Below are positions 1-64,000 of a stretch of DNA of 64,000 nt, piece by piece. The notes below the pieces were generated by a model. That model did no database searches. It was not told the origin of the DNA and was given only the letters and a program-made list of their open reading frames with translations. Where the stretch lies: the NCBI GenBank assembly GCA_023259115.1, contig JAHFQW010000003.1, forward strand, positions 46,346 through 110,345, in the 5' to 3' direction. How positions within the stretch are numbered: the first letter of the stretch is position 1; each line of letters starts with the position of its first letter. This stretch comes from an archaeon (GTDB taxonomy: Archaea; Nanobdellota; Nanobdellia; Woesearchaeales; GW2011-AR9). The position numbers were made by a program, and so were the translations under genes.

Positions 1-230
1 GTGAGGATGCTATCAATGGTTGTTGCGGGGTACTTTTCTTTTCCATCAATAACTATAGCATCATGTTCACGACTATTATGTGCATGATTATACGCAAGAG
101 GCTGGAGATTATAATATTGAGCACGTTTGAGTTCTTGGATTAACCCTTCAGTTTTACCACCATTCATAGGAGCAAAGAAACCTATAGTAGAACCGCGCAG
201 GCGAGTGGTGGGAATTTCGCGAAGGTCCAT
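1..230 (-). CDS. tdk: Thymidine kinase, N-terminal part (gene runs off window start)
   Basis: Minus-strand translation from the ATG at 230: MDLREIPTTRLRGSTIGFFAPMNGGKTEGLIQELKRAQYY... The GFFAPMNGGKTEGLIQ segment matches the TK P-loop region (E. coli YFYYSAMNAGKSTALLQ). No stop before position 1. Confidence 0.5.
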   Translation of the reverse strand, partial: MDLREIPTTRLRGSTIGFFAPMNGGKTEGLIQELKRAQYYNLQPLAYNHAHNSREHDAIVIDGKEKYPATTIDSIL

Positions 231-303
231 ACCTCTGATTAAAAAAAAACGTATTAATAAATCTATAGTATGGAAGAATAGTGATGTTGTATTACATAAA
301 AAC

Positions 304-314
304 CTATATATATT
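304..314 (+). promoter_or_regulatory. TATA-like box (CTATATATATT) about 25 nt upstream of the rad50 start
   Basis: AT-rich TATA-like element at the archaeal -26 position relative to the ATG at 334; no SD-like leader visible. Confidence 0.4.
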
Positions 315-333
315 CTTTTAAGACAAAATAGCT

Positions 334-2745
334 ATGCTTTTACATAAGATTACGCTGACAAATATTAGATCGTATCAAAAAGAGACGATTGTGTTTCCGG
401 CAGGCTCAATTCTGTTGTCAGGAGATATTGGGTCGGGGAAGTCTTCGATTCTTCTGGGAGTGGAATTTGCGTTGTTTGGAGCGTCACGACCGGATTTGCC
501 GGCAGAAGCGTTGCTGCGTAGAGGTGTGACGCAAGGATCGGTGGAGTTAGAATGCACGATTAATGGAAAGAATGTGGTTATCAAACGAAATTTAAAGAAA
601 GAAAATGAGGCAATTAAGCAAGTTGCAGGGTATATTATTATTAATGATGTGAAAAAAGAATTGACGCCAGTGGAGTTGAAAGCGGAAGTGATTGGACTAT
701 TGGGATATCCCGAGGATGTGTTGAGTAAGAATAAGAATTATATTTTTCGTTTTACGGTGTATACGCCACAAGAAGAGATGAAGTATATTTTGCAGGAGAA
801 TGCGGAAACAAGACTGGATGTGCTGCGCCGTGTGTTTAATGTTGATAAATATAAGAATATTCGCGAAAATGTGCAGATGTATCTGCGGCAGCTGCGGGTG
901 GTGATGGCGCAGATTGAGGGATTGGTGGCGCCACTGGAACAGTATGGGGTACAGAGGCAGCAAATAGGAGAAGAGAAGAAAAAAGCAGACGAAGGGTTAG
1001 AAAAAATTATGCCGGCGTGGAGGCAGATACAACGAGTGGTTGAAGAGAAACGAGAAGAGTTAGAGAAGATGGAAAAAATACAGCGATTGCGGCAAGAGTT
1101 AGTGCAACAAGAGCAGATGATGATTGCGGGAGTGAATCAGAAAAAAATATTCTTGGAGAGATTACAAGGACAATGCCGCGAGATTCTAGGGGAGTTAAAT
1201 GCGCTCCAGATTCCAGAGGGAAGAGAGATGGGGCAAGTGGTGGAAGAAATACGACGAGCGGAGATTGAGAAGAATCATTTGATGCAGCGCCGTAGTAATG
1301 TGGGTGAGCGATTGAGACAAATTGTGCAGCGTATCACATTGTTAACAGAAGAGGTTACAACATTGGAGCGACAAGTGGGGTTTATTGATGAGAAAGAGAA
1401 CGCATTGCAGCAACTGATGAGCGAGACTGAGGGAAAGGAGGAATTGCGTCAGAAGAAGAACCAGGTGGATGAACTGCTGGAGAAGACGTTAGAGTTAATG
1501 ACAAAGAATAAGACGCTATTGGATGCGGGAAAAGAATTGCAGTTGAAAATTATAGGGTTACATGAATGTCCCACTTGTTTACAGGAGGTGACAAATGAAC
1601 ATAAAGAGAGAATTGTTGTGAGTGAACAGCAGAGAATTTCCGTGGCGGAGAGTTTATTGCAAGAATTGCAACATAAACGAGAGCAAGTTTTGGGACAAAG
1701 AGAAGAGATAAGAATAAAATTAGAGCAATTAATGGTGAGAGAAGCGATGATAATGCAGATACGTTTGGAGCTTACACATTTACGTGAGATGAAGCGCAGT
1801 TTGGGTGATAAACAAGAAAGGTTACGGCAGTTGGCACAGGAAAATACTTTTTTAAATGAACAGTGGCAAGGATTAGAACGTGAAGGGAATGTGGAAGAGT
1901 GGCTGCGCAAGATTAGAGCATTGCAGGAATTACAACAATTGTTATTGAAACAGCAGTATTTACAGAATACACAGAGGGGTTTGCAAGAACAGGAACAGGC
2001 TCTGTTGAGAGAGATTGAGCAGTTGCAAATTGATACAGGGGTAGTGCGGTCACAAAAAGAGGGGATGATGGATTATAGTGGGAGAATTGTTTTATTGAGG
2101 CAGGAATTACTCAATGAGATAGCAAAAGAGAGAGAAGGGGCAGTTGAGGTGTCAAAAATTCAAATGCTTCTTGAAACGATACACCAAAGAGAGGGGGAAA
2201 TTATATCTACAATAGAGAGGCTAGAACAGGAGAAGCGCAGACTTGTGAGAACAAAAGAGTTGTATAGTTGGCTTGAGGACTATTTTGTGCCATTAACGTA
2301 TACGATTGAGAAGCATATTATGGTGAGGATTCATCGGTTGTTTTCGGAGTTATTTGCGGAGTGGTTTTCTATTCTGATTGAAGATGAGAATGTGTATGCA
2401 CGAATTGATGATGCGTTTACGCCAATTATTGAACAGAATGGTTATGAAGTGGGATTTAGTATGTTGAGTGGAGGGGAGAGGACGTCTGCGGCGTTGGCGT
2501 ATCGTTTGGCACTCAATAGGGTGATTCATGATATATTGCAGGAGGTACATACGAAGAGCTTATTAATTTTAGATGAGCCAACAGATGGGTTTAGTTCTGA
2601 GCAACTTGATAAAGTGCGCGATGTGCTGGAGAGAATGCCGCTCGAGCAGACAATTATTGTGTCACATGAGCCAAAGATTGAGACGTTTGTGGAGCATGTG
2701 ATACGCGTTCGCAAGAATGGGCATGTGAGTGTGGTTGGAGGGTGA
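334..2745 (+). CDS. rad50: DNA double-strand break repair Rad50 ATPase
   Basis: Walker A GDIGSGKSSIL; long central coiled coil with a CPTC zinc hook (ECPTCLQEV); ABC signature SGGERTSAALAYRLAL; Walker B LILDEPTDGF; D-loop/H-loop VSHEP. Confidence 0.9.
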   Translation: MLLHKITLTNIRSYQKETIVFPAGSILLSGDIGSGKSSILLGVEFALFGASRPDLPAEALLRRGVTQGSVELECTINGKNVVIKRNLKKENEAIKQVAGYIIINDVKKELTPVELKAEVIGLLGYPEDVLSKNKNYIFRFTVYTPQEEMKYILQENAETRLDVLRRVFNVDKYKNIRENVQMYLRQLRVVMAQIEGLVAPLEQYGVQRQQIGEEKKKADEGLEKIMPAWRQIQRVVEEKREELEKMEKIQRLRQELVQQEQMMIAGVNQKKIFLERLQGQCREILGELNALQIPEGREMGQVVEEIRRAEIEKNHLMQRRSNVGERLRQIVQRITLLTEEVTTLERQVGFIDEKENALQQLMSETEGKEELRQKKNQVDELLEKTLELMTKNKTLLDAGKELQLKIIGLHECPTCLQEVTNEHKERIVVSEQQRISVAESLLQELQHKREQVLGQREEIRIKLEQLMVREAMIMQIRLELTHLREMKRSLGDKQERLRQLAQENTFLNEQWQGLEREGNVEEWLRKIRALQELQQLLLKQQYLQNTQRGLQEQEQALLREIEQLQIDTGVVRSQKEGMMDYSGRIVLLRQELLNEIAKEREGAVEVSKIQMLLETIHQREGEIISTIERLEQEKRRLVRTKELYSWLEDYFVPLTYTIEKHIMVRIHRLFSELFAEWFSILIEDENVYARIDDAFTPIIEQNGYEVGFSMLSGGERTSAALAYRLALNRVIHDILQEVHTKSLLILDEPTDGFSSEQLDKVRDVLERMPLEQTIIVSHEPKIETFVEHVIRVRKNGHVSVVGG

Positions 2746-2854
2746 GAGAATTGGTTGAGGAATTAAAAATGAGTATATATTATAATCTCTCTATTTAGTT
2801 GTGATGGTTATATAGGGGAAATGTTTAAATAAATAGTTTTTAAGCGTTGAGATA

Positions 2855-3457
2855 ATGGTTTCTGATGAGCAAAGGAGAATTACTGAATTTGAACAAAAAG
2901 GAGCAAGCACGGATTTATATCGTATTTTAAATGGATTACAACAAGAATATAGAATAGCTCCAGGAGAGCAAGAGGATGTGACTTCGGAGGAGATTATTCC
3001 CGGATTGAATAATGAAGAAATTGGATTGATTTATGCGATTAGCGTGTTAAAACATATTCCTGGACGATTTTGGCTCAGTAATATGGATGGTCAAATTGAT
3101 CAGTTGCGTGAGGCAAAGCGTTTTTACCAAGAGAAAACAAGAATTAGGTTATACCAAGCGTTGCATGAGTTGAATCCGGATTTAAACACGATTTCGCGCA
3201 GTGAACGTTTAGAAGAGTATAGATTGGAAAAGAGCGGACTTGTGGCAATTCCCGTTGTTCGCTCTTCTTCTATTGAATATGTGGTGCATGCGTTATTGAC
3301 AAAATCAGGGCCATTTGAGAGGATTGGTGATGCAGTTATAAAAGGTTCCCAGAGTTATGTACAAGAGAAACCAGCAGAAGTAGGATATACAAAATATAAA
3401 ATATTTTTGGAGTATCAAAGGATTCAGAGAGAGCTTGAGAAGAAATTAGAACTGTAA
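2855..3457 (+). CDS. Hypothetical protein (200 aa)
   Basis: Clean ORF directly downstream of rad50 on the same strand. No recognisable motif; too small for NurA/HerA. Confidence 0.4.
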   Translation: MVSDEQRRITEFEQKGASTDLYRILNGLQQEYRIAPGEQEDVTSEEIIPGLNNEEIGLIYAISVLKHIPGRFWLSNMDGQIDQLREAKRFYQEKTRIRLYQALHELNPDLNTISRSERLEEYRLEKSGLVAIPVVRSSSIEYVVHALLTKSGPFERIGDAVIKGSQSYVQEKPAEVGYTKYKIFLEYQRIQRELEKKLEL

Positions 3458-3531
3458 TATTAATGGAATATTAGTGCTAAAAAAATAGGAATAATAGAAT
3501 TACGATTAATTATAATAACGAGAGAATATAC

Positions 3532-4887
3532 ATGTCTAAACGCTACCTTCTGGATACAAATGTGTTTATGCGTGATCCGAGAGCGTTGTTTGCATTTCAG
3601 GAACATGATGTGTATGTATCATCTGGGGTACTGCAAGAGTTGGATAAGTTTAAGAAGGGTAACGAAGAACAAAATATCAATGCACGTCTAGCGAATAGGC
3701 AGTTAGCGGGTCTTATGCGGGAGTTAGGACAATATTCTAAAGAGGAGAGAAGACAAAAAATAAATGAAGGGATTCCTCTAGGGGAGGGATTAGGGAGATT
3801 ATACTTTTTGGCGTTAGAAGAGAATGTAATGTTTAGTTATGCAGATCCAGAATTATTATATCAACTTAAAAAAGATGAACAATTGAAGAAAGAATCAGAA
3901 TTGATTTTAGTGAGTAATGATACAAGTCTGCGGCTGCAGGCATTTGCGCAGGGATATTTTGCAGAAGAGTATCGCCATGATCGGGATATTAAAGATTTAC
4001 ATGAATTACTGGATATGCCTGAGAGAATTACGCTTGAGGCAGATGATGTCATTCAATTACGACAGGAGAGAAGTTTATCTATCCCTAAAGGAATTTTGCA
4101 ATTTAACAAACCCCTATTTAATAATCAATATCTTTATGTTGAAGGGGATACGTTGCTGCTGCGATATAAAGAAGCACATTTGGAACATACTTTTGTACAG
4201 CTTCAAGATAGGCGAGGGGTTGATTCAATCTTTGGAATTTATCCAAAAAATAAAGAACAATCATACTTATCTGATCTTTGTTTGAATGATGAGATTAGAA
4301 TTGGAACGGTGTTAGGAAAAGCAGGAACAGGAAAAACGATATTAACATTGGCAGCGGCACTGCAAAAAACAATTAGAGAGAACAAATTTGATAGAATTGT
4401 GATTATTCGTCCAGTGATGGAAATTGGGGAAAAATTGGGTTTTTTACCTGGTGACATTGATGAGAAAATTGATCCGTATAAAGGTCCAATTAAAGATGCG
4501 GCAGAAGTGATTTTTTCGGGAATGCGTAAAAAAATTGGAGGAGTGGAAGAGGCGGGTTTAGAATATCTTATTGGACAAGGTAAAATTTTATTTGCACCAT
4601 TAAATTATATGCGAGGACGAAATCTGATAAAAACGTATATTATTGTGGATGAGGCGCAGAATCTCACGCCCAGTCAGGCGAAAACGCTTGCAACAAGAAC
4701 GGGACAAGATTCCAAAATTATTTTTCAAGGTGATCCGTATCAAATTGATGCGCTGCATTTGGATGAGACAAATAATGGTCTTGTGACGTTAACTAAGAAA
4801 TTGCTAGGAGAGAAGATTTTTTCTACAGTGGTGTTGAAGTCAACAGAACGCAGTGATGTGGCGGAATTGGTTGCGAGAGTTATGTGA
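3532..4887 (+). CDS. PIN-domain plus PhoH-like ATPase (YlaK/PhoL family)
   Basis: N-terminal PIN (LLDTNVFMRDPRAL); C-terminal PhoH P-loop GKAGTGKTILTLAAAL and IVDEAQNLTP. Confidence 0.8.
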   Translation: MSKRYLLDTNVFMRDPRALFAFQEHDVYVSSGVLQELDKFKKGNEEQNINARLANRQLAGLMRELGQYSKEERRQKINEGIPLGEGLGRLYFLALEENVMFSYADPELLYQLKKDEQLKKESELILVSNDTSLRLQAFAQGYFAEEYRHDRDIKDLHELLDMPERITLEADDVIQLRQERSLSIPKGILQFNKPLFNNQYLYVEGDTLLLRYKEAHLEHTFVQLQDRRGVDSIFGIYPKNKEQSYLSDLCLNDEIRIGTVLGKAGTGKTILTLAAALQKTIRENKFDRIVIIRPVMEIGEKLGFLPGDIDEKIDPYKGPIKDAAEVIFSGMRKKIGGVEEAGLEYLIGQGKILFAPLNYMRGRNLIKTYIIVDEAQNLTPSQAKTLATRTGQDSKIIFQGDPYQIDALHLDETNNGLVTLTKKLLGEKIFSTVVLKSTERSDVAELVARVM

Positions 4888-4952
4888 TTTTTTGAGAGAG
4901 AGACATTTTTTAATGCTTTTGGGGGTTGATGAGAGAAAGAGAGAAAATATAT

Positions 4953-5783
4953 TTATTCTTCCAATACTGCTTTTAATGACGCAATCCCTACTTCTAATTG
5001 TTTATCTGTTGGTTCTTTGGTGGTGAGGCGTTGCACCCAAAGTCCGGGCTGAACGATGAGTTTGATGAGGGGGTTGTTGATGTGTTTTCCACTCAGACGG
5101 ATGAATTCGTAACCAATACCTGCCAAGAGAGGGAGAAAGAGAATTCTGCCAACCAGTTTCATCCATAATGGCCCGGGGATGAAAGAGAAGACGATTATGG
5201 AGAGGATGATGATGAAAAAGAGAAAAGATGTGCCGCAACGAGGATGGAAGCGGGAGAATGATCGAACGTTTTCTACCGTGAGAGGTTTTGATGCTTCATG
5301 GCAGTAAATGGTTTTGTGTTCGGCACCGTGATATTGAAATAAGGTTTTTACGTCTTTCATAAATGAGATGAGATAGATGTAGCCAAGGAAGATTCCTAGG
5401 CGGAAGGCACCATCAAGAACGTTGAATAGAAGTCCGCTTTCATGGATGTATCGGGCAGAGAAAAAGGGGAGGAGGATGAAGAAGAGAATGGAGAAAAATA
5501 CAGAGAGAGTGATTGTGCCGATTATTTCTAAACGGGAGAGTTTTTCTTCTTGTTCTAATTGTTGATTGCTGCTCCAGAGCAATGCGCGCAGGCCATCGTA
5601 GAGAGCGTAGTATAAGCCAATAACGCCGCGGATGAAGAATTTTTGATATATTTTAGGGAATGTGGAAGATTTTTCTTTAAGGATGTTGATGTCACCTGAA
5701 GGAGTGCGGACAGCTACGGCGTAGTGCTCTTTATTGCGCATCATAACTCCTTCTACGACTGCTTGTCCGCCAACGGTTTCCAT
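4953..5783 (-). CDS. DUF1385-family membrane protein
   Basis: GGQAVVEGVMMR N-terminus and the HGAEHKTI motif typical of DUF1385/YqhQ; several hydrophobic segments. Confidence 0.6.
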   Translation of the reverse strand: METVGGQAVVEGVMMRNKEHYAVAVRTPSGDINILKEKSSTFPKIYQKFFIRGVIGLYYALYDGLRALLWSSNQQLEQEEKLSRLEIIGTITLSVFFSILFFILLPFFSARYIHESGLLFNVLDGAFRLGIFLGYIYLISFMKDVKTLFQYHGAEHKTIYCHEASKPLTVENVRSFSRFHPRCGTSFLFFIIILSIIVFSFIPGPLWMKLVGRILFLPLLAGIGYEFIRLSGKHINNPLIKLIVQPGLWVQRLTTKEPTDKQLEVGIASLKAVLEE

Positions 5784-5879
5784 ATTGTGCGGGGGGGCTT
5801 TTTGGTATATAAAGGTGATGAAGGAGAAGGGAAATTACATAAAGAGTGTTTTCCGGCTTTAGAAGAGTTTGAATAATTA

Positions 5880-6215
5880 ATCTTTTTCAATGAAAATGAA
5901 AAATAATATTTTCAAGAGTAAAAATCACATTGAGTGTTCAAATAGACTATTGATTTTTACTTGTCAAACTCCTCTAAGAAGTACTTTGAATATAGATAAC
6001 TGTGTAGAAGATATAATATTTGACACAGTTATCTAATACAAGAAAATAAATAAACGATTTATTTTCCACAAGACAAAACAGCGATTTTGTCTGTGCACAA
6101 ATAGGATAGTTTTCCTATTTTGTGTGTACAGAAATACGATAGTTTTCGTATTTCTTGTAAATAAACTGTGGTTTATTATATTGATGAATAGAGGGGTTAT
6201 TCAAAGTTCCTTTTA
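5880..6215. repeat. Mosaic intergenic hairpin-repeat locus A
   Basis: Ordered modules: conserved 11-bp-stem hairpin AGTAAAAATCA...TGATTTTTACT (5917-5961); palindrome AAGTACTTTGAATAT; AGATAACTGTGT/ACACAGTTATCT hairpin (5992-6033); four tandem short hairpins (6042-6066, 6071-6092, 6099-6120, 6130-6155; two share the loop TAGTTT); TTTATTATATTGATGAATAGAGGGGTTATTCAAAGT tail abutting the stop of the 6217 gene. Confidence 0.6.
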
Positions 6216-6216
6216 C

Positions 6217-6939
6217 CTATTTTGCTTCAGATTTAAGTCCTTGCACTTTGTAGAGTAGCATTAATTCATTGGCGAAATTAAGTGTACTATTTCGTTCGAA
6301 TGGTTGGGTGAAATCTATCCTAATTTGGTGTTTTTGAAGTAGGGTTAGTTCATATTGCTGAAGAATTTTGCCCATTTCAGCATCAGGAATTTTCTCTGCT
6401 TGGATAAGTGCGATTCCGTATTGACTACCCCAATCACAGTGACCACCATATTGGGTATGGTCAGGTTGAGCGAGCCAGAGGCGGGCATTTACATAAGGAA
6501 AAGTAGGGTAAGCGTTGCGTTCCTCATCATAATCTTTTTTATTATCTATTCGCCATCCTTTTTTTGGTTCTTCAAAAGGGTTGCCAGGTACATTTTTCCA
6601 TGCGTCTTTGGTTGCGTTTACTCTTTTTCCTTCATCGAAGTTATACACTCTATTTACTTTTTGCACAGAAAGATAGAGTGCATTAAAATGATTTGATGGA
6701 GTGATTGTTTTTAAGACTTCATTGAATCCTATTGTTCCGAATTGGCGAGCATGTCTATCGAAGTATTTTTGATCTTTTCCTTTTACGAAGAATTCTATTT
6801 CTTCATGATCTTCACTTATTTTTTGCCAGACTCGCTCATCAAGAGTTAGCATTTTTACTAATTGGGTATATTTAATACCCTCCATTTCGTTGGCTTCTTC
6901 TTGGGTTCTGTACATTGGTTTGTATATTGTGGGCGTCAT
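6217..6939 (-). CDS. Hypothetical protein (240 aa)
   Basis: Long clean ORF with no confident family assignment. Flanked on both sides by repeat loci. Confidence 0.4.
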   Translation of the reverse strand: MTPTIYKPMYRTQEEANEMEGIKYTQLVKMLTLDERVWQKISEDHEEIEFFVKGKDQKYFDRHARQFGTIGFNEVLKTITPSNHFNALYLSVQKVNRVYNFDEGKRVNATKDAWKNVPGNPFEEPKKGWRIDNKKDYDEERNAYPTFPYVNARLWLAQPDHTQYGGHCDWGSQYGIALIQAEKIPDAEMGKILQQYELTLLQKHQIRIDFTQPFERNSTLNFANELMLLYKVQGLKSEAK

Positions 6940-7070
6940 CTTTTTTCCTCCGATTTTTATTTATTTTTACTATTACTAAATAATTACATTATACCTTTAT
7001 TAATATTTATCCTCCCAAAAGAGAGTATTTATGGAAAGATTAAAAAAGACAAAGCGATTTTAGAGGAAAT

Positions 7071-7799
7071 ATGGATACCTCCATACTGGAAGATTTAGGT
7101 TTAACTCAGGCAGAGATTAAAGTGTATGTCTGTTTGTTAGAATTGGGTTCGGCAAATGCAGGGCATATTTTAAAGAGCTCAGGCATACAAAATTCGGTGA
7201 TGCATCGAGCATTAAATTCGTTGATGGAGAAAGGTTTGATTAATTATATTTTTGAGGGAAAACGTAAATTATATCAAGCGACAAAGCCAGAGACGTTTTT
7301 TACGTTTATGGATAATAAGAAGAAGAGATTTGAGCAATTACTGCCAGAATTGAAATCAAAAGAGCATTTTGCAGGCGCTCATGAAATGGCGACGATTTAC
7401 CGAGGCATACGAGGGGTGAATGAAGTGTATAAGCAGTTACGAGAAGCAAAAGGAAAAGAGTATTTATCGTTTGGTGGCGGGGGACAGTGCGAGAAGAGAA
7501 TGGGCACAGCATGGTGGCAGAATCATCATTTGAATCGGATTGCGTTAAAATTGCCATCACGTCAAGTGTTTGATGAAACGGTACGAAGGTTTGGTGCAAA
7601 TTTAGTTAAGAATAAGATTTCAGAAGTACATTATGTTCCAGCGGAACTAGCGCAATTCCAAGAAACAGTTATTGTAGGTGATTTGGTAGCAATTACGATA
7701 TTTACGGAAAATCCCTATAGTCTTTTAATTGAAGATAAACTTGTTTCTGCAGGGTATAAAAAATATTTTGAATTGTTATGGAAAATGGGACAAAAATAA
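7071..7799 (+). CDS. TrmB-like HTH transcriptional regulator
   Basis: N-terminal winged-HTH LGLTQAEIKVYVCLLELGSANAGHILKSSGIQNSVMHRALNSLMEKGLI resembles archaeal TrmB-family regulators; C-terminal sensor-like domain. Confidence 0.55.
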   Translation: MDTSILEDLGLTQAEIKVYVCLLELGSANAGHILKSSGIQNSVMHRALNSLMEKGLINYIFEGKRKLYQATKPETFFTFMDNKKKRFEQLLPELKSKEHFAGAHEMATIYRGIRGVNEVYKQLREAKGKEYLSFGGGGQCEKRMGTAWWQNHHLNRIALKLPSRQVFDETVRRFGANLVKNKISEVHYVPAELAQFQETVIVGDLVAITIFTENPYSLLIEDKLVSAGYKKYFELLWKMGQK

Positions 7800-7807
7800 T
7801 GTTCTAT

Positions 7808-7959
7808 AGTAATGGTGAATAATTTTCGAATTCGAGTCACTCCGTTCGTGATAAAGTCACTAGCGTTCCTCAAGTCACTGACGTTTGTGACTTGCTTATC
7901 AGCAAGTAATGTTGCTGATGCAACACTTTGCTGAAGCAAAGCTTTGTTCACCATTACTC
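7808..7959. promoter_or_regulatory. Inverted-repeat-bounded hairpin cluster with three iteron-like direct repeats
   Basis: 12-bp perfect IR AGTAATGGTGAA (7808-7819) / TTCACCATTACT (7948-7959). Inside it: AGTCACTNNCGTTY x3 with starts at 7835, 7855, 7873; palindromes TCGAATTCGA and CAAAGCTTTG; hairpins ATCAGCAA..TTGCTGAT and CTTTGC..GCAAAG. Confidence 0.45.
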
Positions 7960-7961
7960 AT

Positions 7962-8010
7962 AAGTATAGAGGGGTTTGATTAACCATATAAGACTTGCCA
8001 AAGTCCTCTA
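7962..8010. repeat. GAGGGGTTTGATTAACC...CAAAGTCCTCTATA repeat element
   Basis: Same 5' module as the elements at 11591 and 28340; imperfect inverted arms TAGAGGGGTTTG / CAAAGTCCTCTA. Confidence 0.5.
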
Positions 8011-8122
8011 TAAATGAAATTTTGAGATTTTTGCGGGTATTGATGTTTATCTTTTGAAGTGGTGAATAAATCACCAAGTCTGGTTTAATAATCTTTATAA
8101 ATCTGTAAAGAGTAATAGGAGA

Positions 8123-8776
8123 ATGCACGTGCCTGATGTTCCCTATATGCCGCTGAGGCTGGATTGTGAGGAGAAAGATTTTCTTGATTCGTTAGAAGGA
8201 AAGATAAATCATATTCTTATTGTACGAAAAGAAGAGAAGAGCTTATCGGTTCTAGGATATACTGGTGGATCGATGAGATTTGTTCATTATGAACCATACG
8301 TTGAGGAACGTGATGTGAAAGAATATGTGCGGATAGATTGGCATCGAGGTACGGGAGAAGTAAATGAAGCAAGAGAAGAGGGGGTTTATTATCTTACTAA
8401 TAAAGAATTGCTGCTTTCTGCATGTACGTTAAATATGTATAGTATTGTTCGTTTGTTATTACCACAACAGCGAGAGCGAGAGGAGAAGCAAACATTATTT
8501 TATGCAACAGCTCTGGAGTATTTGAGAAGAAATAAAGCAGAGCTGGAGAGAGAAGTGAAACAAATTCCGATTTATGAAGGGTCGTTGGTTGATTTGGAAA
8601 GAAGGCTTGGGAGGGTATTGGATTTTATGGATACGGGAAAGCCGGAACAATTTTTGAAAGCGAAGGATACGTTTTGGCTTCGGGTGGAAGCAGCACGATT
8701 GGGTGCGGATATGGTGATACAGTATACACCGGGTTCTGCTATTGGAACGCCAGTGAGATTTCGAGAGAGATTATGA
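8123..8776 (+). CDS. Hypothetical protein (217 aa)
   Basis: Clean ORF divergent from polB; no motif recognised. Confidence 0.4.
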   Translation: MHVPDVPYMPLRLDCEEKDFLDSLEGKINHILIVRKEEKSLSVLGYTGGSMRFVHYEPYVEERDVKEYVRIDWHRGTGEVNEAREEGVYYLTNKELLLSACTLNMYSIVRLLLPQQREREEKQTLFYATALEYLRRNKAELEREVKQIPIYEGSLVDLERRLGRVLDFMDTGKPEQFLKAKDTFWLRVEAARLGADMVIQYTPGSAIGTPVRFRERL

Positions 8777-8824
8777 ACAAATGCGAGAAAGTAGAGCAAG
8801 AGCACAAAAGATATTTTGATGATT

Positions 8825-11293
8825 TTAAAAGAAGTTACCCAAGCCTTTCTGCGAACTTTCTTTGAAGATGTCTTCTTGGGAATAACCTAGCACGGCAAAG
8901 AGGGGAGCGACGGCGGGAAGGAGTTGGTTGTTGAGGTAGTAGTTGGCATCGTATTCTCCCTGTTTGACTTCCTGGGGAATTTTCGCTCGATCACGGACTA
9001 AACCTGTGCCTTTGACGAGGATATATTCAATAATAGTTCCGGGGGGGATTTTTTCACCACGTGATGCAAGCTGTTGAGCGATGGCGATGTGAGGCCCAAT
9101 AGAGGTGTAGGCAGTGAGTTCACGGGTGATTTGGGTTTTGATAATTAGTTGATCTAGAGGTATTTTGCCTGCCAGGAGGTCTTTGACGGTTTGACGGATG
9201 GTTTGGAAGGCTTCGTCTATTTTATCGGTGAGAATGAGCCGGAGAATATGTTGCTGGGTTTGTTTAGCGAAGAGAGACCAATTTCTTCTTATTGTTTCAA
9301 ATCCGGTGATTTTCATTTTGCCGTTTATGTCAAGGAGAGCATATTTCTTTTTTGCGCCTTTGTCTGTACCTTTGATGGCGACAAAAATGCCGCGAGTGTA
9401 TTGACCATCGCATTCGAGTTCCATTTGACTGGGAAGAGATTTATTGATGTCGTGCATGAATTCAAGTGCTTGGGTGAATGGTTTATTTTGGAGGAGGATA
9501 AAACAGGAATCGGTGTCGGCGTAAATGACTTTGAAGCCATGTTGCTCGGCTTGATGGATGGTTTGTTTGATATAATTTCGGGCATAGGCAGTGGTTGAGG
9601 CAGTGCATTCAATACAGTACCATCTTGCGCCGTAGAAGCCAAGGTAGCCATAAAATGAGTTGGCAAGAATTTTTAATGAATAGGTGCGGGCTTGAAGCAA
9701 GGTTGTGTCTTCGCCACGTTTTTTGGCTTCTTGGAGCAGACGTTTTTGCTGGGTGCGCAGGGTTAAGAGTTCGTCAAGTACGGTTGGGATGAATTTGCGT
9801 TCTTTTTTGCAGAACCAGTAGTCTGGCTGTTCAGGAACGTGAGGGAGATTTTTACAACAAGAGCAGCGAAAACTTTCAGGACCGATGTTATGAGCGCTGA
9901 TGATACTAGGATAGAGCGAGCGGAAGTCGAAGACGACAATGTCTTTATAGATGCCTGGTGTTGGTTCAAATACGAACGCGCCTTGAACTGATTCTGCCAT
10001 GCGCTGGTTGAGTTCTTGATCATCTGGTTTGTTGGGAGCGATTTCGTTGTATTCGATGGCACGTTTGAGTATGTAACTTTCTACTAATCTGGAGAAACGC
10101 ATTCTGATGACATCAAATAAGGGAACGCCGATGGTTTTAGAGAATTCAATGATGTCAAAGAGGAGTTTGGTTGTGAGTTTATGGGTTAAAACGGAGTCGT
10201 GAAGGTTATAGGCGCAGTAGTGTTCTAGTTTCTCTGGTTGGTTATCCCAGGTGTGGGCTAATTGATTGAGGTCAACGACATGTTTTTTGTGTCCGAGGAG
10301 TTCGTTTGAGACGGCATCTAGTGAGAAAGATTCGATTTTGAGGTCTTTGCCAAAGATGTTTTTGATGAATTTGAAGATGTCGATGTGAAGTATGCCGGCA
10401 ATTCTGGTTTCGCTGTCTTTGAGATCTGTTATTTTGCCGGTGTCGAGTTCGGAGTAGTCTTTTCCAAGATCTAGTTTGAGGTTGTGGATGTTGGCGCGGG
10501 TTTTGATGTAGGGGAAGTCGAAGCCATCGGTGAAGTATCCGGTGATGATTTCGGCGTTATATTCGATAATGAGATCACGTGCACGTTGGAGAAGAGCTTT
10601 TTCATCTGCGACAAATTCGATGTAGGATTCTGTGGTTTGAAATTTTTTCCAGGTGAGGACTTTGCGAAATTCTTGACCGGCTTGATTGACGCCATATAAT
10701 GAGAGCATGAGAATGGGATTTTTTTGCGGATTGATTTCTTTTTTTTCTGCGTAGGTTTCGATGTCGAGCGCAAGTATGTTCCAATGCGCAGCGGTTTCTT
10801 TGGTGAGTTGTTTTAATGAAGTGGCTTTAAAGAGGGGGGTGCGATAGCTTGGGTCTTTGATGAAATTGCCTTCGACTTCGGTTAAGGTCATGGGGGTGAG
10901 CTGGAGGTCGCGAAGGAATCGATGAGTGAATAAGATGTCACGTTCATGGCAGGTGTAACTTTTATTGGCGAGTTCTTTGGCGATTAAGGGAACGGCGCGA
11001 GGGTAGTTAACATAGACTTTGAGGAATGGTTGAGGAGTGCCCAGAAGCTTTTTTGTGGTTTCTTCCCAACGCAAGACGCGAGCAGGTTCGGGGGAGGTGT
11101 CAACGGAGATGGTTTTGAGAATGTCGATTAAGGGAGGGAGGGAGACATTTTTGAGCGAGATGTAGAAGTAGGGGGTGTAGGGGTGTTGAATGGTTATGAG
11201 TTCGTTTTGGGAGGTTTTAGCGTAGAGAATGATATAGACTATACCCTCTTTGTATTTATACTGGAAGTCGTAGGGGTAGCAGGAGAGTTGCAT
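8825..11293 (-). CDS. polB: Family B DNA polymerase
   Basis: Exo I LALDIETY; motif B KILANSFYGYLG; motif C YADTDSCFI (a YGDTDS variant); 822 aa. Confidence 0.9.
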   Translation of the reverse strand: MQLSCYPYDFQYKYKEGIVYIILYAKTSQNELITIQHPYTPYFYISLKNVSLPPLIDILKTISVDTSPEPARVLRWEETTKKLLGTPQPFLKVYVNYPRAVPLIAKELANKSYTCHERDILFTHRFLRDLQLTPMTLTEVEGNFIKDPSYRTPLFKATSLKQLTKETAAHWNILALDIETYAEKKEINPQKNPILMLSLYGVNQAGQEFRKVLTWKKFQTTESYIEFVADEKALLQRARDLIIEYNAEIITGYFTDGFDFPYIKTRANIHNLKLDLGKDYSELDTGKITDLKDSETRIAGILHIDIFKFIKNIFGKDLKIESFSLDAVSNELLGHKKHVVDLNQLAHTWDNQPEKLEHYCAYNLHDSVLTHKLTTKLLFDIIEFSKTIGVPLFDVIRMRFSRLVESYILKRAIEYNEIAPNKPDDQELNQRMAESVQGAFVFEPTPGIYKDIVVFDFRSLYPSIISAHNIGPESFRCSCCKNLPHVPEQPDYWFCKKERKFIPTVLDELLTLRTQQKRLLQEAKKRGEDTTLLQARTYSLKILANSFYGYLGFYGARWYCIECTASTTAYARNYIKQTIHQAEQHGFKVIYADTDSCFILLQNKPFTQALEFMHDINKSLPSQMELECDGQYTRGIFVAIKGTDKGAKKKYALLDINGKMKITGFETIRRNWSLFAKQTQQHILRLILTDKIDEAFQTIRQTVKDLLAGKIPLDQLIIKTQITRELTAYTSIGPHIAIAQQLASRGEKIPPGTIIEYILVKGTGLVRDRAKIPQEVKQGEYDANYYLNNQLLPAVAPLFAVLGYSQEDIFKESSQKGLGNFF

Positions 11294-11584
11294 GGGGATT
11301 TTTTGATTGATGATTTATATAAAGTTATGGGGCTATTTTTTAAGAATATGTTTTTCAAGAGTGACAACTAATATTTATAAATACAAAGAGTTTTATGGTT
11401 CTTATGGCAAATGAAAAGAAACTATTGAATGTGACGCAGAAGTTTGTGATGAATATGCTGGAGAATACGCAGAAAACAGGAGATGTGCGAGCACATTCGG
11501 CAAATGATAATGTGAATCCTTCTGATATTGATAAAGTGATGATGAATCTGAAGAAAGGGGTTTTAAGGACGAAGTAGAAAAATA

Positions 11585-11695
11585 ATTTTTATAGAGGGGT
11601 TTGATTAACCATCTAAAATTCCTCAAACCCATTTAAGAAGTACTTTGAATGTTAATGAATATAGGGGTTATTCAAAGTCTTCTATAATCTTATTA
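11585..11695. repeat. Intergenic repeat element (GAGGGGTTTGATTAACC + ACTTTGAAT/ATTCAAAGT palindrome)
   Basis: ATAGAGGGGTTTGATTAACCATCTAAAATTCCTCAAACCC...AAGTACTTTGAATGTTAATGAATATAGGGGTTATTCAAAGT lies downstream of the 3' end of the minus-strand gene at 11712. Confidence 0.5.
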
Positions 11696-11711
11696 GGATT
11701 AGTTTGCTTTC

Positions 11712-13064
11712 TCACTCAAATAACAACATCTGCTCTTTGAGATAATCAAAGACTTTGGGTACTTTGTTGATGGCGTTTAGTCTATGCATATGACGATGTC
11801 TGATTTTTTTGGTTTGTTCGGTGGTGAGGCCAGAGCTGATGTTGTAGGTTATTTTGGGATCTAACACGGTACGTTTTTTTTCATTAATATTACTTATCTG
11901 ATATTGTGCTGGATTGTCATAAATGGTGCTGCCTTGTTGAAGACCAAAGATGCTGGAGCAGATAAGATCGATGTTGTCTTTTTGCTCTGTGAGGAAATCA
12001 AATGAGGACATGACTTCTTCTTTTGTTTCCGTGGGAAAGCCAAACATGATATAGACCATATTTTTGATGCCGGTGGTGTGGCTGGTGCTCAGTACGCTTG
12101 GGATGTCTTGAATATGTGTGCCTTTTTTCATTAAATCTAAAATACGTTGGTTGGCGGATTCGACACCCCAGCACACCGTATGTAAACCGGCGGCATGGAG
12201 TTCTGAGAGTGCGGGGATGAGATCTTTGGTGGGACGTAATTGCACCCACCATTTGACGTTGAGGGGCTTTAGGGCAGAAGCGAGATGGAGCAGACGTTTT
12301 GTGGAGATCATGTCATCAATGAAGTAAATATATTTTATGTTGTGATTTTGAATGGTTTGGATAATTGTGTCAATAGGATATTCAGCGTAGGGGACTTTAG
12401 CGTAGTGGGTGCAAAATGTGCAGAGTTTATAGAAGCAAGTGGTGGTGGTTTTGAGAGGGTAGATGGGTTTTGCGGAGAGGTAGTGTTGTGTGTGAAAGTC
12501 ACTAAAATCTGGAGGAAGGGCTATTGTTGCAGGTGGTTTCGCGTGGATATGTTGAGTTTGTAAGTACGTGATTAATTCTTGTTCGTTTTTGAGGTAGATG
12601 GCACTTTTTTTGAGATTGGTTGTGACAGCGGGACCACCCACGATTATGGGGATGTTGAGTGTGGAGAGGGCGTTGATGAGGGCTTGGGTGTAGAAACATT
12701 GAGAGTTGTAGACTAGGCTTATGGCGATGAAGTTGGGCTTTTTTTCTTTGATGTGGTGGACTAAATTTTGTAGGTGGTCGGGAGGTTGTGAGGCGATAAT
12801 CTGTTTGTGGTTTTTGTTGTAGAGTTCTCTTGATTCATTTTCGAATTGTTGTAAGAGTTCACCATAGGCCGTGATGCCTTGTTGGTAAGCAGATTGGATG
12901 TTTTGGTAGTAAGTGGGAAATTGCAGGGTGTGAAAATACGCGTTGAGGTCAAGACATTGGATGTCGAGATCAAGTGCGGCGTTCAGATTGCTTTTGAGTG
13001 CGGCAAGCGAGTAGGGCATGGCAGTAGGAGTACAGAAAGGTGGGTAAAGGAGGAGGAGTTTCAT
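11712..13064 (-). CDS. B12-binding-domain / radical-SAM-like protein
   Basis: N-terminus resembles B12-binding radical-SAM N-domains (KLLLLYPP...). The Cys cluster CFYKLCTFC is Cx4Cx2C, not the canonical Cx3Cx2C. Confidence 0.45.
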   Translation of the reverse strand: MKLLLLYPPFCTPTAMPYSLAALKSNLNAALDLDIQCLDLNAYFHTLQFPTYYQNIQSAYQQGITAYGELLQQFENESRELYNKNHKQIIASQPPDHLQNLVHHIKEKKPNFIAISLVYNSQCFYTQALINALSTLNIPIIVGGPAVTTNLKKSAIYLKNEQELITYLQTQHIHAKPPATIALPPDFSDFHTQHYLSAKPIYPLKTTTTCFYKLCTFCTHYAKVPYAEYPIDTIIQTIQNHNIKYIYFIDDMISTKRLLHLASALKPLNVKWWVQLRPTKDLIPALSELHAAGLHTVCWGVESANQRILDLMKKGTHIQDIPSVLSTSHTTGIKNMVYIMFGFPTETKEEVMSSFDFLTEQKDNIDLICSSIFGLQQGSTIYDNPAQYQISNINEKKRTVLDPKITYNISSGLTTEQTKKIRHRHMHRLNAINKVPKVFDYLKEQMLLFE

Positions 13065-13140
13065 TTGGTTTATTGGTTCAATGGTTTCTATAAATACTTT
13101 TAGGCAAATCTTTATTAATCTTGAAAATATGATTTAAATT

Positions 13141-13638
13141 ATGTCTATCAAAATTCTGATTACAGGGGGGACGTTTGATAAAGTGTATAATGAGCTTAAA
13201 GGGACGTTGACGTTTCGAGAGACGCATATTCGAGAGATGCTTAAGTTGGGAAGGGTGAATGCGCCTGTTGATGTGGAGAAGGTAGAGATGATTGATAGTT
13301 TAGATATGACCTTGAAAGATAGAGTGAAGATTTTTGAATATTGTCGTAAATCTAAAGAAAAACAGATTGTAATTACGCATGGCACGGATACGATGGTGCA
13401 AACAGCGATATTGTTAGGAAAAGAAATGAAGAAGTTACGAGGGAAAACGATTGTGCTCACGGGAGCGATTATTCCGTATGCATTTGGGAGTTCGGATGGG
13501 TTGTTTAATCTAGGTTGTGCGATGGGGTTTGTACAGGCGATGCCTAGCGGGGTGTATATTGCGATGAATGGGAAATGTTTTACATGGCAGAATGTGCGCA
13601 AAAATAAACGCAGAGGAGTTTTTGAGGAGAAGAGGTAG
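13141..13638 (+). CDS. Asparaginase-family protein, N-terminal domain only
   Basis: ILITGGTFDK and VITHGTDTMVQTA match the L-asparaginase / GatD N-domain signatures. Only 165 aa, so the C-domain is absent. Confidence 0.6.
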   Translation: MSIKILITGGTFDKVYNELKGTLTFRETHIREMLKLGRVNAPVDVEKVEMIDSLDMTLKDRVKIFEYCRKSKEKQIVITHGTDTMVQTAILLGKEMKKLRGKTIVLTGAIIPYAFGSSDGLFNLGCAMGFVQAMPSGVYIAMNGKCFTWQNVRKNKRRGVFEEKR

Positions 13639-13679
13639 GTTAAAGAATTACAAAAATATTTTCAAATAAAGAATTTGAC

Positions 13680-14354
13680 ATGATTCCAAGAGGATCGGTG
13701 TTAGTAAATACGAGTTATATTCAATTCAAAAAAAGCGATAATTATTTTAAATGGGCAAGATTTGGTGAATGTATGGATATCACACAAGCATTTTTATCTG
13801 GAATAAAAGATTGTGAAGAATTTCCTGAAGCATTGGAAATAGTTAAAGGAAATTCTTCTGGAAAAATTTGGCTTATTGGAGGATTTGTTTATAGAACGAT
13901 AGCAAGTCAATTATACGGATTGCCAAAACCAGAAGTAGATTTGGATTTTGTTGTAGAATATCCTGTATCGGATTTTAATTTACCTTCTGGTTGGAGAGCT
14001 GATAAAAATAGATTTAGCAATCCAAAATTAGTGAATGGCAAAAAGCAAATAGATTATGTTCATTTAGGAAATATTTACTCAATTCTCCAAAGACAGATTG
14101 AACCTACGATTGAAATTTTTTTGACAGGTGTTCCTTTAACAGTTCAATCTGTTGCTTATGATGTTAATGAAAATAGAGTCATTGGAGAAATTGGGATTGA
14201 TGCTTTACAAAGAAGAGTTGTTGAAGTAAATGATTTGCTTTTTGCCGAATATGCTGCAAAAAAGAAAAACAAATCCCTCCACGAAATGATACAAGAGAAA
14301 GCTGATGGATTAGGATTTACGCCAATTTTTCCTGAACGCAAATCTTGCCCTTAA
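13680..14354 (+). CDS. Putative nucleotidyltransferase-fold protein
   Basis: LIGGFVYRTIAS...EVDLDFVV resembles a pol-beta-type NTase GG...DxD core. Weak. Confidence 0.3.
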   Translation: MIPRGSVLVNTSYIQFKKSDNYFKWARFGECMDITQAFLSGIKDCEEFPEALEIVKGNSSGKIWLIGGFVYRTIASQLYGLPKPEVDLDFVVEYPVSDFNLPSGWRADKNRFSNPKLVNGKKQIDYVHLGNIYSILQRQIEPTIEIFLTGVPLTVQSVAYDVNENRVIGEIGIDALQRRVVEVNDLLFAEYAAKKKNKSLHEMIQEKADGLGFTPIFPERKSCP

Positions 14355-14698
14355 TTTATTTGGAAATCGCTTTTTCTGAACTCTGAAATTTCCCTCCGGG
14401 ATGTTGCACTAAATTTCAGCCCTACAGGTAATATAACAGGAATTTCCATACGTTTAGTGAAAGTGTTTGATGAAAAAGATTTTATGGCATGGATCAAGAG
14501 AGGGAATAATTTTGCCATTTTTGATTATTCTGTTAGTGAGGATTACTATAAAAATTTAAGACATTTGAAGAGGGTAATCTTTCCTAAAGTAATTGCAGGG
14601 ATGACCCTGGAAGCTACGCAAAGGTTAAGTGTAACTGTTATTGAGAATATAAAATCGTATTTAACTCATAAACCAATTAATGTTTTGAATATTTAAGT

Positions 14699-15256
14699 TC
14701 AGGGTAATCGTTTGAGTGATTTTAACAGGTAACTATCTGGTGCGGGAGATTCTTTGGGTTTTGAGGAGGGTTGGGATGTGGATTCAGAGGATGGTTGTTG
14801 TAATTGTGAATTTTCTTCTGGTGTTGCGGGTTGTTGTTTGTGTTCGCGTTTGAGTTCGTCTTGAAGGGCGGTGAATGTGGTTTCTAAGTCAACTTCGCTG
14901 AGGGGTTTTGGCTGCCATTGAAGTGGGAGAGTATCGTTTTCTTTACGAGGGATGATTTCGAGCGCGACGTGGGGAACTTTTTGTCCGCCGGCGAGGCCGT
15001 TTTGAATGATGATGTTAGTTCCTTGGATGCCAAGGGTGTCAAAAGAGGCGATACTGACTTTGTTGGCGAGCAGAGAGCATTTTTGCAGAAGCTTGGGAGG
15101 AATCATTTCGACAATGGTGAAGTGTTGTTTAGGGATGACGGTTATTTGGCCCGGGGTTAAAACCATGTCTTTGACAACGATGAGCGTATCGCTATCTTCG
15201 TAGAGGATAGAGGCGTTGGTTTTTTGTTCAACAATTTCGCAATAGTCGCATTTCAT
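14699..15256 (-). CDS. HIT-family protein with degenerate histidine triad and a P/S/Q-rich tail
   Basis: N-terminal CDYCEI; HIT-like segment PHVALEIIPRKEND (HxAxExx instead of HxHxHxx); low-complexity C-terminus. Confidence 0.55.
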   Translation of the reverse strand: MKCDYCEIVEQKTNASILYEDSDTLIVVKDMVLTPGQITVIPKQHFTIVEMIPPKLLQKCSLLANKVSIASFDTLGIQGTNIIIQNGLAGGQKVPHVALEIIPRKENDTLPLQWQPKPLSEVDLETTFTALQDELKREHKQQPATPEENSQLQQPSSESTSQPSSKPKESPAPDSYLLKSLKRLP

Positions 15257-15292
15257 GGTTTGTTTTTGATATTTATTTGAATATTTTGATAT

Positions 15293-16048
15293 TTATTTGA
15301 ATAAGTTGGCGATGTCATCTAAGGAGACGGATTCTTTTGGGCGGGTCGATGGTTCTGATTCTTCAGGTGATGATTCTTTTGGTTTCTTGATTTTTTTTGG
15401 GGATATTGATTGAGCAGATGTCTGCGGCAGGGGAGAGGGGGAAGATAATGGTTGTTCTGGTTGTGCGGGAATAGAGGGAGTTGGAGGAGGAGAAGATAAT
15501 TCGAGGGATTCTGGAAGTGATTCTTGTGGTGTTTGATTTGGGATGCCGAGCAGTTCGTTGAGGCGTCCTTGGATGGCTTGAGCTATATTTTGTTGATAGG
15601 TTTTGTCTAGTAGTTTTTCTTCTGCGCCGAGTAAGTTATCTCCTTCTTTTCGGGGGATAACGTGGATGAGAAAATGTTGGGCACGCTGACCGGCTGCGAG
15701 ACCATTGGCAATGAAAATATTTGTGCCCGATACTTTGAGAGAACGTAATTGGAGTTGTGACATTTGCTGGGCAATGATGAAGAGGTGGCCGATTAATGGG
15801 TCGGGTAATTGGGGCATGATGGCGTAGTGAATTTTGGGGAGAATGAGAATATGTCCTTTCGCGGCGGGATTAATGTCGAGAATAGAGAGGGAGTGTTCAT
15901 CTTCATGAATTATTTTGGAAGGGATTTTTTTGGAGATGATTTGACAGAAAATACATTGTTGTTTTTGGAGTTCTGCGAGCTGCTCTGGCGACATATTTTT
16001 TATTTTTTCTTCCAGAGCTTTACGCTGTTCTTCGGTCATTTCGGGCAT
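15293..16048 (-). CDS. HIT-family protein paralog with N-terminal coiled segment and a P/S-rich tail
   Basis: CIFCQII (classic Hint N-terminus); QHFLIHVIPRKEGDN has the middle His replaced by Leu; P/S-rich C-terminus. Confidence 0.55.
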   Translation of the reverse strand: MPEMTEEQRKALEEKIKNMSPEQLAELQKQQCIFCQIISKKIPSKIIHEDEHSLSILDINPAAKGHILILPKIHYAIMPQLPDPLIGHLFIIAQQMSQLQLRSLKVSGTNIFIANGLAAGQRAQHFLIHVIPRKEGDNLLGAEEKLLDKTYQQNIAQAIQGRLNELLGIPNQTPQESLPESLELSSPPPTPSIPAQPEQPLSSPSPLPQTSAQSISPKKIKKPKESSPEESEPSTRPKESVSLDDIANLFK

Positions 16049-16187
16049 GGTTTAGGAGGGGTGGGAGAGGTTTATAAAAGTATGGGGGTGTTTTAATTAT
16101 TATTAACTAGTAGTTATTTTAGGAAGATTTATAAATGGTTGTTGCTATTATAACGAAGGACACAAAATATTTAGTATATGAACAAAA

Positions 16188-16808
16188 ATGACAAATGAAA
16201 AATATTGTATAGGAAGACCTGAACACATTTCACCAGAATTGGCGAGAACTATTGATGATACGATTTTGGTTGAGTTTTATAATACGGGAAAAGTGAGTTT
16301 GCCAGAAGCGGCACAAAAACAATCGCTTCATGGAATGTATGTTTTAAATAGCTCATTATTAACTAGATTACAGCCAGATTGGGGAAGGATTAGTTTTGAG
16401 ACTATGGGATTTCTTGATGAGCCATATGGCTGTGTCACGGGTATTGAACAACAAGGAGGATATATTATTGAATATAATTCGTTTCGTAATGGTGCATCAA
16501 TATCTTTTCTAATTACTCCAGAGGCAGAGGGGAATATGAAACATAAAGTTGAAAAAAATAAGCAACCAAGTAGGTATGGGCTTAAGGAAAAGAAAGAATT
16601 TCCTATTGTTATTCCGCCAGGGTGGAGTATGTCTGTTATACACCAAGTAATGAGAGGTCTTGCATCTAAACGAGTAACAGATTTTAAGATACGCGATGGA
16701 CCAGCACGCGATGCCCCTCTAGAAGTTGAGTTGCCAGAACTGGAAAAATTTGCTCAAGAAGGATGGCATTTGCCATATGAAAATCTGCGATTATATAATG
16801 AAAAATGA
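16188..16808 (+). CDS. Hypothetical protein (206 aa)
   Basis: Clean ORF; no motif recognised. Confidence 0.4.
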   Translation: MTNEKYCIGRPEHISPELARTIDDTILVEFYNTGKVSLPEAAQKQSLHGMYVLNSSLLTRLQPDWGRISFETMGFLDEPYGCVTGIEQQGGYIIEYNSFRNGASISFLITPEAEGNMKHKVEKNKQPSRYGLKEKKEFPIVIPPGWSMSVIHQVMRGLASKRVTDFKIRDGPARDAPLEVELPELEKFAQEGWHLPYENLRLYNEK

Positions 16809-17187
16809 TAAGTTAGGGCAAACTCTTCCATAAGTAATGAAAGTATTTTTTATAATTCTCTGCGAGTGATGTATGAGTTATGACAAAGGCAATAGGTTTT
16901 TCTAACCAGAGTACGTTGGCTATGGTGTCGCCATAGATGTAGATTACATTGGGTCCAGCGAGTATTTATCTTGAACGTGGGGAAGATAGGCAAAAGAGAT
17001 TATACCAATGGGATACGTTTCGATCTGTTTCTTGTTGTGCAGAAGAGGCGCTAGAAATTACACGGGCAGAATTTCAAGAATTAATTACACCCCTCAAAAA
17101 TGATTTGCAATTGTTTTATGATAAAGAAAAATGGCGAGCGTGTGAACCTAAAAAGTAAGGTGATAATGGTCTACTTGTAATAGATAA

Positions 17188-18270
17188 TCATTTTTTCAAA
17201 AACTCTTTGACGTTCTTAAAATCGACTTTGATGATTTGAGAAAATGAAAGGGAATAGGTGGTCATTTTATTTTCTTAATTTCTTTTTTTGGAGGAAGAAA
17301 ATTTTCTCCGGTCACAACATTTTTTCCGGTCTTTTCTTCAAGTTCTATTCGTGCATTCTTAGCAATTTTGCCGCCTTTCTTGCTAGCAATAGTATTTTCT
17401 GGCATGCCTTGGGCATTCATTGTTTGTGCAATTTGCCTCGTTGATAATTCTGCAAGTGCGGTAAAAACCAGTTCTGCTTCATTCATATGATCACGAAGAT
17501 TCTGATTTTTTAGTCCTTTCAAGTCTTTATGTTCTTTAACATTAACTCCTGACCATTCTTCGTGGATGATATTAGTTAATATGGCATATTCTTCATCTTT
17601 TGTAACATCATGATCTTTCCAATAGTCTGTGAGCTTATTTCTAATCTCTTGACTCATCATTCGCTGCTGGATCCACTTCTCACTGCGTCCAAGCTTTTGC
17701 CAATTGTCTCTAGCTCTATCTAAAGATAATGATGGATCTGCTAGCTCTTTCATACGTTCATATCCCACCTTAGCAAGCCATAATTTTATAGGCTCAGCTT
17801 TGGGAGAAGGAATAGACTGAATTAGACGCAATAGAATATCTGGACTAGCCACATCTGTCTCACGCATCTTCCCATCTTGTGCGGGTAATTTCAACTGGTC
17901 ACAATTTGTGACCACTTCACTCCCTTCATTTTTTAAACGATTTTTAAGAGTAGTCCAGTAAGATTTTGCTTTATCATAATCCGTTTGTTGTGTTAAAACT
18001 GCCACAATATCAATTACGGAAAAATACCATGTTTCTGTCTTCTCATCGTAGTATCTTCTTATCTTATAATTTTCAAATATTGTTAAGTTATTTACCATCT
18101 TTACAACCTCAAAAACATAATAATTTCATGTCCAGTTATTATTGATGCTTAAAAAAGAGGTGAACATTAAAAAGATTACCTCCTTGAAAATCATAATTAT
18201 TAAAATTTTATCCCCGCTATATTCATTTTTTCAAAAACTCTTTGACGTTCTTAAAATCGACTTTGATGAA
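17188..18270. mobile_element. Putative integrated or degenerate mobile element flanked by 47-bp perfect direct repeats
   Basis: TCATTTTTTCAAAAACTCTTTGACGTTCTTAAAATCGACTTTGATGA occurs at 17188-17234 and again at 18224-18270. The second copy is the 3' coding end (…KVDFKNVKEFLKK*) of rnhC; the first is a partial duplicate of it. The only complete gene between them is dinD-like. Confidence 0.45.
17262..18098 (-). CDS. DinD-like / Bro-N (KilA-N) domain protein
   Basis: N-terminal FENYKIRRYYDEKTETWYFSVIDIVAVLT is Bro-N-like. C-terminal half aligns with E. coli DinD (KGLKNQNLRDHMNEAELVFTALAEL vs KGLKKNQKILDHMGSTELAANLFRATQ). Confidence 0.65.
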   Translation of the reverse strand: MVNNLTIFENYKIRRYYDEKTETWYFSVIDIVAVLTQQTDYDKAKSYWTTLKNRLKNEGSEVVTNCDQLKLPAQDGKMRETDVASPDILLRLIQSIPSPKAEPIKLWLAKVGYERMKELADPSLSLDRARDNWQKLGRSEKWIQQRMMSQEIRNKLTDYWKDHDVTKDEEYAILTNIIHEEWSGVNVKEHKDLKGLKNQNLRDHMNEAELVFTALAELSTRQIAQTMNAQGMPENTIASKKGGKIAKNARIELEEKTGKNVVTGENFLPPKKEIKKIK

Positions 18271-19038
18271 TTGTGCGAATGAGTGGTTACGTTTTTTGAG
18301 TTCTTCTACTGCGGGTAGAACGTGTGTGCTGCCTTTGGGAAGTGTAAATCCGGCTAATGAACTGAGGTAGTTGAGTTGATGGAGTGCGGCGGCTCTGGCG
18401 AGGATGGATGCGGCGGCGACTTCGACATATTTGGATTCGGCTTTTTCTTCACAGTTGTTTCCTGCTTGGCAGCCGGGGTATTTATCTACAATGTGTTTCC
18501 CGGGTTTGAGATATCTGGCGCAGTCATCATGGAGTTTATTTAGGAGATGGGTGATGTTGTGATGTATTAGGTAGTTGTTATATTCTTCGGGGAGAAGGCT
18601 GATAATTTCACAGGGGACGAGGTGTTTAATTTTTTCGGCGAGAGGGAGAATTTCGGTATCGCTGAGCGTTTTGCTATCGGCAACGCCGAGTTCTTTGAGT
18701 TTTTTTCTGGTGTCATTATCGGCTTTTACCGCAGCTACAACGATGCCACCAAACGTGTCACCTTTCAATGATTCATCACTGCCAATGATGATGCCGGTTT
18801 CTTGGGTGAAGTGTTGGGAAGATTGTTTTTGACCAATATGATGTTTTTCTAGTTCGGGAAGAAGGGATTTGATATGTTGAGGAGAGCCTTGGAGGAGAAG
18901 TTTTCCGGAGGTGTAGAGAATTAATGTGACACCTAATTTTGTTAAACGCAGTTGTTCGTATAAAGAGGTGGGTTCTTGTTGGATGCAGCCTTTGAGTTTT
19001 TGCAAGTCCTCTTTTTGAACGTGATCGAAGACAGTCAT
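18223..19038 (-). CDS. rnhC: Ribonuclease HIII (bacterial type)
   Basis: N-terminal domain plus catalytic IIGSDESLKGDTFGGIVVAAV, LGVADSKTL, VAAASILARAAAL and GFTLPKG align closely with B. subtilis RNase HIII. Confidence 0.8.
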   Translation of the reverse strand: MTVFDHVQKEDLQKLKGCIQQEPTSLYEQLRLTKLGVTLILYTSGKLLLQGSPQHIKSLLPELEKHHIGQKQSSQHFTQETGIIIGSDESLKGDTFGGIVVAAVKADNDTRKKLKELGVADSKTLSDTEILPLAEKIKHLVPCEIISLLPEEYNNYLIHHNITHLLNKLHDDCARYLKPGKHIVDKYPGCQAGNNCEEKAESKYVEVAAASILARAAALHQLNYLSSLAGFTLPKGSTHVLPAVEELKKRNHSFAQFIKVDFKNVKEFLKK

Positions 19039-19168
19039 GGAGTCAGGGAAGATGCACGAGAATAAAAAGGTATGGGGAGATTACTGAGAAGGTTATGCTG
19101 ATGAGGTTAAGCTTATGATGATATGCTTATGAGGTTAAGCTGAAGAGGATGATGCTGATTACTTTAGT

Positions 19169-20236
19169 TCAATATTCGGTTAATTTCTTATTGGAATTAT
19201 AGGTAACAATTGTACTATTTCCTTCTTTGCCCGTGGTTTTTTCTGTGTTGATGAATTTGGCTTCGGTTAGTTTAAGAATACGGCGCTGGAAGCTTTTGTA
19301 ACTCAGAAGGTTGCCTTGTTCGAGGTAGTGGGTGTAGAGTTCGCCTATTTTTTGACCGCTTTTTTCACGAATGAGGTCAAGAATGTTTTTGAGATCGTCA
19401 TCAAGTGTTTCGGTGGGGTTGATATGAAATTCATCCACTTTTTTCATGGCGCCAGCAACGTGCTGCAGGGTGATTTTACGGGAGCTTTGGTCTTCCGCAA
19501 GAGAACCGGCTTCGCGCATGAGATACAAACCAATACGAACGTCTTTGAGTTCGGTGCAGCGCTCAACTATTTCTTTGAAGGCGTCATTGTCCCAGCAGTC
19601 TTGCACAAAGGCGTAGTCGCGGCGTTGTTTGAGAATGGAGGCGATTTCTGATTCGTTGTAGGGGCGAAAGATGAGAAATTCCGGAGAGAGACGGGAGCGG
19701 ATACGTTCATCTAATTCAGAATAACTATCGCGGTAGTTTGTGATTAGGAAGATAGATTTGCGATAGATGTCTTCTAAGAGGGCGTAGAGAAAATCGGTTT
19801 CTTCAAGTTTATCTACTTCGTCAAAGATGAAGACGACAGATGTTTTGTTGAGTTTGGTTTTAATTAGATCGAGAAGTTCGGTTGTGCGTTTGTTTTGCAG
19901 AAATTTGAAGCCAAGATCATCACATAATTTGGAGTAAATTTTGAAGGAGGTGTTTTCTTTCCAGCAGTTGATATAGAGAGGTGTGACATCTTGAGTGGTT
20001 TCTTCTAATTCTCGCAGAACGTGTTTACAAGCCGTGGTTTTACCAATACCAGGAGGGCCGGAAATGAAGAGATTTCTTCCGGGCAGACTTTGCAGAAGGG
20101 GTTTTATGGCAACGGCGAAGCGTTGTTGTTCGTTTTCTCGGGCGAATAAGATTTTTGGCTGGAAATCGTAGCTGAGAAAGAGGGTATCGCGAAAAAGAGA
20201 TTCACCAGATTTGAGCATATCTTTGAAGAGAGACAT
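19169..20236 (-). CDS. Orc1/Cdc6 replication initiator
   Basis: AAA+ Walker A ISGPPGIGKTTACKHVLREL; Walker B IFDEVD; C-terminal winged helix; N-terminal ...RENEQQRF typical of Cdc6. Confidence 0.85.
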   Translation of the reverse strand: MSLFKDMLKSGESLFRDTLFLSYDFQPKILFARENEQQRFAVAIKPLLQSLPGRNLFISGPPGIGKTTACKHVLRELEETTQDVTPLYINCWKENTSFKIYSKLCDDLGFKFLQNKRTTELLDLIKTKLNKTSVVFIFDEVDKLEETDFLYALLEDIYRKSIFLITNYRDSYSELDERIRSRLSPEFLIFRPYNESEIASILKQRRDYAFVQDCWDNDAFKEIVERCTELKDVRIGLYLMREAGSLAEDQSSRKITLQHVAGAMKKVDEFHINPTETLDDDLKNILDLIREKSGQKIGELYTHYLEQGNLLSYKSFQRRILKLTEAKFINTEKTTGKEGNSTIVTYNSNKKLTEY

Positions 20237-20304
20237 TTGGTTTTAGGTAGAGAGGGTGTTTATATTAATTGTGTGTGTGAAGACGTTCTTTAGAAGATAT
20301 CGGG

Positions 20305-20420
20305 TTCTTATAGATAATTCTGCTGATTAGATTATATTTGGCAGAATTATCTAATACACGAAAATAAACACCGATTTATTTTCGGTACAGAAATGTGATG
20401 GTTCTCACATTTCTTGTAAG
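20305..20420. repeat. Mosaic hairpin-repeat locus B, directly upstream of orc1/cdc6
   Basis: TAGATAATTCTGC / GCAGAATTATCTA 13-bp IR around an AT-rich 17-nt spacer (20311-20353); CGAAAATAAA / TTTATTTTCG hairpin (20359-20384); AGAAATGTGA / TCACATTTCT hairpin (20389-20414). Homologous to modules in locus A. Confidence 0.55.
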
Positions 20421-20488
20421 TAAATTCTGTTGATAATGATTATCATAGATAATACGAAAAATTAGCCTAATTAACAGAATGGACTATA

Positions 20489-21784
20489 TTATTTCTTTTG
20501 TTTGATTTCTTTGATGCCATTCATGTAGGGCCAGAGAGCTTTGGGGATCTTTACAGTGCCTTCTTTGGTTTGATAGTTTTCCAGAATGGCAACGATGGGT
20601 CTTGTATCGGTCATAGCAGTATTATTCAACATATGGATATATTCTTTCTTGCCCTCTTTTGTGAGGTATTTTGTGTTAAGGGTGACGGCTTGATAATTAG
20701 TGCAGTTACTGCAGGAGGTTACTTCACGGTAATTGCCTTTTTTATCATTCTGTCCAGGCATCCAGGCTTCAATGTCGTATTGGAGAGCTTGTTTATTACC
20801 TAAATCGCCGGTACAGATTTGCACCACTCGAAAGGGGATGCCTAATTCTTCAAACATGTCTTCGGAATTTTGCTGTAGTTCTTGGAAATAAGTATAGGAT
20901 TCGGTGGGTTTACAGTAGACTATCTGTTCTACTTTGTTGAATTGATGGACGCGAAAAATGCCTTTATCATCACGGCCATGGGCGCCGAGTTCTTTTCTGA
21001 AACAGGCACTAAGGCCACAGATTTTCAAAGGTAGTTCGTCTTGGGTGAGGACTTGGTCTTTTTTTAATGCGACAAGGGGATGTTCAGAGGTGCCAATGAG
21101 ATACAAGTCTTCATCTTCAATTTTGTAAATGGTATCTTTAAATTCGCTTAAATTAACACCGCCTTCTAATGCGGCTTTGTTTAACATGTAGGGCGTTTGG
21201 ATGAGAGTGTATTTTTTCTTAAGTAAACGGTCAATGGCGAAGCGCTGTAGTGCTTGACTGAGAAGAACGGCTTCATTTTTGAGATAGTAAAAACGAGCAC
21301 CGGAGTTCTGGGCGGCGGTGTCTAAATCGATTAGATCTAAATCGAGGCCGAGTTCGATATGGTCTTTGATGGGGAAATTAAATTTAGGGATAGTGCCTAC
21401 TTTTTTAATTTCTTTGTTTTGGGAATCATCTTTGCCATCAGGAACGGAGGCGTGAAGAATATTGCCGATTTGCTTGAGGAGGGTATTGCGTTCTTTGAGT
21501 GAGGAGTCTACTTTGTCTTGGGTTTCTTTAAGGGTGTTGATGACGTTGCGCATTTCTTGGATTTTTTCATCTGCGAGAGCATTTTTTTTGTCTTTTTTGG
21601 CTTTATTTATTTCTTCTGAAACGAGATTGCGCTGGCGGTTGAGTTCTTCGAGAGTTTTAAGGGATGTTTTCCAGTTGTCATCTAGTTTTAATACTTGGTC
21701 AACGATAGATATATCGTGGTGACGTCTCTGTTCGGATTGTTTTACTACATCGGGATGTTCACGCACAAAGTGGATGTCTAGCAT
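20489..21784 (-). CDS. serS: Seryl-tRNA synthetase
   Basis: N-terminal coiled-coil arm; class II core motifs (FRKELGAHGRDDKGIFRVHQF, GSGLAxxR-like tail); 431 aa. Confidence 0.9.
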   Translation of the reverse strand: MLDIHFVREHPDVVKQSEQRRHHDISIVDQVLKLDDNWKTSLKTLEELNRQRNLVSEEINKAKKDKKNALADEKIQEMRNVINTLKETQDKVDSSLKERNTLLKQIGNILHASVPDGKDDSQNKEIKKVGTIPKFNFPIKDHIELGLDLDLIDLDTAAQNSGARFYYLKNEAVLLSQALQRFAIDRLLKKKYTLIQTPYMLNKAALEGGVNLSEFKDTIYKIEDEDLYLIGTSEHPLVALKKDQVLTQDELPLKICGLSACFRKELGAHGRDDKGIFRVHQFNKVEQIVYCKPTESYTYFQELQQNSEDMFEELGIPFRVVQICTGDLGNKQALQYDIEAWMPGQNDKKGNYREVTSCSNCTNYQAVTLNTKYLTKEGKKEYIHMLNNTAMTDTRPIVAILENYQTKEGTVKIPKALWPYMNGIKEIKQKK

Positions 21785-21987
21785 GAATGAGGGGGAGAGG
21801 GGGATTTATATAAAGGTTACTTTCAGGTTTTTGTGAAAAAGAAGGGAACGGTGGAAGGTTGGGATATTTAAATGGGTGAGAGAGAGATGGTTGAGAAAGA
21901 CTTAAAGAGAGAGATGACCCAAAAGTATATAAAGCGAAAAATAATCCTACGAGCATATCAATTAGTTGGTTGTAAAAAGAGGGTACG

Positions 21988-23550
21988 ATGATTCATAAGA
22001 GGTATTTAGGGTTTTTAGTGTTGATGTTACTAGTTCTTGTGCCAGTTGTGATGGCGGATAGCCAAGTTAAAGGAGGGCCAGGAGCAAATAGCGGCGTTCC
22101 GTGTACTAAAGATGGTGATTGTGTGCAGACGTGTAGTACTCTTTCTATAGCAGGTACGTGTTATTGTGAACAGACTTCAAAAACTTGTTTTCTAAAAGAA
22201 GCACCAGCATCTTCACCTTCAATAAATACTTCAACATCATTAAATCAAACAGCGGTAAAGCTTGCAAGTGAGAAAGCCGAAAAAGCACTGCAACAGGCAC
22301 AGCAAAGTGCAGCAGCAATTGAAGAAGTGCAACAAGGTGTATCTACAGTGCAAGAAGGAGTTTCTGCATTAGAAACAAAATCACAGGATTTAGATACGAG
22401 AGTCAAGACGTTAGAGGATAGTTCTACAAATGTGCAACAACAAATTACACTGCTCAAAGCGAGTGTGGATTCGATGAGTGGTCAGCAGGCTCAGGTGCAA
22501 CAGGATGTTGCGGGTGTGAGTTCGAAGTTGTCAACGGGACTGGCGACGTTACAGAGTAGTGTGGATACAAAGACGAAAGAGTTGAATACGAAAATTAAGT
22601 CAGTGGATACAAAGTTAGAGGATGAGAAGAGTTCACGAGAAACGTTGAGTTATGTGTTCTTTATTTTACTGGCGCTCGCGGCAATTTTAGGTGTAGGATA
22701 TTATGTTACGCAGGTGAGAGGTGTTGGTAAATCGAAGAATGTGAGTATGGTTAATGATGAGATGGTGTCATATATTGGCAAACATATCAAAGAGGGAAAG
22801 AAGTATGTGAATATTAAAGATAATTTGTTGAAAGTGGGCTGGGCGGCGGAAGAGATTGAGGGTGCGTTTAAAGAGGCTCTGCGACAGAATTATCCGCAAG
22901 CACTCAAGGGAAATGGGGCAGGGGTTGGCAAAGAGAGTGCAACACAACAACGCAAAATGATGGGAATTATTGGAATGGTGTTGGTAGTTGTGGCGATTGG
23001 CGCGTTCTTTTTGATTAAAGGAAGTACGGGACATGCGATTTATATTCAATCTGAGGCGGAGTTACAAAAAGCGGTTAAAGATGGGTTAGATACGAATTTA
23101 GCAAAGAGCACACTTTATCTTTTAGTTGATTTTGCAAATATCTGTGTGCAGGTGGATGAGGGAAAGAATAGTGTGTCATACCAAGTGATTAAAACAAGTG
23201 CAGGACATATTACTTTAGATGCGCCACAACCGTGTGATTGGAGTGCAAAGTATGATTTTGCCGTGAAGTTTACGAGTCTTGAGGCGTATAGTTTATTGAT
23301 GGATAATGTGAATTGTGCATTGGCAACAAAAGTACATTTAGTGAAAGGAGTGTATGTGTTACCCTCAAAGTATGTATTGAGCGGATTCAAGCCAAATGAT
23401 ACAGAAAATTTAGGCAAATTCTGTCCAGTACTGGCAAGTTGTTTATCAAAAGATCAGTTTGCAAAGCTGGGTTTTACGTGTGAAGAAGTACCCGCACAAG
23501 ATTATAAAGTGGGTAAGGTGGAGAGTACGGCTGGGGAAGTTGCAAAATAA
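21988..23550 (+). CDS. Cys-rich, coiled-coil membrane / surface protein
   Basis: Signal peptide (LVLMLLVLVPVVMA); Cys-rich module; Q/S-rich coiled coil; two predicted TM helices (YVFFILLALAAILGVGYYV and IIGMVLVVVAIGAFFLI). Confidence 0.35.
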   Translation: MIHKRYLGFLVLMLLVLVPVVMADSQVKGGPGANSGVPCTKDGDCVQTCSTLSIAGTCYCEQTSKTCFLKEAPASSPSINTSTSLNQTAVKLASEKAEKALQQAQQSAAAIEEVQQGVSTVQEGVSALETKSQDLDTRVKTLEDSSTNVQQQITLLKASVDSMSGQQAQVQQDVAGVSSKLSTGLATLQSSVDTKTKELNTKIKSVDTKLEDEKSSRETLSYVFFILLALAAILGVGYYVTQVRGVGKSKNVSMVNDEMVSYIGKHIKEGKKYVNIKDNLLKVGWAAEEIEGAFKEALRQNYPQALKGNGAGVGKESATQQRKMMGIIGMVLVVVAIGAFFLIKGSTGHAIYIQSEAELQKAVKDGLDTNLAKSTLYLLVDFANICVQVDEGKNSVSYQVIKTSAGHITLDAPQPCDWSAKYDFAVKFTSLEAYSLLMDNVNCALATKVHLVKGVYVLPSKYVLSGFKPNDTENLGKFCPVLASCLSKDQFAKLGFTCEEVPAQDYKVGKVESTAGEVAK

Positions 23551-23725
23551 TTGTTATACGCAATTCAAAAAATACTTTTCTAACGGATAATAATGGAGAT
23601 AGGCTTTCAAAACATAGATAAATTTGATTTTTTCTTTTATTTTTAGAGGGGGATAAAATGTGTTTTCTTCATTTCATTCCAAAAACGTACTTATTTATAA
23701 ACTTTTAATTATTAAGGATTATATT

Positions 23726-24292
23726 ATGAGAAAACTAATCATGTGGAACGTAATCACTCTCGATGGATACTTCGAGGGTGAGAAAAATTGGGACTTGAGT
23801 TTTCATGAACTTGTCTGGGGCAAGGAGCTTGAGGAGTTAAGCCTCATCCAGTTAAAATCAGCCGACATGCTTGTGTTTGGTTCGACGACATACAAAGGCA
23901 TGGCAGATTATTGGTCAAAGGCAGAAGGGGCAGAAGGAGAAATCGCCAAATTCATGAATGGGATTCAAAAGGTCGTCTGTTCATCAACACTCAAAACTGC
24001 CGACTGGAACAACACATTAATTGTAAAAGATGCTGTGGCTGAAATTCCTAAATTGAAACAGCAAGGCAACGGAGATATGTTTGTGTTTGGCAGCGGTAAA
24101 CTCTCGAAGTCCTTGATGAAAGCAGAGCTGTTTGATGAATTTCGTTTATGTATTGCACCATTATTTTTGGGAAAGGGGAAACTGTTGTTCAATCAAGGTA
24201 TCCCCCATAAAAAACTTAAACTACTTGAAACACGTCCACTTGTTACGGGAGGTATCATCCTTCGGTATGCTCCAGATGGAAAAACTGAATGA
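23726..24292 (+). CDS. Dihydrofolate-reductase-like protein (RibD C-terminal domain family)
   Basis: MRKLIMWNVITLDGYF... start and LVFGSTTY / FVFGSGKL motifs typical of the RibD_C / YwjB family. Start trimmed to the M at 23726. Confidence 0.6.
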   Translation: MRKLIMWNVITLDGYFEGEKNWDLSFHELVWGKELEELSLIQLKSADMLVFGSTTYKGMADYWSKAEGAEGEIAKFMNGIQKVVCSSTLKTADWNNTLIVKDAVAEIPKLKQQGNGDMFVFGSGKLSKSLMKAELFDEFRLCIAPLFLGKGKLLFNQGIPHKKLKLLETRPLVTGGIILRYAPDGKTE

Positions 24293-24510
24293 TAATCTGA
24301 GTTGAAAGTTTTTTGAAAAATGAAATTCGCCCCTAACCTCTCTTTCATTTTTCAAATAGGAAAAAATCAAATTCATATTTTAGAGGAAAGCCGGTTCTAT
24401 GGGTGAGGACGAAAAATATTTTTTGAACTCACTCCGCTTCGCTCGTGCCGCGCTCTCCTCCTTTCAGTCGTCGGGGCGTATAATAGGAATTCCTTAAGAT
24501 AATAAATGTT

Positions 24511-24825
24511 TTAAGCCATTTCGGCTATGTATCGACGTAGGTCGAAGTCAAAGCGCGAAGCGAATTCTTTGGCGATATGAGGATTTTTTTCTTCGAGGTA
24601 GTGGTAGATGTCTTTACTAAAACAATGAGCGCAAATGGCCATTTGTTTGCGGCAGAAAATGCATTGGGTGTTGCCTGCGAGTTGGAAACCTTGAATCTGT
24701 CTTGCGAGATGGGGAGATTTTTCAGAGATACTGATACGCATACTCGCGGCTAAACATTCGGTACAGATGGGATTTGTTATTACCTCATCACATTCGATAC
24801 AGCAGTTAAATGATGCTTGTTCCAT
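24511..24825 (-). CDS. Cys-rich zinc-ribbon-like small protein
   Basis: Multiple CxxC pairs (CCIECDEV...CTEC, CIFCRK...CAHC). Confidence 0.35.
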   Translation of the reverse strand: MEQASFNCCIECDEVITNPICTECLAASMRISISEKSPHLARQIQGFQLAGNTQCIFCRKQMAICAHCFSKDIYHYLEEKNPHIAKEFASRFDFDLRRYIAEMA

Positions 24826-24931
24826 ATGTATTCACCCCCGTGTGCAAAAGATGAGATGGAAAAAGCGGGAGAAATATATATGCTTTGCCTATTTAGAATA
24901 TAGTGGGTATATACTTTTGAGGAATAGAAAG

Positions 24932-25492
24932 TTATGGTTTTAGTTTATGGTAGATCCATTTCAAAGTATCGTTTACTTCTTGGTCATTATCTAGTAAGAG
25001 ATATTCAACACCAGAGTTTAAAGCATTAGATTCCCATTGTTCTACATCGTGCAGTCGGTGTTCAATGGTTTCTGGGCTATCACCACGTCTTTGCATGCGC
25101 TCTTTGAGAATAGGTAGAGGGGGTGATTTAATGAAAAAATGTTGAACGATGTTTTTTCCAACGTATTCTACTAAAATAGGTACGACTTCGGGAACAAGAA
25201 TCATGATAGAATATTCTCCCACTGATGCGGCAGAGGCTTTATCAATTGATGCAAATGTTGTTCCATAGCAGTTTTGGGCATAGGTTGTTTTCCAAATAAA
25301 CTGGTGTTGATTATTCCTAAAGGCAAATTCTTCCAATGAAAGATATTGATATTCGCCCGCAAGATCAGAAGGACGCGGGGGACGAGTGGTGATGCTTGTT
25401 ATCAATGAGAAATGAGGGTTGTTAAGTAATTCTTTTGCAAGGGTACTTTTACCTGTCCCAGATGCGCCGGTAAAAGTTATGATTTTTGGCAT
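24932..25492 (-). CDS. gmk: Guanylate kinase (bacterial/eukaryotic type)
   Basis: P-loop FTGASGTGKST; signature ITSITTRPPRPSDLAGEYQYLSLEEF (cf. SVTTRSPREGEVNGVDYFF); lid region SPPLPILKERMQRRG. Confidence 0.75.
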   Translation of the reverse strand: MPKIITFTGASGTGKSTLAKELLNNPHFSLITSITTRPPRPSDLAGEYQYLSLEEFAFRNNQHQFIWKTTYAQNCYGTTFASIDKASAASVGEYSIMILVPEVVPILVEYVGKNIVQHFFIKSPPLPILKERMQRRGDSPETIEHRLHDVEQWESNALNSGVEYLLLDNDQEVNDTLKWIYHKLKP

Positions 25493-25592
25493 ATTGTCAG
25501 AAGTTGTTTGTTAATTTAAATGGTTTGTGGGTCTTGACCCATTCAGTTTAGAGTTATATATCTGAGGAATCCACTAAAGGTTGGCGAAATCT

Positions 25593-25602
25593 TTATAAAT
25601 AC
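25593..25602 (+). promoter_or_regulatory. TATA box (TTTATAAATA) upstream of rpl44e
   Basis: 22-31 nt upstream of the ATG at 25624. Confidence 0.4.
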
Positions 25603-25623
25603 ACTGCTTTCTCAAAAGATACC

Positions 25624-25932
25624 ATGAAAATTCCTAAGACAATGAAGAGATATTGTAAGTATTGTAAGAAGCATACGGAGCAAAAAGTTGCTCAAAATAA
25701 AAAGAAAGCAGCAAGTTCATTGAGTTATGGTTCAAAGATTCGCGCACGGTTACGAGGACGGGCACGAGGTGTGGGTAATTTAGGACGTTATTCAAAACCG
25801 GCGGTCACAAAGTTTAAACGAACGGGTGCGAAAAATACGAAAAAAACAGATTTACGTTATACTTGTTCAGTGTGTAAGAAGATGAGTAGTCAACCAGAAG
25901 GAATCCGTGCGAAGCGGGTGGAGTTTGTCTAA
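25624..25932 (+). CDS. rpl44e: Ribosomal protein L44e
   Basis: KIPKTMKRYCKYCKKHTEQK...CSVCKK zinc-ribbon L44e signature. Confidence 0.9.
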   Translation: MKIPKTMKRYCKYCKKHTEQKVAQNKKKAASSLSYGSKIRARLRGRARGVGNLGRYSKPAVTKFKRTGAKNTKKTDLRYTCSVCKKMSSQPEGIRAKRVEFV

Positions 25933-25933
25933 G

Positions 25934-26116
25934 ATGAAAGATAGAACGTTACGAAGCAAATTCATTAAAGTGCGCTGTTCTAAGTGTAAGAATGAGCAGA
26001 TTATTTTTGGTAATGCGAGTACGATTGTACCTTGTTTAGTGTGCAATAAAGAAGTGGCATATCCTACGGGTGGAAAGTCACGCATTTCGGCGCGCGTTCT
26101 TGAGATTTTGGAATAA
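25934..26116 (+). CDS. rps27e: Ribosomal protein S27e
   Basis: FIKVRCSKCKNEQIIFGNASTIVPCLVCNKEVAYPTGGKSRIS zinc-ribbon S27e. Start set to MKDRTL immediately after the L44e stop. Confidence 0.85.
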   Translation: MKDRTLRSKFIKVRCSKCKNEQIIFGNASTIVPCLVCNKEVAYPTGGKSRISARVLEILE

Positions 26117-26179
26117 TTTTTTTTAATTTAGGTTTATTTTAAGAAGAGGTAGTTACTATTTGGTTTTGAGGAGATTTTT

Positions 26180-26322
26180 AAATGAACGGGGCTAATATGA
26201 AACCCTCCCGCTCACTTGCTCCAATCAATGTACATTTGAATGGAGCACCGGGTGTTGTCTGACGAGACACCAGACTAGTTCGCTGGCCCTGTGGCGAGGG
26301 TTTCATATTAGCAAATGAACGG
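26180..26322. mobile_element. MITE-like insertion (family 1) between rps27e and the aIF2-alpha gene
   Basis: 17/18-bp terminal inverted repeats GCTAATATGAAACCCTC (26191-26207) / GAGGGTTTCATATTAGC (26296-26312). Perfect 10-bp direct repeat AAATGAACGG immediately outside both ends (26180-26189 and 26313-26322). Body is 122 bp, GC-richer and structured. Confidence 0.55.
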
Positions 26323-26359
26323 AAAACATTTATAAATGAACCATCGTACGAGAAGTAAT

Positions 26360-27139
26360 ATGCTCTATAAACGAAAAGGATTGCCGGAAGTGGATGAGAT
26401 TGTTCTTTGTAAAGTGAGCAAGATTTTTCCCAACGCGGTTTTTGTTGATTTGTTGGAATATGCGGATTCGGGAATTGTTCATATTTCAGAAGTAAGCCCG
26501 GGACGAATTAGAAATTTACGAGATTATGTTTCGGTGGATAGACAAATTGTATGTAAAGTGTTGCGTATTGATTATACAAATAGACATATTGATTTATCTT
26601 TACGAAGGGTTAATTCTACAGAGAGACAACAGAAGCTTGAGGATATTAAACAGGAGTTGAAAGCGGAGCTGCTAATCAAAAATATTGCAACCAAACTGCA
26701 TTTAGAGATGGAGAAGTTGTATGCGGAGGTTGCACCTAAAATTCTGAAAGAATATCAGTTTATGTACTTAGCGTTTAAAGAAGTGGTGAGTGGGGAGTTA
26801 AATTTAGAGAAGTTAGGAATTGAGAAGAAGGTGGCACAAGAGATATCTGATGCAGTGGTAGATAAGTTTAAGCCGAAAAAGATTATGATTAAGAGTTTAG
26901 TGACATTACAGACGTATGCAACGGATGGGGTTGAGAAGATTAAGAAAGTGCTTGCGGAAATTGAAAAAATTTCTCCCACGGTGCATTTATTATACTTAGG
27001 AGGGGGACGGTTTAAAGTGGATATTGAGGATATTGATTATAAACCAGCAGAGAAGAATTTAAAACGCATTCAAGAGATTCTAGACAAGTTTACGGATAAG
27101 TTATCAATAGCAACATTGGAGAGAGAAGGGACGGAATAG
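26360..27139 (+). CDS. Translation initiation factor 2 alpha subunit
   Basis: S1 domain (LPEVDEIVLCKV...GIVHISEV) followed by the aIF2-alpha core. Start trimmed to MLYKRKG, 24 nt after TTTATAAAT at 26328. Confidence 0.85.
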   Translation: MLYKRKGLPEVDEIVLCKVSKIFPNAVFVDLLEYADSGIVHISEVSPGRIRNLRDYVSVDRQIVCKVLRIDYTNRHIDLSLRRVNSTERQQKLEDIKQELKAELLIKNIATKLHLEMEKLYAEVAPKILKEYQFMYLAFKEVVSGELNLEKLGIEKKVAQEISDAVVDKFKPKKIMIKSLVTLQTYATDGVEKIKKVLAEIEKISPTVHLLYLGGGRFKVDIEDIDYKPAEKNLKRIQEILDKFTDKLSIATLEREGTE

Positions 27140-27146
27140 ATACAAT

Positions 27147-27326
27147 ATGGTTGAACATATTCTACGATGCGCAACGTGTGTTAAATATACGCTAGAAGAG
27201 GTATGTAGTAGTTGTGGAAGTAGGACTATGATTGTGAAGCCTGCTAAGTTTTCTTTAGATGATAAATATGCGACATATCGCAGAACAGTGAAGTTACCCG
27301 AGTGGCAAGCAAGAGGATGGTATTAG
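27147..27326 (+). CDS. nop10: H/ACA RNP protein Nop10 (59 aa; absent from the ORF track)
   Basis: Hand translation: MVEHILRCATCVKYTLEEVCSSCGSRTMIVKPAKFSLDDKYATYRRTVKLPEWQARGWY. CxxC...CxxC zinc ribbon plus the DDKY motif of Nop10, in the expected position after the aIF2-alpha gene. Confidence 0.75.
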   Translation: MVEHILRCATCVKYTLEEVCSSCGSRTMIVKPAKFSLDDKYATYRRTVKLPEWQARGWY

Positions 27327-27457
27327 GAATAGGAGATATTCTCTATTGAAAAGCGCTAAGCGGAGATGATGGATGGAGGGAGATAGTGTTATTAACTCTG
27401 TGTAATACGTACGTGAGATACGAAGCTTTTTAAAGTTGATTTTCTTCCTTATAGGGT

Positions 27458-28324
27458 ATGGATAAGTTTGTAAACTCATTTGATCGTACCAGGTTGTATT
27501 ATAATTATTCTCAAGGGAAAAATCCCCATACGTTGGTGTTTTTGCATGGTGTGGGCAGCAATTGGACAATTTGGAAAAAAGAGTTAGATTTTTTTCAAGG
27601 AAAAGAGTTTTCTACATTGGCGTTGGATTTACGAGGCCATGGGGCATCGCAATATCATGATGCATTTGAAAAATATAAAATACAGTATTTTTCCAGGGAT
27701 GTGAACACGATTTTACGTATGGAAAATATTAATCAGTTTTCATTGGTGGGACATAGTATTGGAGGAGGTGTTGCGATTAATTATGTGATGCGCTACAAGT
27801 CAGTGTTTCCAAGTTCGTTGATTTTAATTGATTCGGCGAGTACATATCCGTTTGATCATAATAGGCTGCTGAATATGAGCCCGTATTTGACGCATTTTTT
27901 GAGGTTTATTGCAAGTCATCCGCCGACACTGCACAAACATTTTTTGCATTTTAAAGATGTTGATTTGTCGGTGAATGGAATTAAAAATGATTTACATTTA
28001 ATTTCTCATTTATTGCATTTTACGCCGCTGCGATCGCTGGTTCGAGCATTGGATAATTTAGAGGCGTATGTGTTTCATAATCAGAAGAAAATTGATACGG
28101 CACTGCATAATTTACGTATACCAACCCTTGTGATTTCTGGCCAGTATGATGCGACGGTTCCTGTGAAGTTTGCGAAAATGATTAAACGATTGAACCAAGA
28201 TGCGCAGCTGAAAATTATTAGAGGAGGGCATCATACGGTGATGGTGGAAAAACCGGAGCAGGTGAATACAACGATTTATAATTTTTTGCAGAAGCAGGTG
28301 TTGTTGAAATCGCTACAAAATTGA
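27458..28324 (+). CDS. Alpha/beta-fold hydrolase
   Basis: LVFLHGVGSNWTIW; nucleophile elbow GHSIGGG; C-terminal His region. Confidence 0.7.
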   Translation: MDKFVNSFDRTRLYYNYSQGKNPHTLVFLHGVGSNWTIWKKELDFFQGKEFSTLALDLRGHGASQYHDAFEKYKIQYFSRDVNTILRMENINQFSLVGHSIGGGVAINYVMRYKSVFPSSLILIDSASTYPFDHNRLLNMSPYLTHFLRFIASHPPTLHKHFLHFKDVDLSVNGIKNDLHLISHLLHFTPLRSLVRALDNLEAYVFHNQKKIDTALHNLRIPTLVISGQYDATVPVKFAKMIKRLNQDAQLKIIRGGHHTVMVEKPEQVNTTIYNFLQKQVLLKSLQN

Positions 28325-28335
28325 AAGAATGGTTG

Positions 28336-28690
28336 AGATATAGAGGGTTTTGATTAACCCTATAATACTTGTCAAAACCCTCTAAGAATTACTTTGAATA
28401 TTGATAAATAGATGGGTTATTCAAAGTCCTCTATAGTAGAATTCCATGATATTCGAACACAAGAAAATGAATAATAATCATTTTCTGTGCAGAAATAAAG
28501 TAGTTTCTTTATTCAACGAAAATGGAAAATAACATTTTTAAGAGTAAAAATCCATTGATTTTATTGAATGATTCGCAGATTTGCGATTGGGATTTTTACT
28601 TCTTGTATTTGTGGAATTCTACTAATAAGTAAATATCCCTAATTATGTTCGAGAGCTAGGGATATTTACTATAAGAGAGGGAAAGAATAT
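28336..28690. repeat. Mosaic intergenic hairpin-repeat locus C
   Basis: AGAGGGTTTTGA / TCAAAACCCTCT hairpin; ATTACTTTGAATA...GGGTTATTCAAAGT palindrome; TAGTAGAATTCCA and its inverse TGGAATTCTACTA; hairpins AGAAAATGA / TCATTTTCT and AGAAATAAAG-TAGTTT-CTTTATT; conserved module AGTAAAAATCC...GGATTTTTACT (28544-28600); AGTAAATATCCCTA / TAGGGATATTTACT (28627-28670). Confidence 0.6.
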
Positions 28691-28771
28691 TTAATGGAAG
28701 GTATGTTTAACTATTTTCTAGTGGTGTAGTGACAAAAATTATATATAACACCTTGTTTTTTAGGAATTGAT

Positions 28772-29953
28772 ATGATCCCTGTACATTTATTACGAAGGAT
28801 TTTAGCATTCTCGTTGCTGGCAGCCCCACTGGTCACTTTTGGGCAAGAAAAAGAGAGCTTACCAAATAATGATCCGGAAAATATTGATACAGAAGATGCA
28901 GGAAGACAATTGATTTACAAGAAAAAAATGCCTTATTCAGTGGTGGGAGTTTTAGGAGCGGATAGAGTATTGGGTACAACAGATACATGGACGGTGCCCG
29001 TGGTTCGTTTAACGGGATATAAAGAGATGGGAAAGAGTTGTGTTGATGTGCTAGTACAAGCGGATACGTTAGCGGCGTTTGCACAGGTGGAATGTCGAGG
29101 AAAAGTGGGATTTGGTGCAAGAACGCATTATGATTATGTTGCACAGGGAGATTATAGGCATTTTGATGATTTAGGAAGACGATTGAGAGAGAAAGAAGTA
29201 AAGGCAAATGTGTTGGAACAGGATTTATTTCTCAGTGGAAATCTGGGTAGAATTGTTGGGAGAGGAACGTTGGGGATAGGTAATAAATGGTATGGTGCAC
29301 AAGAAAAAACTACTATAGTGGTGCCGGCAGCACATGGAGTACGAGATGTTATACTGGATGTAGGATATCAAGATGTTGAAATTAAAGATATTGTGATTAA
29401 AGAGGGTTTAGAAGGAGCTGTACAGTTGGCATGGCAACAAAGGGAAGGCTATCAAGATACATTGCGCGCATTTGTGTATGGGGGATGGTTTGTTAATTCA
29501 GCGCAAAATACAAATATAAAAATTGAAGCTAGAGCGGGTATTGAGAAGGGAGCAGATAGAGAGAATGGGTGGTATTTAGGTTCTTTTATGAGCAGACAGG
29601 CGCCAGCTCCGGGGTGGAATTATATGGAGATACGACATTCGCCGTTTGCACAACTACAAGCAAGTGTGGGATTTGCGTTAGGAAGAAGTTATAGGTTGGA
29701 ACCGGGAATGAGCGCAATTATGTTATTTTCTCCAAATTTGGTGAAAGAGGGGGATGGATTGAGTGGATTACATCCAAGTGCATTTGCAGTGTTTACAGGT
29801 AAGATTGCAGGGATTGTGCCGTTTGGTATTAAATATGGATATGCACCGCGAACGAGTGTGTTGGATGGCGGACATGAAGTGTTTGGCTATGTGGGGTTTG
29901 CGTTGAATAAATTGGAACCAGATACTAATAGAAGTAGAAGAGATAAGAAGTAA
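28772..29953 (+). CDS. Secreted hypothetical protein (393 aa)
   Basis: N-terminal signal peptide (ILAFSLLAAPLVTFG); Gly/aromatic-rich, beta-rich-looking sequence; no TM helix. Confidence 0.35.
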   Translation: MIPVHLLRRILAFSLLAAPLVTFGQEKESLPNNDPENIDTEDAGRQLIYKKKMPYSVVGVLGADRVLGTTDTWTVPVVRLTGYKEMGKSCVDVLVQADTLAAFAQVECRGKVGFGARTHYDYVAQGDYRHFDDLGRRLREKEVKANVLEQDLFLSGNLGRIVGRGTLGIGNKWYGAQEKTTIVVPAAHGVRDVILDVGYQDVEIKDIVIKEGLEGAVQLAWQQREGYQDTLRAFVYGGWFVNSAQNTNIKIEARAGIEKGADRENGWYLGSFMSRQAPAPGWNYMEIRHSPFAQLQASVGFALGRSYRLEPGMSAIMLFSPNLVKEGDGLSGLHPSAFAVFTGKIAGIVPFGIKYGYAPRTSVLDGGHEVFGYVGFALNKLEPDTNRSRRDKK

Positions 29954-29959
29954 AGAAGT

Positions 29960-30005
29960 GTAATCTTTTGTTTATTATATTGATGAATATAAATGTTATT
30001 CAAAG
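29960..30005. repeat. TTTATTATATTGATGAATA...GTTATTCAAAGT 3'-end element
   Basis: Near-identical to the tail at 6165-6208; abuts the stop (TAA read on the minus strand at 30006-30008) of the minus-strand gene. Confidence 0.45.
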
Positions 30006-31514
30006 TTAATTATAATGGTTTTTAATTTTACTTTGATAGGGATATTTTTCGTTAGTGTAGAGAAGAATGTCAGGGGTGGCTAACTGGGGAAATTTTTGAT
30101 AACTAGCACGATAGCCTTGATTTACCTCTTGCAAAGTTTTCATAATTAATTGGGTGTATTTTTGTTTGAGCAAATGAGTGGGGATGATATTAGGTTTTAA
30201 TTGAATTTCAATCTGCAAGCAACGATTGTGATTTGTATCAAAGATACTTTGAAATTTAAAGTTGCCTGTAGTTTGTGTTTCGATTTGAGGGTTGCGATAG
30301 ATGCATTCTTGGATGTTTTCAGGATAGATGAGGAAAGCGTTGAAGTTGACAGGGCCATTTTTTCTGCCAACAATATAAAGAAAAGGAAGAGGAAGGTTAA
30401 GTTGGCGGTGAATTTTGTGTTTAGCAAGAATTTTTTGCATGGAAGCGTGGGAGATGGTGCCTCCTTCATCTTCGAGGTTATATTTCATGACGGGCTGTGC
30501 GGCTTCAGGTAGGATTGTGGTGAAGACCAGTTCTTTTTTTTCGTTGGCGTAGACAAATAAATTGAGAGGGTATTGAAAGAGCATGGGAGTTTCTTGTACA
30601 TCTCCGAAGAGTTCTTGACGTAAAGTGTGGTTTTTATCAGCTAGACGACGAATGAAAACAGTGTTATCATTTTCCATACCACCTAGAATACCGATGTCAG
30701 AGGCGCCAAAACCGGAGCGGACTTTGCCTTTAATTTGTTTTTGAAGATATGTACGCCAAGATTCGGGAAAATCTTCGCCACCACCAATAAAGTGAAGGGT
30801 ATATTTTTTAAGTGGGAATTTACGGGTTATGGCGTCGTCAACGAAGTTTTTGATGAATGGAGGGTAGCCGGTAATGATGATTTGTTCGTAGCTGCTGCCA
30901 ATATCAAGAATGGTTTGAAATATTTCGTCTTTATCTGGCCCAACATTAATGACGGGACAATGCCAGGAAGCTAATTCATTGAAATTTATACCAGTAACCC
31001 AGCTGCCAAGAATAAAGCCATTGATGATTAATGTTTTTTTTTTATCCGTTTTGAAATTTTCATCGAGGGCAATACTCAGAGCGGTTTTACCAAAGAGGTC
31101 TTCATTGTGGGAACGAACCCAATAACATTGTTTGCCAGAGTGACCGGAACTTTTGACAATCATACTAATATTGTGATAGTCACCGTTAATACACATGTCA
31201 CACATATCATGGGCTTTAAAGATATAATTTTTTTTGTTGGTTTCGGGAGCAAGGGTGAGAAAGTCATGTAGTGTTTTAATTTGTTGAGGGTTGCAGTGAT
31301 GTTGGGTGAGAAATTTTTTGTATTGAGGGATACGCTGGGCATTGAGATGAAAAGTGTAGAGGAGATATTTTTCTTGAAGAAGCTCAATGGTATCGGGAGA
31401 GGTGTTAAAAAATGTTTCTTTAAATTTAGGATAATTTTTGGTCTGCTGATTCATCAAGGGATGGAGCAGAGACATGGAGACGGTTTTGATGGTGGAATTA
31501 AGAAGAAAAGACAT
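30006..31514 (-). CDS. Adenylate-forming enzyme (PaaK / F390-synthetase-like)
   Basis: SSGHSGKQ approximates the AMP-binding motif (S/T)SG(S/T)TGxPK; overall PaaK-like architecture at about 500 aa. Weak. Confidence 0.4.
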   Translation of the reverse strand: MSFLLNSTIKTVSMSLLHPLMNQQTKNYPKFKETFFNTSPDTIELLQEKYLLYTFHLNAQRIPQYKKFLTQHHCNPQQIKTLHDFLTLAPETNKKNYIFKAHDMCDMCINGDYHNISMIVKSSGHSGKQCYWVRSHNEDLFGKTALSIALDENFKTDKKKTLIINGFILGSWVTGINFNELASWHCPVINVGPDKDEIFQTILDIGSSYEQIIITGYPPFIKNFVDDAITRKFPLKKYTLHFIGGGEDFPESWRTYLQKQIKGKVRSGFGASDIGILGGMENDNTVFIRRLADKNHTLRQELFGDVQETPMLFQYPLNLFVYANEKKELVFTTILPEAAQPVMKYNLEDEGGTISHASMQKILAKHKIHRQLNLPLPFLYIVGRKNGPVNFNAFLIYPENIQECIYRNPQIETQTTGNFKFQSIFDTNHNRCLQIEIQLKPNIIPTHLLKQKYTQLIMKTLQEVNQGYRASYQKFPQLATPDILLYTNEKYPYQSKIKNHYN

Positions 31515-31523
31515 AGAAAAACC

Positions 31524-31877
31524 TCATAAATTTTTGATGAAACGATTTTTTTTATCGACTAGGATACATTTGGGTTTTATTGCAGAAGTGGAGAGGGTGT
31601 AGGCCATGATGATAATTTCTTCACCTCTCTTTATCATGTGAGAACAAGCACCATTAACACAGATAATGCCAGAGCCGCGCTTTCCTTTGATGACGTAGGT
31701 TTCGATACGGTTACCGGAGGTGTTGCTTACAATCTGCACACGTTCGCCAGGCCAGATGTTAGTGCGTTTTAAGAGGTCTTCATCGATGGTTATACTGCCA
31801 ATGTAATGAAGATTTGCTTCAGTTACCATGGCTTTATGAATCTTGGATTTTAAGAGAAAGCGTTGCATTAGTATCAC
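31524..31877 (-). CDS. panD: Aspartate 1-decarboxylase, pyruvoyl-dependent (bacterial type)
   Basis: KSKIHKAMVTEANLHYIGSITIDEDLL with the Gly-Ser self-cleavage site; GSGIICVNGA; 117 aa. Confidence 0.8.
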   Translation of the reverse strand: MILMQRFLLKSKIHKAMVTEANLHYIGSITIDEDLLKRTNIWPGERVQIVSNTSGNRIETYVIKGKRGSGIICVNGACSHMIKRGEEIIIMAYTLSTSAIKPKCILVDKKNRFIKNL

Positions 31878-31946
31878 CTTTGTGATGTTTGAATGTGTTA
31901 GCCTTCAAAAAGCTTATTCACCATTTATAGATAGTAAAGAATACAA

Positions 31947-33908
31947 ATGTTTATAAATAAAATAGTCTATTTAGAGGAAATGGTAGAGATAGGGTTGCAA
32001 AGAGTGCTTTCTATAGAGGAATTAGTACAAGAATGGGGAAAACCAAGAGAACATCCTACTTTTAATTCCCAAGAAGCGGCAAGCCATCGAACGTGGCTGG
32101 CGATTTCTAATTATGTGGCCTATCATGATGCACGAAAGCTAAATGCATTGTTTCAAGGGATAGATTTTCCACATATGCAGCTGTCAACGCAGAATATTTC
32201 TTTTCCAAGTACGTTAGAAGAAGTAATGACGCCAGATACACGCAGGAAATTTGCGTATTTACGAGAAAATCCTCGGTTGTATGGTAGTATGCAGACACGA
32301 TTACAATTATTTCAAAATATTGTGGACGCGATGGATGATGAGACGGCAAATTTTCGGGTGGGGAGAAATATTCGTGTGAATAAGGATATGGGAACGTTGA
32401 AATTAACATTGGAGTCAGGGGTTAAAGGATTATTGAAAGTATTTGGAGCGAATCCGGCGAAGATTTTGGCGAAGAGAATGACGGATGCAAATCGGGCATT
32501 GAATACGTTTTTAGATACACGAGTGGCACAGTATGGTTCTAATTTTATGGATGTACGAGTGGAATATTTCGATTTGAAAGATGTGAGTGTGGAAGGTGAT
32601 CATTATACTTTAGGTACGATTTTAGGCGGCTTGGAGACGATTTCGGCGTATAAACAAGTAGAGATTACAGCGTTGCAAACGCCATTTGATGCACAAGTTG
32701 AGGGAGTGAAAGCACGGATGTATGAGCCAGGCATGAGATATGTGTTTGAAAATTATGTACATGATCCAACAAGCCCGGTATTTTTGTATCGCTATACTTT
32801 TCAAGAGCCAGCACAGTTTGTGAAAAGAGTGCTGCGAGCGGTAGGAGATTTAGCACGAAATAATTTGCCTTCGAGAATGACGCGAGCGGAGATGCAAGAA
32901 GAGGGACAACAAAGACAATTGTTGAACCAGGTGCGAGAATTAGATGAACGGGCGTTGAGTGAATATAAAGCACAGGTAGAGGCCCAGAGTGCACGCGCGG
33001 ATGCGGCGGAAGCGAGAGCAAGTCAAGCTGAGATGCTGGTTGTGGCAGAGAGGGCAAAAGTTGAAGCCACGGAAGCAAGAAGAACATTGGAGGAGAGTGT
33101 GAGCGGCGTGAATCAGGTATTTGGAGAGATGCGTACATTAGCACATGATAGCAAGAATTATGCTCTGGCGCTACGAGCACAGAGCTGTGATTTACTTAAA
33201 GTGAGTATGGAACAACTGCCAGAGGATTTACAAGTGAAGTACAATGGATTGTTTGAGACGGATGAAACGCTTCTACAAGGGTTAGAACAGATGAAAAATG
33301 ATCTTTCTATTCCAGATGAAGTTAAAACGGTGGTAGATCATGCTACAAAAACAATTGAGTTTATACGTTATGTGGCGGAGCATACACAGAGATCGTTGGA
33401 AACGCTTGATGGAATCATTTCAAATGAGCGTTTAATTATGGCAGGAGGAATTCCGGTGGATATTCAACGTGTGCCGTATGAGAGAGTTATTCGACCAGTG
33501 GCGGAGAATGTTAAATTGATCTATCCGAACGTGAGAATTGAGTATAATTTGCCGGAAGGGTTACTAGTTGATGCGGATCAAAGATTAATGAAGGTGGCGA
33601 TGGTAAATTTGTTGAGTAATGCAGTGGAGGCGTCGTTGCCTGATGGGCGTGTGAAAGTGGATGTGGCACAACGAACACGAGGAGAACGGACGTTTACGAT
33701 TATTGATTTGTATCAGAGTGGGTATATTCCACCGGAAATTGTGGAAAAATTGAATAGGGCGGAGAAGTTTACAACCAAAGAGCAAGGGAATGCGACGGGT
33801 GCGGCGGCAAGTTATAATATTATCACGGGACCGCATAATGGGAAGTTGACGTATGAGAGTTTAGGTCCAGGAGAGGAGTTTGGTGGACGGATACGAATTG
33901 TGATTTGA
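31947..33908 (+). CDS. Cytoplasmic histidine-kinase-like protein (HATPase_c C-terminus)
   Basis: C-terminal N-box NLLSNAVEAS and GxG-like G-boxes; candidate H-box RTLAHDSKNYALAL preceded by a long coiled coil; no TM segments. Confidence 0.45.
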   Translation: MFINKIVYLEEMVEIGLQRVLSIEELVQEWGKPREHPTFNSQEAASHRTWLAISNYVAYHDARKLNALFQGIDFPHMQLSTQNISFPSTLEEVMTPDTRRKFAYLRENPRLYGSMQTRLQLFQNIVDAMDDETANFRVGRNIRVNKDMGTLKLTLESGVKGLLKVFGANPAKILAKRMTDANRALNTFLDTRVAQYGSNFMDVRVEYFDLKDVSVEGDHYTLGTILGGLETISAYKQVEITALQTPFDAQVEGVKARMYEPGMRYVFENYVHDPTSPVFLYRYTFQEPAQFVKRVLRAVGDLARNNLPSRMTRAEMQEEGQQRQLLNQVRELDERALSEYKAQVEAQSARADAAEARASQAEMLVVAERAKVEATEARRTLEESVSGVNQVFGEMRTLAHDSKNYALALRAQSCDLLKVSMEQLPEDLQVKYNGLFETDETLLQGLEQMKNDLSIPDEVKTVVDHATKTIEFIRYVAEHTQRSLETLDGIISNERLIMAGGIPVDIQRVPYERVIRPVAENVKLIYPNVRIEYNLPEGLLVDADQRLMKVAMVNLLSNAVEASLPDGRVKVDVAQRTRGERTFTIIDLYQSGYIPPEIVEKLNRAEKFTTKEQGNATGAAASYNIITGPHNGKLTYESLGPGEEFGGRIRIVI

Positions 33909-34013
33909 AGTTTTCTTTACTGTTTTAATTAGGAGTTAAGCTTATTGAAACATTTCAACAGTTCTAAAAAAGATTAGAAAGAAAGTGGAATGTACACCCA
34001 AAGTTAAAAAACA

Positions 34014-34508
34014 TTAACGATTGATTGGTTTTACTTTATGGGCATAAATAGCATCAATTGTTGCTACTAACGCTTGGCCGTAACTCTGTATATTTACTGT
34101 TTTTCGATCACCGCTCACCGCTTTTTCTAGACCATAAACCCTAAATTGATCAATATCTAAGCAGAGGTCTGGTGAAGTTAATTGATTCCTTAGACTTGTT
34201 GCGACAAGAACTTGTTCTAACCCAGGAAGCTGGGATTTTTCTTTGTTTAATAATGTAAGAACGTTTAAACCAGAATAATTTAATGTGACTTTTTCAAGAG
34301 TTTTACTATCAGTATAATCTTTGAAGTTTAAATCCATCACAATGAGGTCGTCTGTTGTGAGATTTGCACGTTTCCAATAGTCTATGGCGAATATATTACT
34401 TAATTTGGCAATAAAAGGAGTATATCCTCTTGTGGTGAGCATTACTTGCGCTTCACTCAAAAGGGTGCGATCGTCTTCACATAATATAATTCGGCCTGGT
34501 TTAATCAT
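34014..34508 (-). CDS. Atypical receiver-domain (CheY-like) protein
   Basis: IILCEDD N-terminus; DLIVMDLNFKDY (phospho-Asp position); LVATS; conserved Lys (VYGLEKA). Confidence 0.45.
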   Translation of the reverse strand: MIKPGRIILCEDDRTLLSEAQVMLTTRGYTPFIAKLSNIFAIDYWKRANLTTDDLIVMDLNFKDYTDSKTLEKVTLNYSGLNVLTLLNKEKSQLPGLEQVLVATSLRNQLTSPDLCLDIDQFRVYGLEKAVSGDRKTVNIQSYGQALVATIDAIYAHKVKPINR

Positions 34509-34622
34509 GGTAATTCCTCATGTTGTTAAAAAAGTGTTACTTTTAAGTAGAAAACTTTTTTAGTATATAAAGATTATTATTTTTGAAAGTACATATTGTA
34601 AAATAGTCAAAATAATGGTGAT

Positions 34623-35162
34623 TTAACGAGGAATTTCTGATTTATCACGCCACCCGTAGTTTAATGGGTGGATTCTTTCTTGCTTAGGATCAGCATAGAT
34701 GTCTTTGATGCGCTGGACCAAACTTTCACCATAATTGATGACTTTGCCTCTTGCGTCTATGCCTTTTGCTAGACCGTAGACGTCAAATCCTTCGATTTTG
34801 GCGATATCCCAGCTCGGATTTCTTGGATCAATCTCGCGAACGTTGCTCGTGGCGATGAGAACACGTTCTAATTCTAATACATAGCCTTGTTGTTTACATT
34901 GTTCCAGACGAGCTAAGATGTCTTTACCTGAGCACACGAGAGCCGCTTTTTGTTGGGTTGTAGGATCTCGGTATTCTTTAAAATTTAAATCAAGAACAAT
35001 GAGATCATCTGTTTGGATATGAAGGTTCATCCAGTAATGGGTATCTGAAGCTTCTGCTAAATCGACTTGTTCAAAACGATATTTATCTACGTGCCATAAT
35101 TCGCTCATCGCACCATTTACTAAATCAAGTTCATCTTCAGCGATATAGATTGTAGGGCTCAT
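34623..35162 (-). CDS. Atypical receiver-domain protein (paralog of 34014)
   Basis: IYIAEDE; DLIVLDLNFKEY; LIATS; VYGLAKG. Clear paralogy to the neighbouring gene. Confidence 0.45.
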   Translation of the reverse strand: MSPTIYIAEDELDLVNGAMSELWHVDKYRFEQVDLAEASDTHYWMNLHIQTDDLIVLDLNFKEYRDPTTQQKAALVCSGKDILARLEQCKQQGYVLELERVLIATSNVREIDPRNPSWDIAKIEGFDVYGLAKGIDARGKVINYGESLVQRIKDIYADPKQERIHPLNYGWRDKSEIPR

Positions 35163-35264
35163 CTGTGTATGAAATAAATTGAGAGGAGAGTATAAAAAGA
35201 TTATGAGAATTCAATAGATAGGTTTGAGAGGAAAAATATAGAATGAAGAAAAATACTTTATTTT

Positions 35265-35295
35265 GGTACAGAAAACAATTTTTTTTCTTGTATGA
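35265..35295. repeat. TACAGAAA...TTTCTTGTA hairpin module (short-stem copy)
   Basis: GGTACAGAAAACAATTTTTTTCTTGTATG shares its flanks with the hairpins at 6127-6159 and 20386-20417. Confidence 0.4.
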
Positions 35296-35337
35296 TGGCG
35301 AATGTTAAATGATTAATTATTTAATTTTGCCACGATA

Positions 35338-36555
35338 CTATAAGTATATCTTCCCTCTTAATTTCTCTGCAGCAATGATTCTTTTTAATGCATAGAGGTA
35401 GGTGGCGGTGCGAAAGTTGTAAGATTTATTTTTGGACTCTTCCCAGATGTTGTTAAATGCTCTCTGCATTTTGTCTTTTAAACGCAGAGCAACTTCTTCT
35501 TCACGCCAGTAGAATCCCTGATTATTCTGCACCCATTCAAAGTAGGAAACGGTGACGCCACCACTATTGGCTAAGACGTCAGGAATGACAAAGACTTTTT
35601 GTTGATGTAAGATTTCATCTGCTTCAAGAGTGGTAGGTCCGTTGGCGAGTTCGAGAATGATTTGAGCGTTGATGTATTTGGCGTTGTCTTTGGTGATGAT
35701 GTTACCCAGAGCGGCGGGAATGAGGATGGCGCAACCAATGGTTACTAATTTTTCGTTGGTGAGACGTTCGGCGGTGAGATAATTGACAACAGAACCGGTT
35801 TTTTGTTTTATTTCGATGACTTTTTCGATATCTACGCCATTGCGATTTAAGATGGCGCCATGAGAATCAGAAACGCCGATAATTTTAAAGCCGCGTTGCG
35901 CGAGGAGATGCGCAATGTTCATGCCGGCGTTGCCAAAGCCTTGGATGATAACGGTTTTTTGGGAGATATGTAATTGTTCAATTGCTTCTTCAAGAATAAA
36001 TACGCCGCCGAGAGCGGTGGCAATGTCACGAATAAGAGAACCGCCTAATTCTAGAGGCTTGCCGGTGATCATGCCTGGTGAAGAAGTTTGAGTGAGGGTT
36101 TCGTATTCATCTAACATCCACGCCATGATTTGAGGAGTGGTGTAGACATCGGGGGCAGGAATATCTTTGGTTGGGCCAAGATCTTTGTAGAATGCACGAA
36201 TGTATTGACGACTGAGTTGCTGGAGATCTTTTTGAGAGAGTTGTTTTGAATCTAGGGTTATACCGCCTTTGGCGCCGCCAAATGGAATATCAGCGATGGC
36301 AGTCTTTAAAGTCATCCAGAAGGCTAATGATTTTACTTCGTCGAGTGAGATGTGGGGATGAAAGCGAATGCCGCCTTTGTAGGGGCCTCGAGCGTTATTG
36401 AATTGAACTCGAAATGCGGGGTATTTTTTGCCGTTGATGTTGAGTGTTTTTTGCAGAATTTTGTTTGGTCTTTTGAGTGATTTGAGTTGGTCGGAAGAGA
36501 GATTAGCTAGAGGGGCTATTTTATCTAAGAATTGTTCAACCTCTTTGAATGACAT
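35338..36555 (-). CDS. gdhA: Glutamate dehydrogenase
   Basis: Glu/Leu/Phe/Val dehydrogenase signature PFGGAKGGI; Rossmann fold GFGNAG. Confidence 0.85.
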   Translation of the reverse strand: MSFKEVEQFLDKIAPLANLSSDQLKSLKRPNKILQKTLNINGKKYPAFRVQFNNARGPYKGGIRFHPHISLDEVKSLAFWMTLKTAIADIPFGGAKGGITLDSKQLSQKDLQQLSRQYIRAFYKDLGPTKDIPAPDVYTTPQIMAWMLDEYETLTQTSSPGMITGKPLELGGSLIRDIATALGGVFILEEAIEQLHISQKTVIIQGFGNAGMNIAHLLAQRGFKIIGVSDSHGAILNRNGVDIEKVIEIKQKTGSVVNYLTAERLTNEKLVTIGCAILIPAALGNIITKDNAKYINAQIILELANGPTTLEADEILHQQKVFVIPDVLANSGGVTVSYFEWVQNNQGFYWREEEVALRLKDKMQRAFNNIWEESKNKSYNFRTATYLYALKRIIAAEKLRGKIYL

Positions 36556-36642
36556 AGAATGGTTTGGGGGAGGTTGATTATAAATTTTATGATATTGCAG
36601 ATTTTTTGTATTGATAAGTAGAGGGGTTATTCAAGCACTTAT

Positions 36643-37929
36643 TTACAAAAACTTTCCTCTGACTAATTTCTTGGCAACTTTTTTGAGATGGTTTGTGTAG
36701 GCAGCCATATCAGCGATAGGTTTTTGGGCAACACCAGAATCCATGGCCGCTTTGGCAACAGCAGGAGCAACATGATAGAGAACACGTGGATCAAATGGCT
36801 TAGGTATGATGTAATCTGGACCAAATTCAAAATTTTGGTTATAGGCTTTGGTGACTTCTTTTGGTACGGTTTTGTGAGCGAGTTTAGCTAATGCTTTTAC
36901 TGCGGCGACTTTCATTTCAGTGTTTATAGTGGTGGCTCTGACATCGAGAGCAGCACGGAAGATGAAGGGGAAACCTAAGACGTTATTGACTTGATTGGGA
37001 TAATCAGATCTACCTGTTGCCATAATGCAATTAGGGACGGCTTGTTTTGCATCTACGTATGAAATCTCAGGAATAGGATTGGCCATGGCAAAAATAATGG
37101 GCTGTGTATTCATGGATTGAATCATCTCTTTTGTGACGATGTTGGCTTGGGAGACACCGACGAATATGTCTGCGCCAACCAATGCTTCTGCAAGAGTGCG
37201 TTTTGTGGTGCCTTGAGCAAAGGCAATTTTATATTTGTTGAGATCAGAACGAGAAGTGGTGAGTATACCTTGGCTATCAACCATTAAGATATGTTCACGT
37301 TTGACGCCAAGATGAATGAACATGTTAGCGCAGGCGATAGCAGCGGCACCAGCACCAGAGAAGACAACATGAACTTGATTGATTTTTTTTCCGGTGATTT
37401 CTATGGCGTTGAGTAGAGCGGCAGTGCTGATAATGGCGGTGCCGTGTTGGTCATCGTGGAAGATGGGAATTTTTAATTGTTTGATGAGCTCTTCTTCGAT
37501 GTAGAAACATTCGGGAGCTTTGATATCTTCTAAATTAATACCGCCGAAAGTTGGTTCTAATGACGCGATGGTATGAACGAGTTTTTCTTGATCTGATTCG
37601 TTGATTTCGATGTCGAATGCGTCAATGTTGGCGAAACGTTTGAAGAGGACGGCTTTGCCTTCCATGACAGGTTTACCTGCGAGAGGTCCGATGTTACCTA
37701 GGCCTAGAACTGCGGTGCCGTTGGTGATTACCCCTACAAGATTACTTTTGTTGGTGTATTTATACGCATCAGAAGGATTTGCTTTGATTTCTAAACAGGG
37801 TTGAGCGACACCAGGAGTGTAGGCTAAAGAGAGTTCTTGTGCGGTGGTGCAAGGTTTTGTGGGAATGATAGACGTTTTACCGGGAAGAGGATGCTCGTGA
37901 TAGTCTAGAGGTGATTGGTTATTAGTCAT
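36643..37929 (-). CDS. NAD(P)-dependent malic enzyme
   Basis: [15 protein letters not shown]; dinucleotide-binding fold [10 protein letters not shown]; about 430 aa, the short malic-enzyme form. Confidence 0.85.
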
Positions 37930-38046
37930 ATTGAAAGAGAGTTCGGAGAGGGTATATTAAAGTTGTGGCAAAAAGATACGGGTTATTCTTCTGGTTACGA
38001 GAGAGGGCAAAAAATGGGGGAAGAGTATATCAAAACAGATGAAACA

Positions 38047-38829
38047 TTATTGGCGTAATTTGTTTTCTCTTTCCAATCGTTGAATAAGATTTGATACTCT
38101 CCCCTCAGGGATAGATGAATCTATTGATCTGAATGTAGCTTCAATGCCTGGAGTGGAAGAATATAATTGGTCTAATATTTCTCCTAGAGAATTGCTTTTC
38201 CATTGGATAATTGAAGAAGCGGTGCCTTGAGGGTGTTTCAAAGAGAATTGTACTTCCAGGTGATAGGAATCATCGCCATCTTGTCGAGAAACTTGAACAA
38301 TATCTTCCATAGTCTCAATGCCACAGATTTGCACGGAATCAGGGATAATGTGGTTATCATAATGAGGATAGGGCAATGTTCCTTCTTTTAATTTAGACCA
38401 TATTCGGCCACGTTTCTCACCGACAAATCTTATTTCTGTTTCACTTTTGGCGTGAAAATAGGTGGGTTCATAACTATTTAAATTTATTTTTGCACTATAT
38501 GCACCAAGAGCGTCAGAGGTGAAATTGGTTAGTTTAATGCTTATATTTCCATCATCAACACGATACGCTCCCCAGATTCTCTTTTCTTCGGTTTTGCCTT
38601 CTTCTGTAGGTGAAAAATGGATTACACCATCTTTTGCAGGAAAATGACCACAGCGCCATGGACCAAATTTAGATATTTTGCCCAACCCATATACTTCCAT
38701 ACTACCTAAAGCGCTATTTGGCGAATGGGGAGAAAAATCAGAGAGACGAACGCCACCAATCACCATTCCATTTCGTTGAAATGCTATTTCTTTATTGTTT
38801 CTTAAATATAATGAAATGTTTGTGTCCAT
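38047..38829 (-). CDS. Hypothetical protein (260 aa), last gene of the ABC-transporter operon
   Basis: Clean ORF; no motif recognised. Confidence 0.4.
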   Translation of the reverse strand: MDTNISLYLRNNKEIAFQRNGMVIGGVRLSDFSPHSPNSALGSMEVYGLGKISKFGPWRCGHFPAKDGVIHFSPTEEGKTEEKRIWGAYRVDDGNISIKLTNFTSDALGAYSAKINLNSYEPTYFHAKSETEIRFVGEKRGRIWSKLKEGTLPYPHYDNHIIPDSVQICGIETMEDIVQVSRQDGDDSYHLEVQFSLKHPQGTASSIIQWKSNSLGEILDQLYSSTPGIEATFRSIDSSIPEGRVSNLIQRLERENKLRQ

Positions 38830-38908
38830 AGAATCACTCTCACGATGTTTATGTTGGCTTTTTAGGTGTGTTTGGAAGAAATCAATGTCTATTTAAAGAT
38901 TTATGAAA

Positions 38909-39475
38909 TCAAGAATATACCAATTCTATGACATCGCCAGCTTGGGGAGAATAGTCAAAGGCATAAGATTCTTTGTTGTTGATAATTAAAGACGCTTTAT
39001 GGCCTTCTTTGGTACAGTACGCTTGGTCAATAGTGAGGCATTGACTGTTGATTTTGAGATTGATTTTTTCAAAGATTTGAGTTAAGGTGAGGCCTTGGGC
39101 GTAGACTTTTACGGTCTCTTTATCAAAGGTGACAAAGAAGTTTTTGGTGTTGGCGCGAGCGGCAAAATCAATGGGTTTTGTTTCAATGGTGGCACGCAGA
39201 GTAAAAGTAATGGGGGTTTGTGTAAAAGAATAATAACTATTTTGATTGCAAACGTTTTGCTGGCATAAATTTTGAGAGCAAAGAATGGCAACAGGTTGGG
39301 AATCGCACGTTAACGCACAATCGGTATCGGTTTGGCATACTCGAGGTTCAACAGGGGTATTTTGTGCGGGACCGATATTATTGAGAAAAATAGGAACGGT
39401 GAATCCTATGACCACGAGAACTAGAAAAATAATCATGAGTACTTTTATGATGAATTGTTTACGTTGTGCTTTCAT
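38909..39475 (-). CDS. Small Cys-rich membrane-anchored / secreted protein
   Basis: N-terminal TM anchor (IIKVLMIIFLVLVVIGF); six or more cysteines in the mature part. Confidence 0.35.
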   Translation of the reverse strand: MKAQRKQFIIKVLMIIFLVLVVIGFTVPIFLNNIGPAQNTPVEPRVCQTDTDCALTCDSQPVAILCSQNLCQQNVCNQNSYYSFTQTPITFTLRATIETKPIDFAARANTKNFFVTFDKETVKVYAQGLTLTQIFEKINLKINSQCLTIDQAYCTKEGHKASLIINNKESYAFDYSPQAGDVIELVYS

Positions 39476-39559
39476 AGAGATAGCAAAAAAAGAAAGAGAA
39501 TAAAAAGGTTTCTCTTATTTTTGGGAAGTGATTGGGGTGTAGGTTATTTTTTACACAAC

Positions 39560-40813
39560 CTATTCTACAACTAATGTGCCAGACATGCCACGCCAATCTT
39601 CACAGCTGCTACAAGTATAGGTAAAAGTGCCTTTGGTTAGGGCATCAAATTCTATAGTAGTTGGTCCGGAAATCTCTTTTTGAACACCCAAGTCTTTTAT
39701 AGCGAAAGTGAATGCAATGTTTTCTGGCCGCAGGGTTAAAATGACGTGATCGTTTTGTTTGACAATAATTTTATCAGAGCTGAAAAACCATTTTTTTGCA
39801 CCTAATGAGACTTGGTGAGGATATGTTTTTACTGAAGTTGTTGATGTGCTGGAAGTTGAGGTCGGTGATGAAGTGGAGGCCTGAGCTTGCGTACTTGTTG
39901 ATGTACTTGGTGCTGTACCTTGAGTACTAATAGGGGGTGTAGATGTGCTGGCGGGTTTTGTTGCAGCTGTTGAAGATACATTGGTTGTTTTTGAAGTTGT
40001 GGATGTTGTTTTCGATGCAGATGAATCTTTTATGTTAGATGTAGATGAACTGGCAGATTTTGGATCTGCTTTTGAAGTATCTGAAACAGATTTTGAAACA
40101 GAATTATCTGAGGCAGTTAAATCGAAGCCTTGCGGAAAGAATAATTTACCATCTTTTGTGACGTAAGAGTCGACATCTTGACCGGCGACAGATAAAGTTA
40201 CTTTGTAAAAATTGCCGACATCAATGGTCTTTTTGGCAACGGCGGTAAAAGGAGGCTGCAAGAGCTTAGTGTTGACATACGTTAAAGCTTTTGCCTGTGC
40301 GTCGTTTAATGAGAGGGTTTGAAGGGGGGTTTCTTTGGTAAATCTAAAACCTTGCGTAAAAACGGCAAAGATGAGTAAGATTATCAAAATCCCGGTGAAT
40401 GCTTGCCAGGTAGAGGCATCTTTAAAGAAACTCTCATTGTCAGATGCAGGTTTACTTTTCTCTTCTGCCCAAGGGTTCACGGGGGAGGTGATATCTAAGC
40501 CGGAGGTTTTGATGGATTTGACTTCTTTGAGCTCTTCTTTGGCAGAGCTGATAGTCATTTCTTCATCAGTGTATGTTTCAACTTTGATCGGATCCATTTT
40601 GACTTCTGGGGTTTTAGCTTTTCCTGATTTGACACTAACTTTGGCAAGTGCTTCTTTTGCGGCTAATTCTTTGGCAGATTTTTCGGCGATGCGTTTTAGG
40701 GCTAGCGCTTTACGTTCATGTTTAGCTTTGAGTACCATATGTTCCTCCGGGGTTTCGTCCTCGACAAATTCTTCACTATAATCATTGAGCTCGTCTAGTT
40801 GTTTTTGCTCCAT
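39560..40813 (-). CDS. Membrane protein with S/T-rich linker and a C-terminal cupredoxin-like domain lacking a full copper site
   Basis: Acidic N-terminus; TM helix (ILIILLIFAVF); S/T low-complexity stretch; C-terminal FTYTCSSCEDWRGMSGTLVV resembles the cupredoxin C..H..M loop but lacks the His. Confidence 0.4.
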   Translation of the reverse strand: MEQKQLDELNDYSEEFVEDETPEEHMVLKAKHERKALALKRIAEKSAKELAAKEALAKVSVKSGKAKTPEVKMDPIKVETYTDEEMTISSAKEELKEVKSIKTSGLDITSPVNPWAEEKSKPASDNESFFKDASTWQAFTGILIILLIFAVFTQGFRFTKETPLQTLSLNDAQAKALTYVNTKLLQPPFTAVAKKTIDVGNFYKVTLSVAGQDVDSYVTKDGKLFFPQGFDLTASDNSVSKSVSDTSKADPKSASSSTSNIKDSSASKTTSTTSKTTNVSSTAATKPASTSTPPISTQGTAPSTSTSTQAQASTSSPTSTSSTSTTSVKTYPHQVSLGAKKWFFSSDKIIVKQNDHVILTLRPENIAFTFAIKDLGVQKEISGPTTIEFDALTKGTFTYTCSSCEDWRGMSGTLVVE

Positions 40814-40965
40814 CGATTTTCACCTTTTTTAAAGTTGAAAAGTGAGGAGGAAGAATAATTTATAAAGATTTAGCTAGTTTAACAGTTAGTTTTAACTCTA
40901 TTTATTTTTGGGAAAAGTGTAAAAAAAATGTTGAAAATTATTTATTGATTGATTGATTCGAGAAA

Positions 40966-41682
40966 TTATTTATTGGTTATGCTGACAATTTTTCCATCAC
41001 GAAGGGAAATAGTTCGCTGGGCATGACGAACTAATGATTGGTCGTGCGTGACTAAGATTATGGTTTTTTTTTCTTTTTCGTGCAAGGTGGTTAAGAGTTC
41101 CATGATTTGTTTACCGGATTGGGAATCGAGGTTGCCAGTTGGTTCATCAGCTAAGATTATCTCGGGATTGTTTACTAACGCTCGAGCAATGGCAACACGC
41201 TGCTGCTGGCCACCAGATAATTCGTTGGGACGATGATGCATTCTATCGGCTAATCCCACAAGGGCGAGTAATTCTTTGGCACGCTCGATACGTTGTGTTT
41301 GGGGAACATTTTGAAAAATGGTTGGGAGGATGACATTTTCGAGGGCACTGAGAGTGTGGATGAGGTTGAATTGTTGGAAAACAAAGCCAATTTTTTTTCC
41401 ACGTAATTGAGCCAGAGCCGATTCGGAGAGATGACTGAGGTCTTTTTTTTCAAGCAGGATATGACCGCGAGTGGGAATGTCGAGAATGCCGACAAGATTC
41501 ATTAACGTTGATTTACCGCTTCCAGAGGGGCCTAAGATTGTGACAAATTCTCCTTTATAAATTGATACAGAGACGCCTCTGAGTACATCAAGTGATTCCG
41601 AACCCATTTGGTAGGTTTTCCAAACATCTTGTAACTCGAGGAGGATTTCTTTTTTGGGGAAATGGGTTTTTGCAGAGTTCAT
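40966..41682 (-). CDS. ABC transporter ATP-binding protein (MacB/LolD family)
   Basis: Walker [10 protein letters not shown]; signature [15 protein letters not shown]; Walker [12 protein letters not shown]. Confidence 0.85.
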
Positions 41683-41772
41683 GTTGAATTCTATTTTTCT
41701 ATTTGAGTATATTAATATTTAACGAATTGTGAGGATTATTCAAAGTTCTCTATAAATATTTATTCTAAATAT

Positions 41773-42990
41773 TCATTCGTACCTCAAACTATCTATAGCA
41801 TTGAGTTTAGAGGCTTTGCGAGCAGGGGTGAAGCCGGATATGCAGCCAATGATGAATGAGAAAAAGATGATGGCGAGCAGTTGTGTCCATTGAAATTGGA
41901 TGACAAGTAGTGATCCGATAAATTGGCTAAATATATATTCAATGATTTTGGCAAAGAGCATGCCTATGAGAACTCCGAGAATACCACCAATAAGACCATA
42001 TAAGCCTGATTCAATTAGAAATAAAGTTAAGATTTGCCGGTTGGTGGCGCCGATGGCTTTAAACAGGCCAATTTCTTTGGTGCGCTGCAGAACGGCGGTG
42101 AACATGGTGTTCATGATACCAATACCTCCGACAAAGAGAGAAATGGCGGCGATGCCTATGAGTACAACTTGGACGATGTTAAGAACGGTGTCAAAAGTAG
42201 AGACGAGTTGCTGGGGTGTTTGAATACTGAAGTCTTCTTTATCTTCTTTGAGGTGACGCGATTTGCGAAGTTCTTTTTTTATTTTTGCGTCCATGAGATT
42301 AAGGTCTTCTCCGGGATTGATTTGGACGAAAATAAGACCTAACTCATTGTTTTTTTGAAATAATTCTTGATAGGTGTCTATTGGAATGATGGCGGATTTA
42401 TCATCTTGGGGAGAGCCGGTTTTTTGCCAGAAGCCAATTATTTTGAATTCGTGTTCTTTAATGAGGATTTTATTTCCCAACGAGATATCTTTACCAAAGA
42501 GGTCGGGATTGGTATATTCACTGCCTAGAACGACTTTATAACGATCCCCGGAGGCAATATTACGTCCTTGGGCAATTTTATAACTTTGAGCACTGTTAAT
42601 GAGAGTATTTTCCTCTTTGTTGGTGGGAAAACCGTCTACAAAAAAGTAGCGTGCCTCGTTGTTGAATTCGATTTTACTGCTGCTGTATAAGAAGCCGGCG
42701 GCTTGTTTTACTCCGGATACTTTGCGGATAACATCCATGTCATGGGTGGTTATTTTTATCGCGTCAATGGAGAGACCGGCTGTGAGAGGATTTCCTTTGG
42801 CGGTGATGATTAATTTGTCGTTGCCTAATGCGGAAACTTGGCCGGTGATGGCTTGTTGAAGGCCTTGGCCAAGATTGATTAAAGAAACAACGGAGGCAAT
42901 GCCTATAATGATCCCAAAGAGAGTGAGAAGGGAGCGAAGTTTACGATTATGCATCTCTTTCCAGGGGATGAGGAAGTAGTCTTTGATCAT
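41773..42990 (-). CDS. ABC transporter permease, FtsX / MacB-like
   Basis: N-terminal TM helix, large extracytoplasmic domain, C-terminal 3-TM FtsX domain (QRTKEIGLFKAIGAT). Confidence 0.8.
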   Translation of the reverse strand: MIKDYFLIPWKEMHNRKLRSLLTLFGIIIGIASVVSLINLGQGLQQAITGQVSALGNDKLIITAKGNPLTAGLSIDAIKITTHDMDVIRKVSGVKQAAGFLYSSSKIEFNNEARYFFVDGFPTNKEENTLINSAQSYKIAQGRNIASGDRYKVVLGSEYTNPDLFGKDISLGNKILIKEHEFKIIGFWQKTGSPQDDKSAIIPIDTYQELFQKNNELGLIFVQINPGEDLNLMDAKIKKELRKSRHLKEDKEDFSIQTPQQLVSTFDTVLNIVQVVLIGIAAISLFVGGIGIMNTMFTAVLQRTKEIGLFKAIGATNRQILTLFLIESGLYGLIGGILGVLIGMLFAKIIEYIFSQFIGSLLVIQFQWTQLLAIIFFSFIIGCISGFTPARKASKLNAIDSLRYE

Positions 42991-43066
42991 GTGGTTTATG
43001 GTCTGTTGTTTTTTTTATGATTAGTTTTATTATATTATGATGATATCGTGATGATATTTTACGATA

Positions 43067-44278
43067 TTACTTACGCAAGGCATCGATGACTTGGAGTTGC
43101 GCGGCTTGTTTAGCAGGGAGAACACCGGAGATAATCCCCACACTAAATGAGAATAATAGGGCGGAGAGAAGCAGCCAGGAGGATATTTCGGCGTGGATTA
43201 AGACTGATTCAAATATTTGATAGGTGATAAATTCGACTAGTTTACTGATGAGGATACCTAGAGTTACGCCGATGATACCTCCTAAAAGACCAAGCATGCC
43301 GGATTCTATGAGGAAGAGGATAAGAATTTCTCGACGTGTGGCGCCGATGGCTTTGAGCAGGCCGATTTCTTTGGTGCGTTCTAACACGGCGGTGTACATG
43401 GTGTTCATGATGCCAACGCCTCCAACAAGTAAAGAGATACTGGCGATGCCTATGAGAACTCCTTCGATTATGAGAAGAATGGTATTAAATGTGGCAATAA
43501 GAGTTTGCGGAGTTTGAATGATGAAATCTTCTTTGCTCTTCTCTACATTACGGGATTTACGTAGTTCTTTTTTAAGTGAATCGGCAACGCTTGCAAGATC
43601 GGCGCTTTTTTGAATGCGAATGGCAATAATATCATAATCATCTTTAATTCCAAGCAGAGAACGGTAAGATTCCTCGGGAATAACGAGGGTGTCATCACGC
43701 TGGGGATTACCTGATTTTTTTAAAATGCCCACAATAGTAAATTGTTTTTGCTGGAGGAGAATTTTATCACGCAAAATGGGATCATGTTCAAAAAAGCCGT
43801 GCGCGAGATTATATCCTATTAAGACGCCAGGGCTGTTTTTTTCAGGAAATTTGCCTTCTTGAATTTGATAATCGTTTGCTTCGATTACGAGGTCTTGTTC
43901 TTGGGAATTTTCGGGATAAGAAACAGCATAGGTATATTTTTGTTCGTTTTTGAATTCTAATTGAGTTATACGAATTAGACGACCAACGGCGAGATCAACG
44001 TCTTTGGTTCTATCAATGGCGATTTTATCTTTTTTTGTGAGAGGAGACGCGACAGCCGTGCCAGGGGGGCCAAAGCCTGAACCTGCGGCTTGTACGATGA
44101 GCTTATCAGAGCCGAGTTTTAAGAATTGAGACGCGATGGCGTTTTGCAGGCCTTGGGAGAGGGTGATTAAAGCGACAACGGCAGCAATACCCACAAAGAT
44201 GCCAAGCATGGTGAGCCAGGAGCGCAGTTTACGTTGTTTGACACTGCGGTAAGCTAACTTGAAATAATCTTGTATCAT
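43067..44278 (-). CDS. ABC transporter permease, FtsX / MacB-like (second copy)
   Basis: Same architecture (ERTKEIGLLKAIGAT). Start trimmed to MIQDYFKLAYR to remove the run-on into the upstream gene. Confidence 0.75.
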   Translation of the reverse strand: MIQDYFKLAYRSVKQRKLRSWLTMLGIFVGIAAVVALITLSQGLQNAIASQFLKLGSDKLIVQAAGSGFGPPGTAVASPLTKKDKIAIDRTKDVDLAVGRLIRITQLEFKNEQKYTYAVSYPENSQEQDLVIEANDYQIQEGKFPEKNSPGVLIGYNLAHGFFEHDPILRDKILLQQKQFTIVGILKKSGNPQRDDTLVIPEESYRSLLGIKDDYDIIAIRIQKSADLASVADSLKKELRKSRNVEKSKEDFIIQTPQTLIATFNTILLIIEGVLIGIASISLLVGGVGIMNTMYTAVLERTKEIGLLKAIGATRREILILFLIESGMLGLLGGIIGVTLGILISKLVEFITYQIFESVLIHAEISSWLLLSALLFSFSVGIISGVLPAKQAAQLQVIDALRK

Positions 44279-44292
44279 TGATAGTTGAAGAT

Positions 44293-45543
44293 TTATTGAT
44301 ATTTGAGGATCTTTTTGAGAGTGAGGTTGTATTTTCTGTAGGCAACATAACCACCAATGGAGAGAAAGAGTATTACGATGTAGACCCACGTGTAATTGGT
44401 GGGAATTTTTCCGTATGTTTCAAGTTGAGAAGTGGTGTAGAGGTTCATGGTTAGGTCGAATTGCTGCTGGAACTGTTTGCCATTGGCATCAAAGTATTTG
44501 AGTTTAATGGGAAGATGAAGAAGCTTTGTGTTGGGAGTGATGTAGATTTCTAATTCTTCACTTTGGGTGTCGTCGGCATCGATATTTCCTATATAAAAAT
44601 AATCGTTGGGGGAGAGAAGAGTGTATTCGTCACTTGGTAGAACATATAGTTGTAGGTAACGAATGTCGGCGGTGCCGGGATTGGCGATTTCAATGGTGAT
44701 TTTACCGTTTTCTGCGGCTTGCAAAACGGAGGTTTTTTTAATGAAAGGTTGCACTTTTGGGATGTCACCTAAAGAGATGGCGAGAAGTTCTTGGGTTGTG
44801 AATAATTTACCTTTCTCGTCATAATAGCTGATTTCAAGAGGGACTTTGTATAGGCCGGCAGCGCCTTTGGGGTCGGCGATGAGATTGAAGGTGATGGCTT
44901 TTTGATAGCCAGAGGGTAACTGAGCGATAATTCTTTCTGAAGAGGATTGGTAGGGAGCGAAAGGAATGCCTGAAGAAGTGAGATTGAGTTTGAATTTTAA
45001 ATTGCGTAAGAGAGAATCTGCAAGATTTTTGATTGTTATGGTGGCTTGCGTTGATTCACCGGGTTTGATTTGTTCAGGATCAAAGGAGATAGAGGTAATA
45101 TCTAAAATGGAGTCTTGGGTTTGAATGTGGAGGAGAAATTCGTTGTTGGTGTAACTTATGCCGGATTCACCAAATTTTACGTTGAGTTCGAGTTCGAGAT
45201 CACCTTCGGTTGCTTGTTCATCTATTTTTAATTTGTATTCAACGATAATGGCATTAGCACCGGAGTTGAGGGCACGAAGTTTACCAATATTTTTTTGAGC
45301 AACATCGCCGTATAAACTCACGGGGTATTGCGGAAGAAGGGTGACTAGGGCATCGTTATTTGTCTCACTGCCATTATTCTCAATTTTGAATTTGACGGTG
45401 ACTATATCGCCAGGCTGTACGGGGTCGGGTGTTTGTGACATTAAGGTTACGTGAATACTAGGAGTTGAGGATGTGCCGTAGGCGGAAACGAGAGGAAATA
45501 TACAGAGAACGAGGAAAATGAAGAGGGGGAATTTTTTTGCCAT
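44293..45543 (-). CDS. Exported, C-terminally anchored protein; first gene of the ABC-transporter operon
   Basis: Signal peptide (LFIFLVLCIFPLVSAYG); beta-rich repeats; C-terminal TM helix (VYIVILFLSIGGYVAY). Confidence 0.35.
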   Translation of the reverse strand: MAKKFPLFIFLVLCIFPLVSAYGTSSTPSIHVTLMSQTPDPVQPGDIVTVKFKIENNGSETNNDALVTLLPQYPVSLYGDVAQKNIGKLRALNSGANAIIVEYKLKIDEQATEGDLELELNVKFGESGISYTNNEFLLHIQTQDSILDITSISFDPEQIKPGESTQATITIKNLADSLLRNLKFKLNLTSSGIPFAPYQSSSERIIAQLPSGYQKAITFNLIADPKGAAGLYKVPLEISYYDEKGKLFTTQELLAISLGDIPKVQPFIKKTSVLQAAENGKITIEIANPGTADIRYLQLYVLPSDEYTLLSPNDYFYIGNIDADDTQSEELEIYITPNTKLLHLPIKLKYFDANGKQFQQQFDLTMNLYTTSQLETYGKIPTNYTWVYIVILFLSIGGYVAYRKYNLTLKKILKYQ

Positions 45544-45625
45544 GTTATACCACGCTGCTTTTTGATGAGAGATTTAAGAGAGGTTTATTTATAAATGTTA
45601 TTGGAGATGAGGAAGAGAACAAAAG

Positions 45626-46630
45626 TTATTTTGCGGATGAAGAAGTTGCTGCGGTGTAGCGTTGCGTTAAAAGATGTTGCATGTAGGCTTTATCGGTGAG
45701 ACCGGTTTGTTTGTTGAGGATGCAATCGCTGTGTGGATGATTGAAATAAGGTTCAGTGTAGCGAGATTGGGTGAAATCGCACGTGGGATTGATGACACGA
45801 TGGATGGTTGCGGGTAAATTAGTTTTAATCTCTAATTTTTGGCCAATATTGATGACGGTGCTGTTTTTAATGTGAGGGATGTCTTGCCATTCACCATCAA
45901 TGAGCACTTGCAGACCTTTATTTGGTTCGTATAATGATGTTTTAAAGTTGCTATCTTTGTGTGAGCCTGCACGAATGGCTTTGGGCTGAGCGCTAGGTTG
46001 TGCAAGATCGTTGAGCATTTCTGTTGCAAGAGATTCAGAGATAGGAGAGAGGGGAGTATGGCAATAGTGAGTTAATAAATTGAGAAGGTATTGTTTGGAG
46101 GGGTAAAAATTAAGACGCATGACACTATTGCCTCCGGTGGCATCTTCTTTGAGCTCATCTTGGGGGAAGCCAAGGTATTGGGCGATGGCTTGCAGAAGAA
46201 GATGAGATTTTTCTTCTTGCAGATGATACGCGGCAAGGAGAGTTGACTTAAATTGAGGAAGAATATTTGAGGAAGGCCAGATGTTGGCATCATATCGGGA
46301 GTCGTTTTCTCGACCAAATTCGAAGTATTCTTTGAGATCAGGATATTTTTCGCCTAGAGCGGTCTCGCCACCAAGGGGTATGAAGCCACGTTCACCACGA
46401 GTTTGGGGGAGGAATAGATGCATTTTTTGTTCAAATGAGATGGTTTCAAAGAAGAGATGTTCTTGCTTGCGAACTTGAGACATGATGTTCTCCAAGCCTA
46501 CATTTTTACAGACAACAAAACCGGTTTGTTTTAATGATTTGCCAATGCCATCAATGAAACAATTTTTTATCTGTGATGAGGAAGAGAGGTAATCTTGAAA
46601 GTTGAGAATACGTACTTCTTGTGCATCCAT
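45626..46630 (-). CDS. 2-oxoglutarate / Fe(II)-dependent oxygenase superfamily protein
   Basis: HKD...H facial-triad spacing (RAGSHKDSNF ... ATIHRV) and VMRLNFYP region typical of 2OG-FeII_Oxy. Confidence 0.55.
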   Translation of the reverse strand: MDAQEVRILNFQDYLSSSSQIKNCFIDGIGKSLKQTGFVVCKNVGLENIMSQVRKQEHLFFETISFEQKMHLFLPQTRGERGFIPLGGETALGEKYPDLKEYFEFGRENDSRYDANIWPSSNILPQFKSTLLAAYHLQEEKSHLLLQAIAQYLGFPQDELKEDATGGNSVMRLNFYPSKQYLLNLLTHYCHTPLSPISESLATEMLNDLAQPSAQPKAIRAGSHKDSNFKTSLYEPNKGLQVLIDGEWQDIPHIKNSTVINIGQKLEIKTNLPATIHRVINPTCDFTQSRYTEPYFNHPHSDCILNKQTGLTDKAYMQHLLTQRYTAATSSSAK

Positions 46631-46719
46631 TAGACAGAAGGTCGAGCGGGGATTTATATGTTTTATGGGAATGGAGTAGAAAGATGAGCATGGGAGAATA
46701 AGGGGAATAAGGGAGAGGG

Positions 46720-46898
46720 GAGTTTAAGTATGTATTAAGTTAGGTAACAGAAAGTGAGGGCAGGCCGTCTGCTGTGGCGAAAATGATATGTTTTTCGATG
46801 ATTTTCGCTTCTTAACCTTATCTTACGAATGGTATAGCACAGCAGACATCTTGGCCAAGCCCGCACTTTTAATGTGAACTTAATACATACGAGTTTAA
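46720..46898. mobile_element. MITE (family 2, copy a) with 14-bp TIRs and 8-bp target-site duplication
   Basis: TIR GTATGTATTAAGTT (46728-46741) / AACTTAATACATAC (46877-46890). TSD GAGTTTAA at 46720-46727 and 46891-46898. Internal long imperfect hairpin GTGAGGGCAGGCCGTCTGCTGTG...CACAGCAGACATCTTGGCCAAGCCCGCAC. Confidence 0.6.
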
Positions 46899-46913
46899 GA
46901 AAGGTATATAAAC

Positions 46914-47420
46914 GTGAAAAAAATGATTGTGACCATGACGTGGTTATCAATGTTCGGGGGTTGGGGAAGTGGAAAAAATTCTACGAATTCTACGAAGAAG
47001 AGTGATTCGGAGGCGCAATTACGGGGGTTTATTTTAGATATTCGTACATATATCAACAAGAGATTGTATAATCCTGATTCTGAGCTGGTGCCGCTGCAGT
47101 TTTTGGATCGATCAACACGAGAAAATGCGGCAAATTCAACGGCAACGGTACAGCATTTTTTTGAGAGAACAAAAGAACAGTTGCAGACCTATAAAAGTGT
47201 TATTAGTGCAATAGCTGTACCAGAACAGGACCGCTTCTCACGAAATGCGAAAATAAAAACGGTAGAGGTATTGGAGGGGATGATGGGGCATTGTCAATTT
47301 TTTTATGATCGAGCAGAGTCGTATAGGACATATCAACAAGATGGAACGGTGAAGAGATTATTGAATCATACTATTAAAAATTATCTGGCAACGCTGGAGA
47401 TGTTTTCTGAGGTTAATTAA
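46914..47420 (+). CDS. Hypothetical protein (168 aa) bracketed by two MITEs
   Basis: ORF starts 15 bp after MITE 2a; MITE 2b begins 1 bp after its stop. No recognisable domain. Confidence 0.35.
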   Translation: MKKMIVTMTWLSMFGGWGSGKNSTNSTKKSDSEAQLRGFILDIRTYINKRLYNPDSELVPLQFLDRSTRENAANSTATVQHFFERTKEQLQTYKSVISAIAVPEQDRFSRNAKIKTVEVLEGMMGHCQFFYDRAESYRTYQQDGTVKRLLNHTIKNYLATLEMFSEVN

Positions 47421-47421
47421 T

Positions 47422-47664
47422 TTTTTAGAGTATGTATTGAAGTCTGGTTACAAAAAGTGCTGGCAGGCCGTCTGGTACTTGAGCAAGCAAGAGCGTTGCG
47501 AGCTCTTGCAAGTCACAGCAAAAATTAGCCCTCGGATCCGCGGTTCCTTGCAGTGTCTCTCGATTGTTTTTGCGTTTTAATCTTGTCTGACGAGTAGCGT
47601 AGTGCGACAGACATCTTGGCCAAGCCAGCACTTTTTCAGGTAAACTTAATACATACTTTTTAGA
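47422..47664. mobile_element. MITE (family 2, copy b) with TIRs and 8-bp target-site duplication
   Basis: TIR GTATGTATTGAAGT (47430-) / AACTTAATACATAC (47643-47656). TSD TTTTTAGA at 47422-47429 and 47657-47664. Internal hairpin GTGCTGGCAGGCCGTCTG...CAGACATCTTGGCCAAGCCAGCAC carries a compensatory change relative to copy a. Confidence 0.6.
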
Positions 47665-47701
47665 GAAAAGTATATAAAAAGCAAGTGGTTAGTGATTAAA
47701 G

Positions 47702-48136
47702 ATGGTGTTAAAAGAGATGTTTTCATTTGGGCAAAAGAAGGTGATTGAGTTAGATCCATACCAAGATTTGAAAGAGCGGGTGCAAGATGCGAATTCTTAT
47801 GTTATGAACAAGATTGGGGATCCGAAGGCGGAAATGTTTCAATTGCAGTTAGGGATTGTGCCAAAAGAGAGGATACAACGTTTTTTTTATGATGTGGGAA
47901 GCAATTTGGAGAGGCATCGAGAGAGTGTGAAAGCGGAATTGCTTAGGCATAATCCTATGACGTTTCCCATTGATAAGAGAGAAGTGATTAAAGCACTGGG
48001 TGATTTGCGCGAGATGTGCAAACATTTGGAGGAGAATCCTCAGCATTTTCGGGTGCGGACAACGGAGTTGCAGCATAAAGCACAAAATTATATGAAAGCG
48101 GCGGATGTGTACCGCAACTTATCTACTCGAAGATAG
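47702..48136 (+). CDS. Hypothetical protein (144 aa), possibly HEPN-like
   Basis: Alpha-helical. Weak similarity to the C-terminus of the preceding 168-aa protein. Lies upstream of an NTase gene, the usual HEPN/MNT arrangement. No firm motif. Confidence 0.3.
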   Translation: MVLKEMFSFGQKKVIELDPYQDLKERVQDANSYVMNKIGDPKAEMFQLQLGIVPKERIQRFFYDVGSNLERHRESVKAELLRHNPMTFPIDKREVIKALGDLREMCKHLEENPQHFRVRTTELQHKAQNYMKAADVYRNLSTRR

Positions 48137-48178
48137 TTAACAAAGCTTAATAATGTTCTAAACGCTTCTTAGTATGGT

Positions 48179-48988
48179 ATGGAGTTTAAGATTTATAAAA
48201 AAGAGAATGAAAATATTCATCGCTACCCTAGCGATGATATTAAGACGGCGCAGATTTTTTGTGAAGAGCTGCAGAAAGAGTTAGCGGATTTTTTGGTGGC
48301 AGTTGTGGTGTTTGGGAGTTCGGTGCGTCGAGAGAATACAAGCAAGAGTGATATTGATGTGCTGGTTATTACGGATGATACGGAATATGCGATTACGGAG
48401 CCGTTAATTGAGGGGTATCGCATTATTGTGGAGAATCTAATCACAAAGATTTCGTTGAAGCTACATGTGACATCGATGACGTTTACGTCGTTTTGGGAGC
48501 ATGTGAAGTCGGGGGATCCGGTGGTTGTGAATATTTTACGGGATGGGATTGCGCTGCATGATAGAGGGTGTTATAATCCACTGCAGATATTATTGAAACA
48601 AGGAAGAATTCGACCCTCGGAGGAGAGTATTTGGCGATATTTTGGCCGAGCGCCTAAAACGTTATTGAATTCGCGCTGGCATGTGTTGCAAGCGACACTT
48701 GATTTGTATTGGACAGTGATTGATTCGGCGCATGCGGCACTGATGCGTAAAGGAGAGATTCCACCTACACCAGAACATGTGGCGGATATGTTAGATAAAG
48801 TGTATGTACAGCATAAGTTACTGGAGCCAAAGTATGTGGAGATGATGCGACGATTCTATAAGATGAGCAAGATGATTTCTCATCGTGAGATCAAAGAGTT
48901 AAGAGGAGAGGAGTATGAGCAGTATTATCAGCAAGCGGATGAGTTTGTACGCAGAATGAAGAAGTTGATTGAGAAGGGTGTGTATTGA
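48179..48988 (+). CDS. Nucleotidyltransferase-domain protein (MNT-like N-terminus, helical C-terminal extension)
   Basis: VAVVVFGSSVRRENTSKSDIDVLVITDD is the minimal NTase GS...DxD motif; about 150 aa of helical C-terminal extension. Confidence 0.55.
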   Translation: MEFKIYKKENENIHRYPSDDIKTAQIFCEELQKELADFLVAVVVFGSSVRRENTSKSDIDVLVITDDTEYAITEPLIEGYRIIVENLITKISLKLHVTSMTFTSFWEHVKSGDPVVVNILRDGIALHDRGCYNPLQILLKQGRIRPSEESIWRYFGRAPKTLLNSRWHVLQATLDLYWTVIDSAHAALMRKGEIPPTPEHVADMLDKVYVQHKLLEPKYVEMMRRFYKMSKMISHREIKELRGEEYEQYYQQADEFVRRMKKLIEKGVY

Positions 48989-49125
48989 ATTCATTTCTGT
49001 ATTTAGTTGATACATTTTAGTTGATGAATACATGTTTCTCTTGAAAGAGAGTAACGTAATAATCATCATTACAAATAAAAACCGATTAGAAATAAAAACC
49101 TTTAAGTATTGTTCTTTCTTTCTTA

Positions 49126-50841
49126 TTGTTTATGGAAGATAGTAAGAAAGAAGTAGTTTTGAAGTATGTTCTGAAGAATGCATTGGAGTTTAGCGGACGT
49201 GCGAATAGTAAAGTGGTATTGGGGGCGGTGCTCAAAGAGGATGGGACGCTCAAGAGTGATGTTCCTGCGCTAATGAACGAGATTGAGACAATTATTAAGG
49301 AAGTGCAAAGCCAGAGTGTAGAGATGATTCGTCAACGGTTACTCGCTGTTGCACCAGAGTTATTGCAGGCAAAAGTGGAGGACAAAGTTGAGGGGCCACT
49401 CAAACCGTTACCTAATGCGGTGATGGGAAGTGTGGTATTGCGTATTGCACCATCGCCAAGTGGACCCCTTCATATTGGACATGCGTATGGAGTGTCGCTG
49501 AATTATGAATATGCAAAGATGTATCATGGTAAGTTGATTTTACGAATTGAAGATACGAATGCAGAGAATATTTATCCAGGGGCGTATGAGTTAATTGAGC
49601 GAGATGCGCAGTGGTTGACGGAAAATGGAATTAGCCAGGTGGTTGTGCAATCGGCACGTTTGGGAACCTATTATGATTATGCGGAGAAGTTAGTGCAAGC
49701 GGGAAAGGCGTATATTTGCACGTGTGCGGCAGATGTGTGGCGGGAAATGAAAAATAGGGGGGAGGCGTGTGCTTGTCGAGGGTTACTTGTGGAAGAGCAG
49801 AGGGTGAGGTACGCAAAGTTGTTTAGCTCGTATGCGGAAGGAGAAGCAGTTGTTCGGTTAAAGACAGATATTCAACATAAAAATCCGGCGATGCGTGATT
49901 TTGGGATTATGCGTATTGTTGAGCATGTGCATCCACGTACAGGGAAAGAACAGAGGGTGTGGCCATTGATGGTGTATTCTGTGGCGATTGATGATCATGA
50001 GTTAGGTGTTACACATGTGTTGAATGGGAAAGATCATGCGGATAATGCGGCAAAAGAAAAAATGATTATGGATTGTTTTGGATGGAAGCATCCTGAGTAC
50101 AAGCATTGGGGCAGGATTAATTTTGAGGGCTATGATTTGAGTACGACCAAGACGCGTATGGCAATTGAGAGAGGAGAGTTTCGCGGATGGGATGATATTC
50201 GATTGCCTTTTATGCCGGCACTGCGCAAGCGAGGGTTTCAGGCAGCGGCGTTTCGTACATTTGCACTAGAGATCGGGTTGAGTTTAAATGATAAAACAGT
50301 GGCTTGGGAAGAATTTTGGAAAAGTATTTTTGCATTTAACAAGGATATTGTGGAGAGTGCGGCAAATCGGTATTATTTTGTGGATGATCCTGTGAAAATT
50401 AAAGTGGAGAAGTTTGACGGCAGAGAGATTTTACTGGATTTACATCCAGATTATCCGGCAAGAGGAAAACGAAAGTTTATTGTGAAAAATGATTTTTATG
50501 TTTCTTCTCGAGATATAGAGAAGATGTCAGAAGGACCAGTACATCGATTGATGGATTGCTGTAACATGGCGTTGCGAGAAGGAAAGTGGTATTTTACATC
50601 GCAGGGATATGAAGATTATAAAGACTCAGATAAAAAGGGGATAATTATTCATTGGCTGCCGGCAGAAGAGTTTATCAAAGCAGAAGTGTTGCTGGAGAAT
50701 GGAGAGGTGGCTCGAGGATATGCGGAACGAGCATTGTTATATCGCAAAGTGGGGGAAGTTGTGCAGTTGGAGCGACGATACTTTGCGTGCATTCAAGAGA
50801 TTAAAGATGACAAAGTGGTGCTTTGGTATTTGCATAAGTGA
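49126..50841 (+). CDS. gltX: Glutamyl-tRNA synthetase (archaeal type)
   Basis: Class I HIGH motif (PSGPLHIGHAYG); archaeal/eukaryotic-type catalytic core and anticodon-binding domain; 571 aa. Confidence 0.85.
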   Translation: MFMEDSKKEVVLKYVLKNALEFSGRANSKVVLGAVLKEDGTLKSDVPALMNEIETIIKEVQSQSVEMIRQRLLAVAPELLQAKVEDKVEGPLKPLPNAVMGSVVLRIAPSPSGPLHIGHAYGVSLNYEYAKMYHGKLILRIEDTNAENIYPGAYELIERDAQWLTENGISQVVVQSARLGTYYDYAEKLVQAGKAYICTCAADVWREMKNRGEACACRGLLVEEQRVRYAKLFSSYAEGEAVVRLKTDIQHKNPAMRDFGIMRIVEHVHPRTGKEQRVWPLMVYSVAIDDHELGVTHVLNGKDHADNAAKEKMIMDCFGWKHPEYKHWGRINFEGYDLSTTKTRMAIERGEFRGWDDIRLPFMPALRKRGFQAAAFRTFALEIGLSLNDKTVAWEEFWKSIFAFNKDIVESAANRYYFVDDPVKIKVEKFDGREILLDLHPDYPARGKRKFIVKNDFYVSSRDIEKMSEGPVHRLMDCCNMALREGKWYFTSQGYEDYKDSDKKGIIIHWLPAEEFIKAEVLLENGEVARGYAERALLYRKVGEVVQLERRYFACIQEIKDDKVVLWYLHK

Positions 50842-50934
50842 ATGGTTGAGTAATGAGATTGAGAGTGATTGGTGAATAGGAAAATGATGTTTAGAGAAGT
50901 TTGATTAAAAAGAGAGCGCAAAGGAGGGGGAATT

Positions 50935-51555
50935 ATGGGAAAAATAAGTCGAGATACGCCATTGGCGGAAATTACATTACGTCGTTATGAAAAACCTACG
51001 ATGAACGATAGAGAACTTGTGCGAAAGTTTTGTTTGTCGGTAGGGTTATTACAGCCAGGAGATTCTCGGGACGTAGTGGTTGATGTGTTCCATGTACTAT
51101 TGCAAGCAAAAGGCAGACGGGAAGAGCTGCATTCTGAAGAAATTAAGAATAATGTGATGGATAATCGAAAGCAGGGGGGATTGCCGATGCTGGGAATTGC
51201 ATCTTCGAATATTCGAAGGCAGTTGAAGCGATTGAAAGATTTGTATTTGATTGAGACGAATGCGAATTTGTATAGAGTTACAGAGTTTGGGCATTTATCA
51301 GAAGTATTTGAGGAGAAGGTGCAAAATTTTATTTTAAGTTCGGTTATGTCGCGGGTGAAGGATTATTTGCAGAAAATGGATGAGGAGTTTCCTGCGGGAG
51401 CGCATAGTGTTGTGCAGAAGAGTGTGGCGCAAGGTGGAGGAGTTGAGGGATTAGGAGCATTAAAAGAGAGAGGAGCATATGATAAGTATGATAAAGTACA
51501 TATTCAATCGGACTTTTTGGTGATGGTGAAGAGCGCGATGCGACGAAAAGAGTGA
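50935..51555 (+). CDS. Hypothetical protein, possibly winged-helix
   Basis: IRRQLKRLKDLYLIETNANLYRVTEFG resembles a wHTH recognition helix plus wing. Weak. Confidence 0.3.
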   Translation: MGKISRDTPLAEITLRRYEKPTMNDRELVRKFCLSVGLLQPGDSRDVVVDVFHVLLQAKGRREELHSEEIKNNVMDNRKQGGLPMLGIASSNIRRQLKRLKDLYLIETNANLYRVTEFGHLSEVFEEKVQNFILSSVMSRVKDYLQKMDEEFPAGAHSVVQKSVAQGGGVEGLGALKERGAYDKYDKVHIQSDFLVMVKSAMRRKE

Positions 51556-51652
51556 AGAGTGATTTAGAGGAGTAGGAATACATGATGACCTGTTGTTTTT
51601 GTTATACCTATTCTATTCTGTAAATCATTAAAAAGCAGATGTTTATTTTTGG

Positions 51653-53407
51653 TTGCTGATGGCGTTTGATGAAAAATTACAGAGAGTATATAGGCAGAGA
51701 CGAGAGGAGGCGTGGTTGAAATCTCGTATGATTGAGGGGATACCAAGTTTGCAAGATGATTTTTCTGAAGTGAGACATTGCGTAGTTTCTTCTGAGGAAG
51801 GAATTGAGGCGTTAGTGGGAGATGCGCAAGTTATTTTGATGACGGGAGGATATTTTGGGGATGAAGCGAAAGGAAAATGGGGGAATGCGCTGGCAACAAA
51901 AGTGGACATGGTGGTGCGACCTAATTCGGGAGCAAATACGGGACGAACTATTTGTTACAAAGCAGAGAAGTTGAGTTTACATCTGGTACCAACGGGGTTG
52001 CTTGAAGGGATAAGAGCGATTATTGGATCTGAGACGGTTGGGGATCCGATTAGTTTAGATGAAGAGGAGTTGGCGTTATTTCGAGCGAGGGAAATTGATT
52101 ATAGTTTGCTGGAGGTGGGAAATTTTTTTATTACAACACCGTATCACCGCATTATGGATGTGCTGGGGAGCGCATTGAATGGTTCGACGGGAGTGGGGAT
52201 TATGCCAACGCATAAGTCTATTAAAGGAAAATCGTGTCCCAGACTAGATGATTTGTTTAATAGCTCTACTCATTTACGAAGAGTTCTTTCAAAAGATCAT
52301 GAGAATTATGAAGGCTTTTTGGAGACAAAATTATTGAATCGAGATATGGTAGTTGAGCGTCTTTTAGAAATACAACAACGAAATAGACGAATAGTGCCAG
52401 AGTATGTTTTAGAGTTTGCCAAGTCGCGTGAACCAATTGAATTTTTAAATGAGTTATACGCAGAAAGAGTAGTGAGAAATATACATTTTCCCAAACGGGT
52501 GGATGCGAGTTATGAAGTGAAGAGAGCGCTACAACGAGGAGAGCGGGTGTTATTAGAAGTGACACAGAGTTATCTCTTGAGCAATGCACGGCAACAAGGA
52601 TATCGCTATTCGACATCGGCAGATGTGACGGCGTTAGGGGCGTTGACGTCACTGGGGATTTCTCCGATGCGCTATTCTACGCGGGTGATTAATGTGAATA
52701 AGTTTCCTGGAGCGTCACGAGTGGGACCGGGAGATATTCCAGGTTCTTTTGTGGCACAAAATCATTTTGCGGAGAATAAGATTACGTCACTGAGCGAGTT
52801 AGGAGAGGCTTGTGTTGATTTTAATGCGATTTGTCAGATGTATTTTAGTGCGATTGGGAAGAATGGGATTTTGCAACCGGTTACCTATACAGATGCAACG
52901 GGAACGTATGAAATTGGAGAAGCGATGGCGATTGCCAATGCGCGTACGTTTGATGAGAGAGGAGCAACAACGGGCAAGCCACGGATTACGGGTTTATTTG
53001 ATTGTGTGTTGGGCAGACTCGTGGCAGAGGAACAAGGACCGTATACGGTTATTTCTTGCATGGATAGAGGAAATGTGTGTGACAAAGTGGGATTGGTGGT
53101 AGGGTATGTGGTGTCGTTACCAGAAGAGGTTGAGAGGATTGATTGTAATGGAATGATGTATACAACGGGCAAAGTGATTGTGCCTGGAGATCAAGTACCA
53201 ACAAGTGATGTACTGCAGTATTGTGTGCCAATTATTAAAGTGATGGAAGGTTGGAAGAGCACGCCACTTGGGAATTTGCATCCAGGAGAAGAGCTGCCTT
53301 TGGCAGTTTCTAGTGTTATTGGGGCAATTGAGAAATATACGGGATTTTTGGTTATGGCAATTGGAACGGGACCGGAAACCAATGAGGCGTTGTATTTGAA
53401 GCGGTAA
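51653..53407 (+). CDS. Adenylosuccinate-synthetase-like protein (divergent PurA family, 584 aa)
   Basis: GDEAKGKW (vs GDEGKGK); SGANTGRT in place of GGHNAGHT; NGSTGVGIMPTH (vs IGTTGRGIGPAY); GATTGKPRITGLFD (vs GATTGRRRRTGWLD); IGTGPETNE (vs ISTGPDRTE). Has an N-terminal extension and internal insertions. Confidence 0.55.
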   Translation: MLMAFDEKLQRVYRQRREEAWLKSRMIEGIPSLQDDFSEVRHCVVSSEEGIEALVGDAQVILMTGGYFGDEAKGKWGNALATKVDMVVRPNSGANTGRTICYKAEKLSLHLVPTGLLEGIRAIIGSETVGDPISLDEEELALFRAREIDYSLLEVGNFFITTPYHRIMDVLGSALNGSTGVGIMPTHKSIKGKSCPRLDDLFNSSTHLRRVLSKDHENYEGFLETKLLNRDMVVERLLEIQQRNRRIVPEYVLEFAKSREPIEFLNELYAERVVRNIHFPKRVDASYEVKRALQRGERVLLEVTQSYLLSNARQQGYRYSTSADVTALGALTSLGISPMRYSTRVINVNKFPGASRVGPGDIPGSFVAQNHFAENKITSLSELGEACVDFNAICQMYFSAIGKNGILQPVTYTDATGTYEIGEAMAIANARTFDERGATTGKPRITGLFDCVLGRLVAEEQGPYTVISCMDRGNVCDKVGLVVGYVVSLPEEVERIDCNGMMYTTGKVIVPGDQVPTSDVLQYCVPIIKVMEGWKSTPLGNLHPGEELPLAVSSVIGAIEKYTGFLVMAIGTGPETNEALYLKR

Positions 53408-53454
53408 ATAAATGAGGTTGTTCTTTAATTGTTTTTGAAGAAGTAATAATTCTT

Positions 53455-53500
53455 ATAGATAATTCTGTGAGTGATATTACATTTTTGTACAGAATTGTCC
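53455..53500. repeat. ATAGATAATTCTGT...ACAGAATTGTCC hairpin module (third copy)
   Basis: Same family as 5992-6033 and 20311-20353: 12-13-bp inverted arms around an AT-rich 19-nt spacer. Confidence 0.45.
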
Positions 53501-53534
53501 ATAATAATAAGAAATAAAAAATGAAAATAAAAAC

Positions 53535-53798
53535 TTAAATAATATCTTCTTCAGCAACGACGATGAAATCGCCGGTGGCAATGACCGCAGAGAAAGGAAT
53601 CAAGACTTGGCCTTCTTTGGTGCGTTCTAATTCCATGCGTTCGGTATAAGTGGTAGGATTGCGCAAGACGACGTGAATTAATTCACCTGAGCCGACTTCG
53701 AAAATCATGTCACCAACTTCTCCGAATTTCTTGCCTGATTTTGATACTACGGTTTTCCCGAGTAATTCCTTAGAAAAAAGCTTGTCTTTTTCTGCCAT
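53535..53798 (-). CDS. PRC-barrel domain protein
   Basis: LLGKTVVSKSGKKFGEVGDMIFEVGSGELIHVVL matches archaeal stand-alone PRC-barrel proteins of about 85 aa. Confidence 0.6.
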   Translation of the reverse strand: MAEKDKLFSKELLGKTVVSKSGKKFGEVGDMIFEVGSGELIHVVLRNPTTYTERMELERTKEGQVLIPFSAVIATGDFIVVAEEDII

Positions 53799-53889
53799 AA
53801 TAATCCAACCTCATTTTTTATTTATTTTCTAGTGATATTGACTAAGAGGCAGAGGAGAAAGTGACTATATAAAGTTTACGGTGATGGAT

Positions 53890-54035
53890 TAGTTATTGTG
53901 CTGTTTCTATAGTAGAATCCCATGATTTTTTGAGCATTTGTGGAATTCTACTAAGAAGTACTTTGAATATTGAGGATTATATGGGTTATTCAAAGTTCTC
54001 TATAGTAGAATCCCATGATTTTCAAACATATTCTA
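53890..54035. repeat. Mosaic hairpin-repeat locus D
   Basis: TCTATAGTAGAATCCCATGATTTT appears twice (53921 and 54013), bracketing TGTGGAATTCTACTA (its inverse) and the AAGTACTTTGAATATTGAGGATTATATGGGTTATTCAAAGT palindrome. Confidence 0.55.
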
Positions 54036-54123
54036 ACAGAAGGAGGTAGAGGGAAATTGAGGTGTATAGGGAATGAAGATGTATAAAATGGCGCGTCTAG
54101 AGTAAAATGATATAAGATTCTGC

Positions 54124-54504
54124 TTATTTGATGGGGGCGGAGAGGTAATTATCATAGAAGACGTTGCGAATGTCTTTTTTGAGGTCGCGCGCGATGCCTT
54201 GGAACAGATTGGCATCAAGACGGCTTTTCTGGAATAAGGACATGCGAACTTTGGATTCGACTTCACGGCTGATTTTGTCCATTAATTTGGCAGGATCGTT
54301 GCCGCCTTTGCGGAGTTCTCGGCCAAGAATGCCATGCTGCTCTTTAAATGCGTCCATGAAGGAGGTGAGGAATTCGTTTTGGTATTTAGATACGCCAATG
54401 AAGTTGGATTCGTTACCGGTGATGACGATGTTTTTTCTTGATGCGCGATTGAACGATTTTAATAGGCTTAGTTCAAATTCGGTTAAGAACGATTGGGTTA
54501 TCAT
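54124..54504 (-). CDS. Hypothetical protein (126 aa)
   Basis: Clean ORF; no motif recognised. Confidence 0.35.
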   Translation of the reverse strand: MITQSFLTEFELSLLKSFNRASRKNIVITGNESNFIGVSKYQNEFLTSFMDAFKEQHGILGRELRKGGNDPAKLMDKISREVESKVRMSLFQKSRLDANLFQGIARDLKKDIRNVFYDNYLSAPIK

Positions 54505-54684
54505 TAGGAATCACACTCTTTTTGGTTTTTTATTATCTGATTAGTTATCTGATTAGTTTACTATATGTTTGTGTTTAATTAAGAGAATTATATAAACTTT
54601 ATGCGGATGGAGAAGATAGGTTCATGGGGAATTAAAAGATATTTTTGAGGAATATTAATAAATAAGACGAGTTGTAATTTAATT

Positions 54685-55491
54685 ATGTGGGTTTACAATC
54701 TTGATCCGGTGCTTGTGCACTTAGGGCCAGTTGAAATACGATGGTATGGGTTAGTGTATGTGGCGGGGTTCTTTTTTGCAGTCTGGTGGTTGCATTATAT
54801 GGCGAAAAGAGGGCAAGTTGAGTTGAGCTCGGATGATATTTGGGATATGTTGTTTTATTTGATGATAGGGGTATTGATCGGTTCGCGGTTGTTTGAGGTG
54901 TTTTGGGAGCCGAGTTATTATTTGAGCAATCCGCTGCGATTTTTGAAGATTTGGGAAGGAGGGATGAGTTTTCATGGAGGATTTGTGGGGATTATTACGG
55001 CAACAGGGTGGTATTGTCGGAAGAAGAAGATGAATTTTTGGAAGATTGCGGATGCGATGAGTTTTCCAACTCTGTTGGCGTTGGCATTGGGACGGGTGGC
55101 AAATTTTGTTAATGGTGAATTAGTAGGACGAGTGTGGGGTGGTTCTTGGTGTGTGGTGTTTCCAGATTATGATATGCAATGTCGACATCCATCCATTTTA
55201 TATGCGGCGGGGCAGAGATTAGTTGTTGCGGTGTGGCTGGCATGGTTGACGGTGCGTTGGGAGTTTAGGGCAGGATTTATTTTTTGGAATTTTGTTTTGC
55301 TGGAAGGAATGGGTAGATTTATTATTGATTTTTGGCGAGAGGATACGTTGTATTATGGGTTTACGATGGGGCAGATATTTAGTGCGATGATGGTTGTTGT
55401 GGCGGTGTGGATGTTGGTTTTGAGGCATCGAGGGGATGTGAAGCGGTTGTTTTTGAATAGGAAAGAGCTTGAGAGATTAGAAGAAGCCTGA
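54685..55491 (+). CDS. lgt: Prolipoprotein diacylglyceryl transferase (bacterial Lgt)
   Basis: LGPVEIRWYGLVYVAGFFFAVWW (cf. IGPVALHWYGLMYLVGF); WEGGMSFHGG (identical to the E. coli WDGGMSFHGG core); GRVANFVNGELVGR; HPSILYAA (cf. HPSQLYE). Confidence 0.8.
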   Translation: MWVYNLDPVLVHLGPVEIRWYGLVYVAGFFFAVWWLHYMAKRGQVELSSDDIWDMLFYLMIGVLIGSRLFEVFWEPSYYLSNPLRFLKIWEGGMSFHGGFVGIITATGWYCRKKKMNFWKIADAMSFPTLLALALGRVANFVNGELVGRVWGGSWCVVFPDYDMQCRHPSILYAAGQRLVVAVWLAWLTVRWEFRAGFIFWNFVLLEGMGRFIIDFWREDTLYYGFTMGQIFSAMMVVVAVWMLVLRHRGDVKRLFLNRKELERLEEA

Positions 55492-55579
55492 AGGATAGAA
55501 GATGTGTGTTCTTGATGTTTTGTAAGATAGAGAGAGAGGAATATTTTGAGAAACTATTATAAAGTAGTTATCGGTTGGG

Positions 55580-57397
55580 TTGAGCATGGTTGATTTGGCA
55601 GGATTGATTGCATCTTACAACGGATTGGATTATGTGTATAGCGCAAAACCGGGAAAGTATACTTTTGTAGCGCCGAGTTCTTTTACAGAAAATGGTCTGA
55701 GGCAGAGAGGGGGGAGAGTTGTAGTTATAGAACAGGGAGAGAATTGTATTACTTCTCTGGTTATGGATAATGGGCATGGTTCAGCGATTATTACACCAAA
55801 TAATAAGGGGCAGACGTATATGGTATTGAGGTATGTACCTTATATTGTGAATATTGTTGAAAAAAAAGGAAAAAATGCGTCTTTACAAGAATGTAAAATA
55901 ATTCCCACAACGCTCTATGATGTGGAATTAGTCAAAGTGATAAGTGATGTAGGGGTTTTTGAAGAGCGGTGTGAAAAAGAGTTTGAACAGTGTACCTTTG
56001 CCGCGATGCGAAGTGGTTTTTTATCACAGTTATTATTACCTAAAACGAAGACAGCAACACTTTCAAGAAAAGTGGATCTGAATTCATTAGATTTGTTGAT
56101 GCAAGAAGCTCGGCGATATAAACTCTTAGATCATGAGCTGGAATTTATTGTTGGCCAACGGCGAGATTATGTGAAAAGAATGATGGACACAGCGCTGGCA
56201 AATTTAGTTTTTTTGCAAAAAGATACACCCCATTTTACGCAATTATGGGCAGATGTGAGAAGAGTATTAAGAGAAATACCTCTTCCTACGACACCAGATG
56301 AAATGAGGGAAGTTGAGAAGTATTACAAACCAGAAGTGAGACGCTATTTTGATCTAAAAGGAGCTACTTTTTTTACTGATGTGAAAGAGCATCGCTACAT
56401 TTTGAATTTATTTCTAGCATCAGAAGGCAGAGATATGAAGAGATTTGGTTCATTACAGTGGCAAGAAGAGGTGTATGGAGAGATAATACCATCGGTGCAA
56501 CACTATGTGGATAGCCAAAAAGCGATGTTTGAAGGGGGGGGAAAAACTCTCCCTGCAATACTCTTAGAGCAAACAAGATTATTAGATGTTTATCATCGCG
56601 CTAAAACACAATATCAAGAAATGATTAATCTTTTTGTAGCGCATAATATTCGTTTAGTGTTTAACCGAGCATTGCCGTTCATTAAGAAAGGAAAAGATAC
56701 GACGGAAGCAATGGCCAATGGCATGGTTGGCTTACGCAAGGCGGCGATGAAATATAAATGGGAGCGAGGGTATAAATTTTCAACCTATGCGGCGTGGTGG
56801 ATCAGACAAAATATTGATCGAGAAGATATGGATACAGGGGAGACGATTCGCAAGCCGGTGCATCTGCGTACGTTCTTAGATAAGTTGCATTATGTACAAG
56901 GAAGATTTTGGCAACAGCAATGCCGATATCCTACTTTGGAGGAATTAGCAGAAATAGTTGATGCGCCTGTACGCAGGATCAAACGGGCGTTAGAGAGTCC
57001 GGGTGAATGCCGATCACTCTATGATAAAGTGGGTGATCTAGATGATCGAGATGGAGCATCAGTTATTGATTTTATTGATGGAAGTGATGCAGAGCAGTTG
57101 AGAGGATTTGTACATGTGCCTTTAGATGTACATACGGCGGCTGAGGGAAGTAATATGGGTTTAAAAGTGCACCAGATGTTAATATTATTAACCCCTAGAG
57201 AGGAATCTGTGATACGCTATCGTTTCGGGATTGGTGTAGAAGAGAAGACACTTGAAGAGGTGGGACAGATGATGGGGCTTACGCGGGAGCGGATTAGACA
57301 AATTGAGATGATCGTAATTAAAAAATTAGGTAGGCGATTGGAGAGTAGAGGTATTACGGCGGATTATTTGGATAGAGAGAGGAATAAAGAGACTTGA
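55580..57397 (+). CDS. Sigma-70-family (primary-like) sigma factor with an approximately 350-aa N-terminal extension of unknown nature
   Basis: Region 2: NIRLVFNRALPFIKKGKDTTEAMANGMVGLRKAAMKYKWERGYKFSTYAAWWIRQNI (RGYKFSTYA[T/A]WWIRQ is the group 1/2 sigma hallmark). Region 3 start: IRKPVHL. Region 4.2: LLTPREESVIRYRFGIGVEEKTLEEVGQMMGLTRERIRQIEMIVIKKL. Confidence 0.75.
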   Translation: MSMVDLAGLIASYNGLDYVYSAKPGKYTFVAPSSFTENGLRQRGGRVVVIEQGENCITSLVMDNGHGSAIITPNNKGQTYMVLRYVPYIVNIVEKKGKNASLQECKIIPTTLYDVELVKVISDVGVFEERCEKEFEQCTFAAMRSGFLSQLLLPKTKTATLSRKVDLNSLDLLMQEARRYKLLDHELEFIVGQRRDYVKRMMDTALANLVFLQKDTPHFTQLWADVRRVLREIPLPTTPDEMREVEKYYKPEVRRYFDLKGATFFTDVKEHRYILNLFLASEGRDMKRFGSLQWQEEVYGEIIPSVQHYVDSQKAMFEGGGKTLPAILLEQTRLLDVYHRAKTQYQEMINLFVAHNIRLVFNRALPFIKKGKDTTEAMANGMVGLRKAAMKYKWERGYKFSTYAAWWIRQNIDREDMDTGETIRKPVHLRTFLDKLHYVQGRFWQQQCRYPTLEELAEIVDAPVRRIKRALESPGECRSLYDKVGDLDDRDGASVIDFIDGSDAEQLRGFVHVPLDVHTAAEGSNMGLKVHQMLILLTPREESVIRYRFGIGVEEKTLEEVGQMMGLTRERIRQIEMIVIKKLGRRLESRGITADYLDRERNKET

Positions 57398-57488
57398 GTT
57401 TATCTCTTGTATTTTTTGATTGAGTAACATTTATTAACAAAAAGAGGATTTGATCAAATAGAAGTAAAGATTAATTTGAGGTGTCTCT

Positions 57489-57938
57489 ATGAAAAAAATA
57501 ATTTTAGGAATAACTTTGATGATGGTGTTGTTTGTGGCGGCGTGTAGTACACCGCAAGCAGAGACGACATCGAGTACGGTGCCCGTACAGAAAGCGGCAG
57601 TGCCTGCGACTCCAGCTGTTTCTGAGAATTCAAGCAATTTGGTGAGCGCGCCAGAATCAGCGAGTAGTGCTGAGGTGAAGAGCAATCCATCGACCACAAC
57701 GGTGAGTATTAAAGGGTTTAAGTTCCAACAAAACACGGTGGAAATTAACGCAGGAGATACTATTGAATGGGTAAATGAGGATAGTGCACCACATACGGTG
57801 ACTTTTGAGGATACGAATATTTTAGATGAGAAATTGTCTTCAAAGGGTAAAGTGAGCCACACGTTTACAGAGAAGGGAACGTTTGAATACCACTGTTCAT
57901 TTCATCCAAATATGAAAGGCATTGTTGTTGTGAAGTGA
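57489..57938 (+). CDS. Cupredoxin (plastocyanin/amicyanin-like blue copper protein) with a bacterial-type lipobox signal
   Basis: Signal ...VLFVAAC (lipobox VAAC); S/T/P linker; C-terminal copper site H(PHTVTF)...EYHCSFHPNMKGIVVV (His, Cys, His, Met). Confidence 0.7.
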   Translation: MKKIILGITLMMVLFVAACSTPQAETTSSTVPVQKAAVPATPAVSENSSNLVSAPESASSAEVKSNPSTTTVSIKGFKFQQNTVEINAGDTIEWVNEDSAPHTVTFEDTNILDEKLSSKGKVSHTFTEKGTFEYHCSFHPNMKGIVVVK

Positions 57939-58097
57939 ATGATGTGAGAAGAAGAATTTTTCTTTTATTTATTTTTTCTAGTTCAGTTTACTTTTAGACT
58001 AAATGGAGAGGTTTAATTTTAAAAAAAAAAGATAAAAAAAATAAGATTTATTCAATGTTCTTTATGATTTCGCTATAAAGAGGTTATTCAAAGTCTT

Positions 58098-58238
58098 TTA
58101 TAATCTTTTTTTCATTTTGGCTAAGAGGATATAATCTTCTTTTGTGCCACTGCCGCCTTTGCATTTGAGCTCGAGGGCAGCGACTTCGGCTTTGACATCT
58201 TTTAATCGTTTTTCAACGTCTTTTTTGCTCATGGTCAT
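58098..58238 (-). CDS. Small basic coiled protein (46 aa; absent from the ORF track)
   Basis: Hand translation: MTMSKKDVEKRLKDVKAEVAALELKCKGGSGTKEDYILLAKMKKRL, followed by the GTTATTCAAAGT-type 3' element. Function unknown. Confidence 0.3.
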   Translation of the reverse strand: MTMSKKDVEKRLKDVKAEVAALELKCKGGSGTKEDYILLAKMKKRL

Positions 58239-58334
58239 GGTAGTTCACCTTTGTTGTTTGAATTTGTTATATTATTGAGGAGTTATATCATGCTTAGTTA
58301 TAAGTGTTTGGAGAGGGAAGAGAGATAGGGCTTT

Positions 58335-58934
58335 TTAAATTCTTTGAGTGAAATACGCGGGAATTTCTTGTTGAAGAAGAGTATCAATGTGTTGTTCTAG
58401 TTGAGGATTGTTGAGCAGATGGTGGGTTCTTGGTTGCGTACGGTCATTTATCCAATAGGAGTGCCAAGGGGTTGTGCGAATGAATTGTCTGGCGAACTCT
58501 TCGTTTATTTCCAGGCAACCACGCAGAACGAGGTCGAGGTAGGTTTGGGTAATAGGGTTATTTTGGGAGGGAAATTGAGGTGAATTGGGGATGTATGTCC
58601 AGACTGATTTTTGGGGGATATTTTTTTTCTGAGAAAATGATAGGATATTGCTGGGAAAAATAGTTTGGCGTTGATAACTTCTTTCTCGGAAATCGAGTTC
58701 TTCTAATTCTTCAGGGGATACGGGAAAGATGAGGCCTGTACATTCATGACCTGATTGAGGGGTTACTCCGAGTACGGTGAATGAGCGCAAGTTAGAACGA
58801 ACATTCCATTGGCGTTGGAAATTTTTGATAGTAACAGGATAGATTTCTCTGGAATGAGGAAGAGTAAGAGAGCGGTTGTGTGTATCTATTAAACTGCCGT
58901 AGCCAAAGATATAGTTTTGTGCCATTGTTGTCAT
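58335..58934 (-). CDS. Gamma-glutamyl cyclotransferase-like (AIG2/GGCT fold) protein
   Basis: YIFGYGSLI matches the YGSL GGCT motif; catalytic Glu candidate in ...PEELEELD. Confidence 0.55.
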   Translation of the reverse strand: MTTMAQNYIFGYGSLIDTHNRSLTLPHSREIYPVTIKNFQRQWNVRSNLRSFTVLGVTPQSGHECTGLIFPVSPEELEELDFRERSYQRQTIFPSNILSFSQKKNIPQKSVWTYIPNSPQFPSQNNPITQTYLDLVLRGCLEINEEFARQFIRTTPWHSYWINDRTQPRTHHLLNNPQLEQHIDTLLQQEIPAYFTQRI

Positions 58935-59013
58935 TATTGAGAATAAGTAGAGTGTTTTTTGGTTTTGGAATTTTTTTTAGATTGGATTTTACTTCTGGTT
59001 GTATTTATGGGAT

Positions 59014-60777
59014 TTAGTTATAATACCATTTGTTTTCGACGCGTTGTTCACGATCTTTGACAGAGTCTGGTTTATTGACACGAGGGCGATGGGATAAGAG
59101 GTCTCGACGCAGAGTTATGTTGAGTTCTTGCAAGAAGAGGTTCATGCCATCAGCCATGCTAAATGGGCCGCGCAAGGTGCCACTCTTGGCAGGAATTCCT
59201 GTGAAGACCATGAGGCGATCAGAGAGGTAGTCGAGAAATAAGAGGTCGTGATCGACGACGAGAATGGTTAAGTCGCGTTCGTAGGCAATGTTTTTGATGA
59301 TTTTGGAGATTAAGAGACGTTGTTCAACGTCGAGATAGGCGGATGGTTCGTCTAATAGGAAGAGCTGTGCATCCTGGGATAAACAGTAGGCGATGGAAAC
59401 GCGCTGGAGTTGGCCGCCGGAGAGTTCGGATAATTTTTGAGCGAAGAGGGATTCGAGGTTTAATGGTTTTATGAGCTGGTTGGTGTATTTTTCGTTGGCG
59501 CGAGTGAGAAAGTCAGAGACGAGGACATCGGATTCGGTTTCTAGATATTGTGGTTTATATGCGACTTTGACTTCACAGCTGAGTTCGCCAGAATCGGGTT
59601 TGATCAAACCGGCGAGCATTTTGATGAATGAGGTTTTGCCAATACCATTTTCGCCTAAGATGCCGATGATTTCGTTTTTGTTGAGACTGCCAGATTCGCT
59701 GTTTAATGTGAAGTTGCCTAATTGTTTGTGGAGGTTATTCCAAGAAAGAAGAGGGGTGCGGATGCCTTTTTTGTTATCTAGGCCCTTATCAAAACTTATG
59801 GCGCGGTCACGAATGCGCATGTTTTCTTCTTTCAAAAAGCCCTCTAAGAACGCGTTGATGCCTTCGCGGCTGGTTTTGAGACCAGAGACGATACCAAAAG
59901 CGCCTTCGGCACCATACATGATGTTGATGACATCGGTCATGAAATCGAGAATGATTAAGTCGTGCTCAACGACGAGAGTGGCAACTTGGGGTGTTGTGAG
60001 ATTGCGAATGAATCGGGAAGTGTTGATGCGTTGTTTGATATCCAGAAATGAGGTTGGTTCGTCGAAGAGGTAGAGGTTAGCGGATTTGAGGGAGGCGGCG
60101 GCAATGGCGGCGCGTTGAAGTTCTCCGCCGGAGATGGTGGTGATGGGGTTGTCTAGAAAGTTTGTGAGTTGGAGCTGTTCACTGATTTTTTGGAGGTTAT
60201 TGTCTTTGTCGACTTTTTGGAGAAGTTCACGAACGGTGCCGGAGAATTGTTTAGGAATCAAATCAACTTGCTGGGGTTTATAGGAAAAGGTAATTTTATT
60301 TTGATGTAATTGTTCAATGAATTTTTGCATCTCGGTGCCTTTGAAGTAGGCGAGGATCTCTTTGAATTCAGGTGGTTTTTGCCAGTTGCCAAGATTAGGT
60401 TGAATGATGTTGGAGAGAACTTTAAATGCGGTGGATTTGCCTAACCCGTTTCTGCCAACGATGCCAGTTACTTGACCAAAGAGGGGAGTGGGGAGTGAGT
60501 AGAGTTCGAATAAATTTTCACCATAGCGATGCAGAGGAGAGCGGTTTAATGTTTCAGGGAGATTAATGATTTCAATGGCACCAAAAGGACAGCGTTTCGG
60601 ACAGATGCCACAGCCGGTGCAGAGGAATTCGTCGATTCTGGCTTTTGTGGTTATGGGGTCAGGGGTGATACAATCAACACCGGCGCGGTTGACAGGGCAT
60701 AATTTAGCACAGAGATAGTTGCCACATTCATTAGGATGGCATTTGTTGCGATCAATTATGGCTATACGTTTGCGCAT
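59014..60777 (-). CDS. abcE1: ABCE1 / RNase L inhibitor ribosome-recycling ATPase
   Basis: N-terminal twin 4Fe-4S domain (CHPNECGNYLCAKLCPV; CTGCGICPKRCPFGAIE) plus two ABC cassettes (GRNGLGKST / GENGIGKTS; LSGGELQR / LSGGQLQR). Start trimmed to MRKRIAIIDRNKC at 60777, removing an 84-aa spurious extension. Confidence 0.9.
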   Translation of the reverse strand: MRKRIAIIDRNKCHPNECGNYLCAKLCPVNRAGVDCITPDPITTKARIDEFLCTGCGICPKRCPFGAIEIINLPETLNRSPLHRYGENLFELYSLPTPLFGQVTGIVGRNGLGKSTAFKVLSNIIQPNLGNWQKPPEFKEILAYFKGTEMQKFIEQLHQNKITFSYKPQQVDLIPKQFSGTVRELLQKVDKDNNLQKISEQLQLTNFLDNPITTISGGELQRAAIAAASLKSANLYLFDEPTSFLDIKQRINTSRFIRNLTTPQVATLVVEHDLIILDFMTDVINIMYGAEGAFGIVSGLKTSREGINAFLEGFLKEENMRIRDRAISFDKGLDNKKGIRTPLLSWNNLHKQLGNFTLNSESGSLNKNEIIGILGENGIGKTSFIKMLAGLIKPDSGELSCEVKVAYKPQYLETESDVLVSDFLTRANEKYTNQLIKPLNLESLFAQKLSELSGGQLQRVSIAYCLSQDAQLFLLDEPSAYLDVEQRLLISKIIKNIAYERDLTILVVDHDLLFLDYLSDRLMVFTGIPAKSGTLRGPFSMADGMNLFLQELNITLRRDLLSHRPRVNKPDSVKDREQRVENKWYYN

Positions 60778-60901
60778 AGGCTCGATAAGAGAAGGTGGTT
60801 TTATATGTTTTGTGGTTGAGAATGTTAGGAGAGGAGGAGTGTAGATTAGATGGGAAGAAATTGGATAGGATGAAAAGAGGAGATAGGATGAAAAAAAGAG
60901 T

Positions 60902-61726
60902 TTACTTTTGCAAATGAGAAGGAAGAAGAATATGAGGTTGTTTGGCGCGATGATAGAGCAGGGCGGTGAAAGGGTTTTGGGAGAAATCTTGTTCTTGTTC
61001 AGGGGTGAGACTAGCAACAGCATCAACAAAATGACTCAAATATTCAGGATTAAAAATAGGATCGTCTTCGGTTATGAGTTCGTCATAGGCATCAAAATAA
61101 TTTCCTACATCGGCTTTTTCGCGGCAATAACGTTCAAATGAGCTTTTTGTGAGGGGCAGAACCATTTTGAGGAAGGATTGGCCGACTTTGATTGATTCTT
61201 CATCGGTGCTCAGAAATCCATGGCGACGATAGAAATCAATTACGGGTTTCCAGGCGTAGGTGATAATGGAGTGGTCTTCAGGAGTGTGAGCGAGAAGGTT
61301 TAAGAGGAGTTTTGTGCTAATGCCGGTTTTACGATAGTCATTGCCAACATAGAGCATATCAAGATAGACGCATTTTTTGTATTCACGCGTGGGTTCAATG
61401 GCGTACCAGAGTGCGGCAGCAAGGCGATGCTGGTCTTTACCGATAAGGACTTCAGTTTCAAGGGTGTGGTCTTTTGAGGACTTTTTACGTCCAAAGAGTT
61501 CACGATAATATAAATCTTCTAAACGATGCACCAAGTCGTCATCGGGGGTTGCTTCTTCGATTGTAATAGAAAGAGAGGTTTTGATTTTTGCCTGTGGTTT
61601 TACCAAAGCAAGTGTGTCTTGGTATTCCGTTTGGGTGATGAGTCCATCTTTAAGATCCCGACGCAGCATGGCGAGATAACGATCCACTTTTTGTGTGTCA
61701 TCTAATTGAGTGAAGGGGGTAGGCAT
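60902..61726 (-). CDS. GNAT-family N-acetyltransferase domain protein
   Basis: YLDMLYVGNDYRKTGISTKLL fits the GNAT motif A (R/Q-x-x-G-x-G/A); N-terminal helical extension. Confidence 0.5.
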   Translation of the reverse strand: MPTPFTQLDDTQKVDRYLAMLRRDLKDGLITQTEYQDTLALVKPQAKIKTSLSITIEEATPDDDLVHRLEDLYYRELFGRKKSSKDHTLETEVLIGKDQHRLAAALWYAIEPTREYKKCVYLDMLYVGNDYRKTGISTKLLLNLLAHTPEDHSIITYAWKPVIDFYRRHGFLSTDEESIKVGQSFLKMVLPLTKSSFERYCREKADVGNYFDAYDELITEDDPIFNPEYLSHFVDAVASLTPEQEQDFSQNPFTALLYHRAKQPHILLPSHLQK

Positions 61727-61851
61727 AGCGTGTTAAATGAGAAGCTATTTATAAACTTTTCTATTTTTATTACTTATTAGGAGTCACATAATAATTAGGA
61801 ATCACATAATAGGCACAATTCTTATATACTTGTTATTACTAATGTATAGTT

Positions 61852-62802
61852 ATGATGAACTATGCCCCTAAAACGTTGATTACTCATCCTTTGTTTTTAA
61901 GTGATGATTTACCGGAAGAGTCTGTAGAACGCACCGGAAGATTGGAAATATTATTGGAAGATGTGCCTTCTATCCAGCAGTTATTAGAGCAGGAAGAGGT
62001 GCTGGAGGGAGAAATTCATTTGGTGCGTGCGGCTAATGGAGAAGTGTACTTGCCTTTGTTTCATAACCCAGGATATATTGATGAGGTAAGAGAGATGTGT
62101 GCTTCTTTACGAGATAGAGAATATGCACAGATTAATGATACATGCCTTAATAAAGATAGTTATACTCTCGCCTGCTACGCTGTAGGCGCTACCATCCAAG
62201 CTGCACGCCTAGCCAAAGAAGGTAAAAAGTCATTTGCCGTGGTGCGCCCACCTGGACATCATGCATATGCGGATAAAGGAGATGGGTTTTGTATTTTTAA
62301 TAATGTGGCGATTGCGACAGAGTATTTACGACGAAGAGGAGAGAAAGTGTTGATTGTTGATGTAGATTTACATGTGGGTGATGGCACGTTATCATATGTA
62401 GAAGGAAAAGAGAAAGTGTTTTATTATTCGATGGGACAAGAAGAGTTGTGGCCGCATATTGATGCGAGCGAGGAGAGAGAGAATGTGAAACTGGAATTTT
62501 TGCCGGAGGGGATAACAGATGATTTGTATATTTCTGCTCTGGAGAAGACATTAATGCCAGTGTTACGTGATTTTAAACCGGATATTATTGCGGTGAGCGC
62601 GGGGTTTGATACGTTTGCAACGGATTATGTGGATTATCGTGATACCTTTAAAGGAGGATTTTGTTTGTCACCAAGAGTCTATAAATCGTTGTGGAAGATG
62701 TTAGATGAGTCGTTGATTCCGTATTTTGCGGTGCTGGAGGGAGGGTATAATCCGGTAAGCGTGTGTACGGGTGTGTTGAGTTTTTTTGAGAAAGAAAAGT
62801 GA
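61852..62802 (+). CDS. Histone deacetylase / acetoin-utilisation (AcuC) family deacetylase
   Basis: VVRPPGHHAYADKGDGFCIFNNVAIA; DVDLHVGDGT; SAGFD. Zinc-dependent HDAC fold. Confidence 0.8.
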   Translation: MMNYAPKTLITHPLFLSDDLPEESVERTGRLEILLEDVPSIQQLLEQEEVLEGEIHLVRAANGEVYLPLFHNPGYIDEVREMCASLRDREYAQINDTCLNKDSYTLACYAVGATIQAARLAKEGKKSFAVVRPPGHHAYADKGDGFCIFNNVAIATEYLRRRGEKVLIVDVDLHVGDGTLSYVEGKEKVFYYSMGQEELWPHIDASEERENVKLEFLPEGITDDLYISALEKTLMPVLRDFKPDIIAVSAGFDTFATDYVDYRDTFKGGFCLSPRVYKSLWKMLDESLIPYFAVLEGGYNPVSVCTGVLSFFEKEK

Positions 62803-62839
62803 AGATTTTTTATAAGGTAATGGTTTTTCAATACAAATA

Positions 62840-63001
62840 ATGGCAAAATGCAATATCTGTGGGAATAAGTTGAAAGAATTATTTTTAGAGAAAGTGAAGG
62901 GAGGGGTGGTGTATAAGCCGGGTTCTTCAAAGCAATATATGGTGTGTTTTGAGTGTCAGAAGAAGTTTAGTTCTAAAGAAGAGATAATTGAGAGGTTGTA
63001 A
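62840..63001 (+). CDS. Small zinc-ribbon protein (53 aa; absent from the ORF track)
   Basis: Hand translation: MAKCNICGNKLKELFLEKVKGGVVYKPGSSKQYMVCFECQKKFSSKEEIIERL. Contains CxxC...CxxC. Confidence 0.35.
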   Translation: MAKCNICGNKLKELFLEKVKGGVVYKPGSSKQYMVCFECQKKFSSKEEIIERL

Positions 63002-63014
63002 TTATTGTACAAAA

Positions 63015-63698
63015 ATGGTGTCAGAAAAAGAATTATTATTGCAACGTGTTGGGAGAGATACATTATTTAGACAATCACCAGGCACAACACATAAAGAGGT
63101 ATTGATGGCAATGAGTAAAGTAGACCGAGCATGCTTTCTGCGGGGAAAAGAGTTGGCGCGCGCGTATTGGGATGTTCCTCGTTCTATAGGTTTTGAGCAA
63201 ACGTGTTCGCAACCCTCCACGCTTGCGACGCTATTACAGTTGCTAGATATTCATCCTGGTCAGCGGATTTTGGAGATTGGCACAGGATGCGGCTATGCGG
63301 CAACGATTGCGGCAGAAATGGCGGGGGAGCAGGGGTATGTTGTGAGTGTTGAGCGTATTTTGGATTTGGTGAAATTAGCGCAAGAAAATGCCTTCCACTA
63401 TTTTGGAGCAGAGTGGAAACAGAGAATGGATATAGTGTATGAGGATGGGAGTAGAGGAGGGAAGAGAAATGAGAAATATGATAGGATTTTCTTTTCGGCG
63501 GGAACAGAACAAGATTTTGATTTGAGTCCGTTTGAACAATTGCTGCAAAAAGAGGCAGGTGTAATAGTTGCGGTGCACTCTGGAGATGTATATCATTTAG
63601 GGCCAATGAGGAAATATGTGTATGTGAAAGAGAAGTTGCAGGAGAGCATAGATTATGGAAGGTTTTGTTTTGTGGGATTGAGAGAAAACACGATTTAA
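63015..63698 (+). CDS. pcm: Protein-L-isoaspartate O-methyltransferase
   Basis: SAM-binding motif I ILEIGTGCGYAATIAAEM; post-I and motif II spacing typical of PIMT. Start trimmed to MVSEKELL. Confidence 0.75.
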   Translation: MVSEKELLLQRVGRDTLFRQSPGTTHKEVLMAMSKVDRACFLRGKELARAYWDVPRSIGFEQTCSQPSTLATLLQLLDIHPGQRILEIGTGCGYAATIAAEMAGEQGYVVSVERILDLVKLAQENAFHYFGAEWKQRMDIVYEDGSRGGKRNEKYDRIFFSAGTEQDFDLSPFEQLLQKEAGVIVAVHSGDVYHLGPMRKYVYVKEKLQESIDYGRFCFVGLRENTI

Positions 63699-63771
63699 TT
63701 GGGAAGGGTAGAATGTTGAATAATCAAGTAGAATGATTTAAAAAGAAATTCTGAATTTTCTAGTGTTAGAT

Positions 63772-63912
63772 GCCCTTGTAGCTTAGTGGTGGAGCGGCGG
63801 TTTCGTATGCCTTGCTAAAATGTGCTGAATGAACCGCAGGCCGTGGGTTCAAATATACTTGTCATGTCTCTTAGGTTGGATGTGATGAGAGTTGAGAGTC
63901 CCACCAAGGGCT
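63772..63912 (+). tRNA. tRNA-Thr (anticodon CGU) with two introns: canonical 37/38 and a non-canonical T-arm intron
   Basis: Acceptor GCCCTTG / CAAGGGC (63772-78 / 63905-11). D-arm GCTT-AGTGGTG-GAGC. Anticodon stem GCGGT / ACCGC with loop TTCGTA (anticodon CGT). 24-nt intron TGCCTTGCTAAAATGTGCTGAATG. Variable loop AGGCC. T-stem GTGGG, T-loop TTCAAAT, then a 45-nt insertion before CCCAC. Discriminator T; CCA not encoded. Confidence 0.65.
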
Positions 63913-64000
63913 TATTTTTATTTTCTTTGGTAGAGGATAGAAATGTTCTTAAATAGGCTATTGTTTTTAATGAAAATGGCTAAACAGACGGATTTACCAA

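Follow-up and report, generated by a model that had tools for sequence, protein, structure and literature searches.

The 64-kb stretch of DNA analysed here (the window) carries a mosaic of short palindromic modules, and we consider it likely that these are several families of tiny non-coding, non-autonomous mobile hairpin elements of the MITE, PATE or REPIN kind, and not RNA genes, in a DPANN (Woesearchaeota-like) clade. One family (family 1, built of hairpins A and C) is a MITE with a 4-bp AT-rich TSD that is usually TATA, and a second (family 2, or E) has the layout X-H1-Y-H2-Z, in which the 2-nt Y is complementary to both X and Z. Each element consists of one or two near-perfect hairpins; these appear to have landed beside or inside one another, often in hairpin loops, and such nested and tandem insertion would produce the mosaic.

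The window is archaeal and encodes a family-B DNA polymerase, Orc1/Cdc6, TrmB, aIF2-alpha and ribosomal protein L44e, together with a radical-SAM protein whose homologues carry the source names Woesearchaeota or Nanoarchaeota. A tRNA scan of the window returned none, and groundwater-type assemblies from ENA and Logan also contain the sequence. The tiny genomes of DPANN archaea are thought to be poor in repetitive DNA; the hairpin repeats make up about 2% of the window. We also note that the window shows an extreme strand skew and that the region is AT-rich, with A/T-rich stems.

All five module types proposed in the original prediction are present, each of its 12 loci holds at least one of them, and repeat finding recovers the families (Table 1). 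The arrangement is simpler than the shuffling of a vocabulary into different orders that had been envisaged, and is mostly one of nesting and tandem placement, with B in the loop of A, D and E in the loop of C, and E and B in the loop of F (28447-28611). Modules (i) and (ii), which had been listed separately, both exist, but with the TAGAGGG..CCCTCTA hairpin they form one two-hairpin unit. The main locus starts at 5858, about 20 nt before the 5880 first given, the left arm of hairpin A (5862-5872) having been overlooked.

The mosaic at the main locus is a single 350-nt unit (5862-6211) lying between direct TTTA repeats (5858-5861 and 6212-6215). The sequence TAGAAGAGTTTGA at 5860-5872 pairs with TCAAACTCCTCTA at 5964-5976 as the left and right arms of hairpin A, the same hairpin as that at 28341-28384 but with its loop now filled by module B. 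At 11641, 28390 and 53959 hairpin C (ACTTTGAATA/TATTCAAAGT) has a compact form, whereas here its loop has received D, four E-type hairpins and a small hairpin at the exact junction of GAATA and TTGAT; at 53912-54022 it is the place of hairpin A that is taken, by F. The E hairpin at 6129-6157 matches CAGAAAT-N4-TAGTTT-N4-ATTTCTTG exactly, and the E covariance model scores 55 bits for 6067-6126 (+ strand) and 48.6 bits for 6094-6159 (a match that it places on the - strand) in the main locus, and 50 bits for 28458-28520 inside the F loop. Folded as DNA, 5856-6212 reaches -66 kcal/mol against -27.4 +/- 3.3 in shuffles (z = -11.8), and an RNA fold of the opposite strand has z = -10.

Across the window there are seven to eight copies of C and four of E, in units of 40-89 nt, and the covariance model finds four E doublets in the window and one more just past its right edge. 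Outside the window the copies number from dozens to over 100. The 12-mer GTTATTCAAAGT (at most one mismatch) occurs seven times in the window against 0.49 expected, all on the + strand, and none of 100 shuffles reaches seven. All seven C-right copies and all four E doublets (oriented by the higher score) lie on the + strand, which is the G-rich strand.

Table 1. Hairpin modules and flanking repeats in the window (positions counted from its first nucleotide).
Position	Strand	Feature	Basis or comparison
5858-5861	+	TTTA, left TSD copy of the composite element	direct repeat of 6212-6215; placed as the TSDs in 16 of 20 full family-1 copies elsewhere
5862-6211	+	composite family-1 (A-C) element, 350 nt	fold of two multibranch domains, z = -11.8
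within 5862-6211	+	hairpin A, arms 5862-5872 / 5964-5976	
within 5862-6211	+	hairpin C, arms 5985-5994 / 6199-6208	
5873-5963	+	module B in the hairpin A loop; hairpins 5891-5914 and 5917-5961	uninterrupted A loops 28354-28371, 7980-7997
5993-6035	+	module D hairpin (TAGATAACTGTG..CACAGTTATCTA), opening the insert in the hairpin C loop	repeat finding; other copies 20311-20353, 53456-53501
6039-6157	+	four E-type hairpins: 6039-6066, 6069-6093, 6096-6124, 6129-6157	
6160-6177	+	small hairpin AATAAAC tgtg GTTTATT, closing the insert in the hairpin C loop	
6212-6215	+	TTTA, right TSD copy	
7965-8012	+	internally deleted family-1 element: left end GAGGGGTTTGATTAACC, right end CAAAGTCCTC, TATA on each side	repeat finding
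11590-11686	+	full family-1 A-C element, 89 nt, TATA/TATA flanks	
20311-20418	+	module D hairpin 20311-20353, then E double hairpin 20357-20418	best covariance-model match, 76.4 bits, E = 5e-17
28339-28435	+	full family-1 A-C element, TATA/TATA flanks	
28436-28622	+	module F hairpin, arms 28436-28446 / 28612-28622; E doublet 28460-28514 and module B 28515-28605 in its loop	uninterrupted F 53912-53951
28628-28670	+	module G, perfect 14-bp hairpin AGTAAATATCCCTA..TAGGGATATTTACT	repeat finding
29970-30006	+	truncated copy: hairpin C loop and right arm	repeat finding
35267-35292	+	weak E-like hairpin TACAGAAAA..TTTTCTTGTA	covariance-model match 35235-35292, 27 bits, E = 3e-4
36609-36635	+	truncated hairpin C remnant adjoining the stop codon of the malic-enzyme gene	repeat finding
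41729-41754	+	solo family-1 right end (GTGAGGATTATTCAAAGTTCTC and TATA)	repeat finding
53456-53501	+	module D hairpin, solo	repeat finding
53912-54022	+	F hairpin 53912-53951, C hairpin with TATA 53956-54004, second F left arm 54005-54022	repeat finding
58049-58102	+	two partial family-1 right ends	repeat finding

The family-1 unit is 88-89 nt long and has imperfect terminal inverted repeats of about 17 nt, about 14 of 17 positions of its left end GAGAGGTTTGAATAACC agreeing with its right end GGTTATTCAAAGTCCTC read as the reverse complement. An exact 4-nt direct repeat flanks 16 of 20 full copies (TATA nine times, TATC three times, and TTTT, TATT, TACA and TAAA once each), so that six different 4-mers are represented, seven of the repeats are non-palindromic, and several different ones occur within one genome. 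Variable 4-nt repeats of this kind are TSDs, from which it follows that the unit transposes, and it is the combination of inverted ends and variable TSDs that makes family 1 a MITE by structure. The original prediction had seen more in the hairpins than passive MITE decay, a contrast that does not hold for this family. Tandem A-A-A-C arrays and solo A-like hairpins are also found. An exact-pattern scan for hairpin C, with one genome per species, gave 31 stretches, 30 of them in about 10 archaeal MAG assemblies that are mostly labelled Woesearchaeota or Nanoarchaeia (17 in one Rifle MAG); the remaining match, on a single Lachnospiraceae contig, is probably due to chance.

Hairpin A lay outside that search pattern, and in the 22 family-1 units analysed 95% of cells pair, with five of the 12 hairpin A pairs changed on both sides (for example AU 12 / GC 10, GC 17 / AU 5 and GC 14 / UA 7) and G:U in only 3 of 493 cells of the A-C unit. 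The right terminal repeat does not track the changes in hairpin A, which indicates that local hairpin pairing is kept and not end-to-end likeness.

The pairing of family 2 was examined with the pattern CAGAAAT-NNNN-TAGTTT-NNNN-ATTTCTTG, which leaves four stem positions free on each side, and it recovers at least 120 groundwater metagenome stretches from many samples. Among the matches listed, 102 of 128 E copies have Watson-Crick pairs throughout the four free positions, where chance would give 0.4%, and they use 22 distinct 4-mers. The sequence context of the matches listed identifies E as a 64-nt double hairpin whose ends pair (CAAGAAA with TTTCTTG), and in which asymmetric loops and single-base bulges are conserved. 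Among the 57 distinct doublets in the matches listed, pairing holds in 98.4% of cells, and both sides have changed in 13 of 24 pairs; one stem pair is CG in 20, GC in 17, AU in 11 and UA in nine, with no mispairs. No shuffle of these 57 doublets reaches the observed covariation score, slid controls fall to 42-51% paired, and G:U accounts for 8 of 1368 cells (0.6%). Of 95 doublets among the matches listed, 18 carry in H1 the loop AAACTA, which is TAGTTT inverted, and the others have loops of the CAACGA type.

That the modules are chance matches or low-complexity AT-rich sequence might be proposed from the AT-rich region and the A/T-rich stems, but we give this virtually no weight; it is refuted by the excess of the 12-mer, the fold z-score, and the pairing at free positions, where 80% of E copies among the matches listed are complementary against the 0.4% noted above.

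Compensatory change had been proposed from a few pairs of copies within the window, and the quoted arms lie where they should, with AGAAATACGA/TCGTATTTCT within 6129-6157, AGAAATGTGA/TCACATTTCT within 20357-20418, AAATAGGA/TCCTATTT within 6096-6124, and AGTAAAAATCA/TGATTTTTACT at 5917-5961 as compared with ..ATCC/GGAT.. within 28515-28605. The pattern turns out to be far stronger than could be seen there, both in the 57 distinct E doublets among the matches listed and in hairpin A across MAGs. Since stem pairing persists through compensatory change, the folded hairpin itself is what is kept, as had been argued, although selection is not the sole route to this outcome, as palindrome-templated repair gives the same pattern. 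One set of models derives the compensated stems from mutation, through intrastrand template switching or quasi-palindrome mismatch repair, in ordinary cut-and-paste MITEs whose palindromy has no role. The pairs are almost exclusively Watson-Crick with very few one-sided intermediates, the 22 perfect 4-mers among the matches listed are easier to reach by arm-to-arm copying than by paired point mutations, and family 1 has classical TIRs and TSDs, all of which such models accommodate. However, they leave unexplained the conserved asymmetric loops and single-base bulges, the two-hairpin layout conserved in both families, and the behaviour of Y, which lies outside both arms and yet tracks both flanking dinucleotides. 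We regard a purely mutational origin as a possibility of some substance, but as appreciably less probable than not.

In E, the dinucleotides X, Y and Z lie before H1, between the hairpins and after H2. X:Y and Y:Z each pair in 55-57 of the 57 copies among the matches listed, with the pair types CG, AU, UA and GC all represented, and because Y is complementary to X and to Z, X equals Z. The combinations include CG/CG/CG, AA/TT/AA, TG/CA/TG, AG/CT/AG, TA/TA/TA and CT/AG/CT. Plain duplication would account for the identity of X and Z, but not for Y tracking both of them.

We suggest that E moves by way of a folded single-stranded DNA form, which, if circularised with one of X or Z retained, would form a perfect dumbbell, and that its insertion site is chosen, or its ends are cut, through pairing with the internal dinucleotide Y, as in the guide logic of IS200/IS605 elements. 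The stems could then stay paired either because only folding strands propagate or because the arms are copied from each other during movement, and in either case the constraint would fall on DNA and not on an RNA product. Imperfect H2 stems among the matches listed have 13 G:T and two A:C mismatches, compared with 13 and nine in H1, and this G:T excess in H2 hints weakly, if at all, that one strand is the one that folds. In its fullest form the proposal is that E is a new minimal single-strand DNA mobile element, a 64-nt dumbbell whose insertion dinucleotide is set by a 2-nt guide and whose target is naturally reprogrammable, mobilised in trans by an HUH-type or other enzyme, possibly one per genome or one from a host or partner cell. 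We offer this version tentatively, and think it rather unlikely to hold.

Comparison with related genomes points to mobility. Relatives with a 73-78% identical radical-SAM protein share gene order with the window, but the covariance model finds no E match in 58 kb of the three relatives L155, L157 and L159, and the modules are absent from the orthologous intergenic regions of close relatives. The SerRS-Cdc6 spacer is 252 nt long in the window, where it contains D and E, and 78 nt in L155, where it does not, with the promoter conserved; the corresponding spacer of L157 holds other palindromic families. A filled site, GGATTTTCTAAAA-E-AATCAAAT in L102, can be set against an empty site in L157, with a gain of the element plus 2 nt: the filled sites read ..TTCTAAAA-E-AATCAAAT.. 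(L102 and L114) and L157 reads ..TTCTAAAATCAAAT.., although this 2-nt gain is seen in one filled/empty pair in which a TSD and an element-borne end look alike.

Among the matches listed, 114 of 119 E copies are intergenic, and one of 170 doublets lies within a tRNA-Leu(TAA) gene (L112) for which ARAGORN gives a clean call once E and 2 nt are removed; we considered an archaeal BHB intron at this position and rejected it, as by eye no 3-nt bulge and 4-bp helix arrangement gives the correct exons. E also lies in or beside RT-11 and RT-16 RNA genes at four loci, and because three of the four are orthologous, these are read as insertions into another structured RNA gene; a retroelement origin was rejected. 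E is also found within hairpin loops, whether those of another E copy or of a different palindrome, and complementary stems of at least 8 bp flank 12.7% of E copies compared with 2.4% of controls, about five times more.

These observations bear on whether the hairpins could be structured RNAs under selection at the transcript level, such as small RNAs, 3'-UTR stabilisers or terminators. The strong covariation and the conserved loops TAGTTT and CAACGA are what such RNAs would show, the G:T bias of imperfect H2 stems (13 against two A:C among the matches listed) is in keeping with them, and most copies in the window lie just 3' of a gene end, with none in its nine divergent spacers. However, orientation is random with respect to neighbouring genes, the gene that E follows being co-oriented in 39 cases and opposed in 36 among the matches listed, and the right-hand gene of family 1 lying on the + strand in 15 cases and the - strand in 14; elsewhere, copies do occur in divergent spacers. 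Structured RNAs are expected to have a share of G:U pairs far above the 0.6% of pairs seen here. The TSDs, the nesting, the copy within a tRNA gene and the copies missing from the orthologous spacers of relatives likewise argue against an RNA product, as does Rfam 15, which has no match in the window at gathering score and, at E-value <= 1, matches only an unrelated snoRNA model at 4272-4408. The RNA option left open by the original prediction is thus disfavoured, and we consider it improbable.

A further possibility is that the hairpins or cruciforms spread once and were then kept by the host as sites for nucleoid, topoisomerase or replication proteins, as has been proposed for bacterial BIMEs. 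The repeats are intergenic, conserved across species, and co-oriented with the extreme strand skew of the window, which are points in favour of domestication, but the copy sets differ wholly between genomes whose neighbouring protein is 73-78% identical, positions are not conserved, and tRNA and ncRNA genes have received insertions. Such a role seems to us quite unlikely, and we continue with mobile elements as the preferred reading.

If the elements are mobile an enzyme is expected, and we looked for one in several ways. No transposase was recognised with Pfam or NCBIfam among the 50 main ORFs scanned, out of roughly 60 gene-sized ORFs in the window, nor in about 8 kb of sequence beyond its edges. 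A fuzzy search for distant end pairs found no autonomous element with family-1 ends, and a map of all E hairpins shows none split around an ORF; where E pairs lie 2-3 kb apart, in L105 and L126, the ORFs between them are all small or housekeeping-like. When 1667 ORFs from about 0.9 Mb of loci were clustered all against all, there was no recurrent transposase-like cluster and none of TnpB size, and by Pfam the largest clusters are an Lhr helicase, GT2, a reverse transcriptase, Bro-N, a methyltransferase and a XerC-like integrase, with no transposase among them. In a phmmer search of six-frame ORFs from all loci, with an IS200 TnpA sequence as the query, the sole Y1 match was an IS200-type protein in L123 (motif YIINQAEHH) whose own hairpins are unrelated. 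The enzyme is probably supplied in trans. Families 1 and 2 probably use different enzymes, because true TSDs, as in family 1, are not expected for IS200/IS605-type movement.

There are several known systems to which these elements can be compared. With the bacterial hairpin MITEs (Correia/NEMIS, ERIC, RUP, BOX and bcr1 of Bacillus cereus) and the archaeal ones (SM1-4 of Sulfolobus and those of haloarchaea) they share being short, non-coding, intergenic and multi-copy. The hairpin-forming MITEs also resemble them in having inverted ends and short AT-rich TSDs, as in family 1, and in that the whole element folds; BOX elements are similarly modular, and compensated stems have been reported for bcr1. 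The units described here differ in being smaller, with hairpins of 29-45 nt, in forming tandem double hairpins in which it is local pairing and not an end-to-end repeat that is kept, and in that the same family extends over many species-level MAGs and sites. We know of no parent IS for these elements.

The likeness to BIME/REP mosaics that had been pointed out is apt as an analogy. As in REP, BIME and REPIN sequences, the palindromes are 20-40 nt long, occur as doublets and clusters (mosaics) between genes, and are conserved more in structure than in sequence, and about a fifth of the E doublets among the matches listed consist, like REPINs, of two inverted copies of one hairpin type (AAACTA beside TAGTTT). 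To our knowledge no REP-type system has been found in archaea. The foot motif also departs from that of REP/REPIN-RAYT systems, with CA(A/T)G in E and GAG(A/G)G or TAC in family 1 in place of GT[AG]G; in addition, no RAYT gene was found in the loci, and family 1 makes TSDs. The definition of a REP includes a conserved GT[AG]G where the palindrome has its 5' foot, and the only taxa for which class-2 TnpA(Y1) or RAYT-type proteins are listed are bacterial (PMC6006769).

For E the closer comparison is with IS200/IS605 elements and PATEs. In IS200/IS605 elements a short guide at the foot of a hairpin pairs with the cleavage and target sequences, and in IS608 both guides lie 5' of their hairpins. 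E resembles these elements and PATEs in having a hairpin at each end, in its putative dependence on a folded single strand, in a putative short internal guide at the hairpin foot that would pair with the boundaries (Y, from its sequence, would pair with X and Z in this way), in having strand-oriented copies, and in that a circular junction is plausible. The guide of E would be 2 nt and not 4, a single one would serve both ends, and X, Y and Z are not arranged as in IS608. E is moreover only 64 nt long with nothing between its hairpins, and no tnpA or tnpB element matching it was found, the sole IS200-type element having different hairpins. IS200/IS605 elements make no TSD whereas family 1 has 4-nt TSDs, a distinction that concerns family 1 and not E. 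The literature context for the IS200/IS605 logic is reviewed elsewhere (PMC6006769), and PATEs, the non-autonomous derivatives of these elements, were named in haloarchaea (PMC3119063). Integron attC sites and the attP of CTX phage are alike in being folded single-strand substrates in which structure prevails over sequence and orientation relative to replication matters, but the repeats lack the R''/R' core sites of attC (judged by sequence, GTTATTC does not fit GTTRRRY), and there is neither a cassette array nor an integrase beside them, and their neighbours are housekeeping genes on both strands.

The abundance of MITEs in such a genome is not itself new. A MITE census placed a Woesearchaeal genome among the most MITE-dense archaea, although the elements are not described there (PMC11602168). 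Our literature search returned no paper joining Woesearchaeota with 'miniature inverted-repeat'. What we find most interesting is that E has a guide-like dinucleotide and that these elements are widely distributed in DPANN and groundwater lineages. With dozens of stem variants and several X/Y/Z combinations the E family amounts to a natural experiment, in which the element appears to be defined by a folded strand and a short internal guide and not by its primary sequence, and through which the mechanism of small palindromic repeats becomes testable in archaea. If our proposal for E is correct, E would be the first example in DPANN archaea of a REPIN/RAYT-like or PATE-like system, and might be tied to the extreme strand asymmetry of the clade through long-lived single-stranded DNA. 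The elements also break assemblies, enter tRNA and ncRNA genes, and could serve as strain markers.

Some further observations concern the distribution of the two families. Neither was found in viral contigs. The C-right motif occurs in eight of 120 E loci listed, which is not clearly above a rough chance estimate of about three, and in other contigs with moderate GC skew the strand orientation of the copies is mixed, so that the bias of the window is not reproduced. A XerA-like integrase lies near E in five loci, probably as a matter of shared synteny, and some of the E-bearing contigs encode aIF2-alpha homologues.

The two-hairpin unit of E, the 64-nt mobile double hairpin, is found in several distinct settings among the stretches compared with the window. 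In L112, a tRNA-Leu(TAA) gene is interrupted between positions 7 and 8 by an E doublet at 9707-9766, and a perfect acceptor stem is regained once E plus CG is taken out; the same gene also contains a 22-nt anticodon-loop intron. Either this gene is dead, or E is taken out of its transcript. The tRNA location is seen for just one of the 170 doublet hits tested. E doublets are also inserted within or adjoining Rfam RT-11 and RT-16 RNAs, which lie upstream of reverse-transcriptase genes (see table), and a motif, TAGCCG.ACTTG..TGTCCAGTGCGGGAGTGGCTA, that recurs in L065, L085, L094, L110, L112, L124, and L136 frequently has an E doublet at its ACTTG/TGTCC junction. An IS200-type element coding for a Y1 transposase (HVH ... 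YIINQAEHH) is present at 10437-11130 in L123, where it is inserted in a different palindromic repeat, with an E doublet about 10 nt away, and has end hairpins of its own (CCCCGCCCTAAAGGACGGGG and CGACCTAAAGGTCGGGG).

Comparison of the window with L001 shows the two to be near-identical strains that differ by five SNPs over 15 kb, two of which (window 6070 and 6128) fall in the array of E-type hairpins.

The window contains other repeats. Copies of a repeat of about 175 nt (46737-46912 and 47440-47678; 77-83% identical) each stand before one of two small paralogous ORFs (46914-47420 and 47702-48136), and the repeat may be a conserved leader or a non-coding RNA; its motif, CTTACGAATGG.ATAGC...ATCTTGGCC, also adjoins E in L048 and L061. 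The copies of a 64-nt direct repeat (17184-17247 and 18219-18282; 92% identical) are at the 3' ends of two adjacent minus-strand genes, DinD-like and RNase HIII, and a 14-nt tandem repeat with TATGCTGATGAGGT-like units (19094-19149) lies directly downstream of the Orc1/Cdc6 gene.

Strand composition is extremely asymmetric throughout the window (1-64000), with 16720 G versus 8914 C on the plus strand, and the GC skew is approximately +0.30 in all 2-kb bins whichever way the genes point, with no switch of sign at the Orc1/Cdc6 gene. At third codon positions, plus-strand genes have about 35-42% G and about 4% C, and minus-strand genes show the reverse. The skew is common to the relatives L155-L159 (proteins 73-78% identical), where it is -0.21 to -0.29 in reversed orientation, and is absent from other Woesearchaeota loci. 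We also note that this archaeal contig carries bacterial-type genes, namely those for a protein with Sigma70 hits, LGT, and RelA/SpoT.

Coordinates of bacterial-type genes and of reverse-transcriptase-associated RNAs with E doublets
Feature	Location	Source
605-aa protein, matches to Sigma70 regions 2 and 4	window 55580-57397	
Prolipoprotein diacylglyceryl transferase (LGT)	window 54685-55491	
RelA/SpoT protein	L161 1536-3419, immediately left of window	
RT-11/RT-16 RNA, E doublet in or adjoining	L080 267-460	Rfam
RT-11/RT-16 RNA, E doublet in or adjoining	L067 4046-4198	Rfam
RT-11/RT-16 RNA, E doublet in or adjoining	L138 411-635	Rfam
RT-11/RT-16 RNA, E doublet in or adjoining	L154 1091-1231	Rfam

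What the first reader, a model, noticed from the sequence alone, without database searches (positions are those of the whole stretch)
17188..18270. About 1 kb insertion carrying a DinD/Bro-N gene, flanked by 47-bp perfect direct repeats that duplicate the 3' end of rnhC
The last 17 codons plus the stop of the RNase HIII gene (…KVDFKNVKEFLKK*) are present twice, at 18224-18270 in the intact gene and at 17188-17234 as an orphan copy, with 47 bp identical. This is the attL/attR-like footprint left by elements that integrate into the 3' end of a gene and regenerate it. The cargo between the repeats is a single DinD-like / Bro-N-family gene, a family typical of phages and integrative elements. No integrase is present. 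Decayed ORF fragments lie just outside at 16860-17160, so this is probably a degraded integrative element.
Basis: seen in the sequence. Interest (0 to 1): 0.6.

Follow-up and report, generated by a model that had tools for sequence, protein, structure and literature searches.

The report
Repeat-flanked foreign defence-candidate gene after rnhC
A 1-kb piece of recently acquired DNA with one bacterial-type candidate anti-virus gene sits just after a housekeeping gene of a tiny (DPANN) archaeon, bracketed by a 47-base duplicate of that gene's end; this is the footprint of recombination-mediated insertion, but nothing that could have catalysed it is encoded nearby.

Summary
It brackets a 1,035-bp unit with a single gene and duplicates the 3' end of an RNase HIII-like gene. 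In-frame similarity extends to about 60 nt, with all four mismatches in the 13 nt next to the perfect core.

The cargo is not a true DinD. It is a Bro-N protein of PADLOC family PDC-S13, an untested single-gene defence candidate. It is 72-83% identical to proteins from many bacterial phyla. It is the only gene in the 64 kb with reversed third-position GC skew (z = -5.6), so it arrived recently.

The host is a Woesearchaeota-like DPANN archaeon. The gap between rnhC and two HIT genes varies from 2 nt to 5.7 kb among relatives.

No integrase was found in the insert, in 38 other window ORFs, or in relatives' gaps. No attP was found in viral contigs. The "decayed ORFs" include the tail of a host trmB-like gene.

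Best reading: a non-autonomous cassette integrated by reciprocal recombination of a circle carrying an rnhC-3'-like segment. The enzyme is unresolved (host recombination or a trans-acting integrase, CIME-like). This is a new member of a known kind, of moderate interest.

The parts
18223..18269 (-). Direct-repeat copy 1. This is the last 14 codons plus the stop of the intact rnhC-like gene (the gene-proximal, attL-like copy).
   Evidence: Exact 47-mer match, 0 expected by chance. It lies inside ORF 18223..19038.
17188..17234 (-). Direct-repeat copy 2. This is the orphan rnhC 3' end (the attR-like copy).
   Evidence: Exact 47-mer match. It is the best hit outside the rnhC genes themselves to a profile of rnhC C-termini across the window and 82 related loci, at 31.7 bits.
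17235..17247 (-). Imperfect extension of the orphan copy. It reads S-F-S-Q-I in frame where the resident gene at 18270-18282 reads S-F-A-Q-F (9 of 13 nt identical).
   Evidence: (P = 0.002). It shares the rare residues S, Q and I with the resident allele when compared with the family C-termini.
17262..18098 (-). Cargo gene of 278 aa. It has an N-terminal Bro-N domain and a helical C-terminal domain, and belongs to PADLOC family PDC-S13 (single-gene phage-defence candidate).
   Evidence: Pfam Bro-N 1.9e-7. PDC-S13 1.2e-120 over the full length. phrog_15286 1.4e-92. It is 72-83% identical to proteins of many bacterial phyla. Third-position GC skew is -0.31 against +0.64 for all other genes. The AlphaFold2 model's best solved-structure match is DdrC, E = 2e-5.
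18099..18222 (-). 124-nt spacer between the rnhC stop and the cargo start. It is part of the inserted unit and presumably carries the cargo's promoter.
   Evidence: It has no similarity to any homologous locus; DNA similarity to the closest homologues stops at the ORF. It lies within the negative-skew block.
17248..17261 (-). 14 nt between the cargo stop codon and the start of the rnhC-like orphan segment. This is the junction of bacterial-type and archaeal-type sequence.
   Evidence: Read directly. Similarity to homologues ends at 17264.
18223..19038 (-). Target gene: an RNase HIII-like (RNase HII family) protein of 271 aa, left intact.
   Evidence: Pfam RNase_HII 3.5e-24. TIGR00716 rnhC scores 135 bits, below its cut-off of 161. 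There are 1,124 homologues, named Woesearchaeota or Nanoarchaeota where named.
16819..16965 (-). Pseudogene fragment: the last 49 codons of a trmB-like regulator of the host's variable island, lying outside the repeats.
   Evidence: tblastn gives 82% identity to residues 194-242 of the intact 243-aa gene in relative L135.
16188..16808 (+). 206-aa ORF of unknown function. It is the remaining content of the variable rnhC-HIT gap.
   Evidence: No hit in Pfam, NCBIfam, PADLOC or PHROGs. It is absent from relatives' gaps.
15293..16048 (-). First of two HIT-family genes. This is the conserved far boundary of the variable gap.
   Evidence: Pfam HIT 7.1e-19. The order rnhC, HIT, HIT is conserved in about 45 related loci.

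Best explanation
A non-autonomous cassette of about 1.0 kb was recently integrated right at the stop codon of the rnhC-like gene of a Woesearchaeota-like DPANN archaeon. It carries one gene and a short leader.

Proposed mechanism (inferred): reciprocal recombination between the chromosomal rnhC 3' end and a nearly identical segment of about 60 nt carried next to the gene on a circular intermediate (Campbell-type integration). The crossover fell inside the 47-bp identical block. rnhC therefore kept a complete reading frame. The cassette's own rnhC-like segment, which differs from the resident gene only in its gene-proximal 13 nt, was left behind as the orphan copy.

The cassette encodes no recombinase, so the reaction was catalysed in trans. 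I lean slightly towards host homologous recombination acting on DNA from a closely related strain (insertion-duplication). The alternative is an unlinked site-specific integrase, which would make this a CIME-like element.

The gene is a bacterial-type PDC-S13 protein: a Bro-N DNA-binding domain plus a helical domain, with a DdrC-like fold. Its presumed role is DNA binding in anti-virus defence. It is not expected to catalyse its own mobility.

Shown: the repeat, the boundaries, the foreign origin and recency, the family, and the absence of an integrase. Inferred: the circular intermediate, the crossover, and the enzyme.
For: - The 47-bp perfect repeat occurs exactly twice, with none expected by chance.
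- Similarity extends in frame to 60 nt, and all 4 mismatches lie in the 13 nt on one side of the perfect block. My arithmetic: (13/60)^4, about 0.002, under uniform decay. Chance similarity of that stretch has P = 0.002 at the nucleotide level and 0.009 at the protein level. This pattern is expected for a crossover between two slightly different alleles. It is not expected for a fill-in target duplication.
- The orphan extension shares the rare residues S, Q and I with the resident allele rather than with the family consensus LDFxKFV. It therefore came from a very close relative's rnhC.
- Compositional boundaries coincide with the repeats. 17201-18400 is the only negative-GC-skew stretch in 64 kb. 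The cargo's third-position skew is -0.31 against +0.64 +/- 0.17 for the other 48 genes, z = -5.6. That value is typical of its bacterial homologues.
- Closest relatives lack the gene. rnhC is followed directly by HIT-HIT in L008, with a 267-bp gap, and by as little as 2-90 nt in others.
- No integrase is encoded in the insert, in 38 further window ORFs, or in relatives' gaps.
- Homologues in bacteria are bracketed by host-derived direct repeats more often than neighbouring ORFs: 6 of 76 against 2 of 242 with an exact match of at least 17 nt. Some of these repeats are 100-340 nt long and only 75-89% identical, which is too long for att sites.
Against: - No circular form, attP or exact empty site could be observed.
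- 47-60 bp is short for homologous recombination. It is typical of archaeal att sites, which favours an integrase.
- How a bacterial-type ORF first became joined to an rnhC fragment is unexplained.
- None of 80 related rnhC loci shows a comparable repeat-flanked insert, so there is no recurrence at this site.
- Some bacterial flanking repeats may be tandem paralogues or REP-like elements rather than insertion products.
- Only 64 kb of the genome was available to search for an integrase.
Confidence: 0.5

Rival explanations
1. This is a degraded or cis-mobilisable integrative element. A site-specific tyrosine-type integrase recognising the conserved rnhC 3' end integrated a larger element. Internal deletions then removed everything except one cargo gene and left attL and attR. 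Alternatively, the mini-element is mobilised by an integrase encoded elsewhere.
For: - A 47-bp perfect repeat at the 3' end of a conserved gene, with the gene regenerated.
- The rnhC 3' end is conserved at the nucleotide level across relatives, which makes it a good target.
- 5 of 64 relatives carry a 56-68-nt mini-duplication of the same gene end. This resembles the gene-less 'microCIMEs' described next to 3' ends of housekeeping genes in streptococci (PMC7563491).
- The gap downstream of rnhC is highly variable.
Against: - No integrase or integrase fragment is present in the insert, in 38 other ORFs of the window, or in the rnhC-HIT gaps of relatives.
- No contig in IMG/VR carries the 47-mer or the encoded peptide motif.
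- No larger element bounded by rnhC-end repeats exists in 80 related loci.
- The cargo's homology to its relatives ends at the ORF, with no shared element backbone.
Confidence: 0.22
2. This was a one-off duplicative insertion by illegitimate recombination. Foreign DNA was captured at a staggered break or by replication template switching in the rnhC 3' end. Fill-in duplicated about 47-60 nt of target. Selection kept the copy that completes rnhC.
For: - A single ORF with minimal flanks and no mobility gene.
- Homology to other family members is limited to the ORF.
- The event is unique among 81 loci.
- The rnhC 3' end is hairpin-prone in relatives, which could stall replication.
Against: - A fill-in duplication predicts two initially identical copies with a sharp edge and uniform later decay. 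Instead there are 0 mismatches in 47 nt followed by 4 in 13 nt, with in-frame similarity beyond the core.
- Target duplications of 47-60 bp are unusual (own knowledge).
Confidence: 0.15
3. The duplication is older than the gene. The lineage already had a short tandem duplication of the rnhC 3' end, like the hairpin-forming mini-duplication in some relatives. The foreign gene landed between the two copies. Gene conversion later made 47 bp identical.
For: - Mini-duplications lie 56-68 nt downstream of the rnhC stop in L091, L108, L111, L115 and L128, and as in-frame extensions in P0004 and P0016.
- They form a conserved long hairpin with compensatory changes.
Against: - The mini-duplications cover only about 15-29 nt and have a conserved spacer. 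No trace of that spacer exists in the window.
- The closest relative by synteny, L135, has no duplication.
- This reading needs an extra gene-conversion step.
Confidence: 0.1
4. This is an assembly artefact. A small circular plasmid sharing 47 bp with rnhC was threaded into the chromosome by the assembler.
For: A k = 31 Logan contig ends exactly at the repeat (L003). A 1.5-kb contig ends at the orphan repeat.
Against: Three MEGAHIT contigs built at k = 141, which is longer than the 47-bp repeat, traverse both junctions and are identical to the window but for one mismatch in different samples.
Confidence: 0.02

Closest known systems
CIMEs and microCIMEs (cis-mobilisable elements) at the 3' ends of fda, rpmG, rpsI and rplL in streptococci (PMC7563491)
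   Same: They are flanked by att-type direct repeats at the 3' end of a housekeeping gene that stays intact. They have no integrase or transfer genes. They carry from one to several cargo genes (1.2-13 kb). Gene-less micro versions of 130-220 bp exist, which is comparable to the mini-duplications seen in relatives here.
   Different: CIMEs are defined as deletion derivatives of ICEs or IMEs that use the same att site, and they are usually found in tandem with one. Here no autonomous partner element or integrase is known. The host is a DPANN archaeon. At 1.0 kb this insert is below the reported size range, and the relatives' mini-duplications are shorter than 130 bp.
Lambdoid prophage 21 and the e14 element in the E. 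coli icd gene (own knowledge)
   Same: The element carries a near-copy of the 3' end of a protein-coding gene. Integration regenerates the gene and leaves an orphan, slightly divergent pseudo-3' end.
   Different: Those elements encode their own integrase and are many kb long. Their duplicated segment is longer (about 165 bp).
Insertion-duplication (Campbell-type single crossover of a circular DNA by homologous recombination), as used in streptococcal mutagenesis (own knowledge)
   Same: The product has identical architecture: the insert is flanked by a direct duplication of the homologous host segment, and differences between the copies lie outside the crossover.
   Different: It is known mainly as a laboratory or plasmid-integration phenomenon with homology of at least 100-200 bp. 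Here the homology is only about 60 bp, and the circle is hypothetical.
PADLOC PDC-S13 and Bro-N / DinD-like proteins (bioRxiv 10.1101/2024.01.29.577857)
   Same: The cargo matches the PDC-S13 profile over its full length, E = 1.2e-120. Its C-terminal half is weakly DinD-like.
   Different: PDC candidates were defined by being embedded in bacterial BREX, DISARM and type I restriction-modification loci. Here the gene stands alone next to rnhC in an archaeon. Its function is untested.
DdrC of Deinococcus radiodurans (PMC9303277, PMC11347143)
   Same: It is the best solved-structure match to the cargo model (Foldseek E = 2e-5, probability 1.0).
   Different: Sequence identity is 14-16% and TM-score only 0.33-0.44, from a model of mean pLDDT 69. 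No shared function has been shown.

Membership tests
Site-specific integrative element (attL/attR) | Direct repeats bound the element and are identical to the end of the target gene, which is regenerated | tested here: met
   47-bp perfect repeat; the rnhC ORF is intact
Site-specific integrative element (attL/attR) | Encodes an integrase or recombinase | tested here: not met
   There is only one ORF, Bro-N/PDC-S13, with no recombinase domain. None was found in 38 other window ORFs.
Site-specific integrative element (attL/attR) | Empty attB site in related genomes | tested here: inconclusive
   Relatives lack the gene and have rnhC followed by HIT. However, the nearest rnhC is only 67% identical, so there is no nucleotide-level empty site.
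Site-specific integrative element (attL/attR) | Free or circular form carrying attP | tested here: not met
   There is no match to the 47-mer or to its degenerate coding pattern in 2.9 million viral contigs. Read-level circles are not testable with these tools.
CIME (cis-mobilisable element) | Retains att sites but lacks all recombination and transfer genes | tested here: met
   definition taken from PMC7563491
CIME (cis-mobilisable element) | Derives from, or sits in tandem with, an ICE or IME that uses the same att site | tested here: not met
   No such element was found in the window, in 80 related rnhC loci or in their gaps
Campbell-type insertion-duplication by homologous recombination | The insert is flanked by a duplicated host segment whose copies differ only outside the crossover tract | tested here: met
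   0 of 47 mismatches, then 4 of 13, with in-frame homology
Campbell-type insertion-duplication by homologous recombination | A circular donor molecule carrying the homologous segment | not testable with these tools
   This needs reads or outward-facing PCR
Transposon or insertion sequence | Terminal inverted repeats and a transposase, with a short target duplication | tested here: not met
   There are no inverted repeats at the insert ends and no transposase. The duplication is 47 bp.
E. coli DinD (NCBIfam NF008573, equivalog) | Score at or above the curated cut-off of 242 bits | tested here: not met
   21.3 bits, C-terminal half only
Bro-N domain proteins (PF02498) | Score at or above the gathering cut-off of 25.6 bits | tested here: met
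   32 bits, residues 15-110
PADLOC PDC-S13 | Full-length match to the family profile | tested here: met
   E = 1.2e-120; residues 3-276 against profile positions 5-275 of 286
PADLOC PDC-S13 | Demonstrated anti-phage activity | not testable with these tools
   The source paper describes the 145 PDC systems as untested candidates
RNase HIII (TIGR00716 rnhC) | Score at or above the curated cut-off of 161.2 bits | tested here: not met
   135.1 bits. Pfam RNase_HII is met at 86 bits. The gene is therefore best called rnhC-like.

The most novel reading that the evidence does not exclude
PDC-S13 / DinD-like genes may be ORF-sized mobile cassettes that spread between bacterial phyla and into archaea by inserting with a duplication of whatever host sequence they land in. 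Their DdrC-like protein, which could bridge or circularise DNA ends, might help. The window would then be the cleanest, most recent example of a general and undescribed mode of single-gene mobility.

The hints are these:
- 72-83% protein identity across phyla and domains.
- Homology that stops at the ORF ends.
- A roughly tenfold excess of host-derived flanking direct repeats (6 of 76 against 2 of 242).
Probability: 0.07. Interest if true: 0.75.

Novelty: new member of a known kind. Interest (0 to 1): 0.37.

Why it matters
This is a precisely bounded, very recent transfer of a bacterial-type candidate defence gene into a DPANN archaeon. Its integration footprint is still intact.

Integrative elements and their target sites are hardly described in DPANN archaea. 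If an integrase acts on it, the rnhC 3' end would be a new archaeal attachment site. If host recombination did it, this would be a natural case of insertion-duplication on only about 60 bp of homology.

It also shows that the genome's extreme strand bias can date gene arrivals. On its own, though, it is one more example of a well-known architecture.

Tried and rejected
- **Exact empty site.** Identical-protein look-ups returned only the same population, all with the insert. The nearest rnhC relatives are 65-67% identical.
- **attP in viruses.** The exact 47-mer and a degenerate coding pattern both returned nothing in IMG/VR.
- **Third, decayed repeat copy.** I looked for one marking an older tandem element between 13600 and 17183, and in the rnhC-cdc6 spacer. 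No score rose above the shuffled controls.
- **Integrase in trans.** I scanned 38 of the 54 window ORFs of at least 150 aa, plus 10 ORFs from relatives' gaps, and found none.
- **Shared element backbone.** DNA similarity to the closest homologues, including three archaeal ones, stops at the ORF.
- **Known RNA families.** Rfam gave no hit on the region or on a relative's mini-duplication.
- **Spacer remnant.** I found no remnant of the relatives' mini-duplication spacer in the window.
- **Other repeat-flanked genes in the window.** The only other case, 46914..47420, is a tandem gene pair with similar upstream regions.
- **Bacterial promoter and terminator scan.** Uninformative for an archaeal host.
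- **Transposon and integron-cassette readings.** Set aside: there are no terminal inverted repeats and no transposase, and I did not test for an attC site.
- **Organism name.** The cluster look-up returned no name.

Full report
**Observation**

The 47-mer TCATTTTTTCAAAAACTCTTTGACGTTCTTAAAATCGACTTTGATGA occurs exactly twice in the window, at 17188-17234 and 18223-18269. No match appeared in 100 shuffles. The two copies are 1,035 bp apart, and this is the only long perfect direct repeat in the 64 kb.

Copy 1 is the end of a 271-aa ORF on the minus strand, 18223..19038. This ORF is an RNase HII-family, RNase HIII-like protein:
- Pfam RNase_HII, 3.5e-24.
- TIGR00716 rnhC, 135 bits, below its cut-off of 161.

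The perfect block covers two bases, then 14 codons (IKVDFKNVKEFLKK), then the stop. Beyond the block the two copies stay similar in frame for 13 more bases (9 of 13 identical). The orphan reads SFSQI where the gene reads SFAQF.

That extension is unlikely to be chance. The probability is 0.002 at the nucleotide level. At the protein level, a profile of 115 rnhC C-termini gives the orphan 32.0 bits against 28.1 for the core alone, and a random extension reaches that in 0.9% of trials.

The structure is present in MEGAHIT contigs from other samples. These were built at k = 141, longer than the repeat, and are identical to the window but for one mismatch. A 99%-identical variant of the cargo protein sits on a contig with the same spacing. 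The structure is therefore real.

**Host and neighbourhood**

The neighbours are a cdc6/orc1 gene, seryl-tRNA synthetase, two HIT genes, and further away Nop10, eIF2-alpha and L44e. Named rnhC homologues come from Woesearchaeota or Nanoarchaeota. The host is therefore a DPANN archaeon.

The nearest rnhC homologue in a database of 5.8 billion protein clusters is only 67% identical. A nucleotide-level empty site is therefore not available.

At the level of gene order, rnhC followed by HIT and HIT is conserved in about 45 related loci. The distance from the rnhC stop to the first HIT gene ranges from 2 nt to 5.7 kb. The fillers in that gap are ordinary genes: EEP-family nuclease, queuosine salvage, HAD hydrolase, PAPS reductase. 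None is an integrase.

The closest relative by synteny is L135 (serS 86% and cdc6 82% identical). It has a 5.7-kb gap that includes an intact 243-aa trmB-like gene. The window keeps only the last 49 codons of that gene, at 16819-16965 on the minus strand, 82% identical. The "decayed ORF fragments" of the finding therefore include a truncated host gene outside the repeats. They are not part of the inserted unit.

**The cargo**

The only ORF between the repeats is 17262..18098 on the minus strand, 278 aa.
- It has an N-terminal Bro-N domain.
- It is not an E. coli DinD orthologue: 21 bits against a cut-off of 242, C-terminal half only.
- It matches PADLOC PDC-S13 over its whole length, E = 1.2e-120.

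PDC families are untested candidates. They were found because they sit embedded in BREX, DISARM or type I restriction-modification loci (bioRxiv 10.1101/2024.01.29.577857).

The 120 best of more than 8,000 hits are 72-100% identical; apart from the query's own sequence and a 99% variant, they are 72-83% identical. They come from Geobacter, Planctomycetes, Omnitrophica, candidate-phyla-radiation bacteria, Methanoperedens and other DPANN archaea. The host's own rnhC, by contrast, has no relative above 67%. Only 6 of 2.9 million viral contigs carry the gene.

An AlphaFold2 model has mean pLDDT 69. It shows a Bro-N fold followed by an all-helical domain. Its only significant solved-structure match is the DNA-break-binding protein DdrC, at E = 2e-5 and TM-score 0.33-0.44 (PMC9303277, PMC11347143). 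Nothing suggests a nuclease or recombinase.

**Recency**

The whole window has an extreme strand bias. Third-position GC skew on the plus strand is +0.64 +/- 0.17 for 48 genes, whichever strand they are on. The cargo gene is the only one with a reversed value, -0.31 (z = -5.6).

The only 800-nt windows with negative skew lie at 17201-18400. They coincide with the repeat-bounded unit. On its own coding strand the gene's skew (+0.31) is within the range of its bacterial homologues. It has therefore not begun to adapt to the host's mutational bias.

**How it got there**

Three facts constrain the mechanism.
1. The two copies differ by 0 of 47 bases, then by 4 of 13. By my arithmetic this is a non-uniform pattern, about 0.002 under uniform decay.
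2. The orphan's divergent part still shares the rare residues S, Q and I with the resident allele rather than with the family consensus.
3. The bacterial-type sequence ends within 14 nt of the start of the rnhC-like orphan.

This is what a single reciprocal crossover leaves when a circular molecule carries the gene plus an rnhC 3' segment from a very close relative. It is not what a fill-in target duplication leaves.

The enzyme is not identifiable. No integrase was found in the insert, in 38 of the 54 larger ORFs of the window, or in relatives' gaps. No attP-bearing contig exists in IMG/VR. No third, decayed repeat copy marks a tandem array.

Features that favour an integrase acting in trans:
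- The repeat has the length usual for att sites.
- The target is conserved.
- 5 of 64 relatives carry a 56-68-nt mini-duplication of the same gene end, reminiscent of the gene-less microCIMEs of streptococci (PMC7563491).

Features that favour host homologous recombination:
- No partner element is present anywhere I could look.
- The orphan's extension is host-derived.
- In bacteria, PDC-S13 genes are bracketed by host-specific direct repeats about ten times more often than neighbouring ORFs: 6 of 76 against 2 of 242. Several of those repeats are 100-340 nt long and only 75-89% identical, which is too long for att sites.

Some of those bacterial cases may be tandem paralogues or REP-like repeats, so I treat this last line of evidence as suggestive only.

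I put the circular-intermediate, reciprocal-recombination reading at 0.5 with the enzyme open. The rivals are:
- A specifically integrase-driven, degraded-element reading, 0.22.
- A one-off illegitimate duplicative insertion, 0.15.
- Insertion into a pre-existing duplication, 0.10.
- An assembly artefact, 0.02.

**Comparison with known systems**

The architecture matches three known cases:
- Elements that integrate into the 3' end of a protein-coding gene and restore it, such as phage 21 and e14 in icd.
- Their non-autonomous derivatives, the CIMEs.
- Laboratory insertion-duplication.

It fails the CIME definition on one tested point: no autonomous element using the same site is known. It fails the integrative-element definition on the integrase. 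It is therefore best filed as a new member of a known kind, in an unusual host and at a new target gene.

**Verdict**

Interest is moderate (0.37). The most novel reading not excluded is that PDC-S13 genes are themselves ORF-sized mobile cassettes that insert with host-sequence duplication. I give that about 7%.

Noticed in passing
window 1-64000: The window has an extreme, uniform strand bias. GC skew on the plus strand averages about +0.3 in 2-kb windows, and third-codon-position skew is +0.64 +/- 0.17 regardless of gene orientation. There is no sign change at the cdc6/orc1 gene (19169..20236). Genes with weak skew may be other recent arrivals: 23660..24292 (0.07) and 13680..14354 (0.20), then, with intermediate third-position values of 0.32-0.43, 6217..6939, 34014..35162 and 38047..38829.
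   Followed up: partly
L091:1506-1600, L108:2974-3066, L111:7771-7862, L128:2826-2910, L115:10778-10885; proteins P0004, P0016: In 5 of 64 related loci the last six or so codons of rnhC (NVxEFL) recur 56-68 nt downstream. The stretch after the stop is an inverted copy of the gene end, followed by a small hairpin and then the second direct copy. Together they give a long conserved hairpin; 8 of 34 predicted pairs show compensatory changes. Rfam has no match. This could be a microCIME-like scar, a miniature palindromic element, or a 3' regulatory structure.
   Followed up: partly
L010, L013, L016, L028, L038, L050, L057, L070, L084 (bacterial loci with PDC-S13 homologues): The homologous gene is bracketed by host-specific direct repeats of 32-342 nt at 75-94% identity. 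In L050 the repeat is the 5' part of the downstream gene. In L010 a neighbouring Fic gene is bracketed by a related repeat. The excess over other ORFs of the same loci is 6 of 76 against 2 of 242 with an exact match of at least 17 nt.
   Followed up: partly
window 5961-5996, 6162-6215, 7965-8002, 11590-11686, 28339-28435, 29961-30014, 36592-36645, 41726-41754, 53908-54004, 58049-58102: A dispersed intergenic repeat family of about 30-100 nt, containing the inverted pair ACTTTGAATA...TTATTCAAAGT and the motif TATAGAGGGGTTTGATTAACC. Its nature is unknown (promoter or terminator module, small RNA, or miniature element).
   Followed up: no
window 19094-19149: 14-nt-period repeats (TATGCTGATGAGGTTAAGCT...) lie in the 130-nt spacer between rnhC and cdc6/orc1. 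They might be origin-recognition-box-like repeats.
   Followed up: no
window 46789-46912 and 47554-47678: Two adjacent genes of about 150 aa (46914..47420 and 47702..48136) are each preceded by a similar 125-nt upstream region, 77-80% identical. This is a tandem pair with a conserved leader.
   Followed up: partly
L177:3306-3324 and 3970-3988: In another archaeal locus with a 78%-identical homologue, a 19-nt repeat (18 of 19 identical) overlaps the homologue's start codon and recurs 664 nt upstream. It brackets a 155-aa gene on the opposite strand.
   Followed up: no
L114, L120, L132: More distant Bro-N / DinD-like genes (43-47% identical to the cargo) lie within 10 kb of rnhC in three related loci. 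In L120 the gene is immediately upstream and divergently oriented.
   Followed up: no
L135:4634-5596: The closest relative by synteny has an extra 320-aa gene inserted between cdc6 and rnhC. Both sides of rnhC are therefore variable in this lineage.
   Followed up: no
window 16871-17158 (+): A reading frame of about 95 codons with two in-frame stops lies on the plus strand between the trmB-like remnant and the orphan repeat. It hits no family and may be decayed sequence.
   Followed up: partly

Follow-up and report, generated by a model that had tools for sequence, protein, structure and literature searches.

A probable MITE between the S27e and aIF2-alpha genes of a woesearchaeal archaeon and the IS5-partnered family to which it would belong

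In the window (the whole stretch of archaeal DNA analysed here, 64 kb in length) the genes for L44e, S27e, aIF2-alpha and Nop10 stand in a row, and the spacer between the second and the third of them holds a pair of inverted repeats (TIRs), which encloses a strongly folded sequence and is itself flanked by short direct repeats. The locus raises the question of what this sequence is, and of how it came to lie within such a cluster, immediately before the promoter of the aIF2-alpha gene. An earlier note, made from the letters of the DNA alone, had described it as a MITE-like transposition footprint, had suggested that with the insertion the downstream genes came to use a promoter of their own, and had remarked on a likeness to the hammerhead core. 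We conclude, with a probability of about 0.88, that positions 26190-26313 are a non-autonomous MITE (Table 1), one copy of a Woesearchaeota/Nanoarchaeota (DPANN) family that is partnered by an IS5-family element and inserts at the edges of promoters.

Anatomy of the element and its locus

The TIR pair is 18 bp long with 17 of the 18 positions matched, and 17 bp of it are perfect: GCTAATATGAAACCCTC occupies 26191-26207, and 26296-26312 hold its reverse complement without a mismatch. No other match to GCTAATATGAAACCCTC was found in the 64 kb with up to 3 mismatches allowed, a search for which the chance expectation is 0.23. From the earlier description of the repeats as 17/18 long the perfect 17-bp core stands, but comparison with the family gives a TIR of 18 bp. 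Directly outside the TIRs, a pattern search of the window found AAATGAACGG at 26180-26189 and 26313-26322 only. This 10-bp repeat, correctly reported at both ends, is nevertheless too long for the target-site duplication (TSD). The boundaries between element and TSD were set by comparison with 50+ family members, and since the TSD of the family is 9 bp, the tenth repeated base is coincidental. The size of the body also had to be revised, from 122 bp to the 88 bp that separate the TIRs in an element of 124 bp.

The GC content of the MITE stretch is 50.8%, as compared with 23.8% in the remainder of the spacer, and its predicted fold (-61.6 kcal/mol; z = -6.8 on the plus strand versus shuffles, z = -5.1 on the minus strand) consists of a long terminal stem that closes a three-way junction. 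Together with the uniqueness of the TIR pair in the window, these values bear out the description of a GC-rich structured body between inverted repeats. The element contains one ORF (42 aa, minus strand), which is unconserved, the bodies being variable, and the motif CUGACGAG at 26259-26266. We could not detect a second MITE copy in the 64-kb window, either with the TIR (up to 3 mismatches), with an nhmmer profile or with blastn using all variants, and tblastn found no transposase gene in the window or in the parts of the contig that were examined.

Table 1. Positions of the element, its parts and the neighbouring genes in the window
Feature	Position	Strand	Description	Basis
L44e TATA box	25592-25599		TTTATAAA, 32 nt before ATG	sequence reading
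L44e gene	25624-25932	+		Pfam PF00935
S27e gene	25934-26116	+	closes the upstream transcription unit	Pfam PF01667, 74.8 bits
T8 run	26117-26124	+	directly after the S27e stop codon; likely archaeal oligo-T terminator	inferred
MITE	26190-26313		124 bp, between the S27e and aIF2-alpha genes
Left TSD copy	26181-26189	.	AATGAACGG, 9 bp	direct reading and pattern search
Left TIR	26190-26207	+	GGCTAATATGAAACCCTC, counterpart of IRL in the parent IS	identical to IRL of 1.02-kb IS copies
MITE body, subfamily A	26208-26295	+	88 bp, no conserved ORF	fold and alignment of 22 subfamily members
Variable central hairpin (MITE body)	26217-26247			fold; compensatory changes relative to L046
Subfamily motif (MITE body)	26257-26266		GTCTGACGAG	subfamily alignment
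CCAG...CTGG hairpin (MITE body)	26270-26286
Mini-hairpin adjoining right TIR	26285-26295		GGCCCTGTGGC	compensatory changes within the subfamily
Right TIR	26296-26313	-	GAGGGTTTCATATTAGCA, 17/18; final base A where the family has C
Right TSD copy	26314-26322	.	AATGAACGG, 9 bp	direct reading and pattern search
aIF2-alpha promoter	26323-26336	+	BRE-like AAAACA 26323-26328; TATA box TTTATAAA 26329-26336
aIF2-alpha gene	26360-27139	+	leaderless; 23 nt separate TATA box and ATG	Pfam PF07541 and PF00575
Nop10 gene	27147-27326	+	7 nt after aIF2-alpha, co-directional	Pfam PF04135

The Pfam matches agree with the identities that the flanking genes (L44e, S27e, aIF2-alpha and Nop10) had been given from their translations. 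The start of the aIF2-alpha gene is the ATG at 26360, from which translation gives 259 aa, a product recorded in identical form for ENA contig ERZ27276474:k141_5580508, of which the window is a part. A start at 26336 (267 aa) was considered and set aside, there being no exact-sequence record of that product. By its aIF2-alpha homologues the contig falls in the Woesearchaeota/Nanoarchaeota, a lineage of the DPANN archaea. Oligo-T runs act in archaeal transcription termination. Because such a run (T8) follows S27e and the L44e and aIF2-alpha genes have separate TATA boxes, the L44e-S27e-aIF2-alpha-Nop10 cluster appears, in this lineage, to be divided into two transcription units, both leaderless.

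S27e (60 aa; 25934-26116, L001 2779-2997) is left uncalled in ENA/Logan, where a 72-aa antisense ORF is called instead, and is properly called on the MITE-free sister contig. The GC skew of the plus strand, (G-C)/(G+C), is positive in every 2-kb bin of the window (0.10-0.47 over 1-64000, at ~40% GC), which is unusually strong and may reflect purine loading of mostly plus-strand genes. A scan found no tRNA or tmRNA genes in the 64 kb, and no Rfam family reached its gathering threshold across the window.

The same spacer in related genomes, where the earlier note had proposed to look for an empty site, speaks for an insertion. The L44e and S27e encoded by a contig from another sample (P0001, ENA ERZ27297570) are identical to those of the window, and the aIF2-alpha is 98% identical. 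The S27e-aIF2-alpha spacer of this contig, as measured from gene coordinates only and with other 1-bp indels existing between the two strains, is 110 bp long versus 243 bp in the window, and the gap of 133 bp is what the element and a single TSD copy add up to (124 + 9). The shorter spacer of this near-identical strain is consistent with an empty site, which would read GGAGATTTTTAAATGAACGGAAAACATTTATAAATG with one AATGAACGG. In relatives whose aIF2-alpha is 72% and 69% identical, the spacer is ~90 bp long and lacks the element, and it is missing from the S27e-aIF2-alpha spacer in L003 and L004. The filled site was seen in two further samples (L028; L029/L002). The SRR14366787 assembly splits inside the MITE, with L029 ending and L002 starting there (window equivalents 26219 and 26261), a break that is expected of repeated or polymorphic sequence.

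Since the near-identical strain apparently has an empty site, we infer that the insertion in the window would be recent. Against recent activity of the window variant, however, the nearest other copy among the matches listed (L046) is only 81% identical.

The suggestion that the insertion had given the downstream genes their own promoter did not survive this comparison. The 72% and 69% relatives retain AAACATTTATAAATAA, with the ATG following 22-24 nt on, that is, the promoter AAACATTTATAAAT stands ~22-24 nt before a leaderless ATG in relatives that are free of the element. Because the same motif is found there, the aIF2-alpha promoter is, by its sequence in the relatives, ancestral and not an effect of the insertion. 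Given the target preference of the family (see below), this ancestral promoter probably attracted the element. With BRE, TATA box and start codon intact, and with the MITE positioned downstream of the S27e T8 terminator, the insertion is probably near-neutral for the expression of either unit. The disruption of an operon would thus be merely apparent at this locus, where a harmless MITE appears to lie between a terminator and a promoter that was already there.

Family members and the IS5-family partner

The 19-mer GCTAATATGAAACCCTCSC is found at 23 loci in GTDB species genomes, 22 of which are in Woesearchaeota/Nanoarchaeota-type (DPANN) MAGs, and several MAGs hold 2-4 copies on different contigs. 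The ends of the family read GGCTAATATGAAACCCTC...GAGGGTTTCATATTAGCC, and each copy is surrounded by its own 9-bp direct repeat; in UBA10194, three identical 143-bp copies have three different TSDs. When metagenomes were scanned with the 18-mer TIR, with loci listed up to L150 and family counts hence being a minimum, at least 75 paired elements were found over all loci, of which 41 have TSDs matched at all 9/9 positions, no two sites sharing the same sequence. Short elements of 107-367 bp number at least ~52. Within subfamily A, to which the window copy belongs, the mini-hairpin next to the right TIR covaries, and in the central hairpin L046 is set apart from the window copy by a compensatory change from C:G to G:C. 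The bodies of other MITE subfamilies are unrelated to that of subfamily A.

The elements thus have the traits of a MITE, namely TIRs, TSDs of fixed length and site-variable sequence, small size without a transposase, multiple copies (at the level of the family) and an autonomous partner. The footprint first seen in the S27e/aIF2-alpha spacer is confirmed in this sense as belonging to a multi-copy family with site-specific 9-bp TSDs, whose IS5-family partner shares its TIR. Complete MITE copies are also present in three GTDB MAGs labelled 'uncultured Methanosarcinales archaeon' (L020, L022, L026), for which mislabelling, contamination or transfer are possible explanations. One match in a Cyclobacteriaceae chromosome (L019) is a lone 19-mer and is probably due to chance.

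The partner is represented by at least ~22 elements of 1017-1025 bp that share the family TIRs and contain a single ORF of 305-306 aa. Its product matches Pfam DDE_Tnp_1 (PF01609, 5.4e-13) with an N-terminal DUF772, and no domain beyond these two was seen in the 305-aa transposase. Scores against NCBIfam NF033579 (IS5 family transposase, cutoff 140) were 161.5 and 145 bits, and the transposases are 57-93% identical among themselves.

The left end of the IS is followed by a TATA box and then by a long hairpin, in which the GAGGTGA Shine-Dalgarno region right before the ATG is paired. This 5'UTR hairpin, CGTCGATAAA...TCGACGAGGTGA, sequesters the Shine-Dalgarno-like GAGGTGA in L108 (332-1354), L104 (414-1436) and ~20 other loci. 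The right TIR holds the last four codons of the transposase and its TAG stop (...AGG GTT TCA TAT TAG CC), which explains why the TIR is strongly conserved despite the 57-93% identity of the transposases. A further hairpin adjoins the right TIR inside the coding sequence of the IS (VILIFIRIT), and the mini-hairpin of subfamily A lies at the same place. A derivation of the MITE body from the 5'UTR hairpin of the IS was also considered and is possible, since the two share GTGTTGTCT and GACGAG, but the evidence is too weak to claim it.

Matching 9-bp TSDs flank only 2 of the ~22 full-length IS copies (L032-L149), in contrast to 39 of the 52 short elements, where they are perfect. The scarcity at full-length copies probably results from chimeric joins made where short metagenome contigs were assembled across a repeat of 1 kb; alternatively, it may reflect recombination between copies.

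The nearest annotated relatives of the partner are archaeal IS5-family transposases (plasmid-borne), among the named ones an element of a Methanomethylovorans hollandica plasmid and haloarchaeal IS5-family elements. Like IS5-family IS in general, the partner has a single DDE_Tnp_1 transposase (here ~305 aa), short TIRs and a staggered-cut TSD; it differs from these relatives in its transposase, which is 30-35% identical to theirs, in its own TIR sequence and in its strictly promoter-proximal target. A tblastn search of 72,556 plasmids returned 173 records, in which the named genera were mainly haloarchaeal or methanogen, plus Roseomonas (19 records); no record reached 60% identity and no IS903-like enterobacterial match was obtained at E<=1e-5.

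IS903 is common on enterobacterial plasmids, and its IR of ~18 bp begins with GGCT. Membership of the partner in the IS903 group was examined, and the 9-bp TSD and the length of ~1.05 kb fit, as does a preference for AT-rich flanks beside the target. The transposase similarity and the symmetric target motif, however, do not. As similarity to IS903 was undetected, we file the partner in the IS5 family, outside the IS903 group. The target signal of the present family differs from that of IS903 in being one-sided, in lying 6 nt beyond the TSD and in comprising a complete BRE/TATA module.

Insertion sites relative to promoters

Insertion sites of the family show an association, precise to nearly the base pair, with the upstream edge of the BRE/TATA module. 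In at least 189 unique outward flanks, a TATA-like octamer starts 15, 16 or 17 nt from the element end in 54, 27 and 18 cases, respectively (overlapping regex counts), while every other offset between 0 and 59 gives 0-5. Counted by flank, a TATA box at offset 15-17 is found in 66 of the 189 (35%, flanks from related strains possibly not all being independent) versus 2.6% in the null (p = 3e-55). Among the sites verified by TSDs, 23 of 36 (64%) have the TATA box on one side, versus 5.1% in the null (p = 2e-21), and 0 of 36 have it on both. The null was drawn from the loci themselves, at 51,849 ORF-free positions, and the enrichment at offset 15-17 over such random positions argues that the family targets the upstream promoter edge. 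Surviving insertions are filtered by selection, so that the profile is the product of targeting and selection.

The consensus target, N8-S / RWAANN / TTTATATA, corresponds to the TSD, a hexamer resembling the BRE, the element recognised by TFB, and the TATA box, and the spacing between TSD and TATA box is exactly 6 nt at 19 of 24 sites. At these 24 sites, the ORF-free room on the far side of the TSD has a median of 85 nt (range 0-351). A spacing that is fixed despite free room makes selection alone an insufficient explanation. The window copy conforms to the consensus arrangement (AATGAACGG, aaaaca, TTTATAAA, 23 nt, ATG), with 64 unused nt of spacer upstream of the TSD.

Behind the TATA box, an outward ORF is present in 55 of 65 flanks, its start codon lying most often 30 nt past the start of the TATA box, and this ORF spacing indicates leaderless promoters directed away from the element. 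The end that faces the promoter is IRL in 6 and IRR in 5 members of subfamily A (alignment-based calling), that is, there is no orientation bias.

We propose the following course of events. The DDE transposase of the IS5-family partner would act in trans on the 18-bp ends of the MITE, and the copy in the window, judged by its sequence, would have been mobilised in this way. The 9-bp target would be cut in a staggered manner just upstream of a TATA box and the 6 nt of BRE-like sequence that precede it. BRE, TATA box and start codon would be left intact, and the promoter would fire away from the inserted element.

Rival accounts and known systems

Another account of the sequence in the spacer is that it is a resident structured ncRNA or cis-regulatory RNA of the L44e-S27e-aIF2-alpha-Nop10 cluster, such as an sRNA or, next to Nop10, an RNA related to the H/ACA type. 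Its very stable fold (z = -6.8) and the compensatory changes that preserve helices among family members would suit such an RNA. Conservation of position with covariation across relatives, which the earlier note had regarded as the sign of a functional ncRNA, is nevertheless not what we observe: the spacer is without the element in the 98% (by coordinates), 72% and 69% relatives, the element occupies dozens of unrelated sites with site-specific TSDs, Rfam has no match to it, and the bodies of other subfamilies are unrelated, all of which makes a resident RNA highly improbable. The same absence from relatives and multi-copy occurrence with TSDs led us to drop 5S rRNA, C/D or H/ACA sRNA and a BHB-processed RNA as candidates, and the ideas of a split tRNA or an intron were removed by the empty tRNA/tmRNA scan of the 64 kb. 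A permissive Rfam search of 26050-26450 (E<=10) returned two chance-level matches only (SAM-SAH with 12 bits and an lncRNA fragment). We give next to no credence to a self-cleaving hammerhead-like ribozyme forming the body of a retrozyme-like or MITE-like repeat. CUGACGA does fit the CUGANGA core and the predicted fold has a three-way junction, but GAAA and the helix III/cleavage-site arrangement are absent, no ribozyme model matched at E<=10 in the 401-nt search, and the motif decays to CTTACGA, CTTGCGA or TTTGACA in relatives. What had looked like a hammerhead core is a subfamily-conserved stretch, GTCTKRCGA.

If the element is a MITE, its place at promoter edges could in principle be due to survivorship only, with random insertion and persistence just between terminator and promoter in compact genomes. 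The other side of the site offers 0-2 nt of ORF-free room in 8 of 24 cases, and MITEs are generally intergenic (PMC11602168), as this account would have it. Yet the remaining 16 sites have 28-351 nt of free room and the spacing is still exactly 6 nt at 19 of 24, the observed 64% contrasts with 5.1% over the 51,849 ORF-free positions, and in the window the 64 nt upstream of the TSD were left unused; survivorship by itself is therefore very unlikely. A direct read-out of the target, to which we assign slightly less than an even chance, would have the transposase read S / RWAANN TTTAWATA beside the 9-bp target with no host protein, and selection purge gene-side and intragenic insertions. Such a read-out would extend what is already known of the flanks that IS903 prefers. 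The target flanks of IS903 read WTTYA-N9-TRAAW (PMC2577343, Table 1 therein), and its preference for AT-rich flanks with AA at +3/+4 (PMC2577343) has a parallel here in the A that 18-19 of 23 sites show at +3/+4; the lack of orientation bias, too, is expected of a symmetric transpososome reading a half-site. Less easily accommodated are a signal that is strictly one-sided (both sides, 0/36) and reaches 15-22 bp from the cut versus the 5-bp flanks of IS903, the lack of a clear TT at the mirror positions of the left flank, and a transposase without detectable similarity to IS903 at E<=1e-5 (plasmids).

By analogy with the Ty3 integrase, which uses TFIIIB, the transpososome might instead capture TBP-bent TATA DNA or TFB, an option we hold to be doubtful and clearly behind direct read-out. 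DDE recombinases favour bent DNA as a target. The distance to a full BRE/TATA module is fixed, its polarity is correct (T-T-T-A-T-A-T-A outward), the modules have real leaderless genes behind them, and the signal is one-sided, all of which fits such a capture. However, sequence read-out combined with selection can yield the same pattern, and the 305-aa transposase has no added domain past DUF772 and DDE_Tnp_1. Only tentatively, then, and as an analogy, might the family be the first archaeal transposon to home to promoters via TBP/TFB-bound (bent) BRE/TATA, with a 9-bp target at the upstream BRE edge, which would make it a prokaryotic counterpart of Ty3/TFIIIB with a safe-haven strategy in compact DPANN genomes.

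Ty3 of yeast and TRE5-A of Dictyostelium are retroelements with integrases, for which tethering to RNA polymerase III promoters via TFIIIB has been demonstrated, and TFIIIB consists of TBP plus Brf1, a homologue of TFB. The likeness lies in a fixed distance from a promoter bound by TBP/TFIIB-family proteins, in a gene that is left intact and in a safe haven within a compact genome. In contrast to these retroelements, the present family depends on the DDE transposase of a prokaryotic IS family, for which tethering is a hypothesis. Should the specificity depend on TBP/TFB, promoter-tethered integration, which is known from eukaryotic retroelements, would also have evolved in an archaeal DDE transposon.

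MITEs in archaea are already known (PMC10969869), and the present family resembles the SM-type MITEs of Sulfolobus, those of Halobacterium and Haloquadratum, and the Correia elements of Neisseria in being small (here 107-367 bp), ORF-free, strongly folded, intergenic and trans-mobilised, with TIRs and TSDs (PMC10969869; PMC11602168). It differs from the described prokaryotic MITEs in its fixed distance to the TATA box. In the searchable literature, coverage of which is incomplete, we found neither this family nor TATA- or promoter-directed insertion by an archaeal IS or MITE, and a 2026 survey of archaeal IS elements makes no mention of promoters or target sites. What appears to be new is the family and its behaviour at promoter edges, not the occurrence of MITEs in archaea.

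A MITE census records a Woesearchaea genome with 105 MITEs/Mb (PMC11602168), and insertion at promoter edges explains how many MITEs can be present in a compact genome without gene loss. The insertions mark -38/-46 of real promoters with near base-pair precision and can thus serve as guides when promoters and leaderless starts are annotated in uncultivated Woesearchaeota. We know of no genetic tools for DPANN archaea, and the family offers a testable pair of transposase and ends for this group.

The target duplications themselves have a characteristic composition across the family, with ~62% G/C at positions 1 and 9 and ~77% A/T at positions 2-7 (for example GTTTTCTTC, GAAAAACCC and CATTTTTTG). 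At one locus (L082, 377-541), the flank beyond the TSD is repeated on both sides of the element, as tatatgca-GTTAATCTG-[MITE]-GTTAATCTG-tatatgcagttaatcc, which hints at a duplication of larger extent or at a nested event.

Follow-up and report, generated by a model that had tools for sequence, protein, structure and literature searches.

The 64,000-nucleotide stretch of archaeal DNA analysed here (the window) carries two similar segments with inverted-repeat ends, one on each side of a small gene, and thus raises the question of whether these segments are mobile elements and, if so, why they sit where they do. A sequence-only reading of the locus took them for two independent insertions of a non-autonomous element next to a toxin–antitoxin or defence-like gene pair; our analyses uphold the first of these two claims and speak against the second.

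The host is a DPANN archaeon of the Woesearchaeota type, with leaderless genes whose TATA boxes lie ~26–30 nt 5' of the ATG, and with the archaeal marker genes PolB, Orc1/Cdc6, aIF2-alpha and ABCE1. A bacterial host, a possibility raised by the occurrence of sigma-70 and Lgt genes, was dismissed on account of these markers and the TATA/leaderless pattern; sigma-70 genes have already been known from Woesearchaeota (PMC8204110). Mechanically defined coding ORFs make up ~81% of the window, with intergenic DNA amounting to 12.3 kb of the 64 kb. The features of the locus are as follows.

46720–46727: left target-site duplication (TSD) of copy a, GAGTTTAA, found as a single copy in the unoccupied site of a related strain (L009)
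46728–46890, plus strand: very probable MITE, copy a, 163 bp, with terminal inverted repeats (TIRs) at 46728–46741 and 46877–46890
46891–46898: right TSD of copy a, GAGTTTAA
46899–46912, plus strand: predicted core promoter of the 161/168-aa gene, BRE-like GAAAGG and TATA box TATATAAA, directly abutting the TSD
46935–47420, plus strand: native small gene flanked by the two elements, 161 aa if read from ATG 46935, of no known family
47422–47429: left TSD of copy b, TTTTTAGA
47430–47656, plus strand: very probable MITE, copy b, 227 bp, with the left TIR at 47430–47443 and the right TIR at 47643–47656
47657–47664: right TSD of copy b, TTTTTAGA
47665–47678, plus strand: predicted core promoter of the 144-aa gene, BRE-like GAAAAG and TATA box TATATAAA, directly abutting the TSD
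47702–48136, plus strand: lineage-restricted helical protein of 144 aa, a context gene outside the element
48179–48988, plus strand: fused Pol-beta-type nucleotidyltransferase with a C-terminal helical domain, 269 aa, a conserved Woesearchaeota gene, likewise context outside the element

Both elements could be read at precisely the positions first proposed for them, and the duplications at their flanks are indeed perfect (8/8), with a different sequence for each copy. Given a per-base match probability of 0.268, derived from the composition of the window, the chance of one such flank match is p = 2.6e-5 and that of both together 6.9e-10. Since the base 3' of each right-hand duplicate is a G, identical to the first base of the element, the length of the TSD is ambiguous between 8 and 9 bp, with 8 bp being favoured by the symmetry of the TIRs. 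The 14-bp TIRs of copy a (GTATGTATTAAGTT and AACTTAATACATAC) are perfect, and the exact 14-mer occurs in the 64-kb window at element termini only; the description of the TIRs as shared by both copies holds, except for one inserted nucleotide in the left TIR of copy b (GTATGTATTGAAGT). The sub-terminal motif AAAGTGnnGGC is present at all four element ends. The two copies are only ~77–84% identical and differ by indels, including two interior segments that are extra in copy b relative to copy a, and they were thus presumably derived from different source copies. The ORFs within the elements are spurious (68–71 aa) and include no transposase gene. The peptide AWPRCL does occur, as had been remarked, in both minus-strand element ORFs, but no relatives of these ORFs, used as a protein probe for further copies in the Logan/ENA assemblies, were found among 5.8 billion proteins.

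The case for transposition comes from comparison with the related strain (93–98% nucleotide identity), in which both sites are empty and each 8-mer is present once. At site a, a single GAGTTTAA is directly followed by GAAAGGTATATAAACGTG, and at site b a single TTTTTAGA is followed by GAAAAATATATAAAA; the intergenic gap at site b measures 46 bp in this strain versus 281 bp in the window, the difference of 235 bp equalling 227 + 8 bp. The corresponding gaps in an outgroup (L022) are 95 bp and 86 bp, without elements, and the elements are likewise absent from more distant relatives, so the polarity of the change is that of insertion in the lineage of the window. The unoccupied sites with their single 8-mers therefore bear out the proposal of two independent transposition events, as opposed to local duplications, and we consider it very probable that the elements are true MITEs, i.e. 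that a non-autonomous TIR element inserted twice, separately, on either side of a native gene. An alternative reading as integron attC sites or a cassette array is ruled out by the TSDs and the empty sites. A cut-and-paste transposase of the DDE type, supplied in trans, very probably moved each copy on its own, making an 8-bp staggered cut in the target; the enzyme presumably reads the 14-bp TIR and probably also the sub-terminal AAAGTGnnGGC. The locus thus gives a base-resolved view of transposition that took place recently in an uncultivated Woesearchaeon, the filled and the empty alleles both being available in public data, and it shows that the population has, or until recently had, an active transposase.

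Archaeal MITEs are known from Sulfolobus, Halobacterium and Haloquadratum and have been reported at high densities from DPANN archaea, among them Ca. Altiarchaeum and a Woesearchaeon (PMC10969869, PMC11602168). The elements described here resemble them in being 163–227 bp long, non-coding, TIR-bounded, TSD-flanked, intergenic, hairpin-forming and polymorphic for presence or absence between strains, but differ in that their sequence family is absent from the collections searched and that the copies seen all lie equally far from a TATA box. They are an ordinary kind of element representing a previously unrecorded family, and their placement at promoter edges is the sole unusual thing about them. 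According to the ISfinder family tables, IS66/ISBst12 elements generate 8–9-bp duplications and have GTA... termini, with GTAA as the canonical terminus. The present elements are similar in their 8- (or 9-) bp TSDs and in termini beginning with GTA, but these read GTAT rather than GTAA. Duplications of 8 bp are also made by several further IS families that are present in archaea, namely IS6, IS1595/ISH4, ISH6, IS5/ISH1, IS256 and ISM1.

The part of the host genome surveyed for element copies comprised ~71.5 kb (the 64-kb window and ~7.5 kb of new flank), and it contains two complete copies only, plus one incomplete candidate; no transposase gene is encoded in the window. The candidate is a third, incomplete TIR-like terminus, GTACGTATTAAGTCTG, at L021:13369, ~1.2 kb beyond the window. 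Two Logan assemblies stop 141 and 167 nt inside this putative third element, of which 168 nt are readable. Its sub-terminal similarity (p ~0.08) is not significant alone, and about one TIR match with at most two mismatches is expected by chance in the DNA searched. A candidate 8-bp target sequence at this terminus reads GGGTGGTT/AACCACCC. The third element might be the autonomous partner of the family. Breaks in assembly also affect copy b: within it, the Logan contigs of two samples stop at 47479 and resume at 47613, the positions being identical in both samples. Together, the third terminus and the assembly breaks inside copy b and the third element suggest that further members of the family are present in the genome.

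Beyond the host, searches of GTDB representative genomes, JGI metagenomes, IMG/VR, plasmid records and phage records yielded neither a related copy nor an autonomous element whose TIRs match. The conserved 19-mer core has four matches in the GTDB representative genomes (Acidobacteriota and a cyanobacterium), about the number expected by chance, and in blastn comparisons of these the bare 19–20-mer alone aligns; the core has no match in JGI metagenomes and IMG/VR. A pattern combining the TIR with the sub-terminal motif matched eight times in metagenomes and once in viral contigs, none of these matches continuing into GGC..GGCC or having a partner TIR. The left-end motif was not encountered in viral contigs, and blastn searches with copy a, copy b and the third fragment gave no matches in plasmid and phage records.

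What distinguishes the two insertions is their position. Both elements adjoin a common 14-nt BRE/TATA motif, which is oriented alike at the two sites and agrees there in 13/14 positions, and both end exactly 14 nt before the TATA box, a distance made up of the 8-bp TSD and the 6-bp BRE; from the element end to the leaderless ATG there are 44 nt for copy a and 45 nt for copy b. The BRE/TATA motif is over-represented in the window (nine matches versus 2.2 expected), where at least 15 genes have TATA[TA]A at -26 to -32 and no Shine–Dalgarno sequence is seen. An exact GAAAAGTATATAAA is found upstream of the homologue of the bracketed gene in the outgroup, and the promoter of the 144-aa gene is conserved in the related strain, the outgroup and L029. 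Since the insertions end 14 nt before the TATA box, they leave the predicted core promoter of either gene (161 aa and 144 aa) intact, and any regulatory DNA further upstream has been displaced by 171 bp (copy a) or 235 bp (copy b). Correia elements (CREE) of Neisseria are MITEs that also occur mainly just upstream of genes and can affect transcription (PMC10969869). They have a TA duplication, sigma-70 promoters of their own and IHF sites, whereas the present elements have an 8-bp duplication and an archaeal host and leave the native BRE/TATA intact rather than replacing it.

The repeated placement at promoter edges has one of two likely sources: the transposition complex may choose such targets, or, the genome being compact, none but harmless insertions may have survived. 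According to the latter explanation, to which we give an even chance, the elements are true MITEs that insert anywhere, but in this gene-dense genome they have persisted only where the upstream gene and the core promoter were spared. Tolerated positions are scarce, with ORFs taking up most of the window, and at the unoccupied site b the spacer from the stop codon to the BRE is just 9 nt long. An 8-bp target thus fits there in only two registers, and the position of copy b is explicable by selection alone. The same does not apply so readily to site a, where the free spacer between divergent promoters measures ~61 nt (~54 registers), yet the insertion occupies the extreme promoter-proximal register. 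The third candidate terminus, moreover, shows the same 14-nt distance to a TATA box, with a leaderless ATG 43 nt away, even though its TSD/BRE sequence bears no relation to those of the two copies. The probability that a random TIR-like match would fall 43–45 nt 5' of a start codon and point away from it is ~0.001 (50 genes × 3 offsets divided by 128,000 positions and orientations).

Target choice has, in our estimation, somewhat less than an even chance of being the source of this placement. A more specific version, which we regard as rather unlikely, is that the family and its transposase would pick targets by promoter architecture and not by sequence, placing the 8-bp staggered cut where the BRE begins on its upstream side, 14 nt away from the TATA box; DNA bent or bound by TBP/TFB is perhaps what would be sensed. 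Position-specific integration is familiar from Ty3, which inserts at Pol III start sites, and from TRE5-A of Dictyostelium, which inserts ~48 bp upstream of tRNA genes; both are retroelements, and their tethering to TFIIIB/TFIIIC has been demonstrated. The present elements share with them a constant spacing from a promoter complex that contains TBP and the lack of a conserved target sequence, but they are archaeal DNA elements and number three cases, one of them incomplete. If architecture-guided targeting were true, the family would be an archaeal DNA-transposon counterpart of Ty3 and TRE5-A, its strategy being that of a ‘safe haven’ within a very compact genome. Were a genome-wide census to confirm the 14-nt distance, this would be a rare instance of a prokaryotic DNA transposon guided to its targets by promoters, and would help to explain how mobile elements hold their ground in extremely compact genomes.

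It is also conceivable, albeit improbable, that the elements serve, or have come to serve, as structured nucleic-acid modules with a function of their own, for instance as transcription terminators or insulators between adjacent genes or as small RNA genes, with the hairpin maintained by selection. The copies are indeed predicted to form hairpins, and strong ones: the DNA folds at -39.3 kcal/mol (z = -9.5) for copy a and at -41.6 kcal/mol (z = -3.8) for copy b, the latter copy also containing oligo-T tracts and being placed after a stop codon and before the next promoter. However, inverted-repeat ends yield hairpins automatically, the elements have no match in Rfam either at the gathering scores or at E ≤ 1, and the related strain and the more distant relatives manage without them. 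The compensatory change that had been noted in the stem consists of one true swap, from G:C to T:A; the other position is an A.G mismatch in copy a corresponding to a C:G pair in copy b, so the covariation obtained from the two sequences comes down to a single pair. A concerted change in sub-terminal transposase-binding sites accounts for it as well as maintenance of the hairpin does.

The genes downstream of copy b had been thought to resemble a HEPN/MNT toxin–antitoxin or defence-like pair, in which case the MITEs would mark a mobile or variable island. We consider this very unlikely. The N-terminal domain of the 269-aa protein does match NTP_transf_2/Polbeta (Pfam NTP_transf_2, 3.6e-8) and, weakly, the MntA and PADLOC candidate nucleotidyltransferase models; its homologues are labelled ‘nucleotidyltransferase / UPF0332 family’ at JGI; and the residues of the Pol-beta GS...DxD motif (G46, S47, D58 and D60), a motif shared with HepT-MntA (type VII) systems, are invariant in 43 homologues. 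The Rx4-6H motif, however, is conserved in neither protein: no invariant R/H pair at this spacing exists among homologues in the C-terminal half of the 269-aa protein, and neither of the two Rx4-5H matches in the 144-aa protein is conserved. The NCBIfam scores are all far under the cut-offs (22.5 bits versus 60 for MntA_antitoxin, 23.6 versus 190 for HalB, and similarly for the ANT families).

Nor is the distribution of the 269-aa protein the patchy one of a defence gene. It has 1,142 homologues, the best 120 of which are 69–83% identical and nearly all 269 aa long; they belong to Woesearchaeota/Nanoarchaeota wherever the source names them, and in all the relatives inspected the gene keeps its place beside GluRS. 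HepT-MntA consists of two small proteins, whereas here there is one fused chain, for which the predicted structure suggests an N-terminal nucleotidyltransferase fold followed by a C-terminal helical domain, as in two-domain ANT/KNTase enzymes. The AF2 model has a mean pLDDT of 68 (mostly >85 in the N-terminal domain except for the loop 47–56, and 45–78 in the C-terminal half), and its best full-length Foldseek matches are AadA, ANT(9), ANT(4')/KNTase and HalB (E ~2e-5 to 3e-4). The 144-aa neighbour, with five representatives in 1.84 billion proteins and no match in family searches, contains no recognisable HEPN domain; it is modelled as a generic four-helix bundle that has no significant match in the PDB and to which HepT scores no better than talin/FAT bundles. 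The nucleotidyltransferase is thus better read as a conserved, lineage-wide gene residing beside GluRS than as a defence or toxin–antitoxin module.

As for the gene between the elements, the earlier reading had it correctly bracketed, but as a 168-aa ORF. This length results from the mechanical ORF start, GTG 46914, whereas the Logan gene call starts at ATG 46935 (161 aa), which is most likely the true start given the TATA-to-ATG spacing of other genes. Two elements in the same orientation around one orphan-like gene could suggest a composite transposon that brought the gene to the locus. This is scarcely credible, as each element has its own TSD and homologues of the gene occupy the same place without elements in the related strain (89% amino acid identity) and the outgroup (36%). 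The gene is native and not cargo of the elements; a composite transposon is thus refuted for its origin, although co-mobilisation in the future is possible.

Finally, the notion that local duplication or recombination created the 8-mers and the two similar segments without any transposition, which would suit copies just 540 bp apart around one gene and with no other complete copy found, has practically nothing left to recommend it, being already refuted by the unoccupied sites: the two TSDs are unlike each other and each is single at a clean empty site, and the copies are much more divergent (~77–84% identity with indels) than the surrounding DNA is between the strains (93–98%).

Direct reading of the window recovered the positions, the terminal inverted repeats (TIRs) and the perfect 8-bp target-site duplications (TSDs) that a sequence-only reading had assigned to two MITE insertions, copies a and b, bracketing a 168-aa ORF.

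The two elements and their duplications (window positions)
46728-46890: copy a, 163 bp, left end GTATGTATTAAGTT, right end AACTTAATACATAC
46720-46727 and 46891-46898: TSD of copy a, GAGTTTAA
47430-47656: copy b, 227 bp
47422-47429 and 47657-47664: TSD of copy b, TTTTTAGA

The 14-bp TIRs described for both copies hold for copy a, the left TIR of copy b carrying a 1-nt insertion. Within the 64 kb the exact TIR 14-mer is confined to the element termini, and looser matches (up to 3 mismatches) occur at chance level (13 versus 9.7 expected). At a match probability of 0.268 per base, the flanks of one copy agree at 8/8 positions with p = 2.6e-5, and those of both copies jointly with p = 6.9e-10; a TSD length of 9 bp is formally possible, because the G after each right-hand duplicate is also the first base of the element. 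Folded as DNA, the copies indeed form long imperfect hairpins (-39.3 kcal/mol, z = -9.5 for copy a; -41.6 kcal/mol, z = -3.8 for copy b), and AWPRCL is present in both spurious minus-strand ORFs. The copies are only about 77-84% identical, copy b has two additional interior segments (38 and 24 nt), and neither is a copy of the other. Of the compensatory change proposed for the outer stem, one G:C to T:A swap stands, the other position being an A.G mismatch in copy a and a C:G pair in copy b; because all four ends carry a sub-terminal AAAGTGnnGGC, the change can equally be attributed to a concerted change of predicted transposase-binding sites.

The history of the locus is clarified by the single non-identical relative of the 168-aa ORF among 5.8 billion proteins (P0002, 89% identity), which is carried on the Logan contig L009 (SRR14366766) of a close strain. 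This contig aligns with the window to the left and to the right of each element, at 93.0% nucleotide identity over the bracketed gene (L009 20-559 versus window 46891-47430) and 98.0% over the adjacent 144-aa region (L009 551-950 versus window 47657-48056). Read base by base, site a in L009 contains one GAGTTTAA followed directly by GAAAGGTATATAAACGTG, and site b one TTTTTAGA between ...GAGGTTAATTGAT and GAAAAATATATAAAA. The left flank at site a is limited to 19 nt, which are purine-rich, like the flank in the window, and not element sequence. L009 has 46 bp between the two genes and the window 281 bp; the extra 235 bp equal 227 + 8. In the outgroup locus L022 (GCA_053532095.1; NTase 83% identical), the same three genes occur with gaps of 95, 86 and 41 bp and the elements are absent, and the polarity is therefore read as insertion in the lineage of the window. 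At the sequence level, these comparisons demonstrate that both elements are true transposition events and, as originally proposed, two independent insertions, postdating the divergence from the L009 strain. Local duplication as their origin is ruled out by the empty sites in L009 together with the element-free L022, as is a composite transposon bringing in the bracketed gene, which sits there without elements in both relatives. The bracketed gene is the fastest evolving of the syntenic trio, with 36% amino acid identity to L022 versus 58% for the 144-aa protein and 83% for the NTase.

Archaea are known to carry MITEs, and DPANN genomes are reported to have high densities of them (PMC10969869, PMC11602168). 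Copy number and an autonomous partner aside, the elements described here display all testable MITE-defining features, and they represent a new sequence family of an already known kind. Searches for further copies and an autonomous partner yielded one TIR-like candidate, described below, and no copy or partner in the public collections searched: the conserved 19-mer gave four chance-level matches in GTDB representatives and none in JGI metagenomes or IMG/VR, a TIR plus sub-terminal pattern gave nine chance matches, none extending, and no related copy was retrieved with the left-end motif, by blastn of the elements against plasmids and phages, or with a protein probe from the spurious element ORFs. 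No transposase was found among window ORFs of at least 150 aa (a Pfam scan for most, precomputed Pfam listings for the rest). By end sequence, we take the nearest IS family to be IS66/ISBst12 (8-9-bp TSD, GTAA ends), the ends here being GTAT, not GTAA; 8-bp duplications are also produced by several other families occurring in archaea.

The window encodes a family-B DNA polymerase, Orc1/Cdc6, aIF2-alpha, ABCE1/RLI, a Rad50-like SMC and an archaeal-type GluRS, and sources name the NTase homologues Woesearchaeota or Nanoarchaeota. Its genes have TTTATATAAA-type boxes 26-30 nt 5' of the ATG and lack Shine-Dalgarno motifs, a pattern read as that of archaeal TATA boxes with leaderless mRNAs. This TATA-to-ATG spacing makes ATG 46935 the most likely start of the bracketed gene (161 aa, in agreement with the Logan call). 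The similarity between copies a and b extends past the right-hand TSDs into GAAAGGTATATAAA and GAAAAGTATATAAA (repeat D15), a stretch that belongs to the target DNA, not to the element; this BRE/TATA stretch is found also at unoccupied sites and 5' of orthologues in L022 and another relative (L029), and the motif is enriched in the window (9 matches versus 2.2 expected). Both copies, in the same orientation, end exactly 14 nt short of the TATA box, a distance made up of the 8-bp TSD and a 6-bp BRE-like hexamer; their distances from the leaderless ATG are 44 and 45 nt. The core promoters at both sites are intact, the former upstream DNA having moved 171 or 235 bp away.

A TIR scan of about 150 kb of loci, allowing up to 2 mismatches, returned one match, GTACGTATTAAGTCTG, at L021:13369, on a Logan contig of the same genome, about 1.2 kb past the window's right-hand edge. 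This terminus is similar to copy b at its left end (GTATGTATTGAAGTCTG), and outside it lie 14 nt (AACCACCC TACATC), then TTTTTATA, then, 43 nt away, the leaderless ATG of a 124-aa gene; the TSD/BRE sequence is unrelated to those at sites a and b. Chance predicts one such TIR-like match, and the sub-terminal similarity by itself does not reach significance (p about 0.08). The geometry carries the weight: a random match would lie 43-45 nt 5' of a start codon and face the right way with a probability of about 0.001, the 14-nt geometry having been recorded at copies a and b before this site was found. Two independent Logan assemblies stop 141 and 167 nt inside the candidate (L021 and also L032), and two assemblies likewise break at identical positions, 47479 and 47613, within copy b. 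Possibly, L021:13369-13536 is a third family member, perhaps an autonomous copy. The inner edge of this 168-nt fragment has an ATG (L021:13530) with a TATA-like box, ATAAAAGA, 30 nt 5' of it and within an inverted repeat GCTCCTC/GAGGAGC; an internal gene might start here.

Both elements inserted by a cut-and-paste-type reaction with an 8-bp staggered target cut, each at the upstream edge of one of two neighbouring core promoters, and were presumably mobilised in trans by a DDE transposase recognising the TIR and the sub-terminal AAAGTGnnGGC; more copies may reside elsewhere in the same genome. Harm to the flanking genes is probably slight, since the insertions preserve or duplicate the BRE/TATA and the oligo-T tract that follows the stop codon. 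Survival of only the harmless insertions is sufficient to explain the placement at site b, where the spacer is merely 9 nt. Target choice guided by promoter architecture is favoured by site a, where the element takes the register closest to the promoter in a spacer of about 61 nt, and by the third site, which shares the geometry with an unrelated TSD/BRE sequence; with three cases in all, one incomplete, we hold it as a tentative reading somewhat short of probable, and its stronger version, targeting by TBP/TFB sensing, seems rather unlikely. Among the nearest functional parallels for the placement, Correia elements sit upstream of genes, but use TA targets and carry their own promoters. A second parallel is offered by Ty3 and TRE5-A, which integrate position-specifically beside TBP-containing complexes. 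No account of insertion at a fixed offset from archaeal BRE/TATA promoters was found in our literature search, a weak indication that none exists. Transposition here is cleanly demonstrated yet ordinary in kind; of its features, the promoter-edge regularity alone merits genome-wide attention.

The defence angle drops out: profile searches detected no HEPN in either downstream protein, and the HEPN/MNT toxin-antitoxin or defence-like pair suggested by the sequence-only reading is rejected, given the lack of a conserved Rx4-6H, sub-cut-off MntA scores, a generic 144-aa bundle and NTase-GluRS synteny. The 144-aa protein, correctly described as helical, is modelled as a four-helix bundle (pLDDT 78; best PDB match E = 0.13), which talin or FAT domains match at least as well as HepT structures do (E 0.5-0.8, TM about 0.30 for HepT). 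Five relatives of this protein occur among 1.84 billion representatives, neither of its two Rx4-5H matches is conserved, and family searches gave no match; a homologue lies directly 5' of the NTase gene in the relatives L029 and L030 as well. The 269-aa protein is, as recognised before, a nucleotidyltransferase with a helical tail: its N-terminal domain is a standard Pol-beta NTase (Pfam NTP_transf_2, 3.6e-8; G46, S47, D58 and D60 invariant among homologues), and all scores against MntA, HalB and ANT models fall far under the curated cut-offs. The AF2 model (mean pLDDT 68) is confident in the N-terminal domain, with 45-78 in the C-terminal half; its best full-length matches are two-domain enzymes (AadA, ANT(9), ANT(4')/KNTase, HalB), whereas stand-alone MNT antitoxins align to the N-terminal half only. 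The protein has no invariant R and H at Rx4-6H spacing, and neither Pfam nor PDB profile search detected HEPN in its C-terminal half; the JGI label 'UPF0332' for homologues is a source name, not a test. Among its 1,142 homologues, which span Woesearchaeota and Nanoarchaeota, the 120 listed (P0003-P0122) show 69-83% identity, almost all have a length of exactly 269 aa, and GluRS adjoins the gene (48179-48988) in every relative examined. This unusual conservation and steady adjacency suggest a core function, possibly translation- or tRNA-related.

The window shows several further features. It encodes a 603/605-aa sigma-70-like protein (55580-57397; regions 2, 3, 4) and a prolipoprotein diacylglyceryl transferase (LGT; 54685-55491); sigma-70 genes in Woesearchaeota have been reported previously (PMC8204110). 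GC skew is extreme and strand-wide (+0.305 overall; +0.10 to +0.47 in every 2-kb bin, whatever the gene strand), its sign unchanged at the Orc1/Cdc6 gene; third codon positions, read on the coding strand, have a skew of +0.72 in plus-strand and -0.64 in minus-strand genes, and intergenic DNA one of +0.31. The syntenic L022 locus (1-14186), with the same gene orientation, has skew of opposite sign (-0.29), and four other relatives (L025, L027, L029, L030) range from near 0 to +0.15; among the DPANN papers listed, our literature search found none that mentions GC skew. A second dispersed intergenic repeat family has the conserved core GGGGTTATTCAAAGT..TCTATA.

Copies of the second repeat family (window positions)
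11590-11686, 28339-28435, 53908-54004: copies of ~97 nt
6162-6215, 29961-30014, 36592-36645, 41726-41754, 58049-58102, 7965-8002, 5958-5999: other copies

The longer copies begin TATAGAGG and contain a hairpin ACTTTGAAT...ATTCAAAGT. Most copies are situated immediately beyond the 3' ends of genes; they may represent a further MITE/REP-like family or a motif of the terminator type. An overlapping ENA contig, L007, is identical to the window over 36935-56630 save 3 SNPs, mosaic and divergent at 36646-36934 (the 3' end of the gene for malic enzyme), and impossible to align past 36643, where a different gene (840 aa) takes over; the break, which coincides with the repeat copy at 36592-36645, suggests a recombination or rearrangement boundary between strains. 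Direct repeats of 64 nt, 92% identical (17184-17247 and 18219-18282), flank one gene with a Bro-N domain (17262-18098, minus strand); the right-hand repeat forms the 3' end of the RNase HII gene (18223-19038), stop codon included, and the pair looks like an att-type duplication from a small (~1 kb) element integrated at the rnhB 3' end. Three overlapping 28-nt repeats with 14-nt spacing (TATGCTGATGAGGTTAAGCTTATGATGA...) occupy 19094-19149, in the short spacer beside the Orc1/Cdc6 gene (19169-20236).
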